DNA of 64,000 nucleotides from a virus, in IMG/VR virus record IMGVR_UViG_3300045988_131126. One strand, 5' to 3'. Below, in pieces: positions 1-64,000 of the stretch (positions are counted from its first letter, which is position 1; each line of letters begins with the position of its first letter). Position numbers and translations under genes: made by a program. The notes beneath the pieces were generated by a model, which worked only from the letters and a program-made list of their open reading frames with translations, ran no database searches and had not been told where the DNA came from.

Positions 1-185
1 TAAAAGTCCTCCTTATTTATGAATATGACGAATTGATTCATCATTATGGATATGTTTCCATATACTGTAAAATGTAATTTGATGATATATAATACTTATG
101 AATAAAAGGAGGTGATATAAAATGATTGAGATTATTAGTGTAGAAGACATTGAAGAAACTAAAGATAATAAGGAGGAAAAAGAAT

Positions 186-554
186 GTGAGAAAACCAAAA
201 GACACTATCAAAATGGCAGATGAATGCATGGTAATATGTAAAGCTATAAAAGGTGACGAAAGTGAATATATCGTGCGTGTATATGACGACGGACATGTAG
301 AATTTTTGAAATCCTTAGATTGTATGTGGTCGTTAGTCATTACGCCTAGATATATAGTAGACAAATATTTTAAAAATATAGCTAAATATATTCTTGATTA
401 TAATTATAACTTAAGCTCCACAAGCAAAATTATTAAATTCGTAATTATACCAGTTACGAGTATTACTTTGTCCACAAAACGTAACGTTATAATGAGTAAA
501 GGATACATAGATTCTTTAGAAAAATCTATTAACGCTAAACCGAAAAATAAATAA
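186..554 (+). CDS. hypothetical protein (tandem paralog set A, member 1)
   Basis: ORF track 150..554. AGGAGG at 170-176 lies 9 nt before in-frame GTG 186 (ATG 213 is an alternative start). The block CMVICKAIKGDESEYIVRVYDDGHVEF resembles the next two ORFs. Confidence 0.55.
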   Translation: MRKPKDTIKMADECMVICKAIKGDESEYIVRVYDDGHVEFLKSLDCMWSLVITPRYIVDKYFKNIAKYILDYNYNLSSTSKIIKFVIIPVTSITLSTKRNVIMSKGYIDSLEKSINAKPKNK

Positions 555-568
555 AGGAGAAAATAAAA

Positions 569-1264
569 ATGATTAAAAACAATGATTCAATCGCTACCAC
601 AGGAAAAGGAAAAGATGAAAAATGTCATACAATTCAGGAATGCAAAGATTGCTTAAAAAGTTCAAACTTAATAAAGAAGTACAAAATAGATCCGAACGAT
701 GATAGTAGTATAGAAAAGCATGTACGTCTAATGATCGATGATGCGAAGGAGCAATTTGGGAATACTTTAACAGATGATCAAGCTATGAGCTTGGTATACG
801 ATAGAATAGTACAAGCGGACCGTAATTGCATAATGTATGGTAATAATAATCCGCATTCAACATTAGGAAGTCTCGGACCATTCCCTCAGTATCACCCATA
901 TGGAACCGAGTTCGGATATTATCATCCATTAACGACACCACCATTATTTAATAATTACAAGGATTCTTTTCCTGAAGAAGAAAGATCATTTTATGGAAAG
1001 TTTAATACGATAAAAATGGTGTTAGAATCTGGAGATGAATATTACATCTGTGCATATAATAATGGGAATGTATATGAAAGCAAGGATTTCAATTCAGCCG
1101 CTTTATACCGTACAAGTAATTTATTAGAATACATGGGTGCTATATTTGAATTTGTTAAATCTTTTAATGATGATTCAGAAGACAAAGTCAAGGTAGTACT
1201 TAATATTGCAGTAAATATTAACCCGTCAAGTAATATTTCAAGAATTTATGAAAAGGAGAATTAA
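569..1264 (+). CDS. hypothetical protein (paralog set A, member 2)
   Basis: 231-aa ORF with AAGGAG at 554-559. The block FNTIKMVLESGDEYYICAYNNGNVYES is shared with its neighbours. Confidence 0.7.
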   Translation: MIKNNDSIATTGKGKDEKCHTIQECKDCLKSSNLIKKYKIDPNDDSSIEKHVRLMIDDAKEQFGNTLTDDQAMSLVYDRIVQADRNCIMYGNNNPHSTLGSLGPFPQYHPYGTEFGYYHPLTTPPLFNNYKDSFPEEERSFYGKFNTIKMVLESGDEYYICAYNNGNVYESKDFNSAALYRTSNLLEYMGAIFEFVKSFNDDSEDKVKVVLNIAVNINPSSNISRIYEKEN

Positions 1265-1268
1265 GAAC

Positions 1269-1697
1269 ATGAAAAAAGACAATTATAGCTATTTTTGTCG
1301 CGATCTAGGTTCATGCCAATCAAAAGAAAATACTAATGTGGAATATCAATATCCGCCAGCAATGACAAATTTTCCTCCCGTATATAAATCACCATACCTG
1401 TCAATTTCTGATTTAGGATGTAATGATTTTTTATCCGGAGAGTTAAGTATAATAAAAGTAAAATTAAGATCCGGAGTAGAAAGATTCGTTTGTATGAATA
1501 ATGATACGAAAGTTTATTTATCTGAAAGGTTTACATTAGATGCTTTATTTTATAACGAAGAGTTATTATCTTGCATCCCATTAGTAAATGATTTTGTTAT
1601 TAGATATGATAAGGAGAATACGGATAATAAAATAGTATTATGTGGTATTATGGATTTATTTATTTCATACGCCTCTAAGATGCTTTTATACAAATAA
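1269..1697 (+). CDS. hypothetical protein (paralog set A, member 3)
   Basis: ORF track 1248..1697. ATG 1269 follows AAAGGAGA. The block LSIIKVKLRSGVERFVCMNNDTKVYLS is shared with its neighbours. Confidence 0.65.
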   Translation: MKKDNYSYFCRDLGSCQSKENTNVEYQYPPAMTNFPPVYKSPYLSISDLGCNDFLSGELSIIKVKLRSGVERFVCMNNDTKVYLSERFTLDALFYNEELLSCIPLVNDFVIRYDKENTDNKIVLCGIMDLFISYASKMLLYK

Positions 1698-1706
1698 GGC
1701 AATAAT

Positions 1707-1738
1707 ATGGGTAGTAAGGAATTTTCCTTACTACCCAT
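1707..1738. terminator. bidirectional hairpin terminator between convergent genes
   Basis: ATGGGTAGTAAGGA-ATTT-TCCTTACTACCCAT followed by a T-run. Confidence 0.6.
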
Positions 1739-1742
1739 TATT

Positions 1743-1856
1743 TTATTTTTTATCTTTTTCGTCTTTCTCTTCTTTTTCAGATTCGTTTAAAGGCTGGTCT
1801 GGATAATCAAATACTCCTAATCCTAAATCGCCTTGTTCTGTAATAACCTGTGCCAT
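1743..1856 (-). CDS. small acidic protein (37 aa, MAQVITEQGDLGLGVFDYPDQPLNESEKEEKDEKDKK)
   Basis: Not in the ORF track because it is under 60 aa. ATG at 1856 is preceded by AAAGGAGGTG. It lies directly downstream of 1877..2608. Confidence 0.5.
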   Translation of the reverse strand: MAQVITEQGDLGLGVFDYPDQPLNESEKEEKDEKDKK

Positions 1857-1876
1857 AATTACACCTCCTTTACATA

Positions 1877-2608
1877 TTATGATCTTGTTACGAGATTTTT
1901 CTTTTTACGTAAAGAATAATATGTATAATTATCTTTATCAATAAGATTAGACGTAATATGAGCACCTAGTAAGTAAGTATTTAAAAGGTTCTTAGAAGAA
2001 GCTCCATCTACAGACTTAGGTATATCTTTTAACTTAAACATACCTGTGCTACTAATTTGATTATACATATAGTTTTTAGCTTGCATATCGTCACCTCTAG
2101 ACCCAGCAAACTCTTCCATAGTATTAGTTAATCCCCAGGATGCTAAAGACTCAAACTCTCTATCTGATGTCAGTGCACCTTTATCTCTACCTACTAATCG
2201 TCCAGTCTTATTATCTCTATTAGCAATACTACTAGACCATTTGTTTTTATGGGTAATAAACTGCTGTACTTTCTTAAGATGTAAATACATTACTGTACAT
2301 TCTTGAGATGCTACAGCTCTACCATTCTTATCTCTGTATAATGCAGGTGTATATATTTTTTCTGTTAAAGGTACATTTATAATCTTCAAAGCTTCTATAA
2401 TATCTGTCATAGAAGGATTTGTAGTACCAGTTCTCATTTGGAATCTTATCGGATATTCTTTCTTCATCCAATTCATGAATTGAGTGTCTGATAATTTACT
2501 AAATAAATCTTTATAATATTTAGTATTAGTACCAGAAGTATCAACTCTATCCATTACTTTTATTATTAAATTCTCCACTTGTTTTCTTTTTTTAGGATCT
2601 AAAGCCAT
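1877..2608 (-). CDS. hypothetical phage protein
   Basis: 243-aa ORF with a GGAGTGA RBS, packed 6 nt after the stop of 2615..3484. Confidence 0.7.
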   Translation of the reverse strand: MALDPKKRKQVENLIIKVMDRVDTSGTNTKYYKDLFSKLSDTQFMNWMKKEYPIRFQMRTGTTNPSMTDIIEALKIINVPLTEKIYTPALYRDKNGRAVASQECTVMYLHLKKVQQFITHKNKWSSSIANRDNKTGRLVGRDKGALTSDREFESLASWGLTNTMEEFAGSRGDDMQAKNYMYNQISSTGMFKLKDIPKSVDGASSKNLLNTYLLGAHITSNLIDKDNYTYYSLRKKKNLVTRS

Positions 2609-2614
2609 ATTTTA

Positions 2615-3484
2615 TCACTCCAGTCTTATAGTAGTTTGTCCAAGATGAACATTTGTAGTTCTATATACAGCATATTCTTCAACATATCCACTACTATTTT
2701 CATGATCAAATTTTGTGATTAATTCAAAATCTGCTTCTTCTGAAATAATTGTGAATTTAGGTGCTCCGAATCTTACAGGTAATGCTATATAAATATATTC
2801 CTGTTCTCTTGATACTACAGTAAAACCTTTTTGTTTGTTTTCGGTTAATACTCTACTTAATGAATTAATAAAAGATGAATTAATATCATGAAGTTTTTCT
2901 GTTCCATAATATATATTATTCAAGAATTTAAGTTCTGTTGTTTTAATATCAGAATTGCCATCATCACCTTCGACTCTTAATGTATAAGTCTGTGAGGATG
3001 TAAATGGTCCATCCAATGTTCTACTTCTCTTTGTAATATCAGGAATTTCTACATCATTCAAATATTGTCTTGTAAGTACTCTGAAGTTTGTATCCCATTT
3101 AAGTGTAATAGAATTAATTACACTACCGATCTCTACTATATTAGGAGTTACAGAGAAATTGGTAACTTTAATTGTAGAAGACTGTAATCTAGAGATATCA
3201 TCTCTTAATTTTTTAACTTCTTCTACATCGTTTCTCCAATTTTCCAAATCTTCCTCAGTTATATCTCTTATATAAGACGGAACAGTTGGATCTTTAACAG
3301 ATACTTCTATAACTCCAGAATTTCTTAGTAAATTAACTAATCCAGATAATAATAAATCTACAGTAATACTTTGTGTTTCATCGCTACTAGGATTTTGTAT
3401 AAGCATTTTTTCTTTTCCAGTTATAACTCCTAGTTCATTTAAATCATCTATAGTCTGAGATAATACACTATCATAATTTGCCAT
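2615..3484 (-). CDS. putative tail fibre/receptor-binding-associated protein
   Basis: Has the N-terminal adaptor-like motif (LNELGVITGKEKMLIQNPSSDETQSITVDLL) shared with the four upstream genes. The Ig-like central part resembles the C-terminal parts of 49858..51075. Confidence 0.5.
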   Translation of the reverse strand: MANYDSVLSQTIDDLNELGVITGKEKMLIQNPSSDETQSITVDLLLSGLVNLLRNSGVIEVSVKDPTVPSYIRDITEEDLENWRNDVEEVKKLRDDISRLQSSTIKVTNFSVTPNIVEIGSVINSITLKWDTNFRVLTRQYLNDVEIPDITKRSRTLDGPFTSSQTYTLRVEGDDGNSDIKTTELKFLNNIYYGTEKLHDINSSFINSLSRVLTENKQKGFTVVSREQEYIYIALPVRFGAPKFTIISEEADFELITKFDHENSSGYVEEYAVYRTTNVHLGQTTIRLE

Positions 3485-3566
3485 TATAGAGTCCTCCTAC
3501 TCTCATTATTAATAATTTGTGAAGAAAATTAAACGGAATATAGACGAATCTATATTCCGTTATTAT

Positions 3567-4340
3567 TTAGATATCTGTACGAATGATTACTTCAATAGGT
3601 ATATCTATCTCTGGCTTCCAGTTATAGCCCTTTAATGTAATACTTCCATCTGTTTGTGTACCATGCACAATACCAGCATCGCACCAAGCTTCAACTTGTT
3701 CCAGGGATGCAGTACCTGGAAGCAATACTTCTACATTATTCGTAGCTGTAACTCCGCTTACAGAGATAGTAATTGAAAACGGTGGGTTTCTGTCATTACC
3801 AACCCATCCAGAAGCAGGAAGGTTAGTGCTAATCTTTTTAGATTTTGTAACTACCGTTTTCATAGTATTATCTATTTCTTTAATTTTATTATTTACCGTT
3901 GTATTAAGATTCTCAACCTTCTGATCTGTAGAAGTAGTGTATTGATTAAATTTGGTATTTAATGTTTTCACAGCTTCATTAAGCTGTGCATCTACTTTAT
4001 CAGTAAGATTTGAACTTAATGTATCGAACTTAGTATTTAAGTTCTGAATAGATGCAGAAACTTCATTTGTAAGATTAGTAATATCTTGCTTCATATTTGT
4101 CAAATTAGTTTCTACATTTGAAAATTTGTTGTCTATATAAGTAGCATTGTAATAAACACTATCTTTATCTGGACTGGTTGGATCACCAGCAAAAGCTTCT
4201 CTAAGGCTTTTTAAAGATACTATTCTACAAACTTTATTTATGCCAACAAGAAGTATTGTCTCGTCACTCAACACTGATACAGGTTCAAGATCTTCGAGTC
4301 TTACACCTTCAATTTTGAATTGGTTATTTGTATCTGCCAT
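3567..4340 (-). CDS. tail fibre protein, coiled-coil shaft with conserved C-terminal knob
   Basis: N/T/L-rich heptad-like shaft (NLTNMKQDITNLTNEVSASIQNLNTKFDTLSSNLTD). The C-terminal ~85 aa (SGWVG...VSGVTATNNVEVLLPG...VEAWCDAGIVHGTQ...IPIEVIIRTDI) recurs in 53611..54756 and 56529..58109. Confidence 0.65.
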   Translation of the reverse strand: MADTNNQFKIEGVRLEDLEPVSVLSDETILLVGINKVCRIVSLKSLREAFAGDPTSPDKDSVYYNATYIDNKFSNVETNLTNMKQDITNLTNEVSASIQNLNTKFDTLSSNLTDKVDAQLNEAVKTLNTKFNQYTTSTDQKVENLNTTVNNKIKEIDNTMKTVVTKSKKISTNLPASGWVGNDRNPPFSITISVSGVTATNNVEVLLPGTASLEQVEAWCDAGIVHGTQTDGSITLKGYNWKPEIDIPIEVIIRTDI

Positions 4341-4356
4341 TCAACTTTACTTCCTT

Positions 4357-5949
4357 TCATGAGATTTGTGTCCATTTATTATTAATATAAACGAATTTCA
4401 CACCTTTATATTTATGTAAAGTAAGCTCTTTGGACTCCAATAGTACAATATTAGAAGAGATATTCTTTAATTTTCTACCTCTACTAGATACTAATTCTAT
4501 CGTCTGGCCTTCGATACCTCTATTTATGATAGATAAATCTACATCTCCAGATATATCTATATAGCAATTTCTAAAGTCTTTAATAATAAGAGTACCATCA
4601 GTACCAGAAAGATCCTCTGTATACTTATCAGTAACCATATATCTTTCTGGATCAGAATAATCTGTAACCATTCCGAGATTAGTATATACTGATAAAGGAG
4701 TATATCCTGTATTTTTGATGGATGCGTTTACGAATAATTTAGCGTTCATATTCTTAAAGATATATCTAGTATCTTTTCCAGAGTATGAATATATGTGATT
4801 TCCTCCAAGTAATACAGAAGATTCTTTATTTGCAGAAATATTATATACTTCAAATACATCAGTAGCAGATATATTAGATATAGATATATTGGATTTTGAA
4901 CCTGATCCTACAGATATTCCAGTATATCCTTTTTCTATTCTTAGATTGTCGATAGTTACATCAGAAGATGTAACAGAATTATCAATTCCGACTAATCCCG
5001 AATTATTATTCTTATATAATATTCTTACGTTGGAAATGGTTACATTTCCTACAGGAACTAATCCAGTTATAGAAATAGCTTCTTTAATATTATCGAATTT
5101 ACAATTTACAATTGAAATATTGTCTGATAATACACTCTCAGAAGTATCTCCATGAATATATAACCCTTTACCAGATGCAGCTGTATTGGTAAATTCTGAA
5201 TCTAATATTTTAATATTAGAGCTATCAGATATTTCGATTGCATTTTCATTTTCTTTTATTCCGGTAAATTTGCAATCAATGAATTCTATATTTTTAGATT
5301 TATTAACATAAATCCCTCTGCCAGAATAATTGCATTTCACATTTAAATTTCTTAATGTAATATTTTCGCAATTCTTGATATTAATAGTAGCATTCTTATC
5401 TAAGAATAACGTAGCTCCATTAAAATCTATATATTTACCATTTGGAATAGTAATATTTTGAGTTATCCTATAGGTTTTATTGGATACAAACTCTATAGAT
5501 TCATCTAATTTAAGCAATCTTGTAATAGGCTCGATATCGTCAGCATTACCGTCTCCAGCAGCACCAATTTGTTCTGGTCTAACTGATCCGTCTGGAGATA
5601 ATATTGCTTTTAACACAGTTCTGCTATTGATAGGGAGAATAGTATATCCATTGGTAACCATCGCTGGAGCATAAACTACTTCGTATCTAGCAGCACCACC
5701 ATCTCCACCTTTATTAAAACCTTTTGTATATGCTACGCTTCCTTCTGTAAGAGATTCTGATGCAGATAATTCTCCTACATTATCAAAAAATAAATTATCT
5801 CTTAAAACGTTACCAAGAAAATCTTCTACTTTCATTCTCTTAGTACCGTCTTTTCCTTCTATAATAACCCAGTCGTATCCATTTTCAATAGTAGATTTGA
5901 CTGGTAATTCTCTGATCATTTTGTATTGATCAACACTTAAAATTGACAT
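4357..5949 (-). CDS. tailspike, right-handed beta-helix (pectate-lyase-like) depolymerase
   Basis: IGAAGDGNADDIEPITRLL near the N-terminus. Repeated rungs follow: ITLRNLNVKC, IEFIDCKFTG, IKILDSEFTN, ISIVNCKFDN, VTISNVRILY, VTIDNLRIEK. Confidence 0.7.
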   Translation of the reverse strand: MSILSVDQYKMIRELPVKSTIENGYDWVIIEGKDGTKRMKVEDFLGNVLRDNLFFDNVGELSASESLTEGSVAYTKGFNKGGDGGAARYEVVYAPAMVTNGYTILPINSRTVLKAILSPDGSVRPEQIGAAGDGNADDIEPITRLLKLDESIEFVSNKTYRITQNITIPNGKYIDFNGATLFLDKNATINIKNCENITLRNLNVKCNYSGRGIYVNKSKNIEFIDCKFTGIKENENAIEISDSSNIKILDSEFTNTAASGKGLYIHGDTSESVLSDNISIVNCKFDNIKEAISITGLVPVGNVTISNVRILYKNNNSGLVGIDNSVTSSDVTIDNLRIEKGYTGISVGSGSKSNISISNISATDVFEVYNISANKESSVLLGGNHIYSYSGKDTRYIFKNMNAKLFVNASIKNTGYTPLSVYTNLGMVTDYSDPERYMVTDKYTEDLSGTDGTLIIKDFRNCYIDISGDVDLSIINRGIEGQTIELVSSRGRKLKNISSNIVLLESKELTLHKYKGVKFVYINNKWTQIS

Positions 5950-5962
5950 AGTTTACCTCCTT

Positions 5963-7780
5963 TTAAAAGTATAAACTCATATTTTGATAAATCATGTCTG
6001 CTATATTTTTATGCATATCATCATTTGGATATAATCCATCCATAAGATATGATTCGTAGTTATATTTATTTACACAAGAATTATCATATAAATTTAATAC
6101 AGGTAGATGATATTTCTTGCCTATATTAATTATAGCTTCTTTATAGTCATCGAGATATATATAATTCTTTGGATAATCGTCACTATTCTTTCCGTCTCCA
6201 TAATCTTGCCTTGCTCTAAACAATGGGGTTACTAAAAGAATCTTCATTGCAGGAGCATAAGTAAGGAGCATTCGGATAGCATTATTCATAGATCCATAGA
6301 ATGTAGTATCATTAAAATCATCTATAGTACCAAGTTCACCTTTGGCTTGATACCAATCGTTAGTACCAGCAAATATTATACAATATTTACATCTATCATC
6401 TATAGAGCTAGTACTAATCTGAGTTAATATAGATTTATTTGTACATACAGTATCATCATAGTTACCAACTGTCGCATCTCCAAGAGCATGATTAGCAACT
6501 ACAAATCCATATTTAGAAGATAGCAAACTAGCATATGATTTAGTTCTTATAGCACTAGAACCTATACCATAACTAATACCATCTCCATATATTAATAATT
6601 TCTCCCCATCAAATTGAGATTTATTCAATTTATTAATTTGATGCCATTGTGTAACTGTAGGCATTCCAGAAGATCTCAAAAATTTCTGAGATACATAAAT
6701 AAGACAATAATCATCTGTAGTATCTGCTAAGACATACATAAGAGTATTTCCATATTTAGATATATTTAATGTATACTGTCTATCTATATTAGGAGTACCA
6801 GTTACTCCTTTCATTACATAATAAGATCCAGTAGCTTCTTCATCAAATATATTACCATCTTCTATAATTCCTCTATTATCATATTCGTCAGATAATAAGT
6901 AATTTGATACTTTAAATCCAGAGTTAATATCCCATACTTCATCGAAATCTACTGTATGAATTTGTGTTCTTACACCAGATCTGACATACCTTGGTCTTAA
7001 CTCTAGATTATTGAAATATTCTATTTCTTGCTTTATATATACTCCAAGTTCACCAAATCTGGTAACTTCAAGTATTCTTAAATTTGTATCTTTCTCATCA
7101 TATTTAGGTAGATCTTTTACATCCGGTCCTAATAAATATATACCATCATCTATTATATTATTTACACTATCAGTAGTAATAAACCCTCTATATCTGTAGT
7201 ATGGTCCTAATTTAGTAGAAATAATAGCGTTATTTGCTATATGTCTAGTTAACCATCCACCAGCTGGTACTGTAGGGATAGAAACTGGAGTATCGCCAAC
7301 CATAGCATCTAATACTTCTTGTGCTAAATTTGATAATTTTATTTTATAAGCATCATCAGAAGTATCTAATTCGTCAGCTCTTATTGGTACATTATTATCT
7401 CTTTTATTAGCTAATACGTTATTAATAGGAATAAGATCTTTTACTTCTATCTTTCTAGAATCTAAATCATCTTCTACACCTTTTAATTCTTTTTTAGTAG
7501 CATAATTTTCTTTTAAATCTTTTACATCGCCTTCCATGCCAGTAATAGTTTCTTTGGTTGATTTTTTGAAGGCTTCTATAATTTCATCTATCTTCTTAGA
7601 TGAATATAACTTAGCTTCACCAGGAGTTTCTTCGTCTTTTATCATACTAAGAATAAGATTAAGCAAAGTTATTTTCTTCGTATCATCTTTATCTTGGATC
7701 ATCAATATATCTGTATCTAAAGCTTTAAAACGTTCTGTTAATTCTTCCAAATTAACAAGAGTAAAATCTTGATTTGACAT
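5963..7780 (-). CDS. tail fibre with C-terminal SGNH/GDSL-type hydrolase (esterase) domain
   Basis: C-terminal blocks LLIYGDGISYGIGSS, IIFAGTNDW and DGLYPNDDMH match SGNH blocks I, III and V. Has the N-terminal adaptor motif ILMIQDKDDTKKITLLNL. Confidence 0.7.
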   Translation of the reverse strand: MSNQDFTLVNLEELTERFKALDTDILMIQDKDDTKKITLLNLILSMIKDEETPGEAKLYSSKKIDEIIEAFKKSTKETITGMEGDVKDLKENYATKKELKGVEDDLDSRKIEVKDLIPINNVLANKRDNNVPIRADELDTSDDAYKIKLSNLAQEVLDAMVGDTPVSIPTVPAGGWLTRHIANNAIISTKLGPYYRYRGFITTDSVNNIIDDGIYLLGPDVKDLPKYDEKDTNLRILEVTRFGELGVYIKQEIEYFNNLELRPRYVRSGVRTQIHTVDFDEVWDINSGFKVSNYLLSDEYDNRGIIEDGNIFDEEATGSYYVMKGVTGTPNIDRQYTLNISKYGNTLMYVLADTTDDYCLIYVSQKFLRSSGMPTVTQWHQINKLNKSQFDGEKLLIYGDGISYGIGSSAIRTKSYASLLSSKYGFVVANHALGDATVGNYDDTVCTNKSILTQISTSSIDDRCKYCIIFAGTNDWYQAKGELGTIDDFNDTTFYGSMNNAIRMLLTYAPAMKILLVTPLFRARQDYGDGKNSDDYPKNYIYLDDYKEAIINIGKKYHLPVLNLYDNSCVNKYNYESYLMDGLYPNDDMHKNIADMIYQNMSLYF

Positions 7781-7878
7781 AAGATATTTCCGTCCTTTCT
7801 TCGAAGAATTATTAATATGATGTTCCGGCTAGGGCAAAAACAAGAGGTGTACATTAGTACACCTCTTATATAAGCATT

Positions 7879-9783
7879 TTATTCGTTTACACATTTATTA
7901 TAGAATCCTTCAAATGTCATTAATTGTAATTCGCCAGAATCTACTTTCTCCATTATATGATCAATTACATTTTCAAATGTAACCTCTTTTAATGAAGAAT
8001 CTGTTCCGTATTCTGTTACATCATTAGTGAATAATGCCATGCATTGTCCAGTTTCTATAATATAATCTATCCATTCGTTAATATCTTCAGAATTATTCTT
8101 ATTTCCTACCTTGATTACTGGCATACAGAAATCATTTCTTCCGAAGAAACTACAATATGTATTTTTATATATATTTTCTATACGAGCAATTTTATATCCC
8201 ATAGATTTCAATATCTTACATGTATTATCCTGAAGGTTTCCATATGGTGCGCTATAAGATATAGGATTAGCTCTAAGGGCTTTAATATAACTATCAGTGA
8301 ATAATAAATTGATATACTGCTCATAATCATTATCATCTTGAATAAGAAGTTCTTTATTAGGATGGCATCCATAAGGAGCTATATCCCATCCATATGTATA
8401 ATGATATTTAGACAATTTAGCTTTAGCATCTTTGGTTAAAGTTGTCCCTGAATTTGTAAATATAGTACATGGAATATTTCTAGAGTATAAATAAGGATAA
8501 GTATATTCAAATCCATGATCGTATACACCATTAAAGTTTAATAACAACGTAGGCTTCATCTTTTGGTTAAAGATGATAGAAGAAATATAAATATCAGAAT
8601 TATTGATCTGATCATTTCTTACTATCTCTAATCTGATAGACTGTATTGCAGCTTTATCTGGAGATCCAACTTTGATAAAGTCTTTTAATGGTTTCTTTAA
8701 ACAATTCCAACCATTAATCATTTCTGTATTACTGATATTATATTGGTAATAATTTGATGGTATTACCAATGGAGAATCACTAGATAGCTTAATGATTAAT
8801 CCGTCAGTGCTATCGAATGCTTTTATAATATCTTTAGATACATAGAATACCAATGTACAGAGATCGAAATTTACTGGATCACATTTGATAGTAAATTTTG
8901 GATTCGCTGTAGCTTCTAATCTTGTATGTATCTTCAATGAAGATTTTTTATCTCGGGTCTGGTCGTCTGATATAGTATATGTAGCATCGTCATCATTCTT
9001 ATTAAATATAAGATCGGCTCTTGGATATACATATGTACCATAATCGGTAATTAATCCGCATTTGTCTTTCTCATCATACAATTTATCTTGCAGTTCCATA
9101 CACTTGTCATATAAATATTTAGAATCTATATCATATGCAGTATATGTAATACTAATTTCACTATTAGGTATATTGCAAGATAATTCACAAGCATCATTTT
9201 TCAAACGATACTCAAATGCTCCATTAGATCCTACAATATCCTTATTTACTGTATCATTTCCATCTTTAATAACTAATGTGCCTATATCAGTTATATTAGG
9301 ATATATTATATTTATAGTGCATAATCCTATAGCAATATTTTTAGGATTATTTATAACTATAGGATTACCTTTTACTGTAATAACTTCGGACAATTTATCC
9401 ATTTTTATTCCAGTCAATTCTTCTTTATCTCTTAATATTCTCTCATGTAAAGATGATTCTCCATCTCTAGCATCTACCACCTCTGTATCTTTTCCTGTTC
9501 CGGCGGATGCTGATATTTGAGAAACTCTTTTATTTGTTTTTTCTAATTCCTGTTTAACAGCTATAAGTTCATCAGAAGAAATAATTTTATCTAACTTACT
9601 AGCTAAATATTTGGTTGAATAAAATAATATAGATGATGGACTCTTATTATCTCCAACAAAAGCTTTTTTGAGTTCTTCTACAGTAGCCTTCTTAGTGTCT
9701 TCTTTATCTTCAACGATGATAAGATTATTATCTTCTATATCGTTTTTTTCGAGGAGATCTTCTATTCTGGTTTCAAGATCCAT
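7879..9783 (-). CDS. tail fibre/receptor-binding protein with an unassigned C-terminal domain (possible carbohydrate esterase)
   Basis: 634-aa ORF with the N-terminal adaptor motif LIIVEDKEDTKKATVEEL. The C-terminal block LLLNFNGVYDHGFEY...YGWDIAPYGCHPN is only weakly reminiscent of NodB-type deacetylases. Confidence 0.5.
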   Translation of the reverse strand: MDLETRIEDLLEKNDIEDNNLIIVEDKEDTKKATVEELKKAFVGDNKSPSSILFYSTKYLASKLDKIISSDELIAVKQELEKTNKRVSQISASAGTGKDTEVVDARDGESSLHERILRDKEELTGIKMDKLSEVITVKGNPIVINNPKNIAIGLCTINIIYPNITDIGTLVIKDGNDTVNKDIVGSNGAFEYRLKNDACELSCNIPNSEISITYTAYDIDSKYLYDKCMELQDKLYDEKDKCGLITDYGTYVYPRADLIFNKNDDDATYTISDDQTRDKKSSLKIHTRLEATANPKFTIKCDPVNFDLCTLVFYVSKDIIKAFDSTDGLIIKLSSDSPLVIPSNYYQYNISNTEMINGWNCLKKPLKDFIKVGSPDKAAIQSIRLEIVRNDQINNSDIYISSIIFNQKMKPTLLLNFNGVYDHGFEYTYPYLYSRNIPCTIFTNSGTTLTKDAKAKLSKYHYTYGWDIAPYGCHPNKELLIQDDNDYEQYINLLFTDSYIKALRANPISYSAPYGNLQDNTCKILKSMGYKIARIENIYKNTYCSFFGRNDFCMPVIKVGNKNNSEDINEWIDYIIETGQCMALFTNDVTEYGTDSSLKEVTFENVIDHIMEKVDSGELQLMTFEGFYNKCVNE

Positions 9784-9904
9784 ATTTCACACTCCTTTAC
9801 TATTAATTACTTTATTGTTTTGGATCGTACAAAATACGCAAAAAATAAAGTAATATTTACATTAATTGGAGGTAGAGGATGATGCCCTCTACCTCTTATA
9901 CTAC

Positions 9905-10726
9905 CTACTTTTTTCTAGACGTACTATTCTTTCTAGGAGTAGTACTCTTTCTAGATGTTGGTGGCTTAGTTGTCTTTTGGGTTGGTTCGTTTGGCTCTTC
10001 TTCTGCTTTGGTCATCTGTTCAATGTTTGAAGCAAGCTTCTGATTTAAATCAGAATTTGGATTATTAATAATATTATTAATAATAGAATCGGCTATTATT
10101 GCAGCCGTATCTTTATGTTCAGCTTTGGACTGAAAATTTGCAATATCAATAATTTTATCAACGTCTTCCTTTTTAAGCTCTACCTTAGGTTTTTGTTGAA
10201 CAGCAGCTTCCGGTTTCTCTTCTACTGTTGGTTCTGTCTTTGAGGTTTCTTTAAGAGCTTCGGTCTCCTCAGGTTTCGTAGCCATGTCTTTTTCGGTAGA
10301 TTTTGTAGCTGTTTCAACTGGCTCTGTCTTTAGGGCTTCTTCAGGAGTTTCGGCCTCTTCTACTTTGGATTCTTCTTTTACCGGTTCAGAAATCACTTTT
10401 TCTTTTTCAACCGGTTCAGTTTTCTCTTCAGTAGGTTTCTTCTTTATTATATTAGAATTCTCTTCGAACTCTACAGTCTCAGAAACTTCTTTATCAAATG
10501 TAACTTTTGATTTTTCTTCAGGATGCATGGTTTCAACTTCTGGTTCTTCTGTATTATATGTTTTAGAACACGCTTCACGTATTCTATCAAGCTTACTAAT
10601 CTTTCGATCTAAGCTATTCAAATTATGACTGATTCTAATACTAGAACCAATACCGTGAAGATTCGTTACTACAGAATCTCCAAAACAAAATAAGCTGCTT
10701 CTAATTTCATTCATTAAAATACTCAT
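9905..10726 (-). CDS. E/K/P/T-rich low-complexity protein with basic C-terminal tail
   Basis: 273-aa ORF with repeated TEPVE/EEKPE-type segments. It ends in PTSRKSTTPRKNSTSRKK. Confidence 0.6.
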   Translation of the reverse strand: MSILMNEIRSSLFCFGDSVVTNLHGIGSSIRISHNLNSLDRKISKLDRIREACSKTYNTEEPEVETMHPEEKSKVTFDKEVSETVEFEENSNIIKKKPTEEKTEPVEKEKVISEPVKEESKVEEAETPEEALKTEPVETATKSTEKDMATKPEETEALKETSKTEPTVEEKPEAAVQQKPKVELKKEDVDKIIDIANFQSKAEHKDTAAIIADSIINNIINNPNSDLNQKLASNIEQMTKAEEEPNEPTQKTTKPPTSRKSTTPRKNSTSRKK

Positions 10727-10863
10727 ATTAAATACCTCCCTAAATGTGTTTTGTGTTTACGTATAATACCTTGGTTAGCCAAGTCTCTATTTAGTTTTTA
10801 TTAAGAATACATTCTTATTATCTTCTCAATGTGATAATATATAATTCAGAACCTTAAATTTTA

Positions 10864-10874
10864 CATTCAGAATG
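10864..10874. promoter_or_regulatory. CATTCAGAATG palindrome in a divergent intergenic region
   Basis: Perfect 11-mer palindrome. Related copies occur at 32867-32898 and 62670-62700. Confidence 0.4.
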
Positions 10875-10942
10875 GTTCTTAGATATACCCGAAACATTAT
10901 ATTAATTAAAGCGTAAATAGACTTTTACGAGAGGAGAATAAG

Positions 10943-12112
10943 ATGAGAGCTTTAAATTACGATTTTAGTGGATTAACAAAATCCTTGTCATATCTTGTAA
11001 ATGGTGGTACTAAATCAGGCTATAATGTATCTATGGAATTAGATAAATTCTTTTCTGATTTAAAATGTACGTCGGTACAATATACAGATAATACGGATAA
11101 TGAATTTTTTGGATTATACATTAAGAATACGAATATGACTCCAAGAAAAGCTGTACCTAGAGAGGGAGATTTAGACTATACACCATGCAATTATTCTATA
11201 GAAATTGATAGTAAATTAGCTAGTGTATTAAACCCTGTCGAATTAACAGCTGTTATAATTAATGAAATAAAAAATATAATTTCGGTTCAATCATTAGAAA
11301 AATTTAGGGATGCTTTTGATTTCTATATTGGAATGAATAACTTCAGTATTAATCTGGAGCTTATGAATAATCATCCCAATTTATTCAGACTCATGTACGA
11401 TGAATCTGTAGCTACATTATTATCTGTATTTAGATTGCCTACATCTGATATTATAGTTGCTGATGATTTTATGGTCGGATGCGGATTATATGAAGAATTT
11501 AATAGTGCTATGGATAAAGTAAAAAGACTAAAAGAATCTATATTTACAGATGAATTAGGGAATAAATTGCTTACTATGCAATGGTATATCTCAGTAATAA
11601 ACGATTCTATTACTGATACTAGATATATTTCTTCTATATTGAGAAGAGGATTTAAATTAACTGGATCTAAATTACTTAGAGCTAATATACTCAATTCTAT
11701 TAAAGAACTTGAGCCAATGACAGATACAACAGAGAGATATTATAAGTCTCTCACTGAAGCTGCTGGTAAAAAATCTTTAGCAATGCAGATTAAAGATAGT
11801 GGGTTAAGAGCTATTGAACAAGATGTATATGAATATACAATGAGAATAAAAAATATTGAAGATGAAAATGATGCCTTATTATTAATGAGACAGCTTAATA
11901 ATAGAATAGCCATATTGGAAGATTATATAGCGCAAGAAGAACTTGATGAAAGAGTGTATCAGAAATGGAATAAAGTATTAGAGAAATATTATTCTTTGAG
12001 AGAATCTCTTACTAAGAAAACCATATATAAACAGAAAATGTACGGTTTATTCGCAGATTACAATGTACTTCAGCAGATGTACATGAGAGGTGAATTAAAC
12101 ACTGTTTATTAA
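10943..12112 (+). CDS. hypothetical protein
   Basis: 389-aa ORF with GAGAGGAGAATAAG before the ATG. Confidence 0.7.
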   Translation: MRALNYDFSGLTKSLSYLVNGGTKSGYNVSMELDKFFSDLKCTSVQYTDNTDNEFFGLYIKNTNMTPRKAVPREGDLDYTPCNYSIEIDSKLASVLNPVELTAVIINEIKNIISVQSLEKFRDAFDFYIGMNNFSINLELMNNHPNLFRLMYDESVATLLSVFRLPTSDIIVADDFMVGCGLYEEFNSAMDKVKRLKESIFTDELGNKLLTMQWYISVINDSITDTRYISSILRRGFKLTGSKLLRANILNSIKELEPMTDTTERYYKSLTEAAGKKSLAMQIKDSGLRAIEQDVYEYTMRIKNIEDENDALLLMRQLNNRIAILEDYIAQEELDERVYQKWNKVLEKYYSLRESLTKKTIYKQKMYGLFADYNVLQQMYMRGELNTVY

Positions 12113-12121
12113 AAAAGATTA

Positions 12122-12147
12122 CCCCATATACCATATGGTATATGGGG
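12122..12147. terminator. hairpin terminator between convergent genes
   Basis: CCCCATATACC-ATAT-GGTATATGGGG. Confidence 0.6.
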
Positions 12148-12152
12148 TTCTG

Positions 12153-12827
12153 TTATTCCTCTGGATCTGCATCCTCGGAATGCTTTCTTTTGAATGGAGA
12201 TTTAGCAGCATTCTCTTCCTCATCTACATCGTCTGCAGAAACGCCTTCGCCGTCAGGCCCGTCTGATTGCAGTACGGGGTCCTCCTGATGGTTTAACTCA
12301 GTAGAAGTATCTTCTTTTTCTTCTTCGCATGATTCTGTTTCTCCATCTCCATTAGAATCTTCTTTATTTTTAAATTGTTGTTTATTCTTTTTTCTTTTAT
12401 CTGCTTCTTCTTTTTCTTCTTCCTCTTGTTGATCAAACATTTCGGATAGAACATTGAGAAGTTTATTGTCAGACAAAACATTAGCTCCTGCTTTAACAGC
12501 ATAAGCTACAATTCTATTATTGATAAATATATTAGCTACATATCCGCTACCTGCACCACCAGCAAGACATATTAATACATATAAAGAGAAGTTTATATGA
12601 TGCATATCTCTAGCTGCGCATATAATAGCTGTAACAGGAATTGGTACGAATATTAAACCTTTTATAGATATCTTTTTCTTTTTCTTAGAAGAAGATGATA
12701 ATATCTCCTTTATTAATGTACCGATAATACACAATACATATGTGACTAAAAAGCTTCCATACAAATATGAAAGAAGCTCGTTAAGTATAGATTGATCGGC
12801 ATTCATAATTGGCGAAGCCTCCTTCAT
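12153..12827 (-). CDS. membrane protein with acidic C-terminal tail
   Basis: Hydrophobic segments (FLVTYVLCIIGTLI, LIFVPIPVTAIICAA, LYVLICLAGGAGSGYVANIFI) are followed by an E/D/K-rich tail. Confidence 0.6.
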   Translation of the reverse strand: MKEASPIMNADQSILNELLSYLYGSFLVTYVLCIIGTLIKEILSSSSKKKKKISIKGLIFVPIPVTAIICAARDMHHINFSLYVLICLAGGAGSGYVANIFINNRIVAYAVKAGANVLSDNKLLNVLSEMFDQQEEEEKEEADKRKKNKQQFKNKEDSNGDGETESCEEEKEDTSTELNHQEDPVLQSDGPDGEGVSADDVDEEENAAKSPFKRKHSEDADPEE

Positions 12828-12839
12828 ATCAGTTTCGAT

Positions 12840-13805
12840 TTAGTTCTCTTCTATCGCACAATTATAGGCATTTACTAAAATTATCATAATTATTAAATAA
12901 CTAGCAATTAGTATAGAGCCTAATACATACGATAGATTGAGAGAATTTCCGTGATTTACTAAAATTTCTTCTTCAGATGTATCATTGATTAGTTCTGGAA
13001 ATTTTGCAGTTATTTGATCATATAAATTATATTCTTGTATTACTACTAATTTGTGGTTTCTTCGGATTACACCTTTTACAACGTCCTTTTGCCCAAATAT
13101 ATCACCATCATCAGTAATATATGCTGGTACAAGGAATTGGTAAGATTCTAATCCTTCTAAACCTTCTTCTTTATATATCCTTTTCAGTTGACTAAATGAA
13201 GCATTAGGTATTTTATAATGATCATTATATTCTGACATAGATATACTTTCTATAGCTATATTTCCTTTTGTTTTGGCGAATATACTCTTGATAGCAGTAT
13301 CAAATAGAGGTTTGTTATATTGCCAATTTCTTTCGTTTTCGTAAGTTCTTTCCAATCCTTCTGGAGCGCTACTCATACGCTCATAATTATTGTCAAAAAC
13401 TATACCACTATTATTTAAAATAAGAATACCATTTCTAGTATTCTTTACCCTATTTAAAGAAACATTTTTAGTTTCTCTTTCCAGAATATCACAATAATAA
13501 TCTGGCTGTTCTTGGTTATCTAATTCTTGTTTTAATTCTCCCATATCTACTGAACTTTTGATTGCTTTTTCAATATTTTCGGAAACCAATTTAGCACTAT
13601 TATATGCTTCATCATTCAATTCATCAATACAACTTACAATAGTTTCAAACTTCTGGTTTCTAAAACTAGAAAGAATGTCATCGTTAGCTCGTCTTAATGA
13701 AAAGAGTATATCCGTATATACTATAATGACTACCAAAAATACGCAAGTAACTATCATTAGATAGGTTTTTATAGTTTTTGGTGATTTGTTTTTTATTTTA
13801 CTCAT
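12840..13805 (-). CDS. membrane-anchored protein (N- and C-terminal TM segments)
   Basis: TM-like segments: YLMIVTCVFLVVIIVYTDILF near the N-terminus and VLGSILIASYLIIMIILV near the C-terminus. Confidence 0.6.
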   Translation of the reverse strand: MSKIKNKSPKTIKTYLMIVTCVFLVVIIVYTDILFSLRRANDDILSSFRNQKFETIVSCIDELNDEAYNSAKLVSENIEKAIKSSVDMGELKQELDNQEQPDYYCDILERETKNVSLNRVKNTRNGILILNNSGIVFDNNYERMSSAPEGLERTYENERNWQYNKPLFDTAIKSIFAKTKGNIAIESISMSEYNDHYKIPNASFSQLKRIYKEEGLEGLESYQFLVPAYITDDGDIFGQKDVVKGVIRRNHKLVVIQEYNLYDQITAKFPELINDTSEEEILVNHGNSLNLSYVLGSILIASYLIIMIILVNAYNCAIEEN

Positions 13806-13899
13806 ATCACATCCACCCTTATATATTTTTATTAATATGATGTTTCCAGAGCTATTTAGGGTAACTTATATATAAAACATATTAGGAGGTGACTATATT

Positions 13900-14226
13900 A
13901 TGACTACAGATGATATTTTAAAACAAGTAACAGATGTGCTTGTACAGAATGTAGATATCAGCATTGTAATCATTTGCCTTGTTATTGGTGCTATTCTTAA
14001 GCATCTTGTAACAAAATTTAACAATGATTGGATCCCGATAGCTCTTATCGTATGCGGTATTATCGTATCGTTTGGTATTTCGGCATTGAAAGGATTTACA
14101 GATGATCCAATTCATATTGTTATTGTCGGAATTGCTAGCGCAGCTGCGGCTGTTGGTATTCATCAGAGTGGGAAAACTATTTACTTATATTCAAAGAATT
14201 CCGGCTCTGTCGATAAAAAAGAATAA
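13900..14226 (+). CDS. holin-like small membrane protein
   Basis: 108 aa with 3 hydrophobic segments and GIASAAAAVGIHQSGK near the C-terminus, as seen in Gram-positive phage holin families. AGGAGGTG RBS. Confidence 0.45.
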   Translation: MTTDDILKQVTDVLVQNVDISIVIICLVIGAILKHLVTKFNNDWIPIALIVCGIIVSFGISALKGFTDDPIHIVIVGIASAAAAVGIHQSGKTIYLYSKNSGSVDKKE

Positions 14227-14298
14227 TATTCCATTTGTTGGTAGTGCTGGAAAGTGCTACCAACATACTTTTGATACTAAATAGGGAGGAAATATAAA

Positions 14299-14856
14299 AT
14301 GCCGATTGATTTAAACTTATTAGAGATTGAAGGAAAGAGACAAGAGTACAAAGACTATATCGAGGAACATAGAAAAAATGTAAAAACCGTATGGTTAAAC
14401 ATTTTAAAATGTCCAGAATTAAGAAATATGGTTAATGCTGGGATGTATGGTAATCAAACTGGTACTGTATTTGAGCATATTATTAATCAGAATATTGATA
14501 TGCACGATATGTCTAAATATAGTGAAGAAGAATTTGAGCCATATAGAAGACATTTCCATTCAGTTAATGAAAAAGAGAAAGAAGAAAGTACATTTGATTA
14601 TGGAATAGCTTGGCAGCATCATAAAGATAATAATAAACATCATTGGCAGTATTGGTCAGAAAGACATATAGTAAATGATATGCCTTGGCAATATGTAGTA
14701 GAGATGTTTTGCGATCATGCTGCTATGAGTATAAAATTCGGAGGGACTGCTTTAGAGTGGTTTAACGAACAATTAGCAAATAAAGAGATAAAAGTTGGAG
14801 AGATTCAGAAAACTTCTTACCTTAAATTGGCAAAATTATACTATGATAAATATTAA
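14299..14856 (+). CDS. hypothetical His/Trp-rich protein
   Basis: 185-aa ORF with GGGAGG RBS. Contains WQHHKDNNKHHWQYW. Confidence 0.65.
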   Translation: MPIDLNLLEIEGKRQEYKDYIEEHRKNVKTVWLNILKCPELRNMVNAGMYGNQTGTVFEHIINQNIDMHDMSKYSEEEFEPYRRHFHSVNEKEKEESTFDYGIAWQHHKDNNKHHWQYWSERHIVNDMPWQYVVEMFCDHAAMSIKFGGTALEWFNEQLANKEIKVGEIQKTSYLKLAKLYYDKY

Positions 14857-14965
14857 AACAATAATATATTATAAATGTGTAAGGATATGATAATCCTTAC
14901 ACATTTTCATTAACTCAAAAACAAGTAGAAAGATCAGGAGGAAGGAAGAATGAATTACGGCGCTT

Positions 14966-15715
14966 AAAATATCATATTAGAGTAATAAAATCATTGTAAC
15001 TAAAATATCATATTAGAATAATAAAATTAAAGTAAATTAAATATCAAATTGGCCAAATAAAAATTAAATTAAGCAAAAAGAACATATGGGACATATAAAT
15101 CAAGATATTTAATACATATCAAATTAGAAAAATAAAATTAGAACCATCTAATTTATCATATGAAATAAATAAAATCAAATTGATGAACATATCGTGTATA
15201 ATAAATAATTCAGATTATTTAAAATATCATGTCATCAGAATAGATTCTAGTAAGGAGAAATATCAATATAAGCTAATGAAGTCAGTTTCATTAAATATCA
15301 TGGAAGAAAAATAAAATCATGATGGAGTAAGGATCATGTTATATCAATAAAATTATCTGTATTATATTATCATAAGCTAAAAATAAATCAAAATAGCAAT
15401 ATATCACAGCAAAAAATAAAATTATATCAAATGAAGTATCAAAAATGGACCAATAAAATCGTTATTTTAAAAATATCATATGGAGAAAATAAAATTATGA
15501 AGATAAAAATATCTTATCGAAAAAATAAAATCATAATATAAAAAGTATCATAGAATGAAAATAAAATTATATCAGATGAAACGTCATAATGTATCAATAA
15601 AATTATGAAAATAAAAAATATCATATACCGAAAATAAAATCACTTTATAAAAAATATCATGGCATTTTAATAAAATCATGGAAATTAAAATATCATATAC
15701 ACCAAATAAAAATAA
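14966..15715. repeat. array of ~21 degenerate 36-bp tandem repeats (ATATCAT-N8-AATAAAAT-N13)
   Basis: ATATCAT-like boxes start at 14969, 15005, 15041, 15084, 15116, 15153, 15189, 15224, 15260, 15295, 15332, 15367, 15401, 15437, 15473, 15509, 15545, 15582, 15618, 15654 and 15689. There is no ORF of 60 aa or more in the 870-bp gap. Confidence 0.85.
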
Positions 15716-15741
15716 ACCTAAGACTTTATCGTCTTAGGTTT
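15714..15741. terminator. hairpin terminator overlapping the stop of 15726..16556
   Basis: AAACCTAAGAC-TTTATC-GTCTTAGGTTT followed by a T-run. Confidence 0.55.
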
Positions 15742-16556
15742 ATTTTTTCTATTTCATTTGCATTTATATATCCTATCACAAAAGTCTGATCATTTAATGA
15801 AGATATTCTGTACTTATTATTTTTTATATTACTGGAGATTGTATACGTTCCAGAAATATTTCTGATTGGAATATTATCTGTGCTTTTCTCATATAAATTA
15901 GCACCTAATACATTTACTTTACTTCCGATATAAATATCTTTAATATTATTAACTTCTTTAATACCCTTAGATACTTTTCTAAGAGTGTCTTTTTCTCCAT
16001 ACACCTTATTACCTTTGCTATCAATAACCATAGTACCAGGATTCTTTTTTGATATATGTATAGCTTCATTTAAATCCATAGTTCTTAATAATGTGGAAGA
16101 ATTACTGAATCTTTTTACAAAGTATATTTCAAATTTTGAATTTCTATCTATATCTATCATATTCTTATTGAACGAGAATAATCTATAAATAAATTCTTTA
16201 TTTATTTCATTTAAATTGTAAGATAAAGCTATATTTAGTATATTTCCGATTGTAGCTTCATCTTCATTATATATCTTTTTCAATGTATTATACTCTGTGA
16301 ACAATTTATCAGAATATAATGTAAATATTGCAGATAGTTTTCTCATTGCATCAGCATACTCGAAATATGTATTTTCCTTCAGAAAAGTATTATATGGATT
16401 CTTATTTTCTATTATAAAGTATTCTCCATATTTCCGAAATTCGTGTATCGCTATAGCGATATATACTGACGGATATACATTAGTTTCTACTGCTACTTTG
16501 ATGGCATCTTCTTTAAGAAGATTTATTAAATCATTAATATTTTTTATTCTGTTCAT
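15726..16556 (-). CDS. hypothetical protein (possible cell-wall-binding/hydrolase; weak)
   Basis: The ORF track starts at TTG 16565. ATG 16556 lies 9 nt after AGGGGG. VYPSVYIAIAIHEF is only faintly glucosaminidase-like, and the C-terminus is SH3-like. Confidence 0.5.
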   Translation of the reverse strand: MNRIKNINDLINLLKEDAIKVAVETNVYPSVYIAIAIHEFRKYGEYFIIENKNPYNTFLKENTYFEYADAMRKLSAIFTLYSDKLFTEYNTLKKIYNEDEATIGNILNIALSYNLNEINKEFIYRLFSFNKNMIDIDRNSKFEIYFVKRFSNSSTLLRTMDLNEAIHISKKNPGTMVIDSKGNKVYGEKDTLRKVSKGIKEVNNIKDIYIGSKVNVLGANLYEKSTDNIPIRNISGTYTISSNIKNNKYRISSLNDQTFVIGYINANEIEKINLRR

Positions 16557-16715
16557 GATGAACAACCCCCTAATTAGTATATATTTCCAATTACTAAAAT
16601 GTAACGTCTAAGATGGTAATATATTATAATAGAGATCAGATATAATAATTTACTATAATTTAACATTATTGTAAAGAACTGATTAATAAAAATAAATTTT
16701 AGGAGGATAAAGTAA

Positions 16716-17510
16716 ATGGCTTTAGGAACTCAAAATAGCTACAATAATAACGGTAGCAACAAAAATCAGAGCAATGTAAATGTATACTCACCTTATAAGA
16801 TGAGCAATACTGAAGGAATTGATCCTTCAGCGATTAATTTTACGTTTTGCTTAAACATGTTAAAGATCGGTATCTCCCCTAAGAAACCGGGAGACCAAAT
16901 TGCTTTCGATCATGAGAAAGCAATTGAGTGTTTTTTGACACATTCAAAAGCTGTTATGCTTATGAATGAAATTAAGGCTTTACTTAATCATGAAATCGAA
17001 GATCATTCAGTTTCTGTACTTACTGGTAAAGATGGCATGATTGAATTTAATGATGGTACATCATTTAATTTAGATCATCCTGTATTAGTATTAAGAAAAC
17101 TTGCTGAAGATGGTAAGCCTGTAAGTAATTATGCTTATGAATTCAAACATGATTATCATTATACAGTAAGAGGTTATAATCCAGAGAATCCGGCTGATTT
17201 TACTAAAAAGATTTACAATCAGTTAGAGATTGATGAATTCCTTACATTACTCGAAGAGTATACGAAAGCTTCTACTGGGGCTTATGCATATTATACTCTC
17301 GAAAATGCTAAATATTCTCAGGCTAGAACTGATGGTAAAATTAATGCAATCATGGAGAAACTTGGAGTCGAGTACGTTAAAGGAGGAAATGGAGGAGGTA
17401 ATTATACAAGATCTAATAATAGCTTCTTCAATAATAATCAAGGTAATACTCCATCATATAGGCAAGGTAGTCTTGATGAGTTTACGGCAATGAATACACC
17501 AGAAGATTAA
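16716..17510 (+). CDS. hypothetical protein, possible ssDNA-binding protein
   Basis: AGGAGG RBS. N/G/S-rich flexible ends and an acidic C-terminal tip (LDEFTAMNTPED) resemble SSB tails. No fold evidence. Confidence 0.35.
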   Translation: MALGTQNSYNNNGSNKNQSNVNVYSPYKMSNTEGIDPSAINFTFCLNMLKIGISPKKPGDQIAFDHEKAIECFLTHSKAVMLMNEIKALLNHEIEDHSVSVLTGKDGMIEFNDGTSFNLDHPVLVLRKLAEDGKPVSNYAYEFKHDYHYTVRGYNPENPADFTKKIYNQLEIDEFLTLLEEYTKASTGAYAYYTLENAKYSQARTDGKINAIMEKLGVEYVKGGNGGGNYTRSNNSFFNNNQGNTPSYRQGSLDEFTAMNTPED

Positions 17511-17573
17511 CTGAAAGGATGAATAGAGTAGATTATTTTTGAATAATCTACTCTATTTTATTTGGTGAAATAT

Positions 17574-18287
17574 ATGGTAGATGATCATTATTTTCTAGAT
17601 ATTTTAATACCGTTCGATCTGTTAGTGGATACAGATGTAGGTATAGTATCTCTCGTCACAGAGAAATATAATGACACCAGATACTTCAATACTGATCGTA
17701 TGGAGGTGGAAGGTGACGAAGATAATAAAATATATTCATTTCTATTTCAATATAGAAATGAACCTAATCCATTATTTCTGATAACTAAAGTAGATTTACC
17801 ATTAGGAGAAAGAAATATTATAGATAACTTGTATAAAGAGTTAATGGAAAAAGAATATGTAGAAATTCTTAGACATTCTCAAACTACAAGTATCTATGAT
17901 ATATTCAATGTAGGAAATTATGGTGGTAATGGCCCATTTAGGGTCACCGTAGTTTGTAAAAATGATTTAGACGTAGAATATCTACGTCAAATAAATTTTA
18001 AATGTAATACCATTATTTGTAAAGATAATAGTGAATTAACCAAAATTGATATAAATAATTATAATCATATATACGTAAAGCATATAGAAGATGCTTTAGA
18101 TTATAGGTATATGAGTAAAAAGAATATTTATATCGCAAATTATAGATTCAATAATGAATTTGTAGATGATCCAGATACCAAACAAATAGTATCTATTCTT
18201 AAACCAGAAATTGTCGTTGATTTGATCAGTGACAACAAGATAAAAGTGATAGACGTCTATCCTCAACCGGAAGACTTATCAATATAA
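17574..18287 (+). CDS. hypothetical protein
   Basis: ORF track 17562 (TTG). First ATG at 17574, after the terminator hairpin 17522-17557. Confidence 0.6.
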   Translation: MVDDHYFLDILIPFDLLVDTDVGIVSLVTEKYNDTRYFNTDRMEVEGDEDNKIYSFLFQYRNEPNPLFLITKVDLPLGERNIIDNLYKELMEKEYVEILRHSQTTSIYDIFNVGNYGGNGPFRVTVVCKNDLDVEYLRQINFKCNTIICKDNSELTKIDINNYNHIYVKHIEDALDYRYMSKKNIYIANYRFNNEFVDDPDTKQIVSILKPEIVVDLISDNKIKVIDVYPQPEDLSI

Positions 18288-18314
18288 AAATAAATTTTTA
18301 GGAGGAGACACAAT

Positions 18315-20090
18315 ATGTCAACAACAAAAAGCAACATCGTTAAAAAGAAAGCATTAAGAGAAGCACAATTAGATACATTAGAGAAGATTGCTTCAGTAGT
18401 AGGAGAAACAGCAGGCCCAGCAGGATCTTATGTAATGATTCTCAATGAAGCGAGCAACAATGTATTTACAAAAGATGGCCATAAAGTACTGTCTAATATT
18501 AAATTCCTTCAGCCTCTTGAAAGATCTATCATGGAAGAAGTTAATTCTTCTACAGGATATATTGTTAAGACTGTTGGTGATGGAACTACAGCTATGACTA
18601 AAATGGCTTATCAGGTATTCGCCAGATTATGTGAATATGAAGAGCAGCATCCAGAAATTCCGAGACATACAATTATTAATTCTTTTAAAGAAGCAATCAA
18701 AAATGTTCAGGATGCTATTAAGGCAAATAGTAGAGATCTTACATTAGGAGATGTATATAAGATTTGTATGATCGCTACTGATGGTAACAAAGAAGTTTCT
18801 AGTACAATTGCAGATATCTATAATGAATACGATGCAGGTGTATTTATCGAACTTGGTATCTCTAATACAGAAGATCATACTATTGAAGCGTTTGATGGTA
18901 TGACTATCAATAGAGGCTATCCATCTCCAGCATTTATTAATACTGATAGAGGGGTATGCGAAATTAATAATCCAAGGCTGTATTGTTTCACAGACCCAGT
19001 AGATGACGATTTACTTATTCCTTTTGTAGGAAAAATTATATTCGACAATATTACTGGACCTATTACACAGCATAAAGAAATGATTCCTACTGTTATTATG
19101 GCGCCATCTATCTCTAGAGATATGGGTGATACACTTGCTCAGGTAGAACAGTTAATGTATGGATTTAGTGATCCATCTCAGAAACCGCCACTTTGTATTA
19201 TTACAGGTTTCAGTTTAGATCTTCCATTTTATCAAGATCTTATTATGCTCACTGGAGCACCAAGTATTAAGAAATATATTAACAAAGATATCCATGACAA
19301 AGCTGTAGAAAATGGAGATGCTCCATCTATGGAAAATATCTCTGAATTCTATGGTACATGTGAAAGAATCATTTGCGATAATCTTTCTACATCTTTCATC
19401 AATCCTAAAGAATACTACAAGACAGATGAAAATGGTAACTTTATTTTAGATGAAGATGGCAATAAGATCATCGGTGGAAAATACAACGAATTAGTCAATT
19501 GGTTAAAAGCTGAAATTAAGCATTCAGAAGATAACAATGTTGATATCCCTACTGTTAATGGTCTTAAACGTAGATTACATTCATTGGAATCAAACTACGT
19601 TAAATATAGTATTGGTGGTATTGCATCTTCTGATAGAGATGCTGTAAAAGATTTAGCAGAGGATGCAGTTCTTAGTTGTAGATCTGCAGCTAATAACGGG
19701 GTTGGTTATGGAGCTAACTTTGAGGGTCTTATAGCTTCAAGCAAATGTATTTCAAATAGTATAATTGATGGTAAGACTGGTATCGAATTAGATATGTATA
19801 AAATTATATATGGTGCATTCAGAGAAGTCGTATTAACCTTATATAAATCTGTATTAGGAAATGGAGCAGAAGAAGAACTGGAAGCATCAATGAAAATTCA
19901 TTTCCAGCCAATTAACTTAAGAGATCTGGACTATAAAGGTGACGTACTGTGTTCTATTGAAACAGATATTGCTATTCTTGAAGCTATCTCTAGAATTGAG
20001 ACAATGATCTTCAATACAACTCAGTGCTTATTATTCAGACCGACAGATAATGTATATCTGAGCGATGAAGAAATCGACAAAATGAAATAA
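18315..20090 (+). CDS. phage-encoded chaperonin (GroEL/Cpn60-like)
   Basis: 591 aa. FTKDGHKVLSNIKF and VGDGTTAMTKMA match the conserved TKDG and GDGTT(T) nucleotide-binding motifs of chaperonins. AGGAGG RBS. Confidence 0.65.
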   Translation: MSTTKSNIVKKKALREAQLDTLEKIASVVGETAGPAGSYVMILNEASNNVFTKDGHKVLSNIKFLQPLERSIMEEVNSSTGYIVKTVGDGTTAMTKMAYQVFARLCEYEEQHPEIPRHTIINSFKEAIKNVQDAIKANSRDLTLGDVYKICMIATDGNKEVSSTIADIYNEYDAGVFIELGISNTEDHTIEAFDGMTINRGYPSPAFINTDRGVCEINNPRLYCFTDPVDDDLLIPFVGKIIFDNITGPITQHKEMIPTVIMAPSISRDMGDTLAQVEQLMYGFSDPSQKPPLCIITGFSLDLPFYQDLIMLTGAPSIKKYINKDIHDKAVENGDAPSMENISEFYGTCERIICDNLSTSFINPKEYYKTDENGNFILDEDGNKIIGGKYNELVNWLKAEIKHSEDNNVDIPTVNGLKRRLHSLESNYVKYSIGGIASSDRDAVKDLAEDAVLSCRSAANNGVGYGANFEGLIASSKCISNSIIDGKTGIELDMYKIIYGAFREVVLTLYKSVLGNGAEEELEASMKIHFQPINLRDLDYKGDVLCSIETDIAILEAISRIETMIFNTTQCLLFRPTDNVYLSDEEIDKMK

Positions 20091-20152
20091 TTACATAACC
20101 TAGATAGAGAATATTCTCTATCTAGGTATTTTGCTAAAAGGAGACCATAAAA

Positions 20153-20614
20153 ATGAATAAAAAACATAATGGATGGGTTTCTGAAACTAAATACTATCTT
20201 AACGATTTAATATTTATATATACAGATTTAAATACAAATAAGAAAATTCTGTTATTTCCTGGTAAATATGTAGCATTAATATACCCATTCGAGAAAATGT
20301 ACCCAAATATACCGTTTTCATGGTTTTATCCATTCGGAAGTCCTGTCGGATTTTACTGTGGTATTCAATATATGTTAACGTATAATTTACGCGATGATAT
20401 TTATTTTCATTATACAGTAGCGCAAATGCTAAATATCTATCGTCATATTTGTATTGCTAATGCAAATATTCCATATAGATATTTATCGTCAAAATTGGCA
20501 TCGCTGTTCGGAATAAACTCATACGATGTTATACAATGCAGAAGTTTATTCCGGCCATTTACAATTGGCCCAGATATAAATATGGAGATAAAAATAAAAG
20601 GAGGAGCTAAATAA
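20153..20614 (+). CDS. hypothetical protein (paralog set B, member 1)
   Basis: AAAGGAGA RBS. Its YYLND...DIYFHYTVAQMLNIY matches YYLYD...DLEYHFTIANMINLL in the next ORF. Confidence 0.65.
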   Translation: MNKKHNGWVSETKYYLNDLIFIYTDLNTNKKILLFPGKYVALIYPFEKMYPNIPFSWFYPFGSPVGFYCGIQYMLTYNLRDDIYFHYTVAQMLNIYRHICIANANIPYRYLSSKLASLFGINSYDVIQCRSLFRPFTIGPDINMEIKIKGGAK

Positions 20615-21093
20615 TGAATAGATACAAAATAGAAACAAAGAAAGAATACTATTTATATGATCCAAAAATTACAAGTATAGTTTTTGATAAATTCAATAGA
20701 AATGCACCCTTTTTTATCGATACCGATCCTATTATAATTATAAATCATTATTTGGGTCGCGAAATATATATAGCCGGTAACTATAAAAAATGTTTTAGAG
20801 ATAAATTTTGTGATTCTAGATTATTTTATTTTAGATTGTCTATGTATTGTAGAAGGGTAAATACTTGTGATACATTTATCTTGTATAATAGATATTATCT
20901 AAGTGAGGATTTAGAATACCATTTTACTATAGCAAATATGATAAACTTACTACTGATATATTCAATAGACGAAATGTTTTATGATATGGTAAATTATATA
21001 TACGCTTTGTATTGTCCTTTATCTCCAGATTTGACAAGAGAAGTGCATTATAATTATAAAAATGAAAATCAAAGGAGGATTTATGATGTTTAA
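20614..21093 (+). CDS. hypothetical protein (paralog set B, member 2)
   Basis: TAATG stop/start junction with the previous ORF. AGGAGGAG RBS. Confidence 0.65.
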   Translation: MNRYKIETKKEYYLYDPKITSIVFDKFNRNAPFFIDTDPIIIINHYLGREIYIAGNYKKCFRDKFCDSRLFYFRLSMYCRRVNTCDTFILYNRYYLSEDLEYHFTIANMINLLLIYSIDEMFYDMVNYIYALYCPLSPDLTREVHYNYKNENQRRIYDV

Positions 21094-21529
21094 ATTACCA
21101 TCACTTATTAAAAGAAAAAGACACTCAAATTTAGTAAAATTAATAGATATTCCTGCTCGTGATATCAACGATATGGATATTATGACGTATATCATATATC
21201 TTTGGGAATATAAAGATATGCATCATATTGGATATATTATTTCAAAAGCTAACGAAAGACATTGTGATAGATGGGTATTATACGCATATTCTGATAAAAG
21301 AATAACTGAATACTTTAGAGATAGATGCCCTGCTATCGTAGAAGAAGAAATTTTAAGTATTAGTAATAATAGAGATATAACAAACCATTTATCTAAAGCA
21401 GCTACAGGATTATATAACGGAGGTATTCCGATTGTTAAGCCAAAACAGTATTGGGGGGAAGATTGCTTACGCATAGATTGGGATAAAGACGTAAATTACG
21501 CTATTATAAATGACGTAATAAATATGTAA
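21083..21529 (+). CDS. hypothetical protein
   Basis: ORF track 21062. ATG 21083 follows AAAGGAGG (21071-21078). Confidence 0.6.
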   Translation: MMFKLPSLIKRKRHSNLVKLIDIPARDINDMDIMTYIIYLWEYKDMHHIGYIISKANERHCDRWVLYAYSDKRITEYFRDRCPAIVEEEILSISNNRDITNHLSKAATGLYNGGIPIVKPKQYWGEDCLRIDWDKDVNYAIINDVINM

Positions 21530-21557
21530 AGAAACAAATAAGAAGGAGATTATACTT

Positions 21558-22052
21558 ATGGCTATTATTAAAGAATATTATATACTTATTAATCGTAAAA
21601 AAGTTTTTGCACCGTGCAGAACAGAAAGAAATGAAACCATTTCATGGTTTCGATGCAATCAGGCGTATCTTCGAAAACAGTATGGAGATATTTCTAAAGC
21701 AGAATTAATAGAACGAGTAACAACGGTTGAGAGTAGTATTAATATGGATCTTAACCATGTAAAATATATGATAATATGCACTCGTCCAGATACTGACGAA
21801 CGTTATTACATAACCAAAACTAAAAGTGGTATGCCGATTGTAACTGAAAGTTTCGACGATATGGCCGAAGGTGATCTTTTATTTGAAAAAGAATTTTTAG
21901 CTAAAAACTATATCAAAAGACATGAGAAAACTTTAAGAGCTTTATTTAAAGAAGACGTAATAGAAACAATCAAAACTGAACCGGTATCAGAAGCTGTTGT
22001 TATTGCGTGTAGACAGAAGTTAAAAAATAGAAAGGTGGAAGATGTAATATGA
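21558..22052 (+). CDS. hypothetical protein (paralog set C, member 1)
   Basis: Clearly similar to 22522..23010 (YYILINRKK...FRCNQAYLRKQYGD...ICTRPDTDERYYITKTKSGMPIV). Confidence 0.7.
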   Translation: MAIIKEYYILINRKKVFAPCRTERNETISWFRCNQAYLRKQYGDISKAELIERVTTVESSINMDLNHVKYMIICTRPDTDERYYITKTKSGMPIVTESFDDMAEGDLLFEKEFLAKNYIKRHEKTLRALFKEDVIETIKTEPVSEAVVIACRQKLKNRKVEDVI

Positions 22053-22525
22053 TCGGAGTAGAAACGTTAAATACTAGATATTATTTCGAATTAAATGGAA
22101 AGAAACTTATGCATCGAGTTGCATACGATTTCGATTCAGAAAAGAAAGCGAGTGAATACTTTCTAAAAAATATACAAATGTATAGAAATTTATACGGAGA
22201 AAATGTAAATAATTTTATATTGGTAAGAGAAGAAATAATTGCCATGCGTAAAATGATCAGACGAATGGAACCCGTTAAATATATTATAGGAGTCGATACA
22301 GAAATCGGAGAGCTTTATGTAGGAATGACTACATTAAATGAAACCGAAGTTCCATATCTTTCTCCAATTAAATCAGATATATTAAATACTAACTATTTTA
22401 CTTCAAAAGAATTAGCAGAATCTGTAATAGACGAATATAAAATCGCATTGAAACCTTATTATAAAGAAACTATATTAAATAATCTGAAAGTAATAAAAGT
22501 CGAGGAGGAGGTATATAATATATGA
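22049..22525 (+). CDS. hypothetical protein (paralog set C, divergent member 2)
   Basis: ATGA overlaps on both sides. Same length class and the same YYFELNGKK opening. Confidence 0.65.
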   Translation: MIGVETLNTRYYFELNGKKLMHRVAYDFDSEKKASEYFLKNIQMYRNLYGENVNNFILVREEIIAMRKMIRRMEPVKYIIGVDTEIGELYVGMTTLNETEVPYLSPIKSDILNTNYFTSKELAESVIDEYKIALKPYYKETILNNLKVIKVEEEVYNI

Positions 22526-23010
22526 CAAAAATTAATTATTATATTAGCATAAACGGGTATCAAATATCTTGTGGCTGTGGGGACGATAAGAATAAGGCTA
22601 TATCGTTTTTTCAATGTAATAAAGAACAACTTGAAGTCACATACGGAGATTTATCAGGGGCTACATTAGTAAAAGAAATTACAGAAGTACATACTAAAGT
22701 TGAGATGAGACTTGATGAAGTTAGATTTATTTTAACTTGTACTCGACCAAAATCTAGCGGATGGAACTATTATGTATCTAAAACATCAAGCGGATACCCG
22801 ATTATAGTTCTTGGCTATGACGATATGATAAAAGGTGGTCTTTCATTTTATAGCGAGGATTCTGCCAAGTTCTGGATTGAAAACCACAAAGATCAATTAG
22901 AAACTCTGTACAAAAAAGAAGTGATAGATACTATTAAAATAATACCAATATCTTTAGCTGAAATTGTTGCGGCTAAAGAACAAATAAATCAAAGGGAGGG
23001 TTCTAAATGA
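22522..23010 (+). CDS. hypothetical protein (paralog set C, member 3)
   Basis: YYISINGYQ...FQCNKEQLEVTYGD...TCTRPKSSGWNYYVSKTSSGYPII parallels member 1. Confidence 0.7.
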   Translation: MTKINYYISINGYQISCGCGDDKNKAISFFQCNKEQLEVTYGDLSGATLVKEITEVHTKVEMRLDEVRFILTCTRPKSSGWNYYVSKTSSGYPIIVLGYDDMIKGGLSFYSEDSAKFWIENHKDQLETLYKKEVIDTIKIIPISLAEIVAAKEQINQREGSK

Positions 23011-23783
23011 CATTCGATGAATATATTAATAACCCCATGGGTATTAAATCTGCGGTCATCTCCAACAGAGAGATGTACCGTAAGATGTATACAGAAAAGT
23101 TTGATAAAGTAATGGTAAGAGAAGTTGGTAAAATGGATTATCAATTATCCAAATCAAATTCTAAATACTATTGCTATTTAAAGGTACCGTCAGAGACGGT
23201 ACCTAACTTCTATTACGATGTAGTAATAGAGTTCAGTGAGCCTAAAGATAAAAAGTTTGCTGATGCTTCTTTAAGAAATTATGATGTAAAATTCTTTTCC
23301 AATGATCCGGCATTTGTATTTACTTTCTGCTATGCATTTAGAAAGAATAAAATGTTTATTGATGATTATAAAGAAAAGATGTCTCCAGAAGCATTGGCTC
23401 AGAAACCAGTAGAGAAAAACCCTACTGTAAGTACGGGTTATGTAAAATCATTTTATTTTGCATATTTGATGATGAAAAAGAGAAATCTCTTTAGTAAAAT
23501 TCTTTATGTGAATAAATATAATAAAAGCAATATCTTAAAAGAGATTATGCCTGCAGATAAAAAGATCGAAGCAAGACAGAATGCTGCGGAGGATATGAAA
23601 AATAAAAAACGTATTGCTAAGAATATTGATGATGCTAAACGTAGACAGGCTATGGATAAAGACTTTGCTAAATATATAAAGAAACCATCTGTAGTTATGA
23701 ATACAATTAAAACTAATACAGTTAAGAATACCAGAAAAGTTAATTTTGGCATTAAAACTACTAAAAAGACTAAGAGGAAATAA
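23007..23783 (+). CDS. hypothetical protein with basic C-terminal third
   Basis: 258-aa ORF with an ATGA overlap with the previous gene. Confidence 0.65.
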   Translation: MTFDEYINNPMGIKSAVISNREMYRKMYTEKFDKVMVREVGKMDYQLSKSNSKYYCYLKVPSETVPNFYYDVVIEFSEPKDKKFADASLRNYDVKFFSNDPAFVFTFCYAFRKNKMFIDDYKEKMSPEALAQKPVEKNPTVSTGYVKSFYFAYLMMKKRNLFSKILYVNKYNKSNILKEIMPADKKIEARQNAAEDMKNKKRIAKNIDDAKRRQAMDKDFAKYIKKPSVVMNTIKTNTVKNTRKVNFGIKTTKKTKRK

Positions 23784-23785
23784 CA

Positions 23786-24094
23786 ATGAGAAAACCAGGA
23801 TATTACACTGAAAAGTATATAATTAGATATAGAACTTTAAACAATGAAAGATTATATCTTTCCAAAGACGGAGAAATTATGGAAGAGCCTCAACTTGATA
23901 GGGTGGCTACTTATTTCGATACATTCGAGATAAATTATGGCGACATTATAAAATTTGGAGAAAAATATAATGAAGAATGTAGATCTGATCCTATAATTAG
24001 TTATGAGATAGCTAAAATGAAAATAGAAGTATATATGTATGGAACTCCAAATAGAGCATTTATATATTTTCCTAATAATAAGGAGGGAAAGTAA
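23786..24094 (+). CDS. hypothetical protein
   Basis: 102-aa ORF, tightly packed. Confidence 0.55.
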   Translation: MRKPGYYTEKYIIRYRTLNNERLYLSKDGEIMEEPQLDRVATYFDTFEINYGDIIKFGEKYNEECRSDPIISYEIAKMKIEVYMYGTPNRAFIYFPNNKEGK

Positions 24095-24384
24095 TGTATA
24101 ACCGTCTAAATGTAAATATCGGAGGTCGTGTATATTATATAAAACTCACATCTGTTTCAGGAAAAACTTATTATTATCATGGAGGATCATCTTTTTACCA
24201 GAGTTTAGACGAATACGTAAAATATTATGATTCATATTTTTCAATAGATCGCGATAAATTACAGTCAGATATCAATGAATTCAATAGAAACGTATATGAT
24301 AAAATCTGCTCTTATCAGATTATGGAAGCCAAAGTAGAATTGCATGGACACAGAGCAAATGGATCGCCTGTACGATGTATATAA
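24094..24384 (+). CDS. hypothetical protein
   Basis: 96-aa ORF with AAGGAGGGAAAGTAATG coupling. Confidence 0.55.
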   Translation: MYNRLNVNIGGRVYYIKLTSVSGKTYYYHGGSSFYQSLDEYVKYYDSYFSIDRDKLQSDINEFNRNVYDKICSYQIMEAKVELHGHRANGSPVRCI

Positions 24385-24394
24385 GGAGAAACTA

Positions 24395-24853
24395 ATGGGT
24401 AAAACAAAAATAGTACTTTTAGGTACACAAAAAATATATAAAGACAAGAAAAAATCTTCAACAGTATCTGTAACTGTGTTAGGGATGTACAAAAGCTGTA
24501 ATGACAGATTAATAAATATTTTGTCTGATGTTGTAACTCGCATATTAGTAGACATACCAGGAGCAATAGAGAGGATGAATAATGATAAAGATGCATGGCG
24601 AAGTCTTTATAGAGATATAGCTGATCTGTTCGGTAACGATGATTCTTTAGGAACTTCTTCTGTACTTTTACCAGACGTAGGAGAATACGAAGAAATATTG
24701 TTTATTGGAACTGTGATACCTCTCGAAAATTGCTCAGATAATGACTTGAGATTCTGGCTAAATACTCCAGAATTGATTCCGGAATATGAGGAGCAACAAA
24801 ATAAATATAAACTCCCAGAAATAAAACCAAATAATACTCACTATACAAATTAA
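24395..24853 (+). CDS. hypothetical protein
   Basis: ORF track 24344. ATG 24395 follows AAGGAGAAACTA. Confidence 0.55.
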   Translation: MGKTKIVLLGTQKIYKDKKKSSTVSVTVLGMYKSCNDRLINILSDVVTRILVDIPGAIERMNNDKDAWRSLYRDIADLFGNDDSLGTSSVLLPDVGEYEEILFIGTVIPLENCSDNDLRFWLNTPELIPEYEEQQNKYKLPEIKPNNTHYTN

Positions 24854-24879
24854 TAAATATAAAGGAGGATATGTTTATA

Positions 24880-25359
24880 ATGAGTAGAAAACGATATAAC
24901 AAACCCACCAATCCAGAAGTAGAAAAGGAGTATAAAGATATGGATTTAGTAAATGAAACAAATGAAGAAGAAGTAATTGAAGAGAAAGATACAGAAGCTT
25001 TTCTGAAAGATGTAGAGAAAGTTGCAGTAAACCCAGATAATAAACAGATTGATATTGAACTTACTGTAGATGCTTTTATTAGAAAAGAACCAGACAATAG
25101 CTCTAAGATTCTTTCTGTTAGTAAACTTCTTCCAGAAGATAAGAAATATGTACCAGAAGCCTTACCCGGATATGGATTAGCATATATCAAGAAAGGGACT
25201 ATTGTACGTTGTTATGAAATGGATAACGGATGGTATAGATTAGCTTCCGGATATATCTTCAATGCAAAAGTAAAAAGAGATTTGAACATAGACAGATTAA
25301 TAAATATATCTGGTTCTAATGGTTTATCTAGAATTGAAGATATAAAAAAGAATTTCTAA
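24880..25359 (+). CDS. hypothetical protein with C-terminal SH3-like segment
   Basis: ATG 24880 lies 11 nt after AAGGAGG. Contains GTIVRCYEMDNGWYRLASGYIF. Confidence 0.55.
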   Translation: MSRKRYNKPTNPEVEKEYKDMDLVNETNEEEVIEEKDTEAFLKDVEKVAVNPDNKQIDIELTVDAFIRKEPDNSSKILSVSKLLPEDKKYVPEALPGYGLAYIKKGTIVRCYEMDNGWYRLASGYIFNAKVKRDLNIDRLINISGSNGLSRIEDIKKNF

Positions 25360-25389
25360 AAATAAAACACAGTAAAGGAGATCAAAATT

Positions 25390-25749
25390 ATGCAAGAAAT
25401 CAAACTTTGTAAACGAATATTGAAAGATGAGTATGGAGAACCTGATGTAGAAATTAAAACCTATTGTGGCAAAGAAGTAAGTGCTAACGCCTTAGAGGTA
25501 GAAGCAGGAACTACTGGTTATAAAGGTGGAGATTCTGGGAACGGTTGCCGTGCATACTTTAGAATCGAAAATTTTGCAAACAGTGATTTACGCGTAAATG
25601 CATACAACAGAGGTTCTGACTTAGTGGGTATAGAAGTTACAACTGGTGGTGATACAGAACTTTATACTTTAATCGAGGCTTTAAAGTTTATCGTTAATGT
25701 ATTAGAAAATGGAGAAACAGGAGCAAATGATAAATTTATTGGGAAATGA
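25390..25749 (+). CDS. hypothetical protein
   Basis: 119-aa ORF with AAAGGAGA RBS. Confidence 0.6.
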   Translation: MQEIKLCKRILKDEYGEPDVEIKTYCGKEVSANALEVEAGTTGYKGGDSGNGCRAYFRIENFANSDLRVNAYNRGSDLVGIEVTTGGDTELYTLIEALKFIVNVLENGETGANDKFIGK

Positions 25750-25876
25750 TGGTAACTACATAGGAAATAACTATAAAGTAAATCTATGATTTCATGGGTA
25801 AGTAATCATAGATTTATGGTAAATAGTGTATTCCTAGACATAAAATTTACCATTAATTTCTCTTTTCCTTATGTAT

Positions 25877-25915
25877 GGGATAGGTTAATATAACCTATCC
25901 CAGCATTTATTTTTT
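25877..25915 (+). terminator. rho-independent terminator
   Basis: GGGATAGGTTA-ATA-TAACCTATCCC, then AGCATTTATTTTTT. Confidence 0.6.
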
Positions 25916-26199
25916 AGTATCGTAGAAAAAATAAAGAGAGTTTAAACTCTCTTTATTTTATTAAAGGCATTACTAATGCCTTTAATATATGCTTTTAAAG
26001 CATATTTAATTCTCTTTAAAAATGTTGCATATGCTCTTAAAAATTTTTTCATCATAATATACCTCTTTCTACCTAGTTGATGAGACTAGGATTTATAGAT
26101 TATTTATTATATCACTATAATATTATATAATCAAAAAATAAAGATATTCCATATTAATAAAATAGACCTATTAGAGATATCTCTAATAGGTCTTTCTTT

Positions 26200-26475
26200 T
26201 TATATTTTCATATATTTACTGGGCATACTTTCAAATACATCTTCATCGTAATTATACACTCCGAAGAATTCTCCATTTAACGATACGCCTACCTTATGTC
26301 CTGTATAATTAGCATAATCCATAAATGTAACTTTTCCTTTAATATTTCTTTTGCATAATTCGTTTTCTACACTATCTAAAATCTGAGAAGGATGGATTCC
26401 TAATCTCATCTCTTCTTCCTCTTCAAAATACGCGTTACTTACCTCTCTGCAATATTCGTCATCAATGATACTCAT
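26200..26475 (-). CDS. hypothetical protein (MSIIDD pair, member 2)
   Basis: 91-aa ORF. The RBS plus the first 6 codons are nearly identical to the upstream gene. Confidence 0.6.
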   Translation of the reverse strand: MSIIDDEYCREVSNAYFEEEEEMRLGIHPSQILDSVENELCKRNIKGKVTFMDYANYTGHKVGVSLNGEFFGVYNYDEDVFESMPSKYMKI

Positions 26476-26478
26476 AAT

Positions 26479-26862
26479 TTATTCCTCCTTATTATTTTTG
26501 CGTAATTCTATTAAATCTGATACCTTTATTTTAAAGCAACTCAGTAATTCTCTATATAATGATACAATGTCTTTGTTCAATTCTAGGCCTTCGTTATTAA
26601 AAACATAGCTAAAAGCATCAACTTTTATTTCATAGTCGTTGATATTATCTTCTATATCATTAAGCATTGATTTTAATTTTGAAGCTTCAACTGTTTCGTC
26701 ATGTAATGCATCTTTAAATAACTTAATATAATTATCTATAACATTAATCTGTCCAATCAAATATTTTTTTACTATTGGTCTTTTGTATTCTATAAATGCA
26801 TCAACAAAAACATCGAAATATATGCTGCTAAATAATAGCATCGGGTCATCAATAATACTCAT
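26479..26862 (-). CDS. hypothetical protein (MSIIDD pair, member 1)
   Basis: 127-aa ORF starting AGGAGGAATAAAATTATGAGTATTATTGATGA. Confidence 0.6.
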   Translation of the reverse strand: MSIIDDPMLLFSSIYFDVFVDAFIEYKRPIVKKYLIGQINVIDNYIKLFKDALHDETVEASKLKSMLNDIEDNINDYEIKVDAFSYVFNNEGLELNKDIVSLYRELLSCFKIKVSDLIELRKNNKEE

Positions 26863-26928
26863 AATTTTATTCCTCCTATTATTAAAATAAAACTCGAATA
26901 TAGCAATGCTATATTCGAGAGTATAAAA

Positions 26929-27204
26929 TTATTTTTTGAATTTTAATCTATTCTTCACCGCAAATCTCAGCTTTTCCCATGTTGTATCTACATGACCATT
27001 TGGATGTATAACTAAGGAATAAGATTTTCTGTTTGCACATGTAATACTATTTACATCAACTCCAACCATCATTCCTTCATGATATGCGGGAACTAAATAA
27101 TAGTGTTTGTACATGCGTCCCAATGGAGATAAATCTATTTTAGAAATATCTTCCGCATTTTTGCATTTGTTCACTTTCTTGATTATGTAGTCTCGTTTTC
27201 TCAT
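26929..27204 (-). CDS. hypothetical protein
   Basis: 91-aa ORF with AAAGGAGA RBS. Confidence 0.55.
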   Translation of the reverse strand: MRKRDYIIKKVNKCKNAEDISKIDLSPLGRMYKHYYLVPAYHEGMMVGVDVNSITCANRKSYSLVIHPNGHVDTTWEKLRFAVKNRLKFKK

Positions 27205-27277
27205 TTTACTTTCTCCTTTTTGTATTTTTATTATAAGGTTTTGATATAAATAAAAATATAACCAAGTATAGTAATTA

Positions 27278-28315
27278 CTATACTTGGATTATTGTTTCTT
27301 TTATTTTTTCTTTTCTTACTCCAAAATCTTTCTCTCCAGGATACGTATTTCTATGTATATAGAAATTAACTTTATCCAGAAATAAATTTTTCTTTATACG
27401 TGTTATCTTGTAGTCTGGGATGTCTGCATCAGGATATAAATGTACTTCTATATTGATTAATTGTAGATTCAGTAATAAGAATCTTAATAATGATTCATAT
27501 CCAGATCCTGTTGCTGCAGCATATATATTGTTTCCCATAACGCCATCATTCATATTATATAATATAGATAATATATCAAATGGACCTTCGGCTATATGAA
27601 TCTTTATAGGTTCTATAGATAAAGGATTTATCTGATTAGGAATTACATAGAATTTGCACGTATTGTCGTATTTATCAAAGATATTATAATTTACATATCT
27701 TTTAGCTATAGTAATATATACTTCACCTATATCAAGATTTCTCATATTAATAAAAGCATTATCATATGATATAAATCCCAAAAAGTTTTTGTCTAATTGC
27801 TCTACTATATTTTGATGTCTAGTTAATTTGACATTATTAGTAGCTAATAGATCAGATAAATTCAATAATATTTTCTTTTCTATACAATCTTGAAAAGTTA
27901 AATTAGTACCTAATCTATTATTTATATAATTAAGTTTTAATAATGATAAACTATCATCAGTTATACTATAATTATTCAAATAATATTTAGCTTTATCATT
28001 ATATTTCATATTCTGTGATAGATTCATTATCTTCTTATTATATCTTGCTAAATCTATCGACAGATCTTGATCGAATAATCCCCATTCTAATAATTTATTT
28101 GGGGTGACTACTCCTTTAGCATGACACTTAAAGCAATTATATAACGAAGGTTTATTTCCAGATAAATCTACGTTAATATAAAAATGTCCATGCCTTTCAT
28201 CGTCAGAATCACGACAATAGAAGCAGCGGCAGTTTATTTCTCTGCCGCCACTAACTAACCTAGCCCAAGGCTTAATATGATTCTTTAAAAACCATTTATA
28301 CTGTTCTTCATTCAT
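27278..28315 (-). CDS. DNA primase-like protein (Zn-ribbon + TOPRIM)
   Basis: CRCFYCRDS...CFKCHAKG is a CxxC...CxxC zinc ribbon. HIAEGPFDILSI matches the TOPRIM E-G-x-x-D motif and LYPDADIPD the DxD motif. Confidence 0.6.
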   Translation of the reverse strand: MNEEQYKWFLKNHIKPWARLVSGGREINCRCFYCRDSDDERHGHFYINVDLSGNKPSLYNCFKCHAKGVVTPNKLLEWGLFDQDLSIDLARYNKKIMNLSQNMKYNDKAKYYLNNYSITDDSLSLLKLNYINNRLGTNLTFQDCIEKKILLNLSDLLATNNVKLTRHQNIVEQLDKNFLGFISYDNAFINMRNLDIGEVYITIAKRYVNYNIFDKYDNTCKFYVIPNQINPLSIEPIKIHIAEGPFDILSILYNMNDGVMGNNIYAAATGSGYESLLRFLLLNLQLINIEVHLYPDADIPDYKITRIKKNLFLDKVNFYIHRNTYPGEKDFGVRKEKIKETIIQV

Positions 28316-28379
28316 AAAGTTTCAACTCCTTTCACAAGTATAATATATACTTATTCTAAGTGTTGAAAATATTATATAT

Positions 28380-29462
28380 TTAGATATTAAAACAAAAACA
28401 AACTCCGTTGCTGGTACTGCTGCCGTCGGGGGTGGGGCCACCATTGTAGTTGACAGCAAAGAAGCCATCGGCACCGTTGCCGTAATAAGGCGAACGAGTC
28501 CACCACATACTAGCATCTCCACTTCCATTATTCATTTTCTTTATTCTAGAATTATTATCTGTAAATATAGGAAACTTTTTCTGATTTGTTTCTGTTGGAT
28601 TTTGATAGGGCCAATCATTGTTGTTAACTTCTGTTGATCCAGGTAAAAATACTATATCTTTAGAAAGTTTACCAGCGTTGGATGATGTACTGCCACCTCC
28701 TATATTAGCGTATGTATTTACTTCTTTAATTACGTTTTGTAAATCAGTAGGCATACTATTATAAATATTAATCATAACAATTTTCTTCATAGCCGTATTA
28801 TTCCAACCACCGGAGTTAGCATTGGAAGTATTCATATACTGTTTATTCTCCATTAAGTTTTTCATACCAAAACATATGCCTGCTTTGCCAGATCCATCGG
28901 ATTTAACAAAATGATTAAAATCCCATATCTGCAAAGTAACGGTTTCATTAAATGATCCTGATAAAGTTAAATCTATTTCGTCTCCAACTTTCCATAAAGA
29001 AGAAGCTACACCTGATTCACTGATGGCTGCTATTTGTTCCCATGTATTATTCTTCAATACAGGATCGGCAGCCAATACTTTTATAGCGTATATCATACTA
29101 GTACTATCGTTATATACTTTATCAGTACTTAATGTATAAAATCTATAATAATAAGTTTTTCCTACAGTTACATTAGAATCTGTATATGGAGTACTAGAAT
29201 ATTTATTTTTAGTAGTATTAGTTAATACTACAGTACCATCTTTAATACTAGTAGGAGCGCTGCCCTCTTTTCTTACTATAATAGTAGAACTCCAAGTAGA
29301 TAAAGTACTACCATTATAAACAGAAGTATTAGGATCGGTCCATTTTAATTTTACATATTTATTTCCAGATACAATATATATATTAGTTACATCTCCAGGA
29401 GGAAATCCTTTGGATGAAGATCCAGATCCTCCTCCACTTATATTTCTCATTATTACGCTCAT
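28380..29462 (-). CDS. FN3-like / C-terminal GVCFCF family protein (paralog of the DGR target) with a GC-rich VR-like tail
   Basis: 360 aa. Full-length similarity to 42698..43771 (KGFPPGDVT..KWTDP.., NNTWEQIAA.., TLQIWDFNHF.KSDGSGKAGI.FGMK, FPIFTDNNSRIKK.NNGSGDA..WWTRSPYYG...GVCFCFNI). Confidence 0.85.
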   Translation of the reverse strand: MSVIMRNISGGGSGSSSKGFPPGDVTNIYIVSGNKYVKLKWTDPNTSVYNGSTLSTWSSTIIVRKEGSAPTSIKDGTVVLTNTTKNKYSSTPYTDSNVTVGKTYYYRFYTLSTDKVYNDSTSMIYAIKVLAADPVLKNNTWEQIAAISESGVASSLWKVGDEIDLTLSGSFNETVTLQIWDFNHFVKSDGSGKAGICFGMKNLMENKQYMNTSNANSGGWNNTAMKKIVMINIYNSMPTDLQNVIKEVNTYANIGGGSTSSNAGKLSKDIVFLPGSTEVNNNDWPYQNPTETNQKKFPIFTDNNSRIKKMNNGSGDASMWWTRSPYYGNGADGFFAVNYNGGPTPDGSSTSNGVCFCFNI

Positions 29463-29471
29463 TATATTACC

Positions 29472-29593
29472 CCCTATATAACAAAAATTACTTGTTATAT
29501 AGAGGCTTTATGCGTTTAAAATGTGGGGACAAGTTTAAATTACCTAAAAAGACCTCTATATAACAAGTTTATAAATAAACTTGTTATATAGAG
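29472..29593. promoter_or_regulatory. two long palindromes flanking AATGTGGGGACAA (upstream control region of 28380..29462)
   Basis: Palindrome 29472-29505 (CCCTATATAACAAAAATTACTTGTTATATAGAGG). Palindrome 29553-29593 (CCTCTATATAACAAGTTTATAAATAAACTTGTTATATAGAG). TTGTCCCCACATT (reverse complement) at 29520-29532. Confidence 0.55.
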
Positions 29594-29689
29594 TATCATT
29601 TATAAAAAATATTGTATATCGCTCCTTGTGATATACACTTTTTGTCTAACTTCATAATAATATCAAAATATATAAAGGAGGTATTAGTA

Positions 29690-30721
29690 ATGGCTAATAT
29701 TCGTTGTGATATTAAGAATGTAAGACCTCGTCCTATTAGAGGATTTCTTTCTCAGAACGGAGTCATTTTTGGTGATACTGAAATAGGATTGCCATATACA
29801 TATATTATTAAAGCTATGCATCAGTCTGATGTATATGTAAACGGTAAATTAGTAGAACGTATCGGAGATGCTAGTAAGTTATTAGATGGAATGACTGTAG
29901 TAGAAACTACTCCAGAAGATGTAGCTACTAAGCTTACAGAAATTAAAGATGGTGATATTGTTTCTCTTGCTGCTGGTGAATATACAGAACCTATTACTCT
30001 TGATAAAGAATGTATTATCTCTGGTACTAAAGATACAGTTATTGCCGCTCCTATTACTGTTAATGGCGGTAATGTAATCATAGAAGGAGTAACTATGAAA
30101 GTTACTGATAAAACTATGGTTACTGCTAATGGAGATAAAGATGTATCTATCGTTAATGTAGACTTTAAGAAGGATGATGATGTAGAATGTAGAACTCTGT
30201 TAAGTCTTCCTACTAAAGGACAAACAGTTATTGATGGATGTAACTTCAAAGATCCTAACCATAAAGTATATAATGTAATGGAATTTGGTATTAATAAAGA
30301 TGATTATACTAATGGTGGAGTTATTATTAGAAACTGTGTATTTGATCAGATTGGTCATAATCACATTAGCTTCTATAATGTAGTAAATGGCGGTAAGATT
30401 CTCATTGAGAATTGCGACTTCGGTTATAATGGTGGTATTCGTGTAAGTAATGTAAATAATACCGAATGGACTCTTACATTAAAAGATTGTATCTACAGAG
30501 GTTCTGATGAAGGAGATAACCAGAGCTTAGTATGCTTCCAGGATTTCGATAAAGAGAACGTACAAGATTTTACTAAGATTACTTTAATATGTGATAATCT
30601 TGTAGACGGTAATGGAAAGCATCTTACTAAGAATACAGATCCTCAGGTTGTTTATGTATATGATGATAAAACATCTTCTATACTTAAAGATAAAAATCAG
30701 CCAAGAATAATTTTTAAATAA
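29690..30721 (+). CDS. beta-helix (pectin-lyase-fold-like) protein, probable virion-associated depolymerase
   Basis: The ORF track starts at TTG 29612. ATG 29690 follows AAAGGAGGT. Rungs: VIIEGVTMKV, VSIVNVDFKK, TVIDGCNFKD, VIIRNCVFDQ, ILIENCDFGY, LTLKDCIYRG. Confidence 0.55.
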   Translation: MANIRCDIKNVRPRPIRGFLSQNGVIFGDTEIGLPYTYIIKAMHQSDVYVNGKLVERIGDASKLLDGMTVVETTPEDVATKLTEIKDGDIVSLAAGEYTEPITLDKECIISGTKDTVIAAPITVNGGNVIIEGVTMKVTDKTMVTANGDKDVSIVNVDFKKDDDVECRTLLSLPTKGQTVIDGCNFKDPNHKVYNVMEFGINKDDYTNGGVIIRNCVFDQIGHNHISFYNVVNGGKILIENCDFGYNGGIRVSNVNNTEWTLTLKDCIYRGSDEGDNQSLVCFQDFDKENVQDFTKITLICDNLVDGNGKHLTKNTDPQVVYVYDDKTSSILKDKNQPRIIFK

Positions 30722-30729
30722 AAAATAAA

Positions 30730-30757
30730 AGTGGGATGGCAAATTTGCCATCCCACT
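30730..30757. terminator. bidirectional hairpin terminator
   Basis: AGTGGGATGGCAAATTTGCCATCCCACT between convergent genes. Confidence 0.6.
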
Positions 30758-30767
30758 AATTGTTTGG

Positions 30768-32780
30768 TTAGAAACGTTTGTATTCGCAACAAGCTTTCAG
30801 CATATATACTATATCAAAAAGCGCTACATAATGATGATCAAGCTGTGAAAGTTTACATCCAAATTCATCGTAGTCCTCTATATTTCTATAGATTGTACCA
30901 TGTATTACACTTTCAATAGATCTTGTTTCCATATACTTATCAATTAAGTTACATGATCTTGAAAAATCTATAGTATTGTACTTAATATCAATAATACGAC
31001 GTTTAACCATATTATTTATGATCGTTAAAATCCAATCAGTATTACTATTTACAAAATCAATATATTTTTCAATATTTTCAAATGCATTGTAATTATAGTC
31101 TTTCATGGTTTGTAATGAATGATATATTCGCATTGAACCTTGACTTCCATATATCAACTTATAAGCTTCAGATAATATATAGCAAAAATTGGATGGATCA
31201 TATTCGTGATTTTTTATTCTTTTAAGAATAGATAATCCAACTTCTCTTCTACGATCAGCAATAGATTTTTTACGTTCAGAAGTGCTGTATTTTATTTTTG
31301 TTTTGAATCTTTCCGCTCTTGTTGAATTTCCATCGTATATACTTTTAGATATTTTGAACTCTCTTTTCCAGTTGTTATCAATATCACGTCCATCAAGAGC
31401 CGAATGCTTTCTTGCATCATTTTCAGAAACAAATATAAACGGAGATTTTTTATATTCTGGATATTCTTCTACAACATCTTGCACTATCCCTTTACATTTA
31501 TTATTGTTTGCAAATTTCTCTATCTCCGTCATTATATTTTCTGTAGTTTTTGCACCGGTTATATTATCATATTCTTTCAATACCTCAATAAAAGGTATGT
31601 GATAATATCTAAGAGCATTATGATATCTAGTTATTTCATAAATTGCTTTACTAAGTTCTGCTGGAAGTAATTCTGTATTATATCTAGCCCATTCAAAATC
31701 CATAGAATATAAAGGCTGGATATACCATTTCTCGCTCCAAGGATAATATTCTGCTAGCTCACAAATAGCACTAATATTAATATTCTTCCTTTCTGATAAT
31801 TCTTTTGTTTCTCGTAATAATGATTTCGAAAATCTCAATCTATATTCCGTTTCTTTATTTTTTAAGGCTACGCATGAATCCATCTTAATGTACATAAATA
31901 AATTTGACATATATTTCATGTATTCTGGATGAATATGGTCATTGCTACGACCGGAATATTTATTGCAAATATATTTTATTTTTCTTATATTTTCATTTAC
32001 AGCATCATCTTTAATTCTTTTAGCTGAAATTTTCTCAGCAATAGTCTTTTTAGGTTTAGTAACTACTGCATCTGTATTAGAAAGTAACACGTTTCTATAT
32101 TCGTCCCATACTATAGCAATCTCTTCTAATGATAAATTACTAGTATCAACATTACGAGCTAACGGTTTCTTTTTTACAGGTTCGGTTAATACATCTACCG
32201 ATTTATTTTCTGCCAGGTAATTACAGGCTTCTTTAAAAATTTTTAAGAAGTCATTACTACCTGATATGGATTCAGGTTTATCTATATAAATATTGTAAAA
32301 CGTTCCGGAATTATAAGCATCTACAAAATCTCTTATATTTCTTGATCTCCATGGGTGCCTTATTTTTCGTAACGCCTTAGCTTCCACCTGGCGAATTCGT
32401 TCTCTTGTAACATTAAATATCTTTTTTGTCTGATCTAATGTAAGATTTTCACCAAATCTATAATATAAAACTGAAGTTTCTCTTTTGGTTAGAGTTATTA
32501 ATATATTATAAAGTCTCTCATATAAATCATCGGCATACGATATTGGATCAATATAATATACAGCATCTTTATTGTCTTCGGCAAATGGTACTAATTCTTT
32601 TTCAAAATCTTCTTCAAGAGCTTTCTTTTTGGAATACCATTTTGGGACGTATTTACGTCCTCCATTTTCCAAGAATATAACGCATAAATCTTGGATCTCA
32701 TCAGGATCGGTTCCTTTTTCAATTAATTCCTCAAAATATTTCTCGCATCTTTTGTTTAATTCTTCGTGTGTGTACTTCAT
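30768..32780 (-). CDS. protein with RpoD-like sigma region 4 near the N-terminus and a ~520-aa unknown extension
   Basis: aa ~98-150, LTKRETSVLYYRFGENLTLDQTKKIFNVTRERIRQVEAKALRKIRHPWRSRNIRDF, matches the sigma70 region 4.1/4.2 consensus. Confidence 0.65.
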   Translation of the reverse strand: MKYTHEELNKRCEKYFEELIEKGTDPDEIQDLCVIFLENGGRKYVPKWYSKKKALEEDFEKELVPFAEDNKDAVYYIDPISYADDLYERLYNILITLTKRETSVLYYRFGENLTLDQTKKIFNVTRERIRQVEAKALRKIRHPWRSRNIRDFVDAYNSGTFYNIYIDKPESISGSNDFLKIFKEACNYLAENKSVDVLTEPVKKKPLARNVDTSNLSLEEIAIVWDEYRNVLLSNTDAVVTKPKKTIAEKISAKRIKDDAVNENIRKIKYICNKYSGRSNDHIHPEYMKYMSNLFMYIKMDSCVALKNKETEYRLRFSKSLLRETKELSERKNINISAICELAEYYPWSEKWYIQPLYSMDFEWARYNTELLPAELSKAIYEITRYHNALRYYHIPFIEVLKEYDNITGAKTTENIMTEIEKFANNNKCKGIVQDVVEEYPEYKKSPFIFVSENDARKHSALDGRDIDNNWKREFKISKSIYDGNSTRAERFKTKIKYSTSERKKSIADRRREVGLSILKRIKNHEYDPSNFCYILSEAYKLIYGSQGSMRIYHSLQTMKDYNYNAFENIEKYIDFVNSNTDWILTIINNMVKRRIIDIKYNTIDFSRSCNLIDKYMETRSIESVIHGTIYRNIEDYDEFGCKLSQLDHHYVALFDIVYMLKACCEYKRF

Positions 32781-32866
32781 AAGTTTTCTCCTTTTCTTAG
32801 TGTATTCTTAATGTACTCTGAATAGTAAACAGCCCCTCCTGAATACTATTCATAGTAATAATATAT

Positions 32867-32898
32867 CATTCAGAATATTTCTATTTACATTCTGAATG
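32867..32898. promoter_or_regulatory. pair of CATTC(A/T)GAAT(G) palindromes in a divergent intergenic region
   Basis: CATTCAGAATA at 32867-32877 and CATTCTGAATG at 32888-32898. CTGAAT half-sites lie further upstream. Confidence 0.4.
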
Positions 32899-32945
32899 AT
32901 TAAACATTAAATTAAAAATGATAAAGAGTAAGGAGGTGCACTAAG

Positions 32946-33056
32946 ATGGCAATGATTTATTATCGACTTGTATCAAAAGGTGTAAAAACTATTGATCAGG
33001 TCCCTGAAAAATTCAGAGCTGAGGTGCAGGCATTACTCGATGCCGATAATAAATGA
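32946..33056 (+). CDS. small protein (36 aa) with KTIDQVP motif, member 1
   Basis: Under 60 aa, so not in the track. AAGGAGGTG RBS. Sequence MAMIYYRLVSKGVKTIDQVPEKFRAEVQALLDADNK. Confidence 0.55.
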   Translation: MAMIYYRLVSKGVKTIDQVPEKFRAEVQALLDADNK

Positions 33057-33121
33057 CGAGCAAAATTAAATTTGCTATAGATTTACTAAAACTTGTTTTT
33101 TCAAGAAAGGAGGAATCAATT

Positions 33122-33277
33122 ATGGATTCCATGGTTGCGATTTATGTAGCACTTATTATTAAAGGTAAAAAGACTATCGATCAGGTTCCGAAGAATCTGA
33201 AAGAAAAAGTTAAAAACATGCTGATCGATCTGGATCTGCCAGAACTTGCTGGTGTTTCCACTGAAGAGCAGAAATAA
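33122..33277 (+). CDS. small protein (51 aa) with KTIDQVP motif, member 2
   Basis: ATG 33122 follows AAAGGAGGAA. MDSMVAIYVALIIKGKKTIDQVPKNLKEKVKNML parallels member 1. Confidence 0.55.
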   Translation: MDSMVAIYVALIIKGKKTIDQVPKNLKEKVKNMLIDLDLPELAGVSTEEQK

Positions 33278-33337
33278 TTAATCTGTATGGGAATACCGTG
33301 TTTGGTATTCCCATATTTTGCTTAAGGAGGTTTTATT

Positions 33338-35116
33338 ATGGGTGCTATACTTGATAAATATATTAATCAGCTTCAGTCCTGGCTTGGTTATAATGAAGCC
33401 GATGGTACAGATGATATTATTATTAAAACATATAATAGTCAACGCCCATCTGGATCGTACAAAATGTCAATGGATGATCCTTGGTGCCATGCTACTATAT
33501 CAGCAGCTGCATATAAAGTAGGTATTTCTGGAACTATTATTCCTAATACTTGCTATTGTCCGGATGGTATAGATTGGTTTAAATCTAAAGGACAATGGGT
33601 AGGCAGAAACAGCTCTAAATACAACCCTATACGTGGAGATATTATCTACTATGATTGGGGCGGAGATGGAGAATCTGATCATGTAGGAGCAACAGTATCT
33701 AAAGATGGAAATACACTTCAAGTACTTGAAGGTAATAAATCTGATAAGTGCTGTTATAGATATATAGATCAATATGATAGTTGTATCATGGGATATGGTA
33801 GACCAGACTATGATGGTAACGGTGGTAATACAGGTTCTACTAAAGAAGATAGAAACTGGTTACAAGAAGGTGATTCTGGTAATGATGTACTAGAAATGCA
33901 GAAAAAATTAAAAGCTATAGGCTATAGTATAGATGTAGATGGAGAATGGGGTCCAGCCACAACTAAGGTAGTAAAACAATTCCAAAAAGATAACGATCTT
34001 AATGTAGATGGTGGATTCGGTGAGTTAAGTTCAGCTAGACTTAATGTATTATATAATAATAAGCAAACTACAGTTACTCCTACTACAGATTATATAGGCA
34101 AATATGTAAAAGAGTTTGAATCTGGAAATGCTGGTCCTACATCTATCGAACATTGCGGAGATGATGGTGGATTATCATATGGTACATATCAATTTATTTG
34201 GTCTTATGATAATGAGCCTGGATCTGCTCAGAGATTCTGGGATAAATACTATGCTAATACTTATGGTAAAGCTACCTCTTATGCAGATCTTAAAAATAAA
34301 TGGTTAAAAGCAGTAAAAGCTGATAAGAAAACATTTATTGATAATGAATGGGAATATGTATTAGATGGTGGAGAATATTATTCTCAAATGATTAGTACTT
34401 TAAAAGGATATTTTAATCCAAATACATTCTCTAGAGCAATGCAAGATTGTTGTTGGTCTTGGTCTGTTCATAGAGGTGGATATGGTGCTGCTACAGAGTT
34501 TAAGAAAGCTTGCGCTGCTGCTGGAATAGATGATCCACAGAAAGCAAAAGAAAAAGACTTATTAGCAGCTTGCTATGATTATAGATGGAAACATATTACT
34601 TATAACGGTAAGAGATTGACCAGATATTCACCAGATGGTGGAGAAGATAGCGAATATGTAACCATTCAAACTAAGATAGGACTTAAGCCTATAGATTATA
34701 TTACTCCTAGCGGTAAATTGATCAAGAAAGTTACTACCGGAAATAATACTAGTACAGATAAACCAAGTTCTTCTGATACTAAAAAAGAAAGTACTGCTGA
34801 TTTAGAAGCTTGGCAAAAGAAATGGTTAATGTCTGTACAGAAAATAGTAGGTGTAAAAGCTACTGGAATATACAATAAAGATATATTACACTATATTACT
34901 ATCTTAGATACAGGTTCTAAAGGATCATTAGTTAAAAAGCTTCAGGAGAAATTGATTCATCTTCAATATACCGAAGATCCTATAACAGGAACATATGATT
35001 CTAATACAAAGAAACTTGTAAAAGAATATCAAAAGTGGCATAGTATTACTGCTAATGGAGTTTGTAATATAGAAACTTGGGAGCAGTTATTATCAAAAAG
35101 AAAAGGTATAAAATAA
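33338..35116 (+). CDS. multidomain endolysin (CHAP/NlpC-like + PG-binding + lysozyme-like + PG-binding)
   Basis: DPWCHATISAAAY...DHVGATV...LEGN gives a Cys/His CHAP-type pattern. GDSGNDVLEMQKKLKAIGYSIDVDGEWGPATTKVVKQFQ and SKGSLVKKLQEKLIHLQY...TGTYDSNTKKLVKEYQ are PG_binding_1-like. The central FESGNAG...GGLSYGTYQF is a possible muramidase core. Confidence 0.7.
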   Translation: MGAILDKYINQLQSWLGYNEADGTDDIIIKTYNSQRPSGSYKMSMDDPWCHATISAAAYKVGISGTIIPNTCYCPDGIDWFKSKGQWVGRNSSKYNPIRGDIIYYDWGGDGESDHVGATVSKDGNTLQVLEGNKSDKCCYRYIDQYDSCIMGYGRPDYDGNGGNTGSTKEDRNWLQEGDSGNDVLEMQKKLKAIGYSIDVDGEWGPATTKVVKQFQKDNDLNVDGGFGELSSARLNVLYNNKQTTVTPTTDYIGKYVKEFESGNAGPTSIEHCGDDGGLSYGTYQFIWSYDNEPGSAQRFWDKYYANTYGKATSYADLKNKWLKAVKADKKTFIDNEWEYVLDGGEYYSQMISTLKGYFNPNTFSRAMQDCCWSWSVHRGGYGAATEFKKACAAAGIDDPQKAKEKDLLAACYDYRWKHITYNGKRLTRYSPDGGEDSEYVTIQTKIGLKPIDYITPSGKLIKKVTTGNNTSTDKPSSSDTKKESTADLEAWQKKWLMSVQKIVGVKATGIYNKDILHYITILDTGSKGSLVKKLQEKLIHLQYTEDPITGTYDSNTKKLVKEYQKWHSITANGVCNIETWEQLLSKRKGIK

Positions 35117-35123
35117 AATATAT

Positions 35124-35150
35124 AAGGGATATCCATAATGGATATCCCTT
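35124..35150. terminator. bidirectional hairpin terminator
   Basis: AAGGGATATCCAT-A-ATGGATATCCCTT. Confidence 0.6.
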
Positions 35151-35154
35151 ATTA

Positions 35155-35676
35155 TTATTTAGTGGTATTACTATCTTTAGTAGCGTCTGTTGTTGTATCA
35201 GTATCTGTATCAGGAGTTAATGTAGATACTAATTCGTAAATATCGCATACAGCTGTCTGAACTTCTGTAATCTGATCAGTATTAGAAGCCTGTTGTTCGT
35301 AAACATCGACAAGAGCAGTCTGAGCCTCAGTGATCTGATCTGTATTAGATGTCTGCTGCTCATATACATCTGCTAATGCTGTCTGAGTTTCTGTTACCTG
35401 ATCATTAGTAGATGTCATATTATCAGAAGTCTCTTTGATATATGTATTCATATCAATTTCATACATATCTACATTAGTATAGTTTGTATCTTCTCCTAAT
35501 GCTTTACCAGCAAAAGAATAAATTACAGAGCCATCAGCAGATAAAATACCGTCTGCTTTGGAAGCATCATCTGTAGTGATGATAACTCCATTTGTCTGTT
35601 TGAATATATATCTAGGTGTTTCAAAGTATTCAACTTTTTTGGTTATTTTATTAACCGGAATAATAACTTTAAACAT
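35155..35676 (-). CDS. hypothetical protein with three 21-aa tandem repeats
   Basis: NDQ(V/I)TE(T/A/V)QTA(L/V)xD(V/I)YEQQxSNT occurs three times, and the tail is T/D-rich. Confidence 0.65.
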   Translation of the reverse strand: MFKVIIPVNKITKKVEYFETPRYIFKQTNGVIITTDDASKADGILSADGSVIYSFAGKALGEDTNYTNVDMYEIDMNTYIKETSDNMTSTNDQVTETQTALADVYEQQTSNTDQITEAQTALVDVYEQQASNTDQITEVQTAVCDIYELVSTLTPDTDTDTTTDATKDSNTTK

Positions 35677-35806
35677 TTTTATACATCCTTTCTTAATAAC
35701 GTTATTAATTATTTAATTGTTTGGGCTAGGCAAAATTTAAAAATAAAATACACTATACATATAAGTAATTGAGGACGTTTAAGTCTATTAATTTATTTCC
35801 TTTTTT

Positions 35807-35878
35807 GGACATTTAGCTAAGGGGTACAGCATTCGGCTCATAACCGAAAGATCCGGGGTTCGAATCCCTGAATGTCCA
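35807..35878 (+). tRNA. tRNA with CAT anticodon (Met, or Ile2 if lysidine-modified)
   Basis: Cloverleaf read by eye: acceptor GGACATT/AATGTCC, anticodon stem TTCGG/CCGAA with loop CTCATAA, T arm CGGGG-TTCGAAT-CCCTG. 72 nt. Confidence 0.8.
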
Positions 35879-35942
35879 TTTAAATAATAGCATAGCTTTT
35901 TAAAGCTATGCTATATCTTTTTTGGAAAGGAAATGAAAAATT

Positions 35943-36446
35943 ATGAAAAGAGTAATTGCAGAGTGCCCCTATAATGATTATTATCTATATGTGGTCTTCC
36001 ATAAAAATGAAGGAAGACGATACGCTAATTTGATACCTATAGATGGATCTTCAGGGCTAAAAAGAAAAACAATAAGTTATGCAAGATATTTAATGTCTGT
36101 GAAAGAAGGGCGTATTCTTAACGAAAATGAACATGTTGATCATAAAGACAATAATAAAATTCACGATGATATAAGCAATCTTCAGATATTATCTCCGAGG
36201 GAAAATAAAATTAAAGAAGCAAAACGAAGAGGTACAAAAATGGTCGTTTTAAAATGTCCATACTGCGGTGTTATATTTGAAAAACCTAGAGGAAAAACAT
36301 TTTTAGTAAAAGGTGGTCGTTTTGCTGCATGTAGTAAAAGTTGTTCAGCCGGATTTGGTTCATTGCTACAATTTCATCCTAATGATCCAAAACTTTTACA
36401 AGCACTAAAAGAAAATGTTATAAATGAATACATAAAACATGAATAG
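35943..36446 (+). CDS. HNH homing endonuclease
   Basis: HVDHKDNNKIHDDISNLQILSPRENK is an H-N-H core, and a CPYCG...CSKSC zinc-ribbon-like segment follows. It lies between a tRNA and a tRNA fragment. Confidence 0.7.
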   Translation: MKRVIAECPYNDYYLYVVFHKNEGRRYANLIPIDGSSGLKRKTISYARYLMSVKEGRILNENEHVDHKDNNKIHDDISNLQILSPRENKIKEAKRRGTKMVVLKCPYCGVIFEKPRGKTFLVKGGRFAACSKSCSAGFGSLLQFHPNDPKLLQALKENVINEYIKHE

Positions 36447-36487
36447 TCATAAACCGTAAGTCATTGGTTCGAATCCAATATGGTCCA
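36447..36487 (+). pseudogene. 3' fragment of a second CAT-anticodon tRNA
   Basis: TCATAA-ACCGT-AAGTC-ATTGG-TTCGAAT-CCAAT-ATGGTCC-A mirrors the 3' half of the tRNA at 35807. No complementary 5' acceptor (GGACCAT) lies upstream. Confidence 0.55.
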
Positions 36488-36708
36488 CTATATCTCGTAT
36501 ACTTATATAAGTATACGAGATATAACTTCTTAATAATAAATGTTTAGCTTTATGTATTTCGTTTTTTTGTATCAGATTTGTTACGTTTCTATATAAACGT
36601 ACGTTTACAATTGCATTCATTGCTACAAAAGTAAATAATAAATGTTTTGAAACTATATTCTACTTTCACTATTTAATGTATTATTTTCTTATATGTAGTG
36701 CGTAAATT

Positions 36709-36855
36709 TATCTCTATACACTATATAGTGTATAGAGATATTTTTATGCCAAAGTATTTAATTTTATTTTTATAACTCTATATAACCCACTACTCTGATA
36801 AATAGCAAGTTATATAGAGGTCTTATAATACATCCTTTATTTTTGTCCCCACATT
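36709..36855 (+). promoter_or_regulatory. palindrome + TTGTCCCCACATT control module without a downstream CDS
   Basis: Perfect 32-bp palindrome at 36709-36740. Imperfect CTCTATATAAC...GTTATATAGAGG inverted repeat at 36777-36820. TTGTCCCCACATT at 36843-36855. Confidence 0.5.
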
Positions 36856-36924
36856 ATAAATTTTGTATTATTACGAATATGTTGTATTTAATATTATTTC
36901 ACAAAAAATAAAATCAAGTAATGT

Positions 36925-37150
36925 TTAAAATACGTATCTCTAGGTGGTCGCTAGAGATACGTAAGTCACGTACTTATGAATACATTACTTTACTACCAAG
37001 TCTGCAATCCCTTGGTAGTCTCACACACACATTTAAACACACTTTTCACACGCTCTGATATAGGGAGACCTCTCAGAGTAAAGGTTTGTTACTCGTTTGA
37101 ACACATTGCAATAGAAAGGATAGAGAGGACCCTTTCTATTGTTTTTCTTT
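36925..37150 (+). ncRNA. candidate structured non-coding RNA ending in a terminator
   Basis: Successive stems at 36932-36962 (12 bp), 36993-37018 (8 bp) and 37053-37078, then the terminator ATAGAAAGG...CCTTTCTAT+TGTTTTTCTTTT at 37111-37150. No credible CDS. Confidence 0.35.
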
Positions 37151-37296
37151 TGACTGTAATTGAAATATTATTCTTTATATGACCACTTATTATAAAGAAT
37201 ATGTAGAACTGCTAGATAACAATGATTTATATAATCACCATTATCACTATAATAATATATAACTGAGATTCTGAACTTATTCAAAACGATTAAGAA

Positions 37297-37322
37297 CCCC
37301 ATATACTATATAGTATATGGGG
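37297..37322. terminator. hairpin terminator downstream of nrdG
   Basis: CCCCATATACTATATAGTATATGGGG. Confidence 0.55.
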
Positions 37323-37329
37323 TTTAATT

Positions 37330-37830
37330 TTAATCACAATGTAAAACAATATTTCCGGTATCGATAGTTTTTCTTACATTAATAACTCTTTGGTTAGATG
37401 ATCCTCTCCATTTTAAAGATGTATCTCTAAACTTTTCTATATATGGACCATCTATAATTACATCTATTTTATTTAAAATTCCGATAGGCACAAACTTCTT
37501 AAGATCATTAAAAGTATATCCTGTATATAACCATACAGTTTTATTAGGATAAACAGATTTAATGTATTCTATAAGTTCGTACACTTCTTCTCTATTACTT
37601 TCAAATAACGGATCACCGCCAGAGAAAGTAATACCAGAAATATAATCTTGAGATACGATATCTAATAATTCTTTTCTAGCATTTTCATCAAATAAAATAC
37701 CATCATCAGGATCCCATGTTACAGGATTTTGACAGTTAGGACAATGATGAGAGCATCCAGCTACCCATAACACAACTCTTAATCCATCTCCGTTTTTCAT
37801 GTCATCCTTTGTAATATTATGATAATTCAT
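37330..37830 (-). CDS. nrdG: anaerobic ribonucleoside-triphosphate reductase activating protein (radical SAM)
   Basis: GDGLRVVLWVAGCSHHCPNCQNPVTWD is a CxxxCxxC cluster in the typical NrdG context. 166 aa, the typical length. Confidence 0.8.
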   Translation of the reverse strand: MNYHNITKDDMKNGDGLRVVLWVAGCSHHCPNCQNPVTWDPDDGILFDENARKELLDIVSQDYISGITFSGGDPLFESNREEVYELIEYIKSVYPNKTVWLYTGYTFNDLKKFVPIGILNKIDVIIDGPYIEKFRDTSLKWRGSSNQRVINVRKTIDTGNIVLHCD

Positions 37831-37846
37831 AGCTATGGTTCTCCTT

Positions 37847-38713
37847 TTATCTTAATTTAATACATAGCCCCTGTACAGATGTAACTATTCCTACATGTAC
37901 TGTCATTTTTCCTGTTTCTGATACATATGTATCTCCAGCATTATATGCAGTAGCTTTCCCGTCCAAGGTTTTAATTCTTGATTTATCATCTGTATAAATA
38001 TCAGAATCTAAAGCATCGTTATATTGGTTTAATACACATTTCATATCATCAGGCATAGCTTCTACTAAGTCTTCTGGTAATGTATTTTGTATATTAACTA
38101 CGTTATCATTAATAAGATCCATAGATTGTAATGTAAGTTCGCATCTGTAAAAGTCTTTATCACATTCAAATCTATTAAGTTTATTTTTCTTAATATTGGT
38201 TATCACAAGAGATAATGTTTTATTTATGGTTCCACCAAGAGTAATATTCTTAGTATCTCCTACTAACCATTTCTTTTCAGCGCATCCATTTTCTATAGTA
38301 GTGATAATGGCTTCCCAAGTATTATTCTTAAATACAGGATCTACATCTATAGTCTGTATCTTAATAATATCCACTTTATCCCATGAATGTTTTCCTAAAT
38401 CAGAGCACGGAATAATAGCGTAATAATATGTAGTATTAGGTTCTACAGAGTCATCTACAAAGTATTTATCTTTGTATTCATTACGATCATATATCTCTGT
38501 AATGATCTCCCCATCCCAAGTATCTTTAGGAGGTTCATCTTTCTTTCTAATAATTCTTGTAAATTCCCATTTAGAGAAATAAATTTTATCAAGTATCGGA
38601 TCAACCGGATCGGTCCATTTTAAAGAAACAGAATTTGCAGTAACATCTATGTCGATATTCGTAGCAGGACCAATCGGATATTGTTTTGTATATCGTTTAA
38701 TAGAATCATCCAT
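37847..38713 (-). CDS. FN3-like family paralog lacking the C-terminal VR-type domain
   Basis: ATG 38713 follows AAAAGGAGA. VSLKWTDPVDP, YYYAIIP, NNTWEAIITTIENGCAEKKWLVGDTKNITLGG parallel the DGR-target family. The C-terminus is unrelated. Confidence 0.65.
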   Translation of the reverse strand: MDDSIKRYTKQYPIGPATNIDIDVTANSVSLKWTDPVDPILDKIYFSKWEFTRIIRKKDEPPKDTWDGEIITEIYDRNEYKDKYFVDDSVEPNTTYYYAIIPCSDLGKHSWDKVDIIKIQTIDVDPVFKNNTWEAIITTIENGCAEKKWLVGDTKNITLGGTINKTLSLVITNIKKNKLNRFECDKDFYRCELTLQSMDLINDNVVNIQNTLPEDLVEAMPDDMKCVLNQYNDALDSDIYTDDKSRIKTLDGKATAYNAGDTYVSETGKMTVHVGIVTSVQGLCIKLR

Positions 38714-38802
38714 TTTGAAAATCTCCTTTTCGATTATAAGTATTATATTAAAGTTCAAAATATAATAAAAATAGAGGAAGAGCCAAAACTCTTCCTCTAG
38801 AA

Positions 38803-39087
38803 TTATCCAAAAATACTCTCTATAATTCCAACAACAACGCCAATCAATACAATGACAAATATTGCCATCCATACAATAAATGATACACCTATCGCTATTT
38901 TCATTGAATATATACATATGACATATAGAACACCGTTTAAGCATTTATCTGCATAATTCATCATATATGGTATAGTATATTTATATAGGTATGGAATAAG
39001 CAATCCAAATACTGGTATTGATAATGGAACGAATAAAATACATAATAATCCTAATACAGAATTATTGCTCAGAAGCTTCTTCATCAT
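38803..39087 (-). CDS. small multi-pass membrane protein
   Basis: 94 aa with three hydrophobic segments. Confidence 0.5.
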   Translation of the reverse strand: MMKKLLSNNSVLGLLCILFVPLSIPVFGLLIPYLYKYTIPYMMNYADKCLNGVLYVICIYSMKIAIGVSFIVWMAIFVIVLIGVVVGIIESIFG

Positions 39088-39202
39088 GGTATTCTCCTTT
39101 TTCTTCCTGCTCTTTGTTATCTGGTAATAACTCTGTAATGATAAATCCTACACCTACAAGTGTTAATAATGTTGCAACTCCTAAAATAATATCTTTCTTC
39201 AT
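39062..39202 (-). CDS. small single-pass membrane protein with acidic tail
   Basis: ATG 39202 follows AAGGAGGC. MKKDIILGVATLLTLVGVGFIITELL, then EQEEKGEYHDEEASEQ. Confidence 0.5.
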   Translation of the reverse strand: MKKDIILGVATLLTLVGVGFIITELLPDNKEQEEKGEYHDEEASEQ

Positions 39203-39203
39203 T

Positions 39204-40022
39204 TTAATAAGCCTCCTTAATAATTTCTTTAAGTAAATTTGCTGGATATGATGAAATCTTTGCACATGTTGATGCATCTACACTGTTTCTATCACGAATT
39301 AATTCTGCTGTATCGTCTTTGAATTTTAATAAGATAGATTCGATAGCTTTTAATGTCTCACTCTTATTCATTTTATTCATCATAACGTGCTTCACGTATG
39401 TTGTTACTACTGAAAGATTTCTGCCTCCGTCTATTGACCATACAGCAATATTTTTTAACTGTTTACAAATTTCAGAATATTTTTCTTTTGAAAAATCTTC
39501 TCTGTCTTTATCTATTCTTCTTAATATTTCTTTTACTGCATCGTAAGATACAGATTTTTTATCTATAGAAACTCTATTTATATATCGTTTTATTCTTATT
39601 CCTTCATCTACTGCAATATTTATAGCAATTATATTAAAATGCTCTACAAGTAATTTATTATTATCAAATTGCAATAAACCGTCTAATGTAGTGATTCCGA
39701 TATATGTATTTTCACAACGTTTTTCTACACCTAATAACTCTGGCGGTACAAGGTTAGTATAGAATACTGTTGTTAATTCTCCTTTATTATTATACATTTC
39801 ATAGGATCTCGGATCTATTTTTTCATATGACGGTATAGCACTATACTGATCAAATGTATTAAAGACAATATCAGGATCCCCGGTTTCATCTTCTCTAGAC
39901 TCTCTGGTTGTGCATAATCGAAGTTTCTTAATTGATGGGATCGAGTGTACAATTTGGTTTAAAATACTGTCCTTCCCTGAACAGGAAGGACCGATTAATA
40001 ATATTAATGTGTTCTTTTGCAT
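39204..40022 (-). CDS. P-loop nucleotide/nucleoside kinase-like protein
   Basis: LLIGPSCSGKDS Walker A near the N-terminus, as in guanylate-kinase-like proteins. AAGGAGG RBS. Confidence 0.5.
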   Translation of the reverse strand: MQKNTLILLIGPSCSGKDSILNQIVHSIPSIKKLRLCTTRESREDETGDPDIVFNTFDQYSAIPSYEKIDPRSYEMYNNKGELTTVFYTNLVPPELLGVEKRCENTYIGITTLDGLLQFDNNKLLVEHFNIIAINIAVDEGIRIKRYINRVSIDKKSVSYDAVKEILRRIDKDREDFSKEKYSEICKQLKNIAVWSIDGGRNLSVVTTYVKHVMMNKMNKSETLKAIESILLKFKDDTAELIRDRNSVDASTCAKISSYPANLLKEIIKEAY

Positions 40023-40087
40023 ATTAATTTCCTCCTTATTTTTCTATTAATGTAAAGTTTTGACAATTATAAAAATAAAACAAAGAC

Positions 40088-40116
40088 ACCCATGTATGTC
40101 AGGATCATACATGGGT
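40088..40116 (-). terminator. terminator closing the DGR operon
   Basis: ACCCATGTATG-loop-CATACATGGGT, followed on the minus strand by GTCTTTGTTTTATTTTT. Confidence 0.6.
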
Positions 40117-40122
40117 AAAAAA

Positions 40123-40389
40123 TCATCTATTGGAATTGGTTAAACCTAAAGGACCAGATTGAAACGGTGTTCTTATATTAACTACAGGATCTGTTCCGTC
40201 TATACGTACAGATAAATTATTATTTTCGTCTATTTCCATAATAAGAAGATATACCTCCCCTGTACATTGATCTTTAAATTTTTTCTTATTTTCTCCGGGC
40301 CACAATTTATAAGCTATCCCTAATTCACAAGCCTCTCTTATACTATACCATGTGTTTTTATCAAATTCTTTGTGAAATACATTTTCCAT
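40123..40389 (-). CDS. small protein resembling the central segment of the DGR-target family
   Basis: KNTWYSIREACELGIAYKLWPGENKK compares with NNTWEQIKAASEGDAIPSTWKVGDEIN. It is the last gene before the terminator. Confidence 0.5.
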   Translation of the reverse strand: MENVFHKEFDKNTWYSIREACELGIAYKLWPGENKKKFKDQCTGEVYLLIMEIDENNNLSVRIDGTDPVVNIRTPFQSGPLGLTNSNR

Positions 40390-40431
40390 ATTATTTTCTC
40401 CTTTTATCTATAATATTTTTAATATAAGGTT

Positions 40432-41646
40432 TTAGGGCAAATAAAAACATATACTGTGTGGGGACAGTATATGTGTGAAATTATAGTATGGTGTGTTAGT
40501 GTTATAATAATCATATCCATTTATAAATGGATCAATAAATAATTCGTTAAATAGTTTATCAAGGCTCATAATAGAAGTATAACACATACCTCTACGCTTT
40601 ATAGAACCTTTCCAAGACTTATATGCATTTAGAATTTGATCGAAAGTCATTTTACCAATATCCATTAAATGTCTAAACTTTTTAAGTCTTCTTCTTTCTC
40701 TTGTAATAGTTTTATTCACAACCCTTTTAACAACTTTACCAGTTTCGGTAAGTCTAAATCGAGTTTTTAAGAATGTAAATTGTTTAGATATTTTCTGTAA
40801 TCTACATTTCTTTTCACTGAAAGATAATCCAAGTTTAGTGGCAATTTGTTTTACACCTTGTATTACTTTCATTAAGTATTTCTTAGAATGATGTATAATA
40901 ATACCATCATCCATATATCTATCATATCCATGCACTCTCATTTGATCTTTTACATAATGATCTATTGGATTTGGATAATATACAGCGCTTATTTGTGATA
41001 TTTCACTTCCTAATCCTAAACCAATTTTACCAAATGCATAAATAAAAGTTTCTACATACTTCATTACATGATCAAATATAAGCTTACTCCTTTCAGCTTC
41101 TACTAGAGCATGTAATGGAATACTTCCAAAATAATCATGAAAATCAAACGTATAAATCCATCCTTTAAGACCATATTTCTTATAATGATCTTGTAAATGC
41201 TTAACTACACGTTTAATTTGATGATGCGGACCTCTACCTTTTAAAGTAGCTCCATTATCATAAATTAAGTAAGGTCTCAATACAGGAGTGATGCAATTTT
41301 TCACAAAAGATTTTTGCACTACACGTTCTTCTATAGTAATACTCTTTATATGTCTTAATTTACCTCTCTCCTTAATATCAAAACAATGGAATCCTCTTGG
41401 AGTAAATGATCCAGTATAACATTCTACGATTAAGTCTGGAAGATTAGTCGAAATAAATATACCGTAGCGTTGTACTATGGCTTTCCAATCAGTTCCTGCT
41501 TTACAAAATTTATACGATTCATATAATGCAGATTCAGAGAATACATCATTAAGATTGGAATGCTTTCTAGCAAGTTCCATTCTCTTTGCCAATCTCTTAG
41601 CTTTTCTTCTCTGATATCTAGCTTCGTGTCTTTCTTTGCTATTCAT
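40432..41646 (-). CDS. DGR reverse transcriptase
   Basis: FDFHDYFGSI (motif A), GLGLGSEISQISAVYY (motif B with the DGR-typical SQ), YMDDGIIIH (YxDD), FTFLKTRF. Confidence 0.9.
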   Translation of the reverse strand: MNSKERHEARYQRRKAKRLAKRMELARKHSNLNDVFSESALYESYKFCKAGTDWKAIVQRYGIFISTNLPDLIVECYTGSFTPRGFHCFDIKERGKLRHIKSITIEERVVQKSFVKNCITPVLRPYLIYDNGATLKGRGPHHQIKRVVKHLQDHYKKYGLKGWIYTFDFHDYFGSIPLHALVEAERSKLIFDHVMKYVETFIYAFGKIGLGLGSEISQISAVYYPNPIDHYVKDQMRVHGYDRYMDDGIIIHHSKKYLMKVIQGVKQIATKLGLSFSEKKCRLQKISKQFTFLKTRFRLTETGKVVKRVVNKTITRERRRLKKFRHLMDIGKMTFDQILNAYKSWKGSIKRRGMCYTSIMSLDKLFNELFIDPFINGYDYYNTNTPYYNFTHILSPHSICFYLP

Positions 41647-41911
41647 AATTTATTTTTAACTAGAAAATTTAGGTGCTGTGAACAGAGAGATCTACCATGA
41701 AATACATAAAGTACCATGCAAGAAGCGTCCGGTAGCTCCCATCAGCTAATTTAGAAGTTCTAGTTATATTGACCTCCTAAACACATCTATTTATTTAATA
41801 CTCTAAACGAATATTAAAATGGGTAAATAATCTCCTTCTGCAAGGAAATTTTGTTAATCTAAAGATTTCGCACTATAGATAGTGTTACTGTGTCGCTCAT
41901 AACAACTCTTA

Positions 41912-42019
41912 CAGAATCAGAAGCACACGCCATTGCTGTTGCTGGCATTGTTGTTGTTGTTGCTACCGTCCGAGTTGACATTACAGAAGTTGTTGGTGTT
42001 GTTGTAATTAGGCGAACGA
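41912..42019 (-). repeat. DGR template repeat (TR)
   Basis: Non-coding, AAC/AAT-rich on the minus strand. Aligns without gaps to 42705-42812 with 17 mismatches, 16 of them at TR adenines. Confidence 0.9.
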
Positions 42020-42061
42020 AAAAGGTTTACAGATTATTCCCCTTGTAAAACATAATATTTA

Positions 42062-42562
42062 TTAAGCTACAAATTTAACGATTTTACTATTTTGAACTTG
42101 TGTTTGTGTATTACAAATAGCTCGAGTATCTTTAAATCTCTTTTCATCACTACGAATAATCTTTTCTAAAGTATTAATTTCTTTATTTAACAAACTTAAC
42201 CATGTGTTTAAATCGGAATCTCTGACAGAAACTAATGGTGAATTTTCACCATTATCAACTTCATGCTTTATATAAAGCAATGCTGATATATCTGCAGAGA
42301 TTGAACAAGCTACTCCTTTAGCTTGTAAAAGGAATTGTCTCCTCATTGCAAAATCTTCTTTATATTTAATAGGAAATATAGAATTTCCCTGTATACATAA
42401 ATTATTTAAACATCTAGCTTTCTCCAATAATGGATGAGCTATCATGTAAGTATATCTTTTAGGCATTGATAGACATATACGAAGCGCCAACTTATACAGT
42501 TTAAAAGCATCGTATACGAATTGTGCACTAGATAGGTTTCTTTCACCTGCTGGCACACTCAT
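42062..42562 (-). CDS. avd: DGR accessory variability determinant (Avd-like helical protein)
   Basis: 166-aa basic helical ORF between the target gene and the TR, the position Avd occupies in BPP-1-type DGRs. Confidence 0.7.
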   Translation of the reverse strand: MSVPAGERNLSSAQFVYDAFKLYKLALRICLSMPKRYTYMIAHPLLEKARCLNNLCIQGNSIFPIKYKEDFAMRRQFLLQAKGVACSISADISALLYIKHEVDNGENSPLVSVRDSDLNTWLSLLNKEINTLEKIIRSDEKRFKDTRAICNTQTQVQNSKIVKFVA

Positions 42563-42637
42563 ATCAAATCTCTCCTTTCTTTTGTATACTTTAATAAAAA
42601 GTTAGGGTTATCAAACCTTACAAGAAAAAATAAAAGG

Positions 42638-42665
42638 GTTGGTGGATCTGTACAGATCCACCAAC
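42638..42665. promoter_or_regulatory. GC-rich hairpin/cruciform 3' of the VR (putative DGR target-recognition element)
   Basis: GTTGGTGGATC-TGTACA-GATCCACCAAC, a perfect 28-bp palindrome 33 nt after the target stop codon. Confidence 0.6.
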
Positions 42666-42697
42666 GATGGATTTGCTCGACAAGCTCGCAAATCTGA

Positions 42698-43771
42698 TTA
42701 TACGCAGAAGCAGAAGCACACGCCACCGCTGAAGCTGGCATAGTTGTAGTTGTATCTACCGTCCGAGTAGACACTACAGAAGTCGTAGGTGCTGCCGTAA
42801 TAAGGCGAACGAGTCCACCACCAATAAGCATCTCCACTACCATTATTCAGTTTCTTTATTCTAGAATTATTATCTGTAAATATAGGAAACTTTTTCTGAT
42901 TAGACTCAGTATTAGACTGGTATGTAAAACCAACTTCTGTACAACCAGGCAAAAATACTTTATCTTTAGAAGGTCTACCAGCGTTGGACGATGAAGTACC
43001 ACCACCTAAATTGGCATATGTGTTTACTTCTTTAATATAAGACTGTAAATTGGAAGGCATACTTTTGAAAATATTCTGCATAACAGTTTTCTTCATATCT
43101 GTATCATTCCAACCGCCAGAGTTAGTATCAGAACTATTCATTTGTCGAGTATTCTTCATTAAATGCTTCATTCCAAATACTATACCAGCTTTACCAGATC
43201 CATCAGATTTATCAAAGTGTTTGAAATCCCAAATCTGTAAAGTAACAGTCTCATTAAAAGTTCCTGATAAGGTGATATTAATTTCATCTCCAACTTTCCA
43301 TGTGGATGGAATAGCATCACCTTCACTAGCAGCTTTTATTTGTTCCCATGTGTTATCTTTCAATGTGGGGGCAAAGGACAATGGTATGGCAGCAAAAATC
43401 AAGTTGCTAGAATCGTTGTATACTTTGGCAGTATTATATGGGAAGAATCTATAATAATACTTATGGTTATTCGTTAAGCCCGAATCTGTATACCAAGTAT
43501 TCTTATATTTATCCCTTGTAGTGTTGTCTAGTACTACATCGCCATCCTTAATAGATTCAGGATAGTGATCAGCATTACGTATTAATAAAGTTCCTTTCCA
43601 AGCAGATATAGTAGTCCCGTCAACTACTGTATCTTTTGGATCGGACCATTTGATTAATACTCTACCGTTATTTACGGTTGATGAGATAGAGGTTACATCG
43701 CCCGGGGGAAATCCCTTGGAAGAAGATCCAGAGATCGTGGCAGATGCTCCACCTCTTACAATAACACTCAC
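42698..43771 (-). CDS. DGR target protein (FN3-like N-terminus, variable C-terminal ligand-binding domain)
   Basis: 357 aa. GTG start 9 nt after AAAGGAGG. The VR occupies the last ~36 codons. Confidence 0.9.
   Translation of the reverse strand: MSVIVRGGASATISGSSSKGFPPGDVTSISSTVNNGRVLIKWSDPKDTVVDGTTISAWKGTLLIRNADHYPESIKDGDVVLDNTTRDKYKNTWYTDSGLTNNHKYYYRFFPYNTAKVYNDSSNLIFAAIPLSFAPTLKDNTWEQIKAASEGDAIPSTWKVGDEINITLSGTFNETVTLQIWDFKHFDKSDGSGKAGIVFGMKHLMKNTRQMNSSDTNSGGWNDTDMKKTVMQNIFKSMPSNLQSYIKEVNTYANLGGGTSSSNAGRPSKDKVFLPGCTEVGFTYQSNTESNQKKFPIFTDNNSRIKKLNNGSGDAYWWWTRSPYYGSTYDFCSVYSDGRYNYNYASFSGGVCFCFCV
42705..42812 (-). repeat. DGR variable repeat (VR) with IMH-like 3' end
   Basis: Encodes RSPYYGSTYDFCSVYSDGRYNYNYASFSGGVCFCF. 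The A-free GGCGTGTGCTTCTG is identical to the TR. Confidence 0.9.
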
Positions 43772-44072
43772 TATATAAAACCTCCTTTATTTTTATTAAT
43801 TACATATCTCAAACCTATTTACCAAAATTTTCCAATTAATTACCAAATATTTTTCCAAAAAAATGGAAAAATTTACTAATTAATTAAAATATTTATTTAC
43901 ATAAAGATAAAGGGGCTGAAGAACTATGTAATTTATTACATAGTTCTTCAGGTAATTTTATAAAAAATAAAAAAGATTTTTTAAAATTTTATATAGAAGA
44001 AGATGGATATACCATATGGTATATCCATCTTTATTTTTATATAGTTTACAATGAATACTTATGATATCTATA

Positions 44073-44594
44073 TTATTCTCGCTTATCTTCTATGGACATT
44101 GCTTTTACTTTCTTATCTATATCTTCATATGTCATACCTGTTAATTCTGAATACTTATCTTTTAATTTATTATAGTTATTCATATATTCATCTGCTTTTT
44201 CGGAATGATATTTGCTTGATTCATAAGCATTTACTATACCTTTGAATAAACATAATTCTTTATTATATAAGTATTTTGATGGAATATAAGCAAATGTCAT
44301 AAGTGTTGGAGATTCAATCTGTACATCTTTTCCTTCTATGAATATTTCTTCTCTGGGAATACCAGCTATATTAGATTGGTTATATGGAACTTTGGTATAT
44401 AAATTTAAAGAGAATAAAGGAACAAAATCTTTTTCTGTCTCTTCGTTATATTCCAATGTAATTAGACTTTCTGTACTCTGCATTAAATTGTCTGTAATAA
44501 GTTTAAAGTTCCATTTACAATTATTAATTATTGGTTTTCCATTAAAACAAATAGGTTCGTGTTTAAATATCATTCTATCTTTGTAATTATACAT
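44073..44594 (-). CDS. hypothetical protein
   Basis: 173-aa ORF with AAGGAGAAATAA RBS. Confidence 0.6.
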   Translation of the reverse strand: MYNYKDRMIFKHEPICFNGKPIINNCKWNFKLITDNLMQSTESLITLEYNEETEKDFVPLFSLNLYTKVPYNQSNIAGIPREEIFIEGKDVQIESPTLMTFAYIPSKYLYNKELCLFKGIVNAYESSKYHSEKADEYMNNYNKLKDKYSELTGMTYEDIDKKVKAMSIEDKRE

Positions 44595-44624
44595 TATATT
44601 ATTTCTCCTTATCTTTTTAGTATA

Positions 44625-44954
44625 TCAATTTTCAGAAAAGCCAAGTAAATCATATCCTAACTGACAGAAATAATTCTTTCCTATAACTGAAACAAATTCT
44701 TCTAAAGATGTAATATATGCAGTTGGTTCAGAATACTCTACTGGTACATAAAATCTTTTGGCACACTTCGCATTATCCCATAATATATCATCAATATATG
44801 AAACAGATAACTTTTTGGCTTTGTCTATAATTTTACATGATAATGTATTCATTCTGGTTAAAGATAACTTCTTATCATTTTTCGAAATGATTATATTCTC
44901 TCCGTAGTCTCTATCAGTTATGATAATAAAGTCGTCAGGTATACTATAATGCAT
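44625..44954 (-). CDS. hypothetical protein (paralog set D, short member)
   Basis: FIIITDRDYGENIIISKNDKKLSL motif shared with the two upstream genes. Confidence 0.55.
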   Translation of the reverse strand: MHYSIPDDFIIITDRDYGENIIISKNDKKLSLTRMNTLSCKIIDKAKKLSVSYIDDILWDNAKCAKRFYVPVEYSEPTAYITSLEEFVSVIGKNYFCQLGYDLLGFSEN

Positions 44955-44988
44955 TTGTACTTTGACTAATGGCTCCTTATGAGCTAAT

Positions 44989-45453
44989 TTACTTACTAAT
45001 TGTAAAATTTGATGGTTTTATCATTATCGTTATCGTGCTTACATTACAAGAACTTTCGGTCAATTTTATTGTTCCAAAGTCTAAGTAAGTTAAATTATCA
45101 TCTCCGATAGCGTCGGATAATGCAAGTGTATCTACTACGTAAACTGCGGCTTTTGAAAAATAAGTCGTATCGTCTTTAATATGAAATAATATTGTAATTT
45201 CATTACAAATGCTTGATGTAAGAGTATCACACGATATAGTCACTTGTCTCATATTATTTAAAATGATATTGGATTTTATATCAATTTTAGATAGTATAAC
45301 ATCAGATTTTTCGCCATGAATTTTTATTTTATCTCCATAATCTTTATCTATTATTACAAGTACGTATTCTCCCACAAGTTTAACAAATGATTTCGTTGGT
45401 AAGGTTTCTCTTTCTGTCAGATTGGCTGGTTTAAATAATTTGAAAGTTGTCAT
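44989..45453 (-). CDS. hypothetical protein (paralog set D)
   Basis: YVLVIIDKDYGDKIKIHGEKSDVILSKIDIKSNIILNN. Confidence 0.6.
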   Translation of the reverse strand: MTTFKLFKPANLTERETLPTKSFVKLVGEYVLVIIDKDYGDKIKIHGEKSDVILSKIDIKSNIILNNMRQVTISCDTLTSSICNEITILFHIKDDTTYFSKAAVYVVDTLALSDAIGDDNLTYLDFGTIKLTESSCNVSTITIMIKPSNFTISK

Positions 45454-46196
45454 GATTTATTTTCCTCCTCTTCATCTGAAGTTGACATAAGTTTTATATT
45501 AAATTTATTTAATAAATCAATAAACAGTGGAATGTGGTTGTGCCTAAAAGCTCTTAATAAGATACAGATATCTGCATTGCTTTCTGGTAACTCTTCTCCA
45601 ATGATGTATTTATTCATTAATCTACCTAAGAATACTCTTGCATCTTCAGTATTATCAAAAGTTAAAGCATTCTTTATTTGCTCTTTTTCTAATGGTAACT
45701 TTGCAAATGAGATTCCTGGTAATTTGCTAGGATCTTTATAGTTCTCATCAACTAAAATTACATATCTATCATTATCAAAAGTTATACAGTACTTTTGATC
45801 GTTATCTATAACCAAGTAATAGAATCCATTTATGAAAAACATACTATCATCAGCAGTAAGAATTTCGAATATATTCGATATTGAAGTACAATATACTGTA
45901 GCGTTTTTATATTCTTCTTTTGGAGTACAAATAATATCAAGTTCTCTTGGCGGATTCACATCAAGTGGTTTAAATTTAATATGTCTTTTATTATTTAAAA
46001 TAAAATTGTCGGCATCGTTTACTCTGCGAAAATCTACAGATGTCATATAACCTATCATTTTTAATGATATAGTATCGCCGTAATCATGATTTAATATTAA
46101 GAAGATATAATTTCCTTCATAGAAAAACCGTGATTTAATAATATCTTCCTTTTTGTAACCTAATTTGGATCTAACTGCGCTAAATTGAATTTTCAT
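45450..46196 (-). CDS. hypothetical protein (paralog set D, long member)
   Basis: YIFLILNHDYGDTISLKMIGYMTSVDFRRVNDADNFILNN. ATGA overlap with the next gene. Confidence 0.6.
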   Translation of the reverse strand: MKIQFSAVRSKLGYKKEDIIKSRFFYEGNYIFLILNHDYGDTISLKMIGYMTSVDFRRVNDADNFILNNKRHIKFKPLDVNPPRELDIICTPKEEYKNATVYCTSISNIFEILTADDSMFFINGFYYLVIDNDQKYCITFDNDRYVILVDENYKDPSKLPGISFAKLPLEKEQIKNALTFDNTEDARVFLGRLMNKYIIGEELPESNADICILLRAFRHNHIPLFIDLLNKFNIKLMSTSDEEEENKS

Positions 46197-46270
46197 AATT
46201 TAATTTCTCCTTTATTAAATATATTTATATGTGTAAATCACAATTATAATATACAATAAAAGCAAAAATT

Positions 46271-46300
46271 ACCCAAGATACTATATATAGTATCTTGGGT
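46271..46300 (-). terminator. hairpin terminator immediately after 46308..47369
   Basis: ACCCAAGATACTATATATAGTATCTTGGGT, then AATTTTTGCTTTT on the minus strand. Confidence 0.55.
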
Positions 46301-46307
46301 TTTTATA

Positions 46308-47369
46308 TTATACATTGAAACAAAAGCACACACCATAGCCATAGCCGGCGCCGGTGTAATCGTGGGTACCGTATATAGTGACATCACAGAAACAGTCGGG
46401 GTTGTTTCCGCAAATAGGCGAACGAAGCCACCATTGATAAGCATCTCCACTACCATTATTCATTTTCTTTATTCTAGAATTATCATTTGTGAATATAGGA
46501 AATTTTTTCTGGTTTTTCTCAGTTTCAGATTGATCTGGTTTATAATTTTTACCAAACATTTCTGTCATACCAGGTAAAAATACTTTATCTTTAGATAATA
46601 ACCCTGTACTAGAAGATGAACTGCCCAAACCTTGATTGGCATATGTGTTTACTTCTTTAATATAAGACTGTAAATCAGAAGGTATACTATTATAAATATT
46701 AACCATAACAGTTTTCTTCATAGCTGTATTATTCCAACCTCCAGAGTTAGTATGAGAACTATTCATGTATTGTCCATCTTTCATTAAATTTTTCATTCCA
46801 AATACTATACCTGCTTTACCACCACCATCGGATTTATCAAAATGATTAAAATCCCATATTTGTAATGTAATAGTTTCATTAAAAGTACCACTAAGCGTTA
46901 AATCTATTTCATCTCCAACTTTCCATATAGAAGAAGCTATACCAGCTTCAGAAGCAGTATTTATTTGTTCCCATGTATTATTCTTTAATATAGAGTCTAT
47001 GCCATAAAATGTATTTTCAACAATCATATTTATATTATTATTACATAATTTATTAGTATCGTATGCAAAAAATCTATAATAATATTTTTTGTTTTTAATT
47101 ACATCACTATCTGAGCATGTGGTTCCATTTCCACTATATATAGTATTCCCATCTTTAATACTCGTCGGATAACGGCTTTCATTTCTTACTATTATTACAT
47201 GATCAAATGTAGATAGCGTAGTTCCGTCTATAACTACATTAGATGGATTAGTCCATGATAATATAATAGAAGAAGCATTTTGAGAAGCTTTTATATTAGT
47301 AACTTCTCCCGGCCCTATTCCTTTATTATTAGAAGAACTAATATTATTTCCTTTTAATATAATACTCAT
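46308..47369 (-). CDS. DGR-target family paralog with a GC-rich VR-like tail
   Basis: 353 aa, ending in QWWLRSPICGNNPDCFCDVTIYGTHDYTGAGYGYGVCFCFNV. Confidence 0.85.
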   Translation of the reverse strand: MSIILKGNNISSSNNKGIGPGEVTNIKASQNASSIILSWTNPSNVVIDGTTLSTFDHVIIVRNESRYPTSIKDGNTIYSGNGTTCSDSDVIKNKKYYYRFFAYDTNKLCNNNINMIVENTFYGIDSILKNNTWEQINTASEAGIASSIWKVGDEIDLTLSGTFNETITLQIWDFNHFDKSDGGGKAGIVFGMKNLMKDGQYMNSSHTNSGGWNNTAMKKTVMVNIYNSIPSDLQSYIKEVNTYANQGLGSSSSSTGLLSKDKVFLPGMTEMFGKNYKPDQSETEKNQKKFPIFTNDNSRIKKMNNGSGDAYQWWLRSPICGNNPDCFCDVTIYGTHDYTGAGYGYGVCFCFNV

Positions 47370-47417
47370 AATATATCCTCCTTTGTGTGAGGACTATAAA
47401 AGATATATTATGAGAAA

Positions 47418-48497
47418 TTATACATTAAAACAAAAACATACACCACCAGAAACGTCTGCATTATAACCATGCACATACCCTGCGCCATTATAAAACATAT
47501 TTCCATCATAGTCTACAAATATAACTATATTTGTCTCGTTTTCTTCCGTAGATCTTAAAAACCAATCGTTATTGACACCAGATCGTTTTTTTATTCTAGA
47601 ATTTTTATCTGTGAATATAGGAAATTGGGTCTGTCCAGCTTCTGTGTTATATTGTTCAGAAGACCATTTTCCGAATACTTCTATAGATCCTGGTATAAAT
47701 ACTTTATCTTTTGATAAAGTTCCTTTTTCAACTTTACCTACATAGGTATAATTTTCATTAGCATATGTATTGACTTTTTTTAATACATTTTGCAAATCTA
47801 TAGGCATACTGGAGATTATTTTAGGTATATAAGTTGTTCTCATCGTACACGAACTCCAATAAGGATATTCTAAGCAATTCTCTTCTTTCATTAAGTTCTT
47901 CATACCAAATACTATACCTGCTTTTCCACTACCATCAGATTTATCAAAATGATTAAAATCCCATATCTGTAAAGTAATAGTTTCATTATATGTACCAGAT
48001 AAAGTAATATCTATTTCATCCCCTATATTCCATATAGAAGAAGCTATACCTGACTCACTAGCAGCTGCTATTTGTTCCCATGTATTATTCTTTAATATAG
48101 GATCAAATTCTACTACAGCAGCGCTATATATCATACCACTATCATTATTATATATTTTATCAGTATTACAAACAAAAAATCTATAATAATAAGTATCTAT
48201 CTCTAAATTATTATCAGTATATTCAGTATTTTTATATTTATTTTTCTCTGTAGTTTCTAATACTATATCTCCATCTTTAATACTTGTAGGAATTGATCCT
48301 TTTTTACGTACTAATGTAGTAGATTGCCATGTAGATAATGTTTTATCTCCAATTACTACATCATCAGGATCTGTCCATTTAATGGTTACTTTTTTATTTC
48401 CGCCTTTGATAGTTACATTAGTTACATTTCCCGGAGGATATCCTTTGGATGATCCTCCTCCACTTGAACTATCTATTCTTTTTATTAAAACGCTCAT
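47418..48497 (-). CDS. DGR-target family paralog with a degenerate, AT-rich C-terminal domain
   Basis: 359 aa, ending in NDWFLRSTEENETNIVIFVDYDGNMFYNGAGYVHGYNADVSGGVCFCFNV. No TR similarity. Confidence 0.85.
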   Translation of the reverse strand: MSVLIKRIDSSSGGGSSKGYPPGNVTNVTIKGGNKKVTIKWTDPDDVVIGDKTLSTWQSTTLVRKKGSIPTSIKDGDIVLETTEKNKYKNTEYTDNNLEIDTYYYRFFVCNTDKIYNNDSGMIYSAAVVEFDPILKNNTWEQIAAASESGIASSIWNIGDEIDITLSGTYNETITLQIWDFNHFDKSDGSGKAGIVFGMKNLMKEENCLEYPYWSSCTMRTTYIPKIISSMPIDLQNVLKKVNTYANENYTYVGKVEKGTLSKDKVFIPGSIEVFGKWSSEQYNTEAGQTQFPIFTDKNSRIKKRSGVNNDWFLRSTEENETNIVIFVDYDGNMFYNGAGYVHGYNADVSGGVCFCFNV

Positions 48498-48518
48498 AGA
48501 GTAATTTACTTCCTTTCC

Positions 48519-48646
48519 AATGTGGGGAGCACAAACAAAATCAGTAATTACCCTCTATATAACAAGTTTATTTATAAACTTGTTATATAGAGGTCTTTTT
48601 AACGTATATGAACGTATTACTATAAAATTATATAACTTTTGTCCCC
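48519..48646. promoter_or_regulatory. divergent control region: central 42-bp palindrome flanked by TCCCC motifs on each side
   Basis: Palindrome 48552-48593 (CCTCTATATAACAAGTTTATTTATAAACTTGTTATATAGAGG). CTCCCCACATT (reverse complement) at 48519-48529. TTGTCCCC at 48639-48646. Confidence 0.55.
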
Positions 48647-48662
48647 GGAACAGGAGTATATA

Positions 48663-49757
48663 ATGAGTATTTTAATAAAAGGAATAAGCAACTCAAGTGG
48701 ATCATCTAAAGGGTTTCCTGTAGGAAATGTAACCAATGTATCTATATATTATTTAAATAGTAAAGTATATATTAAGTTTTCTGATCCGAATAATACCGTA
48801 GAAAATAATATTACTTTATCCACTTGGTATAGTACTATTATAGTAAGAAAAGAAAATAGTATTCCTACTAATATTAAAGATGGAGATATAATATTAGAAA
48901 ATATTATTAAAGATAAATACAAAGAAACTGATTTTATCGATACAAATATAGAGATCAATCGTACTTATTATTATAGATTTTTTGTTTGCAATACTGATAA
49001 AATATATAATAATAGTAGCGATATGATATATAAAGTAGAAACAAAAAATATAGATAGTAATATAAAAAACAATACATGGGATCAGATAAGCAAAGTTTCA
49101 GAATTAGGCTTAGCTTCTTCTATATGGAAAGTTGGGGATGAAATTAATATTAAATTATCTGGTACATATAATGAAACTATTACTTTACAAATATGGGATT
49201 TTAATCATTTTGATAAAAGTGACGGTAGCGGTAAAGCAGGTATAGTATTCGGAATGAAAAACTTAATGAAAAATACAGATTATATGTCTAAAACTGCAGG
49301 ATATGGAAATGAGGACGGATGGGGAAGCTCATATATGAGAAAAACTGTAATGAATAAAATATATCAATCTATGCCAGATGAAATAAAACCCAAAATTAAA
49401 CAAGTCCATATAGAATCAACAAGAGGCGGCAGTACAGGGGAAGGCGCAGGTATTGGTGTACCTACAGATGACTATATATTTTTACCGGGAAAATGTGAAG
49501 CTTGCTATAGTAAGTCTGAATCGCAGTCAAATTTCCAAAAACGATTCCCTATATTTACAGATGATAGTTCTAGAATAAAGAAATTATCCAATGGTAGCAA
49601 AGCCGTTGAAAGCTGGTGGGTGAGGGATGCTGATGATAGTTATTACACGGCCTATAATTGCATAACAACTGCGGGAAGTACGTCTACAATGTATGGAAAT
49701 CCAAATGGATCTTTTACTGCGTATAAAGCAGGTGTTTGTTTTTGCTTTAATATATAA
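48663..49757 (+). CDS. DGR-target family paralog (plus strand) with a non-TR-like C-terminus
   Basis: The ORF track starts at TTG 48639. ATG 48663 follows CAGGAG and gives MSILIKG, like the other paralogs. Ends in SWWVRDADDSYYTAYNCITTAGSTSTMYGNPNGSFTAYKAGVCFCFNI. Confidence 0.8.
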   Translation: MSILIKGISNSSGSSKGFPVGNVTNVSIYYLNSKVYIKFSDPNNTVENNITLSTWYSTIIVRKENSIPTNIKDGDIILENIIKDKYKETDFIDTNIEINRTYYYRFFVCNTDKIYNNSSDMIYKVETKNIDSNIKNNTWDQISKVSELGLASSIWKVGDEINIKLSGTYNETITLQIWDFNHFDKSDGSGKAGIVFGMKNLMKNTDYMSKTAGYGNEDGWGSSYMRKTVMNKIYQSMPDEIKPKIKQVHIESTRGGSTGEGAGIGVPTDDYIFLPGKCEACYSKSESQSNFQKRFPIFTDDSSRIKKLSNGSKAVESWWVRDADDSYYTAYNCITTAGSTSTMYGNPNGSFTAYKAGVCFCFNI

Positions 49758-49857
49758 TTTTATATCACAGGTATCTAATGTTAGATACCTGTGGTTTTCT
49801 TTTCTTAAACATTATAGTAAGATTTAAAATTTTATTTAAGAAAGGAAATAGATAATC

Positions 49858-51075
49858 ATGGCAATGGAAAATAGATTTGCTTATAGAAACGCCGGTACTG
49901 AAAAAGCTCCAGTATGGCAAGAGTGGCTCGCCGCTACAGTTGCTGACTATGTATTTATGGATGCAACCGGTGATAAAAATATTAAAACATATGTAGACGA
50001 GAAGATTGCTGCACTTATCGGTGGAGCTACACCTGAAACTCTCGATACACTTTCTGAGATTGCTACATGGATTGAATCTCATAAAGAAGTTTCTGATGCT
50101 CTTAATGAAGCAATTACAAAGAAAGCTGATAAAGATCATAGACATGATAATGCTACTGCTTCTGCAGATGGATTTATGTCTAAAGAAGATAAAACTAAGT
50201 TAGATGGTATTGAAGAGGGTGCTAATAAATATACTCATCCAGCAACTCATGCTGCAACAATGATCGTTGAAGATGATAACCATCAGTTTATTACCAAAGC
50301 TCAGAAAGAACAGCTTACAGGTAATATTACTTATACAAATGCTACGCCTATCGTATCTGCTCATGGCGGAGTAGCTGTAGGTGATACATTTGATAATGTA
50401 CCTATCTCTAAAGTACTTGATAAAATCTTATATCCGTATGTAGCACCAGTAGTATCTGCATCTGCAGCTCCTGCTAATGGTGGTACATATGAAATTGGTG
50501 TTGGAACAACTGTTACTTCTGTAACTGCTAACGTTACAAAGAAAGCTAGAACCATCACTAAGGTAGAAGTATTTGGTTCTGACAGTGCTACTGCTCTTGC
50601 TACTAAGACAGATAGTGTTGCTAATGGCGGTGCATTTAAACTTGAGTTTACTAAAGAACTTAAAGCTGCAGCTGCTAACGGAACTAGATTTACTGTAAAA
50701 GTAACTGATTCTGATAATAAAGTAACTTCTGCTAATACAGGTACATTTAGTCTTGTATATCCATTCTATCAGGGTGTTGTTGCTGCTGGCGCTACTGTTG
50801 ATGCAGCTGCAGTTAAAGCTCTGACTAAGAAAGTTGAAGTTAAGGGCAATAAGAAATGGGCTTATACAGCAGCTAACCAGAAAATGGTATTTGCTTATCC
50901 TGCATCTTATGGTAACCTTACAAAGATCTTTGATGCAAATAACTTCGATGTAACTGGTACATTTACTAAGTCTACAGTAAACGTTTCCTGTGCTGATGGA
51001 ACTTCTGTAGCTTATAATGTATATGTAAATAGTGCATCTACAGTATCTGGATTTAATATGGATTTCAGATTCTAA
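49858..51075 (+). CDS. tail fibre protein (cassette A, member 1)
   Basis: GANKYTHPATHAATMI repeat. The C-terminal part (HGGVAVGDTFDNVPISKVLDKILYPYVAPVVSASAAPANGGTYE...) parallels 54776..56428. Confidence 0.7.
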   Translation: MAMENRFAYRNAGTEKAPVWQEWLAATVADYVFMDATGDKNIKTYVDEKIAALIGGATPETLDTLSEIATWIESHKEVSDALNEAITKKADKDHRHDNATASADGFMSKEDKTKLDGIEEGANKYTHPATHAATMIVEDDNHQFITKAQKEQLTGNITYTNATPIVSAHGGVAVGDTFDNVPISKVLDKILYPYVAPVVSASAAPANGGTYEIGVGTTVTSVTANVTKKARTITKVEVFGSDSATALATKTDSVANGGAFKLEFTKELKAAAANGTRFTVKVTDSDNKVTSANTGTFSLVYPFYQGVVAAGATVDAAAVKALTKKVEVKGNKKWAYTAANQKMVFAYPASYGNLTKIFDANNFDVTGTFTKSTVNVSCADGTSVAYNVYVNSASTVSGFNMDFRF

Positions 51076-51130
51076 TTAATCCTATTTATGAAGATTTATA
51101 ACAATAAATTTTGAAAGTGAGGAAAATAAC

Positions 51131-52180
51131 ATGGCTTTTGCTGATAAAAAAGGTATTGCTTTAGCTGGTGGTTTTAAACTTCAGGCGGAATCTCCACTTG
51201 ATGCCAGACAGCAGGTAGATACTATTGAAGAAAGAGACGAACTTGTTACATTACATGCTGCCTGGGAAGGTATGCAGGTTTATGTAAAAGCTGATAAGAA
51301 AACTTATGAATACCATGGAGCAGATGGTTGGTCTGCAACAGTAACTGGTGTTGCATATGTTCATCCTACAACTGCTGGTAATAAACATATTCCAGCTGGT
51401 GGTGCTACAGGAAATATCCTTGGGTATGCTGCTGATGGTACTGCTAAATGGTTAGCTCCAGACAAGACTACTGTAGGTCTTGATAAAGTAGACAATACAT
51501 CCGATAAGGATAAACCTGTATCCACAGCTCAGAAAGCTGCTCTCGATAAGAAAGTAGATAAAGTTGAGGGTAAAGGATTATCTGCAAATGATTACACAGA
51601 TGAGGAAAAAGCTAAATTAGCAGGTATCGAAGATAATGCTAATAATTACGTTCATCCGGAAAATCATCCAGCATCTATGATTACTGAGACTGAGACTCTT
51701 AAAGTAATGACAGCTGCTGAGAGAACTAAACTTAAAGGCATCGAAGAGGGTGCTAATAAGTATACACATCCAGCTAGTCATCCAGCAACAATGATCACAG
51801 AAGATGCTACTCATAGATTCTTAACAGATGATGAGAGAACAAAACTTGAGGGCATTGAAGCTGGTGCTAATAAATATACTCATCCAGCAACTCATTCTAT
51901 CGATATGATTACTGAGACTGAGACTCTTAAAGTAATGACAGCTGCTGAGAGAACTAAACTTAAAGGCATCGAAGAGGGTGCTAATAAGTATACACATCCA
52001 GCTAGTCATCCAGCAACAATGATCACAGAAGATGCTACTCATAGATTTGCTACAGATACAGAAAAGACTGCATGGAATGCTAAAGCAGATGTATTATTTG
52101 CTGATGAAGCTCCTGCTACAGCTCCTGCTGGTGCTATTCTGTATTGTACAAAACGTCTTGCAGCTGCTGCTAAATCTTGA
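51131..52180 (+). CDS. tail fibre protein (cassette A, member 2) with an internal 76-aa duplication
   Basis: The N-terminus MAFADKKGIALAGGFKLQAESPLDARQQVDTIEERDELVT..AAWEGMQVYV is shared with 53611..54756 and 56529..58109. GANKYTHPxxHxxxMIT repeats. Confidence 0.7.
   Translation: MAFADKKGIALAGGFKLQAESPLDARQQVDTIEERDELVTLHAAWEGMQVYVKADKKTYEYHGADGWSATVTGVAYVHPTTAGNKHIPAGGATGNILGYAADGTAKWLAPDKTTVGLDKVDNTSDKDKPVSTAQKAALDKKVDKVEGKGLSANDYTDEEKAKLAGIEDNANNYVHPENHPASMITETETLKVMTAAERTKLKGIEEGANKYTHPASHPATMITEDATHRFLTDDERTKLEGIEAGANKYTHPATHSIDMITETETLKVMTAAERTKLKGIEEGANKYTHPASHPATMITEDATHRFATDTEKTAWNAKADVLFADEAPATAPAGAILYCTKRLAAAAKS
51677..52047 (+). repeat. perfect 143-bp direct repeat (51677-51819 and 51905-52047) inside a tail fibre gene
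   Basis: The two copies were read as identical. The offset is 228 bp (76 codons). Confidence 0.85.
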
Positions 52181-52215
52181 GAAGCATTTCGTAGTTACAG
52201 ATTAAAATAAATATT

Positions 52216-52240
52216 CCCGTATAGCATAATGCTATACGGG
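52216..52240. terminator. bidirectional hairpin terminator between convergent fibre clusters
   Basis: CCCGTATAGCAT-A-ATGCTATACGGG, then ATTCTTTTT. Confidence 0.6.
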
Positions 52241-52251
52241 ATTCTTTTTGT

Positions 52252-53187
52252 TTATAGCGGCTTCCATGAATCATTTACTTTTGTATAAGCAGAAGTGATT
52301 TGTTTCCATGAACCATTTACTTTTATATACATAGCTGAAGCAGTTTTAATAGATCCACCAACTTTTATCTTTAGGTTTGGACACACTTGGCAATCTATAA
52401 CTGTTATACGGCAATATCCATTCCCAGCATGACCTGTTTCCGAGCTTCCTGTAGGGCTTGTAAATGAAGTCCCTCCATTTTTCATAGATGCACTAGCTAA
52501 ATAATCATCTGCTGTTAAAAGACATCCAGAAGGATAATTTCCTTTGGTACTACTTGTGTAGATATATCCAGAACCACCAGCTCCACCTTTATCATCGTCA
52601 CCTGAACCGTCTGGATATGATCCACCACCGCCATACCATCCGCCACCTCCGGCTCCAGCGTAACCAGAAGCGTAATAAGTTCCTTTACCACCAGCTCCAA
52701 ATGATCCTGGATTTCCAGAACCACCTGAGCCACCAGCCTTTTGTGTACCTCCGCCTCCGGCAGTACCATATCCATTACTTGGTGATTGTCCAGTGTCACC
52801 ACCGCCATATCCACCTTGGCTAGATGATGCTCCATCGGATCCACCACCACCAGCTACAATTACTCTTGCATATAACGAATCTTTTCTTAAGCGGATATCG
52901 GATCCACCACCTCCACCATTATATGTCTCTCTAGATCCACCACCATTGAATCCACCACTGGTTTTACCAGTATTACCTGCGCCACCAGCGTATACATATA
53001 CAGTAGTTTTAGATTTTAAAGTTAGAGTACCAACAGAATATCCACCCATTCCACCATATGATGATGAAGATCTATATCCACCTTGAGCACCCCATACTTC
53101 TAATTTATAAGTACCCTTCGGCAAAGTTACTGTTTGAACTTTACCTGTATATGCAAAATTTAGTTTATCGCCTTTTTTAATAGCCAT
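52252..53187 (-). CDS. glycine-rich domain protein
   Basis: YKLEVWGAQGG...GGMGGYSVG...VYAGGAGN...GGGGGSDIRL...VIVAGGGGS...GGAGGSGYIY. Locally GC-rich. Confidence 0.7.
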   Translation of the reverse strand: MAIKKGDKLNFAYTGKVQTVTLPKGTYKLEVWGAQGGYRSSSSYGGMGGYSVGTLTLKSKTTVYVYAGGAGNTGKTSGGFNGGGSRETYNGGGGGSDIRLRKDSLYARVIVAGGGGSDGASSSQGGYGGGDTGQSPSNGYGTAGGGGTQKAGGSGGSGNPGSFGAGGKGTYYASGYAGAGGGGWYGGGGSYPDGSGDDDKGGAGGSGYIYTSSTKGNYPSGCLLTADDYLASASMKNGGTSFTSPTGSSETGHAGNGYCRITVIDCQVCPNLKIKVGGSIKTASAMYIKVNGSWKQITSAYTKVNDSWKPL

Positions 53188-53546
53188 TATTCATACACCA
53201 CCCATATATCTCCATTTACCCCATCTGAAGATGATGGAGCTGATGTAGAGACAGTAATATTTCTAATTTGACTAGAATTTGTATTACTTTGATAAGATGA
53301 AACTTTTCCACTTACAATAGGTCTATTTGATAAATTATTATAATCAGATACAACTTTTATTGTCGTTGCAGTACCATTTACAGTTATATATCCACTTGTA
53401 TTAAGTCCAAGTGTAGGAGTTTTTCCTTCTGCTACTATACCTGTGTCTGTTCCATTAATGATCCAATGTTTTGTATTGTCATCTATCGATATACTAGGAG
53501 TAGTACCTGCTCCTGCTATCATTTCAGCTCCTTGATAAAGTCCCAT
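53187..53546 (-). CDS. small tail-fibre-associated protein
   Basis: 119-aa ORF sharing one base with the start of the glycine-rich gene. Ends in GVNGDIWVVYE. Confidence 0.55.
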   Translation of the reverse strand: MGLYQGAEMIAGAGTTPSISIDDNTKHWIINGTDTGIVAEGKTPTLGLNTSGYITVNGTATTIKVVSDYNNLSNRPIVSGKVSSYQSNTNSSQIRNITVSTSAPSSSDGVNGDIWVVYE

Positions 53547-53610
53547 GTTATTTTACCTCCTTTAAATTACACCTGGAATATATCATTATTATATTCCAGG
53601 TATTTTATTT

Positions 53611-54756
53611 TTAATCATTTCTCACAATTGCTTCTATAGGTATATTAATACTTGGTTTATCTCCATATGCTTTAAGTGTAACGCTATTTGCAGCTTGTGT
53701 ACCATTTACGATACCAGCAGCCATCCAAGCTTCTACTTGAGCATTTGTGGCAGAACCTGGTATTAATATTTCTACATTATTAGATGTAGTTACGCCGTTA
53801 ATACTTAACGTGATAGTGTATGGTGCACTAGACCCAGACCAAGAACTTGCATTCATAGTAGCAGAAACTTTAGAAGATTTATTGACTTTTGCACCCAATA
53901 AAGCATTAGTTTTACTACTAGAATATGCAGTACTTGTACTTGATATAGAATCGTTTATAATTGTAGCAGAATCGAAATCGTCTGTTACATAATAATATTT
54001 ATTAGGATCGTAAGTGTTATTGGCTAATAACTTATTATATTCTACTCTTGTAATTGATATAGCATCGGATGGAACATCACCCCATACAGCTGTACCATCA
54101 GCACTCCATCTAAGAACTTTTCCTGAGGAACCACCAGATGGAATATGCTTATTGCCAGAAGATGTAGGATGAGTATATTTATTAGCACCACTTGCTATAC
54201 CATCTAATTTGGTTTTATCTGCGGCTGTCATAAGACCATGCGCTGATGTAGTGGCGTCGTTATAAGTAGTGTCTGTTGGTTTAGCCCAAACATTATCTCC
54301 TCTTAAGAATAACCCTTGTGCTCCTTTAGCAGGTGCTGGTACTAAACCTGTACCACCAGCAGCATCAGCAGTAGCTGCTTTAAATACTCCATATTTAGTA
54401 TCAGAACCAGGTATACCTAATGCTGTAATATCTGCTTTTGTAACTGCAGTAGCAGCACTTACATGTCCTGTACCATCTACTGTTACTTTATATAATCCTG
54501 ATGCTCTAGCTGTATAAGTAGGGTGAGTATACATCGAACCAGCCAATACTGGAGTCCATGTAGTTCCCCCTCTATATTCATAAGTTTTCTTATCAGTTTT
54601 TACATATACATGCATACCTTCCCAGGCGGCATTAATAGTAACAAGCTCGTCTCTTTCTGTTATAGTATCTACAACTCTTCTTAAATCAAGCGGACTCTGA
54701 GCTTGATACTTGAATCCGCTTGCGAGAGAGATACCGGTTTTACTAGAAAATCCCAT
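53611..54756 (-). CDS. tail fibre protein (cassette B, member 2)
   Basis: Shared N-terminal anchor (MGFSSKTGISLASGFKYQAQSPLDLRRVVDTITERDELVT) and shared C-terminal knob (..INGVTTSNNVEILIPGSATNAQVEAWMAAGIVNGTQ..IPIEAIVRND). Confidence 0.7.
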   Translation of the reverse strand: MGFSSKTGISLASGFKYQAQSPLDLRRVVDTITERDELVTINAAWEGMHVYVKTDKKTYEYRGGTTWTPVLAGSMYTHPTYTARASGLYKVTVDGTGHVSAATAVTKADITALGIPGSDTKYGVFKAATADAAGGTGLVPAPAKGAQGLFLRGDNVWAKPTDTTYNDATTSAHGLMTAADKTKLDGIASGANKYTHPTSSGNKHIPSGGSSGKVLRWSADGTAVWGDVPSDAISITRVEYNKLLANNTYDPNKYYYVTDDFDSATIINDSISSTSTAYSSSKTNALLGAKVNKSSKVSATMNASSWSGSSAPYTITLSINGVTTSNNVEILIPGSATNAQVEAWMAAGIVNGTQAANSVTLKAYGDKPSINIPIEAIVRND

Positions 54757-54775
54757 ATCTACAATTCTCCTTTAT

Positions 54776-56428
54776 TTAATATTTGACGCTTACTGTAAAA
54801 TTATTTACTGTTGAAGCTTCATTTACATATACGAAGTATTGTATATCGTCATCTCCAAATCTCATAGAAACCATATATCTAGTAAATGTATCCGTAATAT
54901 TAAAACCATTTGGATCCATAATACTTGATATCTGACCATAAGACGCAGGATATGCTATCATTAATCTTTGATTATCAGAATTAAATGTCAAAGATCTATT
55001 CGCTTTCGTTTGTACTAATTTAGTAGTATTTTTTACAGCAGCTTCATCTATAGCAGCATCTTTGTCAATAGCTCCATACCACATAGGATATATTACATAA
55101 AATGCTCCAGAATCAGCTGTAACTGTTTTGCCACTAGAATCAGTAATTCTAGCTCGAATTCTAAGATTGCTTGTTAATTTATCTAATACTTTAGATATAG
55201 TATAATTGAACGTACCACCATCTTTAACCCCATCAGTCTGAGTTGCAAGTGGTCCACTAATGTCTTCAGTATTAAATATTTCAATTTTAGTAATATCTTT
55301 AGATTTCTTCGTAACTCCAACTCTTACACTAGTAATTGTCGGATTTGTTCCAAATTCATAGGTACCACCATTAGCAGGAGCTGTAACTGTACAACTTACT
55401 ACAGGAGGTACATAAGGATATAAAATATCTCCAAGAATTTCTGCTAATGCTTTATTATTAAAAGTTGTACCAGCAGGAATTCCTCCATGCGCAGTTAAAG
55501 TAGGCTGATCATTTGTATATCTTAATAATCCTTTATCAGCCTTACTTATAAACTGCTTTTCGTCAGTCTCTAATATCATATCGGCAGAATGAGTATTTGG
55601 ATGAGTATAATTATTTGCTCCTTCCTCAATACCATTAAGCTTCCTAAACATTTCAGGACTCATAAGACCTGATTTTGTACTGTCAACGACACTTGTGGTT
55701 ACATCGCTCTTATTAGCTGGTGTATACCCTAAAGCATTCGTAATATCATCTTTTTCTAAATGTCTCCAATCCACTTCCCCAGGCATAGAACCAGCACTTA
55801 AAAACTTACCTTTATTGGTAGTCCCAGTAGCAGGTATATGCATATTTCCATCTCCTGTAGGATGGATATAATGATTAGCATTATCATCAATATTATTTAA
55901 TTTATCCAATTGAGATTGAGTAATAAATTGATGACTAGCATCAGTAATAATATTAGAAATGTCTACTTGTAATCTCAGATCTGTTTTTGTAACAGATCCA
56001 TCCTCATTGTGTTTAAAAGTACGAATTTTTTCTATACTATTACCATCTTTGCTCAGTAAAAACATTACGTCATTATCATTAGGAGAAGCTTCGTTGTCCT
56101 CTCCTACATATATTTTACTGAAAAGCTTTACAAATTCTTCTTTACTGTTATTCAGTATAGTTTTCATATCTGCACTAGACAGATTAGTTCTTGGCAATAT
56201 AAAATCCATAGTAATATTGTCTTGATTATAAGTAACAGTAATGCTAGGATTCTCTGTATTTTCTGCGACTTTTATAGTACCGATTTCGATACGTCTATTC
56301 GCATCATAGATACCTTGCTCCATGTGATTTGCTTTCTCTAAAGTGAGAATAGCATCATTTTCTAAGTTTTCTGAGAAGGTCTTTGAATCATCATAGTTAT
56401 TCCATCTATTTTTCGTATAGTTAACCAT
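54776..56428 (-). CDS. tail fibre protein (cassette B, member 1)
   Basis: GANNYTHPNTHSADMI repeat. C-terminal part HGGIPAGTTFNNKALAEILGDILYPYVPPVVSCTVTAPANGGTYE. Confidence 0.7.
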   Translation of the reverse strand: MVNYTKNRWNNYDDSKTFSENLENDAILTLEKANHMEQGIYDANRRIEIGTIKVAENTENPSITVTYNQDNITMDFILPRTNLSSADMKTILNNSKEEFVKLFSKIYVGEDNEASPNDNDVMFLLSKDGNSIEKIRTFKHNEDGSVTKTDLRLQVDISNIITDASHQFITQSQLDKLNNIDDNANHYIHPTGDGNMHIPATGTTNKGKFLSAGSMPGEVDWRHLEKDDITNALGYTPANKSDVTTSVVDSTKSGLMSPEMFRKLNGIEEGANNYTHPNTHSADMILETDEKQFISKADKGLLRYTNDQPTLTAHGGIPAGTTFNNKALAEILGDILYPYVPPVVSCTVTAPANGGTYEFGTNPTITSVRVGVTKKSKDITKIEIFNTEDISGPLATQTDGVKDGGTFNYTISKVLDKLTSNLRIRARITDSSGKTVTADSGAFYVIYPMWYGAIDKDAAIDEAAVKNTTKLVQTKANRSLTFNSDNQRLMIAYPASYGQISSIMDPNGFNITDTFTRYMVSMRFGDDDIQYFVYVNEASTVNNFTVSVKY

Positions 56429-56528
56429 TTCGGAACCTCCATATTATTTAATATTACTTAGATGTGCACAAAAGTCCATGTTAAATAAAAACCATCTTAC
56501 TCTAAAAAATGAGTAAGATGGTTTATTC

Positions 56529-58109
56529 CTAAATATCTTTTCTTATAATACATTCTATAGGTATATCAATTGATGGTTTGTCACCATATGCTTTTAAAGT
56601 AATACTATTAGTCGCCTGTGATCCGCATAATATACCAGCAGACATCCAAGATTCTGCTTGTGCCGCTGTAACTGTACTCGGAATCAAAATCTCAACATTA
56701 TTAGTTGCAGTAACTCCAGATACAGCTATAGTATTAGTATAAGGAGAAGCTGTTCCACTCCATCCAGAAGCTGATAATGTAACACTAGCCTTTGCCGATT
56801 TACCGGTATAATTAGCATCTATAGCTTTCTGAGTTAATGTGCCATCTGTAGCAGATCCAGTTCCTGCGTATAATTTAGTTGTACCAGAATAAGATGCGGT
56901 ACCTACAGTATAAGTAGTATTAGTATCTTGTCCTGGTATTCCTAATGCTGTAATATCAGATTTACTGATAGCTGTAGCAGATTTAATATGACCATTTACA
57001 TCAATTTGTATTTTATATAATCCTAATCCTTTTTCAGGATATGTAGGATGTACATATTTATTTGCTCCTTCGGCTATACCATTTAATTTGACTTTATCCG
57101 TTGCAGTCATAAGACCATTAGCAGTCGTTGTTGCTGCACCATAAGTTACAACTGTATCTTGTCCTGGTATTCCTAATGCTGTAATATCTGCTTTTGTAAC
57201 TGCTGTAGCTGCTGATACGTGACCTGTACCATCTACTGTTACTTTATATAATCCTGATGTTTTAGCTGTATATCCAGGATGTACATATTTATTTGCTCCG
57301 GCTGTAATACCATCTAACTTAGATTTATCTGTAGTGCTCATTAAACCGTCTTTAGATGCAGTAGCAACGCCATACGTAGTATCAGGTGGAGTTGCCCAAG
57401 TAGCATCTCCTCTTAAAAATTGTGATTGATTTTCTGAATATGGAGCAGGCACTAACCCATTAGTACCATTAGCACTTGACGTAGCTCCTCTAAAATTACT
57501 GTAAGTAGTATCAGTATTAGCTCCTGGTATTCCTAATGCTGTAATATCCGATTTAGTTACAGCAGCCGTATCACTTACATGACCAGTATCGTCTACTACT
57601 ATTTTATATAACCCAGAAGTTTTAGGTGCATATGATGGATGTGTATAGGTAAAATTATTAGCATTTTTAGCTATACCATCCAATTTAACCTTATCAGCAG
57701 AACTCATTAAACCAGGGTCTGTTGCGCTTACTAAAGTATACGTAGTATCAGTATTAGCTCCTGGTATTCCTAATGCAGTAATGTCAGATTTAGTAACAGA
57801 TGATACATCGCTTACATGTCCTGTGTCGTCTACTGTTATTTTATATAGACCATTGCTTCTTTTAGTATATTTAGGATGTATATATTTGCTTCCAGTAATG
57901 ACTTCTTCCCATGTTTTGTTTCCTTTATATTCATATGTCTTTTTGGTATTGGTTACATAAACATGCATACCTTCCCAAGCAGCGTTAATAGTAACAAGCT
58001 CGTCTCTTTCCGCTATAGTATCTACTCTATTTCTAACGTCAAGTGGGACTTCCGCTTGTAATTTAAAGCCGCCTGCCATAGCAATTCCTTTTCTATTAGA
58101 AAATCCCAT
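56529..58109 (-). CDS. long tail fibre protein with about five SGLYK-VDxTGHVS-DITALGIPG repeats
   Basis: Shared N-terminal anchor and C-terminal knob. The repeat units are ~45-50 aa. Confidence 0.7.
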   Translation of the reverse strand: MGFSNRKGIAMAGGFKLQAEVPLDVRNRVDTIAERDELVTINAAWEGMHVYVTNTKKTYEYKGNKTWEEVITGSKYIHPKYTKRSNGLYKITVDDTGHVSDVSSVTKSDITALGIPGANTDTTYTLVSATDPGLMSSADKVKLDGIAKNANNFTYTHPSYAPKTSGLYKIVVDDTGHVSDTAAVTKSDITALGIPGANTDTTYSNFRGATSSANGTNGLVPAPYSENQSQFLRGDATWATPPDTTYGVATASKDGLMSTTDKSKLDGITAGANKYVHPGYTAKTSGLYKVTVDGTGHVSAATAVTKADITALGIPGQDTVVTYGAATTTANGLMTATDKVKLNGIAEGANKYVHPTYPEKGLGLYKIQIDVNGHIKSATAISKSDITALGIPGQDTNTTYTVGTASYSGTTKLYAGTGSATDGTLTQKAIDANYTGKSAKASVTLSASGWSGTASPYTNTIAVSGVTATNNVEILIPSTVTAAQAESWMSAGILCGSQATNSITLKAYGDKPSIDIPIECIIRKDI

Positions 58110-58241
58110 ATTAGCAAAGCTCCTTTTATTTTTATTAATATAAAAATTTATATTATTTATAAGTTTACCATACTTAATACCTCAGCTTTTGTATTATATA
58201 GTATCCCGAAACAATTAAATAATTCGAAAGGAGGTACAGAT

Positions 58242-59537
58242 ATGGGTAGATTTCAAAATACTCAATATGTAGACACTGTAAATAATATCACAGATGCTAT
58301 GGTTTCTTTTTTAGATAACCCGTATTATAATAATATAGATAAGCATCCATGGACCTGTGATTATCTTCATATAAATAAAAATTTTACTACTCTTGATGAA
58401 GGTTCTCAGCAAGAATATGCTTTTAAAGGGCAAAATTCTCCAATAAGATACGATCTAATAAAGAATTTTGTATTATTTGGTCCTGGAAATAGAATAGAAG
58501 TAAACTTAAATAAAGAAGAGTTTGGTGTATCAGGAGATATAATAGAAGGAGAATTCTATGTATTACCAGATACTATTATACCATATCCTGGTGATGTATT
58601 TAGATTATATAATATTAAGCAAGATTATTGTTTATTTAAAGTAACTGCAGTAAATAGAGATACTTTAAAAAATAATAAAAACTTTTATAGAATAAACTAT
58701 AAACTTGAAACTACTCAAGAATCTAGGTATCAAGAAATAAGAACTCGTATAGTAAATAACTATACGTTTATTCTAGATAATCTTGATACTGAATATAGTA
58801 TGATAATGCAAGACGATGCTTATAATGCTATAAATGAATTAGATAATCTTTCTATTAAATTAAAAGATTATTTTCAAGCATTATTCTATTCATCTAGAGT
58901 ACAAACTTTCATTTATAAATATATAAATGATAATCCTTTATATGATTTCTTTATGATAGAATTTATAAAGAAAAATAATATATTAAAATATGCTTCAGAT
59001 TATATTCACGTATGCCATCAAATGAGGCCACCATCTAAATTTCCTATAGTATATAATAATACTTTCTTTAGATGCTTAGAATTAAAAGATTTAGAGCATA
59101 TAAGAAAATATACTTATAGAGGTTTTCCTATTCATATAGATGATAGTAGGTCTATCTTTGTAACTAGACAGGAAGAATATTATTATGTCTGCTACGATTG
59201 TTACGAAGCTCAGAAGTGTACTATCCCATCATTTAGAGATGACTTAATTTATAATATTGAAAATAATATTAAATATACTGAATGTAAATATACTATATTT
59301 AATATAGTAATTAAATATTTTAATAATGAAGAAATTACTAAAGAAGATATAGAAGCTTTTGACTGTATAGGATGGGACGCTTGTATAGAATTATTCTATG
59401 GTATTCCAATTATAATATTCTGTATAGAAAAATATATAGATGATAAAGCAAAAAATAAAGAAGAATGTAAGTGTATGAACTTTGATCTATCCAAAAAGTG
59501 TATAAAGGATCAAGACCAGTATACAATCAAAGCCTGA
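58242..59537 (+). CDS. hypothetical (probably structural) protein
   Basis: 431-aa ORF with AAAGGAGGT RBS. Confidence 0.65.
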   Translation: MGRFQNTQYVDTVNNITDAMVSFLDNPYYNNIDKHPWTCDYLHINKNFTTLDEGSQQEYAFKGQNSPIRYDLIKNFVLFGPGNRIEVNLNKEEFGVSGDIIEGEFYVLPDTIIPYPGDVFRLYNIKQDYCLFKVTAVNRDTLKNNKNFYRINYKLETTQESRYQEIRTRIVNNYTFILDNLDTEYSMIMQDDAYNAINELDNLSIKLKDYFQALFYSSRVQTFIYKYINDNPLYDFFMIEFIKKNNILKYASDYIHVCHQMRPPSKFPIVYNNTFFRCLELKDLEHIRKYTYRGFPIHIDDSRSIFVTRQEEYYYVCYDCYEAQKCTIPSFRDDLIYNIENNIKYTECKYTIFNIVIKYFNNEEITKEDIEAFDCIGWDACIELFYGIPIIIFCIEKYIDDKAKNKEECKCMNFDLSKKCIKDQDQYTIKA

Positions 59538-59574
59538 ACATATAGTTAATTTAAGGATTAAGGAGATATTTGAT

Positions 59575-59733
59575 ATGAGTAACCTTAATAAATTACTAGC
59601 ATATTCTATATGCGAAGAGATGGAGCATAATCTCTTTAATGATGAAGAATGCGTAGCAACAGACATTATCGGTGATATAGAAGATGAACCGGATGGTGAT
59701 AAATCTATATTGTACGATAATGATAACGAATAA
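59575..59733 (+). CDS. small acidic protein (52 aa)
   Basis: Under 60 aa. AAGGAGA RBS. MSNLNKLLAYSICEEMEHNLFNDEECVATDIIGDIEDEPDGDKSILYDNDNE. Confidence 0.5.
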   Translation: MSNLNKLLAYSICEEMEHNLFNDEECVATDIIGDIEDEPDGDKSILYDNDNE

Positions 59734-59754
59734 TATCCAAGGAGGTATTTTGAA

Positions 59755-60234
59755 ATGACAACTAAAGAATTTGAAGAGATGTTCGGACAGAGTTTCTCAA
59801 TAGATGTAGATAATACATTTGATAAAGCAATTGCTGCAGAAGAAGTAGACGATGATGAAGATGGTGAATGTATCGATACAGTACAGAAAGAATCTTCATT
59901 AGGTTTATCTTTCGGATCAGTACCAGAAGATTCTGGAGATACAGAATTTAACATGTTTGATGAATCTTCAAATGATTTTAATTTATCATTTGGCAGAAAA
60001 AATCAGTCTAAATCATTAGAAGAATCTAGTGATTTTAATTTATCTTTTATGAACGAATCTTCTGATGAAGTAGAAGATGATCTCTATGTAGGTAACGAAG
60101 ATTTTGATTCTCAGTTTGATCTTATGACAGACGAAGATGATGGATTAGATGTTGCTAGTGACTGTGGAGATGCAGAATACATTGACGATGATGACGAAGA
60201 TGGTGAATGTATCGACTTAGTAGAAGAAAAATAA
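59755..60234 (+). CDS. highly acidic protein with terminal DDDEDGECID repeats
   Basis: 159 aa, D/E/S-rich. EEVDDDEDGECIDTV lies near the N-terminus and DDDDEDGECIDLV at the C-terminus. AAGGAGG RBS. Confidence 0.65.
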   Translation: MTTKEFEEMFGQSFSIDVDNTFDKAIAAEEVDDDEDGECIDTVQKESSLGLSFGSVPEDSGDTEFNMFDESSNDFNLSFGRKNQSKSLEESSDFNLSFMNESSDEVEDDLYVGNEDFDSQFDLMTDEDDGLDVASDCGDAEYIDDDDEDGECIDLVEEK

Positions 60235-60258
60235 ATATAAGGAGAAGAGTGTTTAAAC

Positions 60259-60813
60259 ATGGACAGATTAACTTGTAATTTAAGAAACGTAAAAAGACCT
60301 ATCAGAGGATTATTTGTAGGTAAAACAATAGTAAGAGATGAATTAGGAGTAGAAATTCCTCTTCGTATCTATTCAAGAATTAAAAGAGACTGTAATGTAT
60401 TTGCAGTAATAGATGGAAAAGAATATATTATTCCTACAGAAGCAGAGTTCAAAAAGCTTCTTTTAAAAGCTGATACTAAAAAAGCTAGAGGTCTTACAAA
60501 GCCAATCATGTATGTAGCTGATTCTAAAGAAGAAAGAGAAATACTTAATGTTACAGAAGAACCTGTATCCAGTATTCCTCATGTATATTCAGCTCCTAAT
60601 GGTGTATGTCTTCCGCATCTTATGACAGAAGATGAAAATGGTACTCTTGTAGATACAGGAATACCTGTAGAAGGATCAGATGGAGTTATTACAACAGCAT
60701 CTGCAGAGGTTCCAGTAGAAGTAACAGAAGAAGAGACTGAAGCAGTCGAAGAAGAAACTGCTACAAATCATCAACAGAATAGTAGAAATAGAAAAAATAA
60801 AAATAGAAGATAA
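60259..60813 (+). CDS. hypothetical protein sharing an N-terminal module with 29690..30721
   Basis: MDRLTCNLRNVKRPIRGLF compares with MANIRCDIKNVRPRPIRGFL. The tail is acidic, then basic. Confidence 0.6.
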   Translation: MDRLTCNLRNVKRPIRGLFVGKTIVRDELGVEIPLRIYSRIKRDCNVFAVIDGKEYIIPTEAEFKKLLLKADTKKARGLTKPIMYVADSKEEREILNVTEEPVSSIPHVYSAPNGVCLPHLMTEDENGTLVDTGIPVEGSDGVITTASAEVPVEVTEEETEAVEEETATNHQQNSRNRKNKNRR

Positions 60814-60821
60814 ATAAAAAT

Positions 60822-60847
60822 CCCGTATATCTATATAGATATACGGG
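60822..60847. terminator. bidirectional hairpin terminator
   Basis: CCCGTATATCTATATAGATATACGGG. Confidence 0.6.
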
Positions 60848-60854
60848 ATATATT

Positions 60855-62546
60855 TTAATTGCAATTAATAATACAGATATAGGTTAAAATTTCTTCACCG
60901 ATATAATCTGATAATACAGATTTATCTAATAGAATGCCATCTACATTAGGTTCATCATATGAAATGATTCTAAAATCTGATGATAATACAGTGGCAATAA
61001 TTGACAGGATTTCATTGTCAATTTTGGTATCGTTTTCCATATAATTTGATTTAGCTAACGCATAAATCTTACTAGATTTAAGCTTTTCTAGTTCTTTCTT
61101 ATTGATACTTTTTCTTTCCACAATCTTTTCGATCTTACTGCTAATAATAAATGGCATTGCTATTAATCCATTTGCTTGCAACATTCTTTTTGCAGCAATG
61201 ATAAGTTTTACATAATCTCTCTTATTAATATTTGCAATTGTAATTGGATCTCCAAAATATTTATCAAATAAATTGAATACCAACTTCTTTTGGAATTGAT
61301 TAATTATATTTCCTTCAACATCAGATAATCTTGTAATATAATAATCAATTTCATTATCATCAAATGGACCAAACATTAAATCTATTTTTCTCATGCTTTC
61401 TTCCGCTGCTGTTTTATTGAGTAGATATAATTGGTCGTCTGATTTAATCATATAAGCTTCAAATTTATCAAATGCTGAATTATTCTCTGCATCTCTCTTA
61501 GCACTTGATAATGATACATAATCATATTCATATCCAATATCAATTACTTGGAATCCGTTTGATTGTTTGATTGATACATAATTGAATAAGATATTATTTT
61601 TATCATAAGTATACTTTGGAGCAATGTTTAATAAAATATTTTGCACGCTTACTAATGTTTGAGTTGTAGGGGATTTACCTCTAATAGGTTGCATATCCCA
61701 TAATACTTTTTCTCTGTGGAAACTCTGATTAACGTTAGATAAACATGTCTCATATAATTTATTATATATATCAATATGCTTATCTAGATGAATAATCTTA
61801 TCAAATATCTCTAACAGAAAATTATTCGCATCTGAAACAATTTTGTGTACGAAGATATAATGCGTAATTAATGGAATAATCATATTTTGTAATAATGAAT
61901 ACCACATTAATAACTTACTATGTCTATCCTTATAAGTTAAGGATGGATTTTTTACATTCTTATATTTCTTAGAATCCAAATCAAGTAGATAATTATCTTC
62001 ATTCATTAATTGAGCTTTATTCATTATTGATGGAGTAATTATGTACTTGAATAAATCGTTTATAAACATTTCTTTATTATAATCGATGAATCTATCTATA
62101 ACCAATTTTATCCTAAGCATTCCAGATAAAAGTTCATGATCTCGATCATAAAATTTCTCAAAATAATTGATATATTGCGGTAAATGATATACCATCTCTT
62201 TACCATTATAGCATCTTTTTGAAGTTAATATAAAACTATTTAATGCATTTTCTGCTTGTCCGTCATCTACACAAAGATTAAAGATCTTCGTCAATGGAAC
62301 GTACAAAAATCCTTTGCAAGACGTAACTAATACGTCTTCTGCATTAGGAATCCATAAATCTACATATTCCCAATCTGGTGGTAATGGTCTTTTATAAGTA
62401 GGATCGTCAGCATGATAAACTGCTGGATTGTATAACTCATCAGATGTCCCTTTATGTTTATCCAATGGATTATTTAAATATAACGGATTTTCTCTTTTCT
62501 TAGCTATCTCTTCTGCGAGTGTCAATGGTTCTTGATCTTTATTCAT
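60855..62546 (-). CDS. hypothetical large protein
   Basis: 563-aa ORF with GGAGGCAGGAC RBS. Confidence 0.7.
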   Translation of the reverse strand: MNKDQEPLTLAEEIAKKRENPLYLNNPLDKHKGTSDELYNPAVYHADDPTYKRPLPPDWEYVDLWIPNAEDVLVTSCKGFLYVPLTKIFNLCVDDGQAENALNSFILTSKRCYNGKEMVYHLPQYINYFEKFYDRDHELLSGMLRIKLVIDRFIDYNKEMFINDLFKYIITPSIMNKAQLMNEDNYLLDLDSKKYKNVKNPSLTYKDRHSKLLMWYSLLQNMIIPLITHYIFVHKIVSDANNFLLEIFDKIIHLDKHIDIYNKLYETCLSNVNQSFHREKVLWDMQPIRGKSPTTQTLVSVQNILLNIAPKYTYDKNNILFNYVSIKQSNGFQVIDIGYEYDYVSLSSAKRDAENNSAFDKFEAYMIKSDDQLYLLNKTAAEESMRKIDLMFGPFDDNEIDYYITRLSDVEGNIINQFQKKLVFNLFDKYFGDPITIANINKRDYVKLIIAAKRMLQANGLIAMPFIISSKIEKIVERKSINKKELEKLKSSKIYALAKSNYMENDTKIDNEILSIIATVLSSDFRIISYDEPNVDGILLDKSVLSDYIGEEILTYICIINCN

Positions 62547-62669
62547 TTTGTCCTGCCTCCTGCTTTTCGAAACTTTTAATACTTGTACGTACCACCTCCC
62601 TTAATATAATACATACAAGTAGTCATGTTAATAATATGTAATTGATTAAGTATTTTTCTATTCTTAATG

Positions 62670-62700
62670 GTTCTGAATGTCATTTTGTAAGTTCTGAATG
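62670..62700. promoter_or_regulatory. two direct GTTCTGAATG boxes in a divergent intergenic region
   Basis: Boxes at 62670-62679 and 62691-62700. Further TTCAGA/TTCTGA half-sites at 62734-62752. Confidence 0.4.
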
Positions 62701-63185
62701 TATGAATTGTATATTATCTTATTGATAGTATGGGTTCAGAGTGCTTCTGAACAAGAAAAGTCACTAGCATCATTTTATATATTTTCTATCTTCAGAGTAT
62801 TATGAGTTTAATACTATCTAAACTTTAGAGAAGATAAGGAGAATACAAAATGATGAATTTCAAAGGTACAGTAATTAGAAGCTATGATGAGGACGACGAC
62901 GATATTATTCTGGTTTATTTAGATTGATAATCATAGCACAAAATCACAAAGAAAGAGGAGTACGTAATATTGGTACTCCTCTAATTTCCAGCAATTTATT
63001 CGTTTTAATGTACTTGATAAGAAATTCATGCGATGTATTACTCTAAAATCTTTTTAATATACATAAGATGAAGCCGAACTTAATCGGCGAATCTAAAATC
63101 ATCTTAATCTTCGATCTCAGTGCGTCAACGTGCTGGGGTCACCCCCACCTTATTTCTTGTAAATTTTTCTTATTTTTATATTCTA

Positions 63186-63536
63186 TCATTTCCATCTCTC
63201 CGCATAATACATATTTGGATTAGATTGATATAAGGCTTCTTCTCTTAAAGATCGCATGCCAAGAAATCTATCTTTCATTTCAGTAATGCAATCGTATGAC
63301 ACTATTTGTCCATTTATAAAAAGTTTTCTACCATGTTCTTGATAAAAAGTATCATTCGGATTTGGTAACTCTATATGCCATCGGTCTGATTTTACTATAT
63401 AAAAAGGCTTTGGTTCATTATCTCGATATTCCCAGGATTCTTTATTTACAGATAAAAACCCTTTCATCGGTTCATGTTTACATGATAGTACTTTTAAAGC
63501 GCTACTTTTGTTTACTAATTTTGATAATTGTTTCAT
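63186..63536 (-). CDS. hypothetical protein
   Basis: 116-aa ORF with GGAGTC RBS-like sequence. Confidence 0.55.
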   Translation of the reverse strand: MKQLSKLVNKSSALKVLSCKHEPMKGFLSVNKESWEYRDNEPKPFYIVKSDRWHIELPNPNDTFYQEHGRKLFINGQIVSYDCITEMKDRFLGMRSLREEALYQSNPNMYYAERWK

Positions 63537-63616
63537 TTTTCAAGACTCCTAAAGGTGATATTTAATATTTTCGATTTAATAGTTACTTATTTCTTGTCAA
63601 CTTTTTAAGAAAAATA

Positions 63617-63976
63617 TTATATTTTTCGAATTTCTGTGCTATTGCGTAATGAGTATCTTGTCCATTCTTGCTCATCGGCTTCTTCTTGTAAAGTAAATGC
63701 TCTATGATATCGATATCGAATTTTCATCGTGTTTGACATAGATTCGCTACTTTTCATAACACCGTTCACGAATATTTTTCTTGCGCATGTATACGTATTA
63801 TGAGCAGAACGTTGTATTTTTGGTAGACCTTTTAATTTGTCGATATAACATATAGATTTAAAACTTAAATGAATAATAGAAATCCTATCTATACACATTG
63901 ATTTATCACAACGTACTTTTTGCAAACTGCCTGGTTTCTGTGAGTTATTCATTAATATATCCAATTTACAATTCAC
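63617..63976 (-). CDS. hypothetical protein (start uncertain)
   Basis: 119-aa ORF from GTG 63976, which abuts AAAGGAG. In-frame TTG 63964 or ATG 63952 are alternatives. Weak similarity to 63186..63536 (RK(I/L)F(V/I)NG). Confidence 0.45.
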   Translation of the reverse strand: MNCKLDILMNNSQKPGSLQKVRCDKSMCIDRISIIHLSFKSICYIDKLKGLPKIQRSAHNTYTCARKIFVNGVMKSSESMSNTMKIRYRYHRAFTLQEEADEQEWTRYSLRNSTEIRKI

Positions 63977-64000
63977 TCCTTTTTATATCATAACATAGTC

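Follow-up and report, generated by a model that had tools for sequence, protein, structure and literature searches.

Evidence for a complete diversity-generating retroelement with an RT-2 spacer RNA in a ~274-kb human-gut phage

Gut phages very commonly carry diversity-generating retroelements (DGRs), of which tens of thousands are listed in a single catalogue (PMC8241571), and the existence of the element described here is therefore unsurprising; it is a well-formed, textbook-clean example of a very common system. The reference element, that of Bordetella phage BPP-1, has the gene order mtd-avd-TR-brt, with the final codons of the gene for a lectin-like target forming the VR, a hairpin following a GC-rich IMH, a helical protein of Avd type encoded between VR and TR, a non-coding, AAY-rich TR, and a structured spacer RNA between TR and reverse transcriptase (RT) gene; these features recur at the present locus, the lectin-like character of the target being predicted there. 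Weinberg et al. (2017) tied only one RNA motif, RT-10, which is the BPP-1 motif, to a DGR, the role of the other RT motifs being speculation (PMC5737381). RTs 32–45% identical to the present one are found in DGRs from gut phages and prophages of Clostridia (Roseburia phage Shimadzu; Faecalibacterium phages Pioen, Roos, Lelie, CP11 and Taranis; the 'tentaclin' phages nd4 and nd12). The lectin-like domain DUF6273 has been published as a DGR target (PMC10743442, PMC11792537), and the targets of the Faecalibacterium phages carry it with the VR at its C-terminal end (PMC11792537). The jumbo phages AR9, PBS1 and Staphylococcus S6-MarsHill, similar in genome size to the phage studied here, have a retron-like RT and are without a DGR (10.1101/2020.12.14.422802).

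The analyses presented here were conducted on a window of 64,000 nt of viral DNA (IMG/VR record IMGVR_UViG_3300045988_131126), and we hold with high confidence that it contains a complete functional DGR, whose minus-strand order is target(VR)-avd-TR-spacer RNA-RT. The BPP-1-like layout proposed in the initial annotation was recovered, with the target gene, Avd-like ORF, TR, VR, RT and small ORF all at the positions it had given, and the terminator it had placed 3' of the small ORF corresponds to a terminator-like hairpin. The features, all on the minus strand, are as follows.

42698–43771, minus: target gene, 357 aa, GTG start, an ORF whose last ~36 codons contain the VR
42705–42812, minus: VR, a 108-nt ungapped match to the TR; really varying span ~42726–42802; the last codons of the VR are the IMH
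42705–42724, minus: IMH, GC-rich GGCGTGTGCTTCTG (42711–42724), then C (42710; A in the TR), then TTCTG
42670–42694, minus: candidate target-recognition hairpin, 7-bp stem and 11-nt loop, 10 nt 3' of the IMH
42624–42665, minus: target-gene intrinsic terminator with a 12-bp stem and a T run (hairpin 42665–42638)
42062–42562, minus: divergent Avd-like accessory protein, 166 aa, predicted four-helix bundle (from ORF, fold and position)
41912–42019, minus: TR, non-coding, AAY-rich, 35 A in 108 nt; IMH* at 41912–41931
41651–41895, minus: structured spacer RNA, Rfam RT-2 (RF03077), from cmscan and our own model R1
40432–41646, minus: DGR reverse transcriptase, 404 aa, an ORF with GSEISQ and YMDD
40123–40389, minus: 88-aa ORF 3' of the RT gene
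40087–40117, minus: terminator-like hairpin closing the operon, from a hairpin scan
46317–46426, minus: frozen VR-like end of paralogue T3 (46308–47369), 69% identity to the TR
28390–28497, minus: frozen VR-like end of paralogue T2 (28380–29462), 65% identity to the TR

The TR is intergenic, lying 43 nt past the avd stop and 265 nt ahead of the RT gene, in agreement with the ~265-nt spacer claimed earlier. In the 64-kb window the TR has one strong repeat only (blastn E 3e-29), the VR, which covers the final 36 codons of the target gene. Computational alignment of the two, ungapped over 108 nt, reproduced the 17 mismatches counted initially, 16 at TR A and one C to A (AGC to AGA, at 42755); given the 35 adenines among the 108 nt of the TR, the hypergeometric probability that 16 or more of the 17 fall on A is 1.1e-8. 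The quoted TR and VR translations proved exact, and 34 of the 35 TR adenines occupy codon positions 1 or 2, in 14 AAY and 6 single-A codons. The single C to A at 42755 is the window's only non-A VR difference, and it counts against the DGR reading.

The A-free 3' end that the annotation had assigned to both TR and VR is present as the identical 14-mer GGCGTGTGCTTCTG, followed by an A/C difference (TR A 41917, VR C 42710) that is the same in 6/6 genomes compared. Since it is fixed, this difference is not a product of mutagenesis, and 15 mutagenic A mismatches remain; the count of 16 stands as a count, and its 3'-most member, which from its position beside the IMH we read as an IMH*/IMH difference, drops out. 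By analogy with BPP-1 the IMH would act as the homing boundary. Further 3', the DNA fold of 42610–42730 gave z = -4.6 for the stretch, which includes the hairpin at 42670–42694; this hairpin shows no variation among 6 genomes, and may serve in target recognition. The target-gene terminator is altered on both stem arms in genome L007.

From differences between assembled genomes of different samples, the DGR is evidently active; population variation here means comparison of assemblies between samples, not of reads within one sample. In five related genomes with the same cassette all TR/VR mismatches fall at TR A (L003, 14/14; L004, 15/15; L005, 17/17; L007, 15/15; L009, 17/17). The window shares an identical TR with L003 and L004, yet the VRs differ, and pairwise the VRs of the window, L003, L004 and L006 show 16–23 differences, all at TR-A sites bar the window's C to A. 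Moreover, all six TR substitutions of L007 are also present in its own VR, and information therefore flows from TR to VR. Between genomes the VR is the most diverse part of the cassette (0.18–0.22 per site), and across 15 target-protein variants the mean entropy is 1.90 bits at residues from A-containing TR codons, as compared with 0.08 bits for the remainder of the VR and 0.06 bits outside it. Hypervariability between assemblies is thus confined, in both entropy and DNA, to TR-A-coded positions, which is the VR-restricted variation that the initial annotation had proposed looking for. The VRs of L005 and L009 are 3 nt longer than their cognate TRs, which simple full-length replacement does not predict and which counts against the DGR reading. 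A further contig, L008, has the same VR as L007.

Considering the single non-A change in the window's VR, and the paralogues T2 and T3, which demonstrate that VRs of this family can freeze, the locus might be a fossil, a DGR that once diversified its target and is now inactive, the VR differences being old polymorphisms inherited by descent. We judge this very improbable, since the window and L003 differ at 19 positions of the 108-nt VR, all of them TR-A sites with one exception, and at 7 of the 900 nt that precede it, since the target cluster (51 members) has 14 distinct sequences among the 15 members listed, each with a different VR, since every genome compared has RT, avd and spacer in intact and conserved form, and since the TR changes are mirrored in the VR. 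Another reading would assign the RT to a group II intron, a retron or a defence system, with TR and VR an ordinary repeat or the outcome of paralogue gene conversion. The five paralogous targets of the phage could indeed recombine, and the top sub-threshold NCBIfam matches of the RT are group II RT/maturase and Drt3a, because that library contains no DGR model; all NCBIfam scores nonetheless lie far under the family cut-offs (TIGR04416, group II RT/maturase, 70 bits versus 300; NF038233, retron St85, 24 bits versus 235). The best PDB sequence match, which is also the best solved-structure match, is the BPP-1 bRT (8ub7_A, E 4e-11, residues 27–329, a low similarity), a group II maturase reaching E 0.007, and within 39900–44000 Rfam gives RT-2 and neither a group II intron RNA nor any retron RNA family. 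Considering also that the TR is non-coding, and that recombination does not make an A-only mismatch pattern (p 1e-8 here, and five more genomes), an origin in another retroelement is effectively refuted, with next to no probability left to it; the RT-identity check suggested initially thus came out against a group II intron or retron RT, with bRT the best match and the family cut-offs missed.

The DGR assignment of the RT is in keeping with its motifs, GxxxSQ (as GSEISQ) and YMDD, both present as first claimed, and with its relatives. L210–G213, S214, Q218, D246 and D247 are invariant among 20 RT homologues, and the protein matches Pfam RVT_1 (2.6e-14) and phrog_1423 (1e-62). Its clade is mostly from Clostridia, the nearest cultured-phage homologue being that of Roseburia phage Shimadzu (45%), and A-biased TR/VR pairs lie just upstream in 64/80 loci encoding 39–46% identical RT homologues.

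The 166-aa ORF had been called Avd-like; fold, position and family links uphold this, and recognition by direct sequence search does not, as there was no direct Pfam or PDB sequence match and no Avd model was matched, a point of difference from the Avd of BPP-1. The AF2 model (pLDDT 82) consists of four long helices, for which Foldseek returned 2gsc at the top (TM 0.81–0.85 by target) and bAvd (8ub7_B-E, TM 0.75–0.80), with weak E-values of 5e-3 to 0.7. The protein aligns with the VR–TR ORFs of related DGRs through common motifs (PKRYTF, ANSIYP and RR), and the short 'MSV...PKRYTF...ANSIYP' Avd family accompanies an RT-2 spacer in IMG/VR and GTDB relatives of the RT clade (39–46% identical). 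A profile of the family gathered 272 clusters at E<=1e-3, and the only repeated Pfam matches on 91 members were PF05635 (7; best 2.7e-6) and PF22296 bAvd (7). By position, predicted fold and these transitive links to PF05635/PF22296, we take the protein to be a divergent Avd; compared with related Clostridia DGRs it has a 15–20-residue loop insertion and a longer C-terminus. The earlier layout further implied that the 88-aa ORF is an accessory component of the element. An ORF does lie at 40389–40123, co-oriented, 42 nt past the RT gene and within the same terminator-bounded unit, and measures 88–93 aa in most sister genomes; against this, it has no match in Pfam, PHROGs or NCBIfam, a diversity peak lies at 40273–40332, and in L007 it is only 38 aa long while the TR/VR pair is clean, with 15/15 A mismatches. 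The ORF is probably not a DGR component, and a role for it in the element seems to us unlikely.

With respect to the spacer, we show that RT-2 occupies 41651–41815 (cmscan 53.2 bits, gathering threshold 40; E 1.3e-10), and that the 5' domain, 41828–41895, is the sole match in the window to our model R1 (E 0.0076). Typical members score 78–158 bits, and the present RNA is a reduced and expanded variant in which the core GAUG...CCGGACGCU.CUUGCAUGG...UUUCAUGG is intact; relative to related Clostridia DGRs it has a ~75-nt insertion and is without a 34-nt subhairpin. RT-2 lies between TR and RT in 32/32 loci scanned, of which two belong to the sister genomes L003 and L009 and 30 are more distant DGRs. 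In 30/30 of the latter it starts 0–8 nt past the TR; the jumbo-phage lineage has ~17 nt between the TR and the start of the RT-2 5' domain. Between genomes the spacer is near-invariant despite avd divergence. By analogy, we regard it as corresponding to the 'Sp' region of BPP-1 and as carrying an insertion specific to its lineage; BPP-1 itself differs in having RT-10.

The target, which differs from the Mtd of BPP-1, matches Pfam PF19789 DUF6273 (E 4.8e-20, residues 207–356), and its AF2 model (pLDDT 87) has a beta-sandwich at residues 27–128 followed by a globular domain. Foldseek matches are dominated by FN3 domains, did not themselves bring out a lectin fold, and include 9qa6 (a solved protein whose N-terminal domain is DUF6273) and viral DUF6273 proteins. 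From sequence and model, the target is predicted to comprise an N-terminal FN3-like and a C-terminal, lectin-like DUF6273 domain. It is one of five paralogues, of which T2 is 62% identical to it. T2 and T3 keep frozen VR-like ends: relative to the TR, that of T2 has an indel and 15 non-A mismatches, and that of T3 a 3-nt indel and 12 non-A mismatches, the latter end being nearly static across 6 genomes.

The exact target protein occurs in public data on 273–274-kb contigs, which bears out the 'large phage' of the initial annotation: the host genome is a ~274-kb human-gut phage distantly related to AR9/S6-type phages. Its nearest cultured relatives, as judged from the phage GroEL and a virion protein, are AR9, PBS1 and the S6-MarsHill group at 23–26% aa identity, a very distant relationship. 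A Gram-positive host, also proposed initially, is plausible and not firm, considering the endolysin domains (CHAP and PG_binding), the Clostridia RT clade, and structural genes nearest to those of Bacillus and Staphylococcus jumbo phages. The setting, a ~274-kb phage whose AT-rich host is probably a member of Bacillota, differs both from that of BPP-1 and from the Clostridia phages and contigs, which are mostly of 30–65 kb and often temperate. It is conceivable, though on balance we doubt it, that the element represents a DGR lineage not described before from AR9/S6-like jumbo phages, one that was acquired from temperate phages of Clostridia, was remodelled (enlarged Avd; RT-2 with the ~75-nt insertion and a deleted subdomain), and now diversifies one of five FN3-lectin adhesins while the others are frozen.

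Considering a potential mechanism, we suggest that the RT and the Avd-like helical protein may jointly bind an RNA spanning avd, TR and the RT-2 spacer, and that the spacer would position, and probably prime, reverse transcription of the TR, as does Sp in BPP-1. The RT would copy the TR faithfully except opposite adenines, as the confinement of differences to TR-A positions, both between TR and VR and among VRs, indirectly indicates. The cDNA would then replace the VR one way, with the GC-rich IMH and the fixed A/C difference defining the 3' boundary, and the small hairpin 3' of the IMH may help in this replacement. The 14 AAY and 6 single-A codons would be randomised at the DUF6273 tip of an FN3-DUF6273 virion surface protein, giving up to ~1e20 protein variants, the likely purpose being a change of the ligand or receptor bound on a Bacillota host.

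Finally, the orphan Rfam motif RT-2 is given a context, as the spacer RNA next to the TR in a very large DGR clade associated with Clostridia, and becomes a second, independent RNA scaffold to set beside the BPP-1 Sp RNA for the priming mechanism. One active and several frozen paralogues constitute a natural experiment on DGR targets after duplication, and public data already hold a natural variant series, with 51 variants in one target-protein cluster. In addition, a DGR is documented in a ~274-kb phage whose nearest cultured relatives are without DGRs. AR9/S6-like phages have their own transcription apparatus, and the cultured members have uracil-containing DNA; if the DNA of the present phage truly contains dU, retrohoming must work on, or produce, uracil-DNA.

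The element on the minus strand is evidently a genuine, complete and active diversity-generating retroelement (DGR), its activity being read from sequence assemblies compared between samples. A target gene ending in the variable region (VR) is followed by an Avd-like ORF, the template repeat (TR), a spacer of 265 nt and the reverse transcriptase (RT). ORF listing and direct reading confirmed all coordinates of the initial annotation, and both peptide strings that it had quoted, for TR and VR, are exact. The features are:

42698-43771 (-), target gene, ORF of 357 aa
42665-42638, terminator-like hairpin
42062-42562 (-), helical (Avd-like) ORF of 166 aa
41912-42019 (-), TR, 108 nt
40432-41646 (-), RT, ORF of 404 aa
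40474-40447, terminator-like hairpin
40123-40389 (-), small ORF of 88 aa
40117-40087, terminator-like hairpin

When the 108-nt TR was slid along both strands of the whole window, its sole strong partner was the VR at 42705-42812, which aligns without gaps (repeat blastn E 3e-29) and differs at 17 positions, 16 of them TR adenines and one a C->A change. With 35 adenines in 108 nt, 16 or more of 17 mismatches would hit A by chance with a probability of 1.1e-8, and the adenine bias noticed by eye was in this way reproduced computationally. In the frame of the target, 34 of the 35 TR adenines occupy codon positions 1 or 2 (14 AAY and six single-A codons), so that stop codons cannot arise; the theoretical repertoire amounts to 4^34 DNA sequences (about 3e20) and 15^14 x 4^6 proteins (about 1.2e20). 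The 3'-most A mismatch (TR A 41917, VR C 42710) is preceded by an A-free 14-mer, GGCGTGTGCTTCTG, shared by TR and VR. Since the same A/C difference occurs in 6/6 genomes, we read it as a fixed difference between the IMH, the GC-rich 3' end of the VR, and its TR counterpart IMH*, and not as a mutagenised site; its function is suggested by analogy with Bordetella phage BPP-1, in which the IMH*/IMH difference gives homing its direction. The initial count of 16 A mismatches stands, and 15 of them are then mutagenic. Across the 64 kb searched of the ~274-kb genome we found one TR only. A degenerate pattern derived from the TR had no match in the IMG/VR collection, of which the jumbo phage itself is no part, nor did megablast of 40000-47500 against GenBank phages give one; a sigma-70 promoter scan, with fewer sites than in shuffles, was uninformative.

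We place the RT with DGR enzymes. It matches Pfam RVT_1 (2.6e-14) and PHROG 1423 (1e-62), and by far its best match among solved structures is bRT, the RT of BPP-1 (8ub7_A, E 4e-11, residues 27-329), in an alignment that pairs IGLGLGSEISQ with VGIPIGSLTSQ and takes in the YMDD box; next come Drt3a (6.5e-5) and a group II maturase (0.007). A grouping with group II or retron RTs, the alternative named initially, is not borne out, considering that bRT is the best structural match and that in NCBIfam, whose library has no DGR model, the RT scores 70 bits as group II (cut-off 300) and 24 bits as retron St85 (cut-off 235). Homologues of the RT in metagenomes number more than 1,300. An alignment-based scan of IMG/VR gave 80 loci (39-46% identity), 64 of which have a TR/VR pair directly upstream of the RT (a pair being counted when at least 86% of mismatches lie at A), and for 11 of the 16 pairless loci the sequence upstream is shorter than 1.2 kb. 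The nearest RT from a cultured phage is that of Roseburia phage Shimadzu (45%), followed by those of Faecalibacterium phages. In GTDB genomes the RT clade is found mostly in Lachnospiraceae, Oscillospiraceae, Christensenellaceae and other Clostridia, with no close relatives of this RT among them.

The 166-aa ORF had no direct sequence match in Pfam, NCBIfam or a phmmer search of the PDB; profile searches of the PDB with 24- and 91-member alignments gave none either, the PHROGs match was weak (phrog_30516, an unannotated family, E 3e-4) and a word-based search returned ten close homologues only. AlphaFold2, from a shallow alignment, predicts a confident four-helix bundle (pLDDT 82; helices 5-32, 35-61, 68-101 and 115-157), for which the best PDB matches in Foldseek are 2gsc (TM 0.81-0.85, normalised by target), together with the bAvd chains of the DGR ribonucleoprotein 8ub7 (TM 0.75-0.80). 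These matches have weak E-values (5e-3 to 0.7), and the helical bundle is a common fold. Independent, contextual support comes from related DGR loci, where the ORF between VR and TR (110-160 aa) aligns with the ORF in the window, sharing an MSV start, PKRYT[FY], [AG]NSI[FYW]P, RR and a C-terminal K.D..R.K. An exhaustive profile search with this family recovered 272 clusters at E<=1e-3, and among 91 members the only Pfam families to match more than two were PF05635 (7, best 2.7e-6) and PF22296 'bAvd-like' (7). We conclude that the modelled protein is a divergent Avd, linked to that family through structure and transitive Pfam matches only; it differs from its relatives by a loop insertion of 15-20 residues (about residues 104-118) and a longer C-terminus.

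The spacer carries a known RNA motif. Rfam RT-2 (RF03077) matches 41651-41815(-) with 53.2 bits (gathering score 40, E 1.3e-10), ending at the RT start codon, and its conserved core GAUG...CCGGACGCU.CUUGCAUGG...UUUCAUGG is intact. RT-2 was present in 32/32 loci scanned (53-158 bits): in the 30 more distant ones it scores 78-158 bits, starts 0-8 nt past the TR and reaches the RT start, and in the sister genomes L003 and L009 it scores 53-55 bits, as in the window. Placement of the RT-2 5' domain in the window by cmscan was poor. We built a model, R1, from 29 related RT-2 RNAs, using the first 70 nt at the 5' end of each; because RNAalifold on the MAFFT alignment of the 5' domains found no consensus pairs, R1 is sequence-only. 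Its single match in the whole window (41828-41895, E 0.0076, ~17 nt past the TR) carries the conserved elements GACA.AGUAAC...GCGAAAUC...CAGAAGGAGA. From the two matches, therefore, the jumbo-phage RT-2 spans the whole spacer (41651-41895 (-)), with an insertion of ~75 nt (about 41752-41827) and without a 34-nt subhairpin when compared with related RT-2 RNAs. The minimum-free-energy fold of the whole TR-spacer RNA is like that of shuffles (z = -0.9), and it is the Rfam covariance model that is informative. The spacer hardly varies, even in L002, a related contig whose avd has many nucleotide substitutions. Only RT-10 was tied to a DGR (that of BPP-1) in the paper that defined these motifs, the others being left to speculation (PMC5737381), and our literature search found no paper linking RT-2 with DGRs. 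By its sequence and position, the orphan motif RT-2 forms the spacer beside the TR in a large DGR clade, and we infer, by analogy with the BPP-1 spacer region Sp, that it may serve as RNA scaffold and priming element for RT-Avd.

In public data the exact target protein occurs on contigs of 272.6-274.1 kb, within a 90%-identity cluster of 51 sequences; ERZ27259185, ERZ27267834, SRR28753447 and ERR13962746 are among the samples with this phage. Among 15 aligned members, variation is concentrated at residues 324-349: the mean entropy per column reaches 1.90 bits for the 20 residues with A at TR codon position 1 or 2, against 0.08 bits for the other 13 in the VR and 0.06 bits for the 319 that remain. 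Cassettes taken from five further genomes have all their TR/VR mismatches at A (L003 14/14, L004 15/15, L005 17/17, L007/L008 15/15 and L009 17/17). The window shares its TR exactly with L003 and L004, and the VRs of these three and L006 differ pairwise at 16-23 positions, all TR-A positions except the C->A of the window; between window and L003, 19/108 nt differ in the VR against 7/900 nt upstream. Moreover, the six substitutions in the TR of L007 are all mirrored in its VR, which is direct sequence evidence for TR-to-VR transfer. In the alignment of the six cassettes diversity is highest in the VR (0.18-0.22 per site), and TR and spacer are among the least diverse (0-0.03 per site). The population data asked for initially thus favour an active element, on between-sample assemblies and not within-sample reads.

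A second, lower peak of diversity lies mid-target, outside the VR (42900-43190 (-), 0.09-0.17 per site); its differences are shared by lineage, a pattern that resembles ordinary divergence or recombination more than the work of the DGR. The VRs of L005 and L009 each exceed their cognate TR by one codon (111 vs 108 nt; L005:5959-6070 vs L005:6753-6861 and L009:5971-6082 vs L009:6770-6878), the extra NNC codon sitting within the AAC x4 run, and the TR of L002 is itself 111 nt (L002:450-561). Either RT slippage on the AAC repeat or loss of a TR codon after the last homing event is possible. Two contigs from independent assemblies break beside the VR, L001 starting 23 nt after it (window 42682) and L006 (273,042 bp) ending 34 nt past the target stop, as is to be expected where sequence is hypervariable or repeated.

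Residues 207-356 of the target match Pfam DUF6273 (E 4.8e-20), and in its AlphaFold2 model (pLDDT 87) a globular domain comes after an FN3-like sandwich at 27-128. Foldseek recovered FN3 domains; 9qa6, an IgA peptidase of Thomasclavelia with an N-terminal domain annotated as DUF6273 (PMC12402451); and, in BFVD, many viral DUF6273 proteins. Among the last are a 'tail-collar fiber protein' and, from 'Myoviridae sp. ctcyQ27', a protein with an FN3 domain; to this virus UniRef also attributes a 221-aa fragment that is 100% identical to the target. In the literature DUF6273 is described as a DGR target resembling C-type lectins, and in Faecalibacterium phages the VR sits at the C-terminal end of the domain (PMC10743442, PMC11792537); our own Foldseek search did not independently recover the lectin fold. 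The window holds four more full-length FN3-DUF6273 paralogues (46-62% identity) and a diverged partial one:

28380-29462 (-), paralogue T2, VR-like end 28390-28497
37847-38944 (-), diverged partial paralogue
46308-47369 (-), paralogue T3, VR-like end 46317-46426
47418-48497 (-), paralogue
48639-49757 (+), paralogue

T2 and T3 keep the VR scaffold RSP..FC.V..G..A..GVCFCF. As a second active VR their ends were rejected, since they align to the TR with a 3-nt indel and 12-15 mismatches outside adenines; orthologues of T3 hardly change from one genome to another, and the further paralogues T4 and T5 have no TR similarity. Only one target copy is currently diversified, and the VRs of T2 and T3 are frozen, without hypervariability between genomes.

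The 88-aa ORF, which the initial annotation had included in the DGR layout, is probably not a component: it has no family match, and in L007, with an otherwise intact DGR, it is down to 38 aa. Over the last ~15 RT codons, upstream of this ORF, lies a hairpin (40447-40474 (-)) that resembles a terminator and has a T run; the ORF may therefore be transcriptionally separate from the DGR. The window derives from a ~273.9-kb human-gut contig and also encodes tail-fibre-like proteins, besides:

39204-40022 (-), guanylate-kinase-like gene
37330-37830 (-), radical-SAM gene with a Fer4_12 domain, possibly an NrdG-type activase
35806-35879 (+), single tRNA-Met (CAT) gene
33338-35116, CHAP/PG_binding endolysin
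30768-32780, protein with a sigma-70 region 4 domain
18315-20090 (+), GroEL
58242-59537 (+), virion structural protein

The radical-SAM and kinase-like genes lie directly downstream of the DGR in an order kept in all sister genomes, the kinase-like ORF being split in two in L007 (159 and 103 aa). The nearest cultured relatives by GroEL and virion protein are the jumbo phages AR9/PBS1/BpSp and Staphylococcus S6/MarsHill (23-26% aa identity), described as uracil-DNA phages. These phages carry a retron-like RT and no DGR (10.1101/2020.12.14.422802).

Our comparisons show, at the level of sequence, a one-way flow of information from TR to VR, adenine-specific randomisation with variation confined to 20 codons, and conservation of TR, spacer RNA, RT and avd. 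Following the BPP-1 paradigm, the avd-TR-spacer region would be transcribed as one RNA, RT-Avd would bind its RT-2 part, priming would begin within the spacer and the cDNA would be integrated at the IMH, with the hairpin at 42670-42694 perhaps aiding target recognition; the target would be a virion adhesin.

Finally, DGRs with this type of RT, Avd, RT-2 and DUF6273 target are abundant in phages of gut Clostridia, and the present element therefore belongs to an already known kind; tens of thousands of DGRs have been catalogued in human gut viruses (PMC8241571). What it adds is modest: the jumbo-phage setting of a DGR, a functional context for the RT-2 RNA, and a target family with apparently one active and several frozen paralogues.
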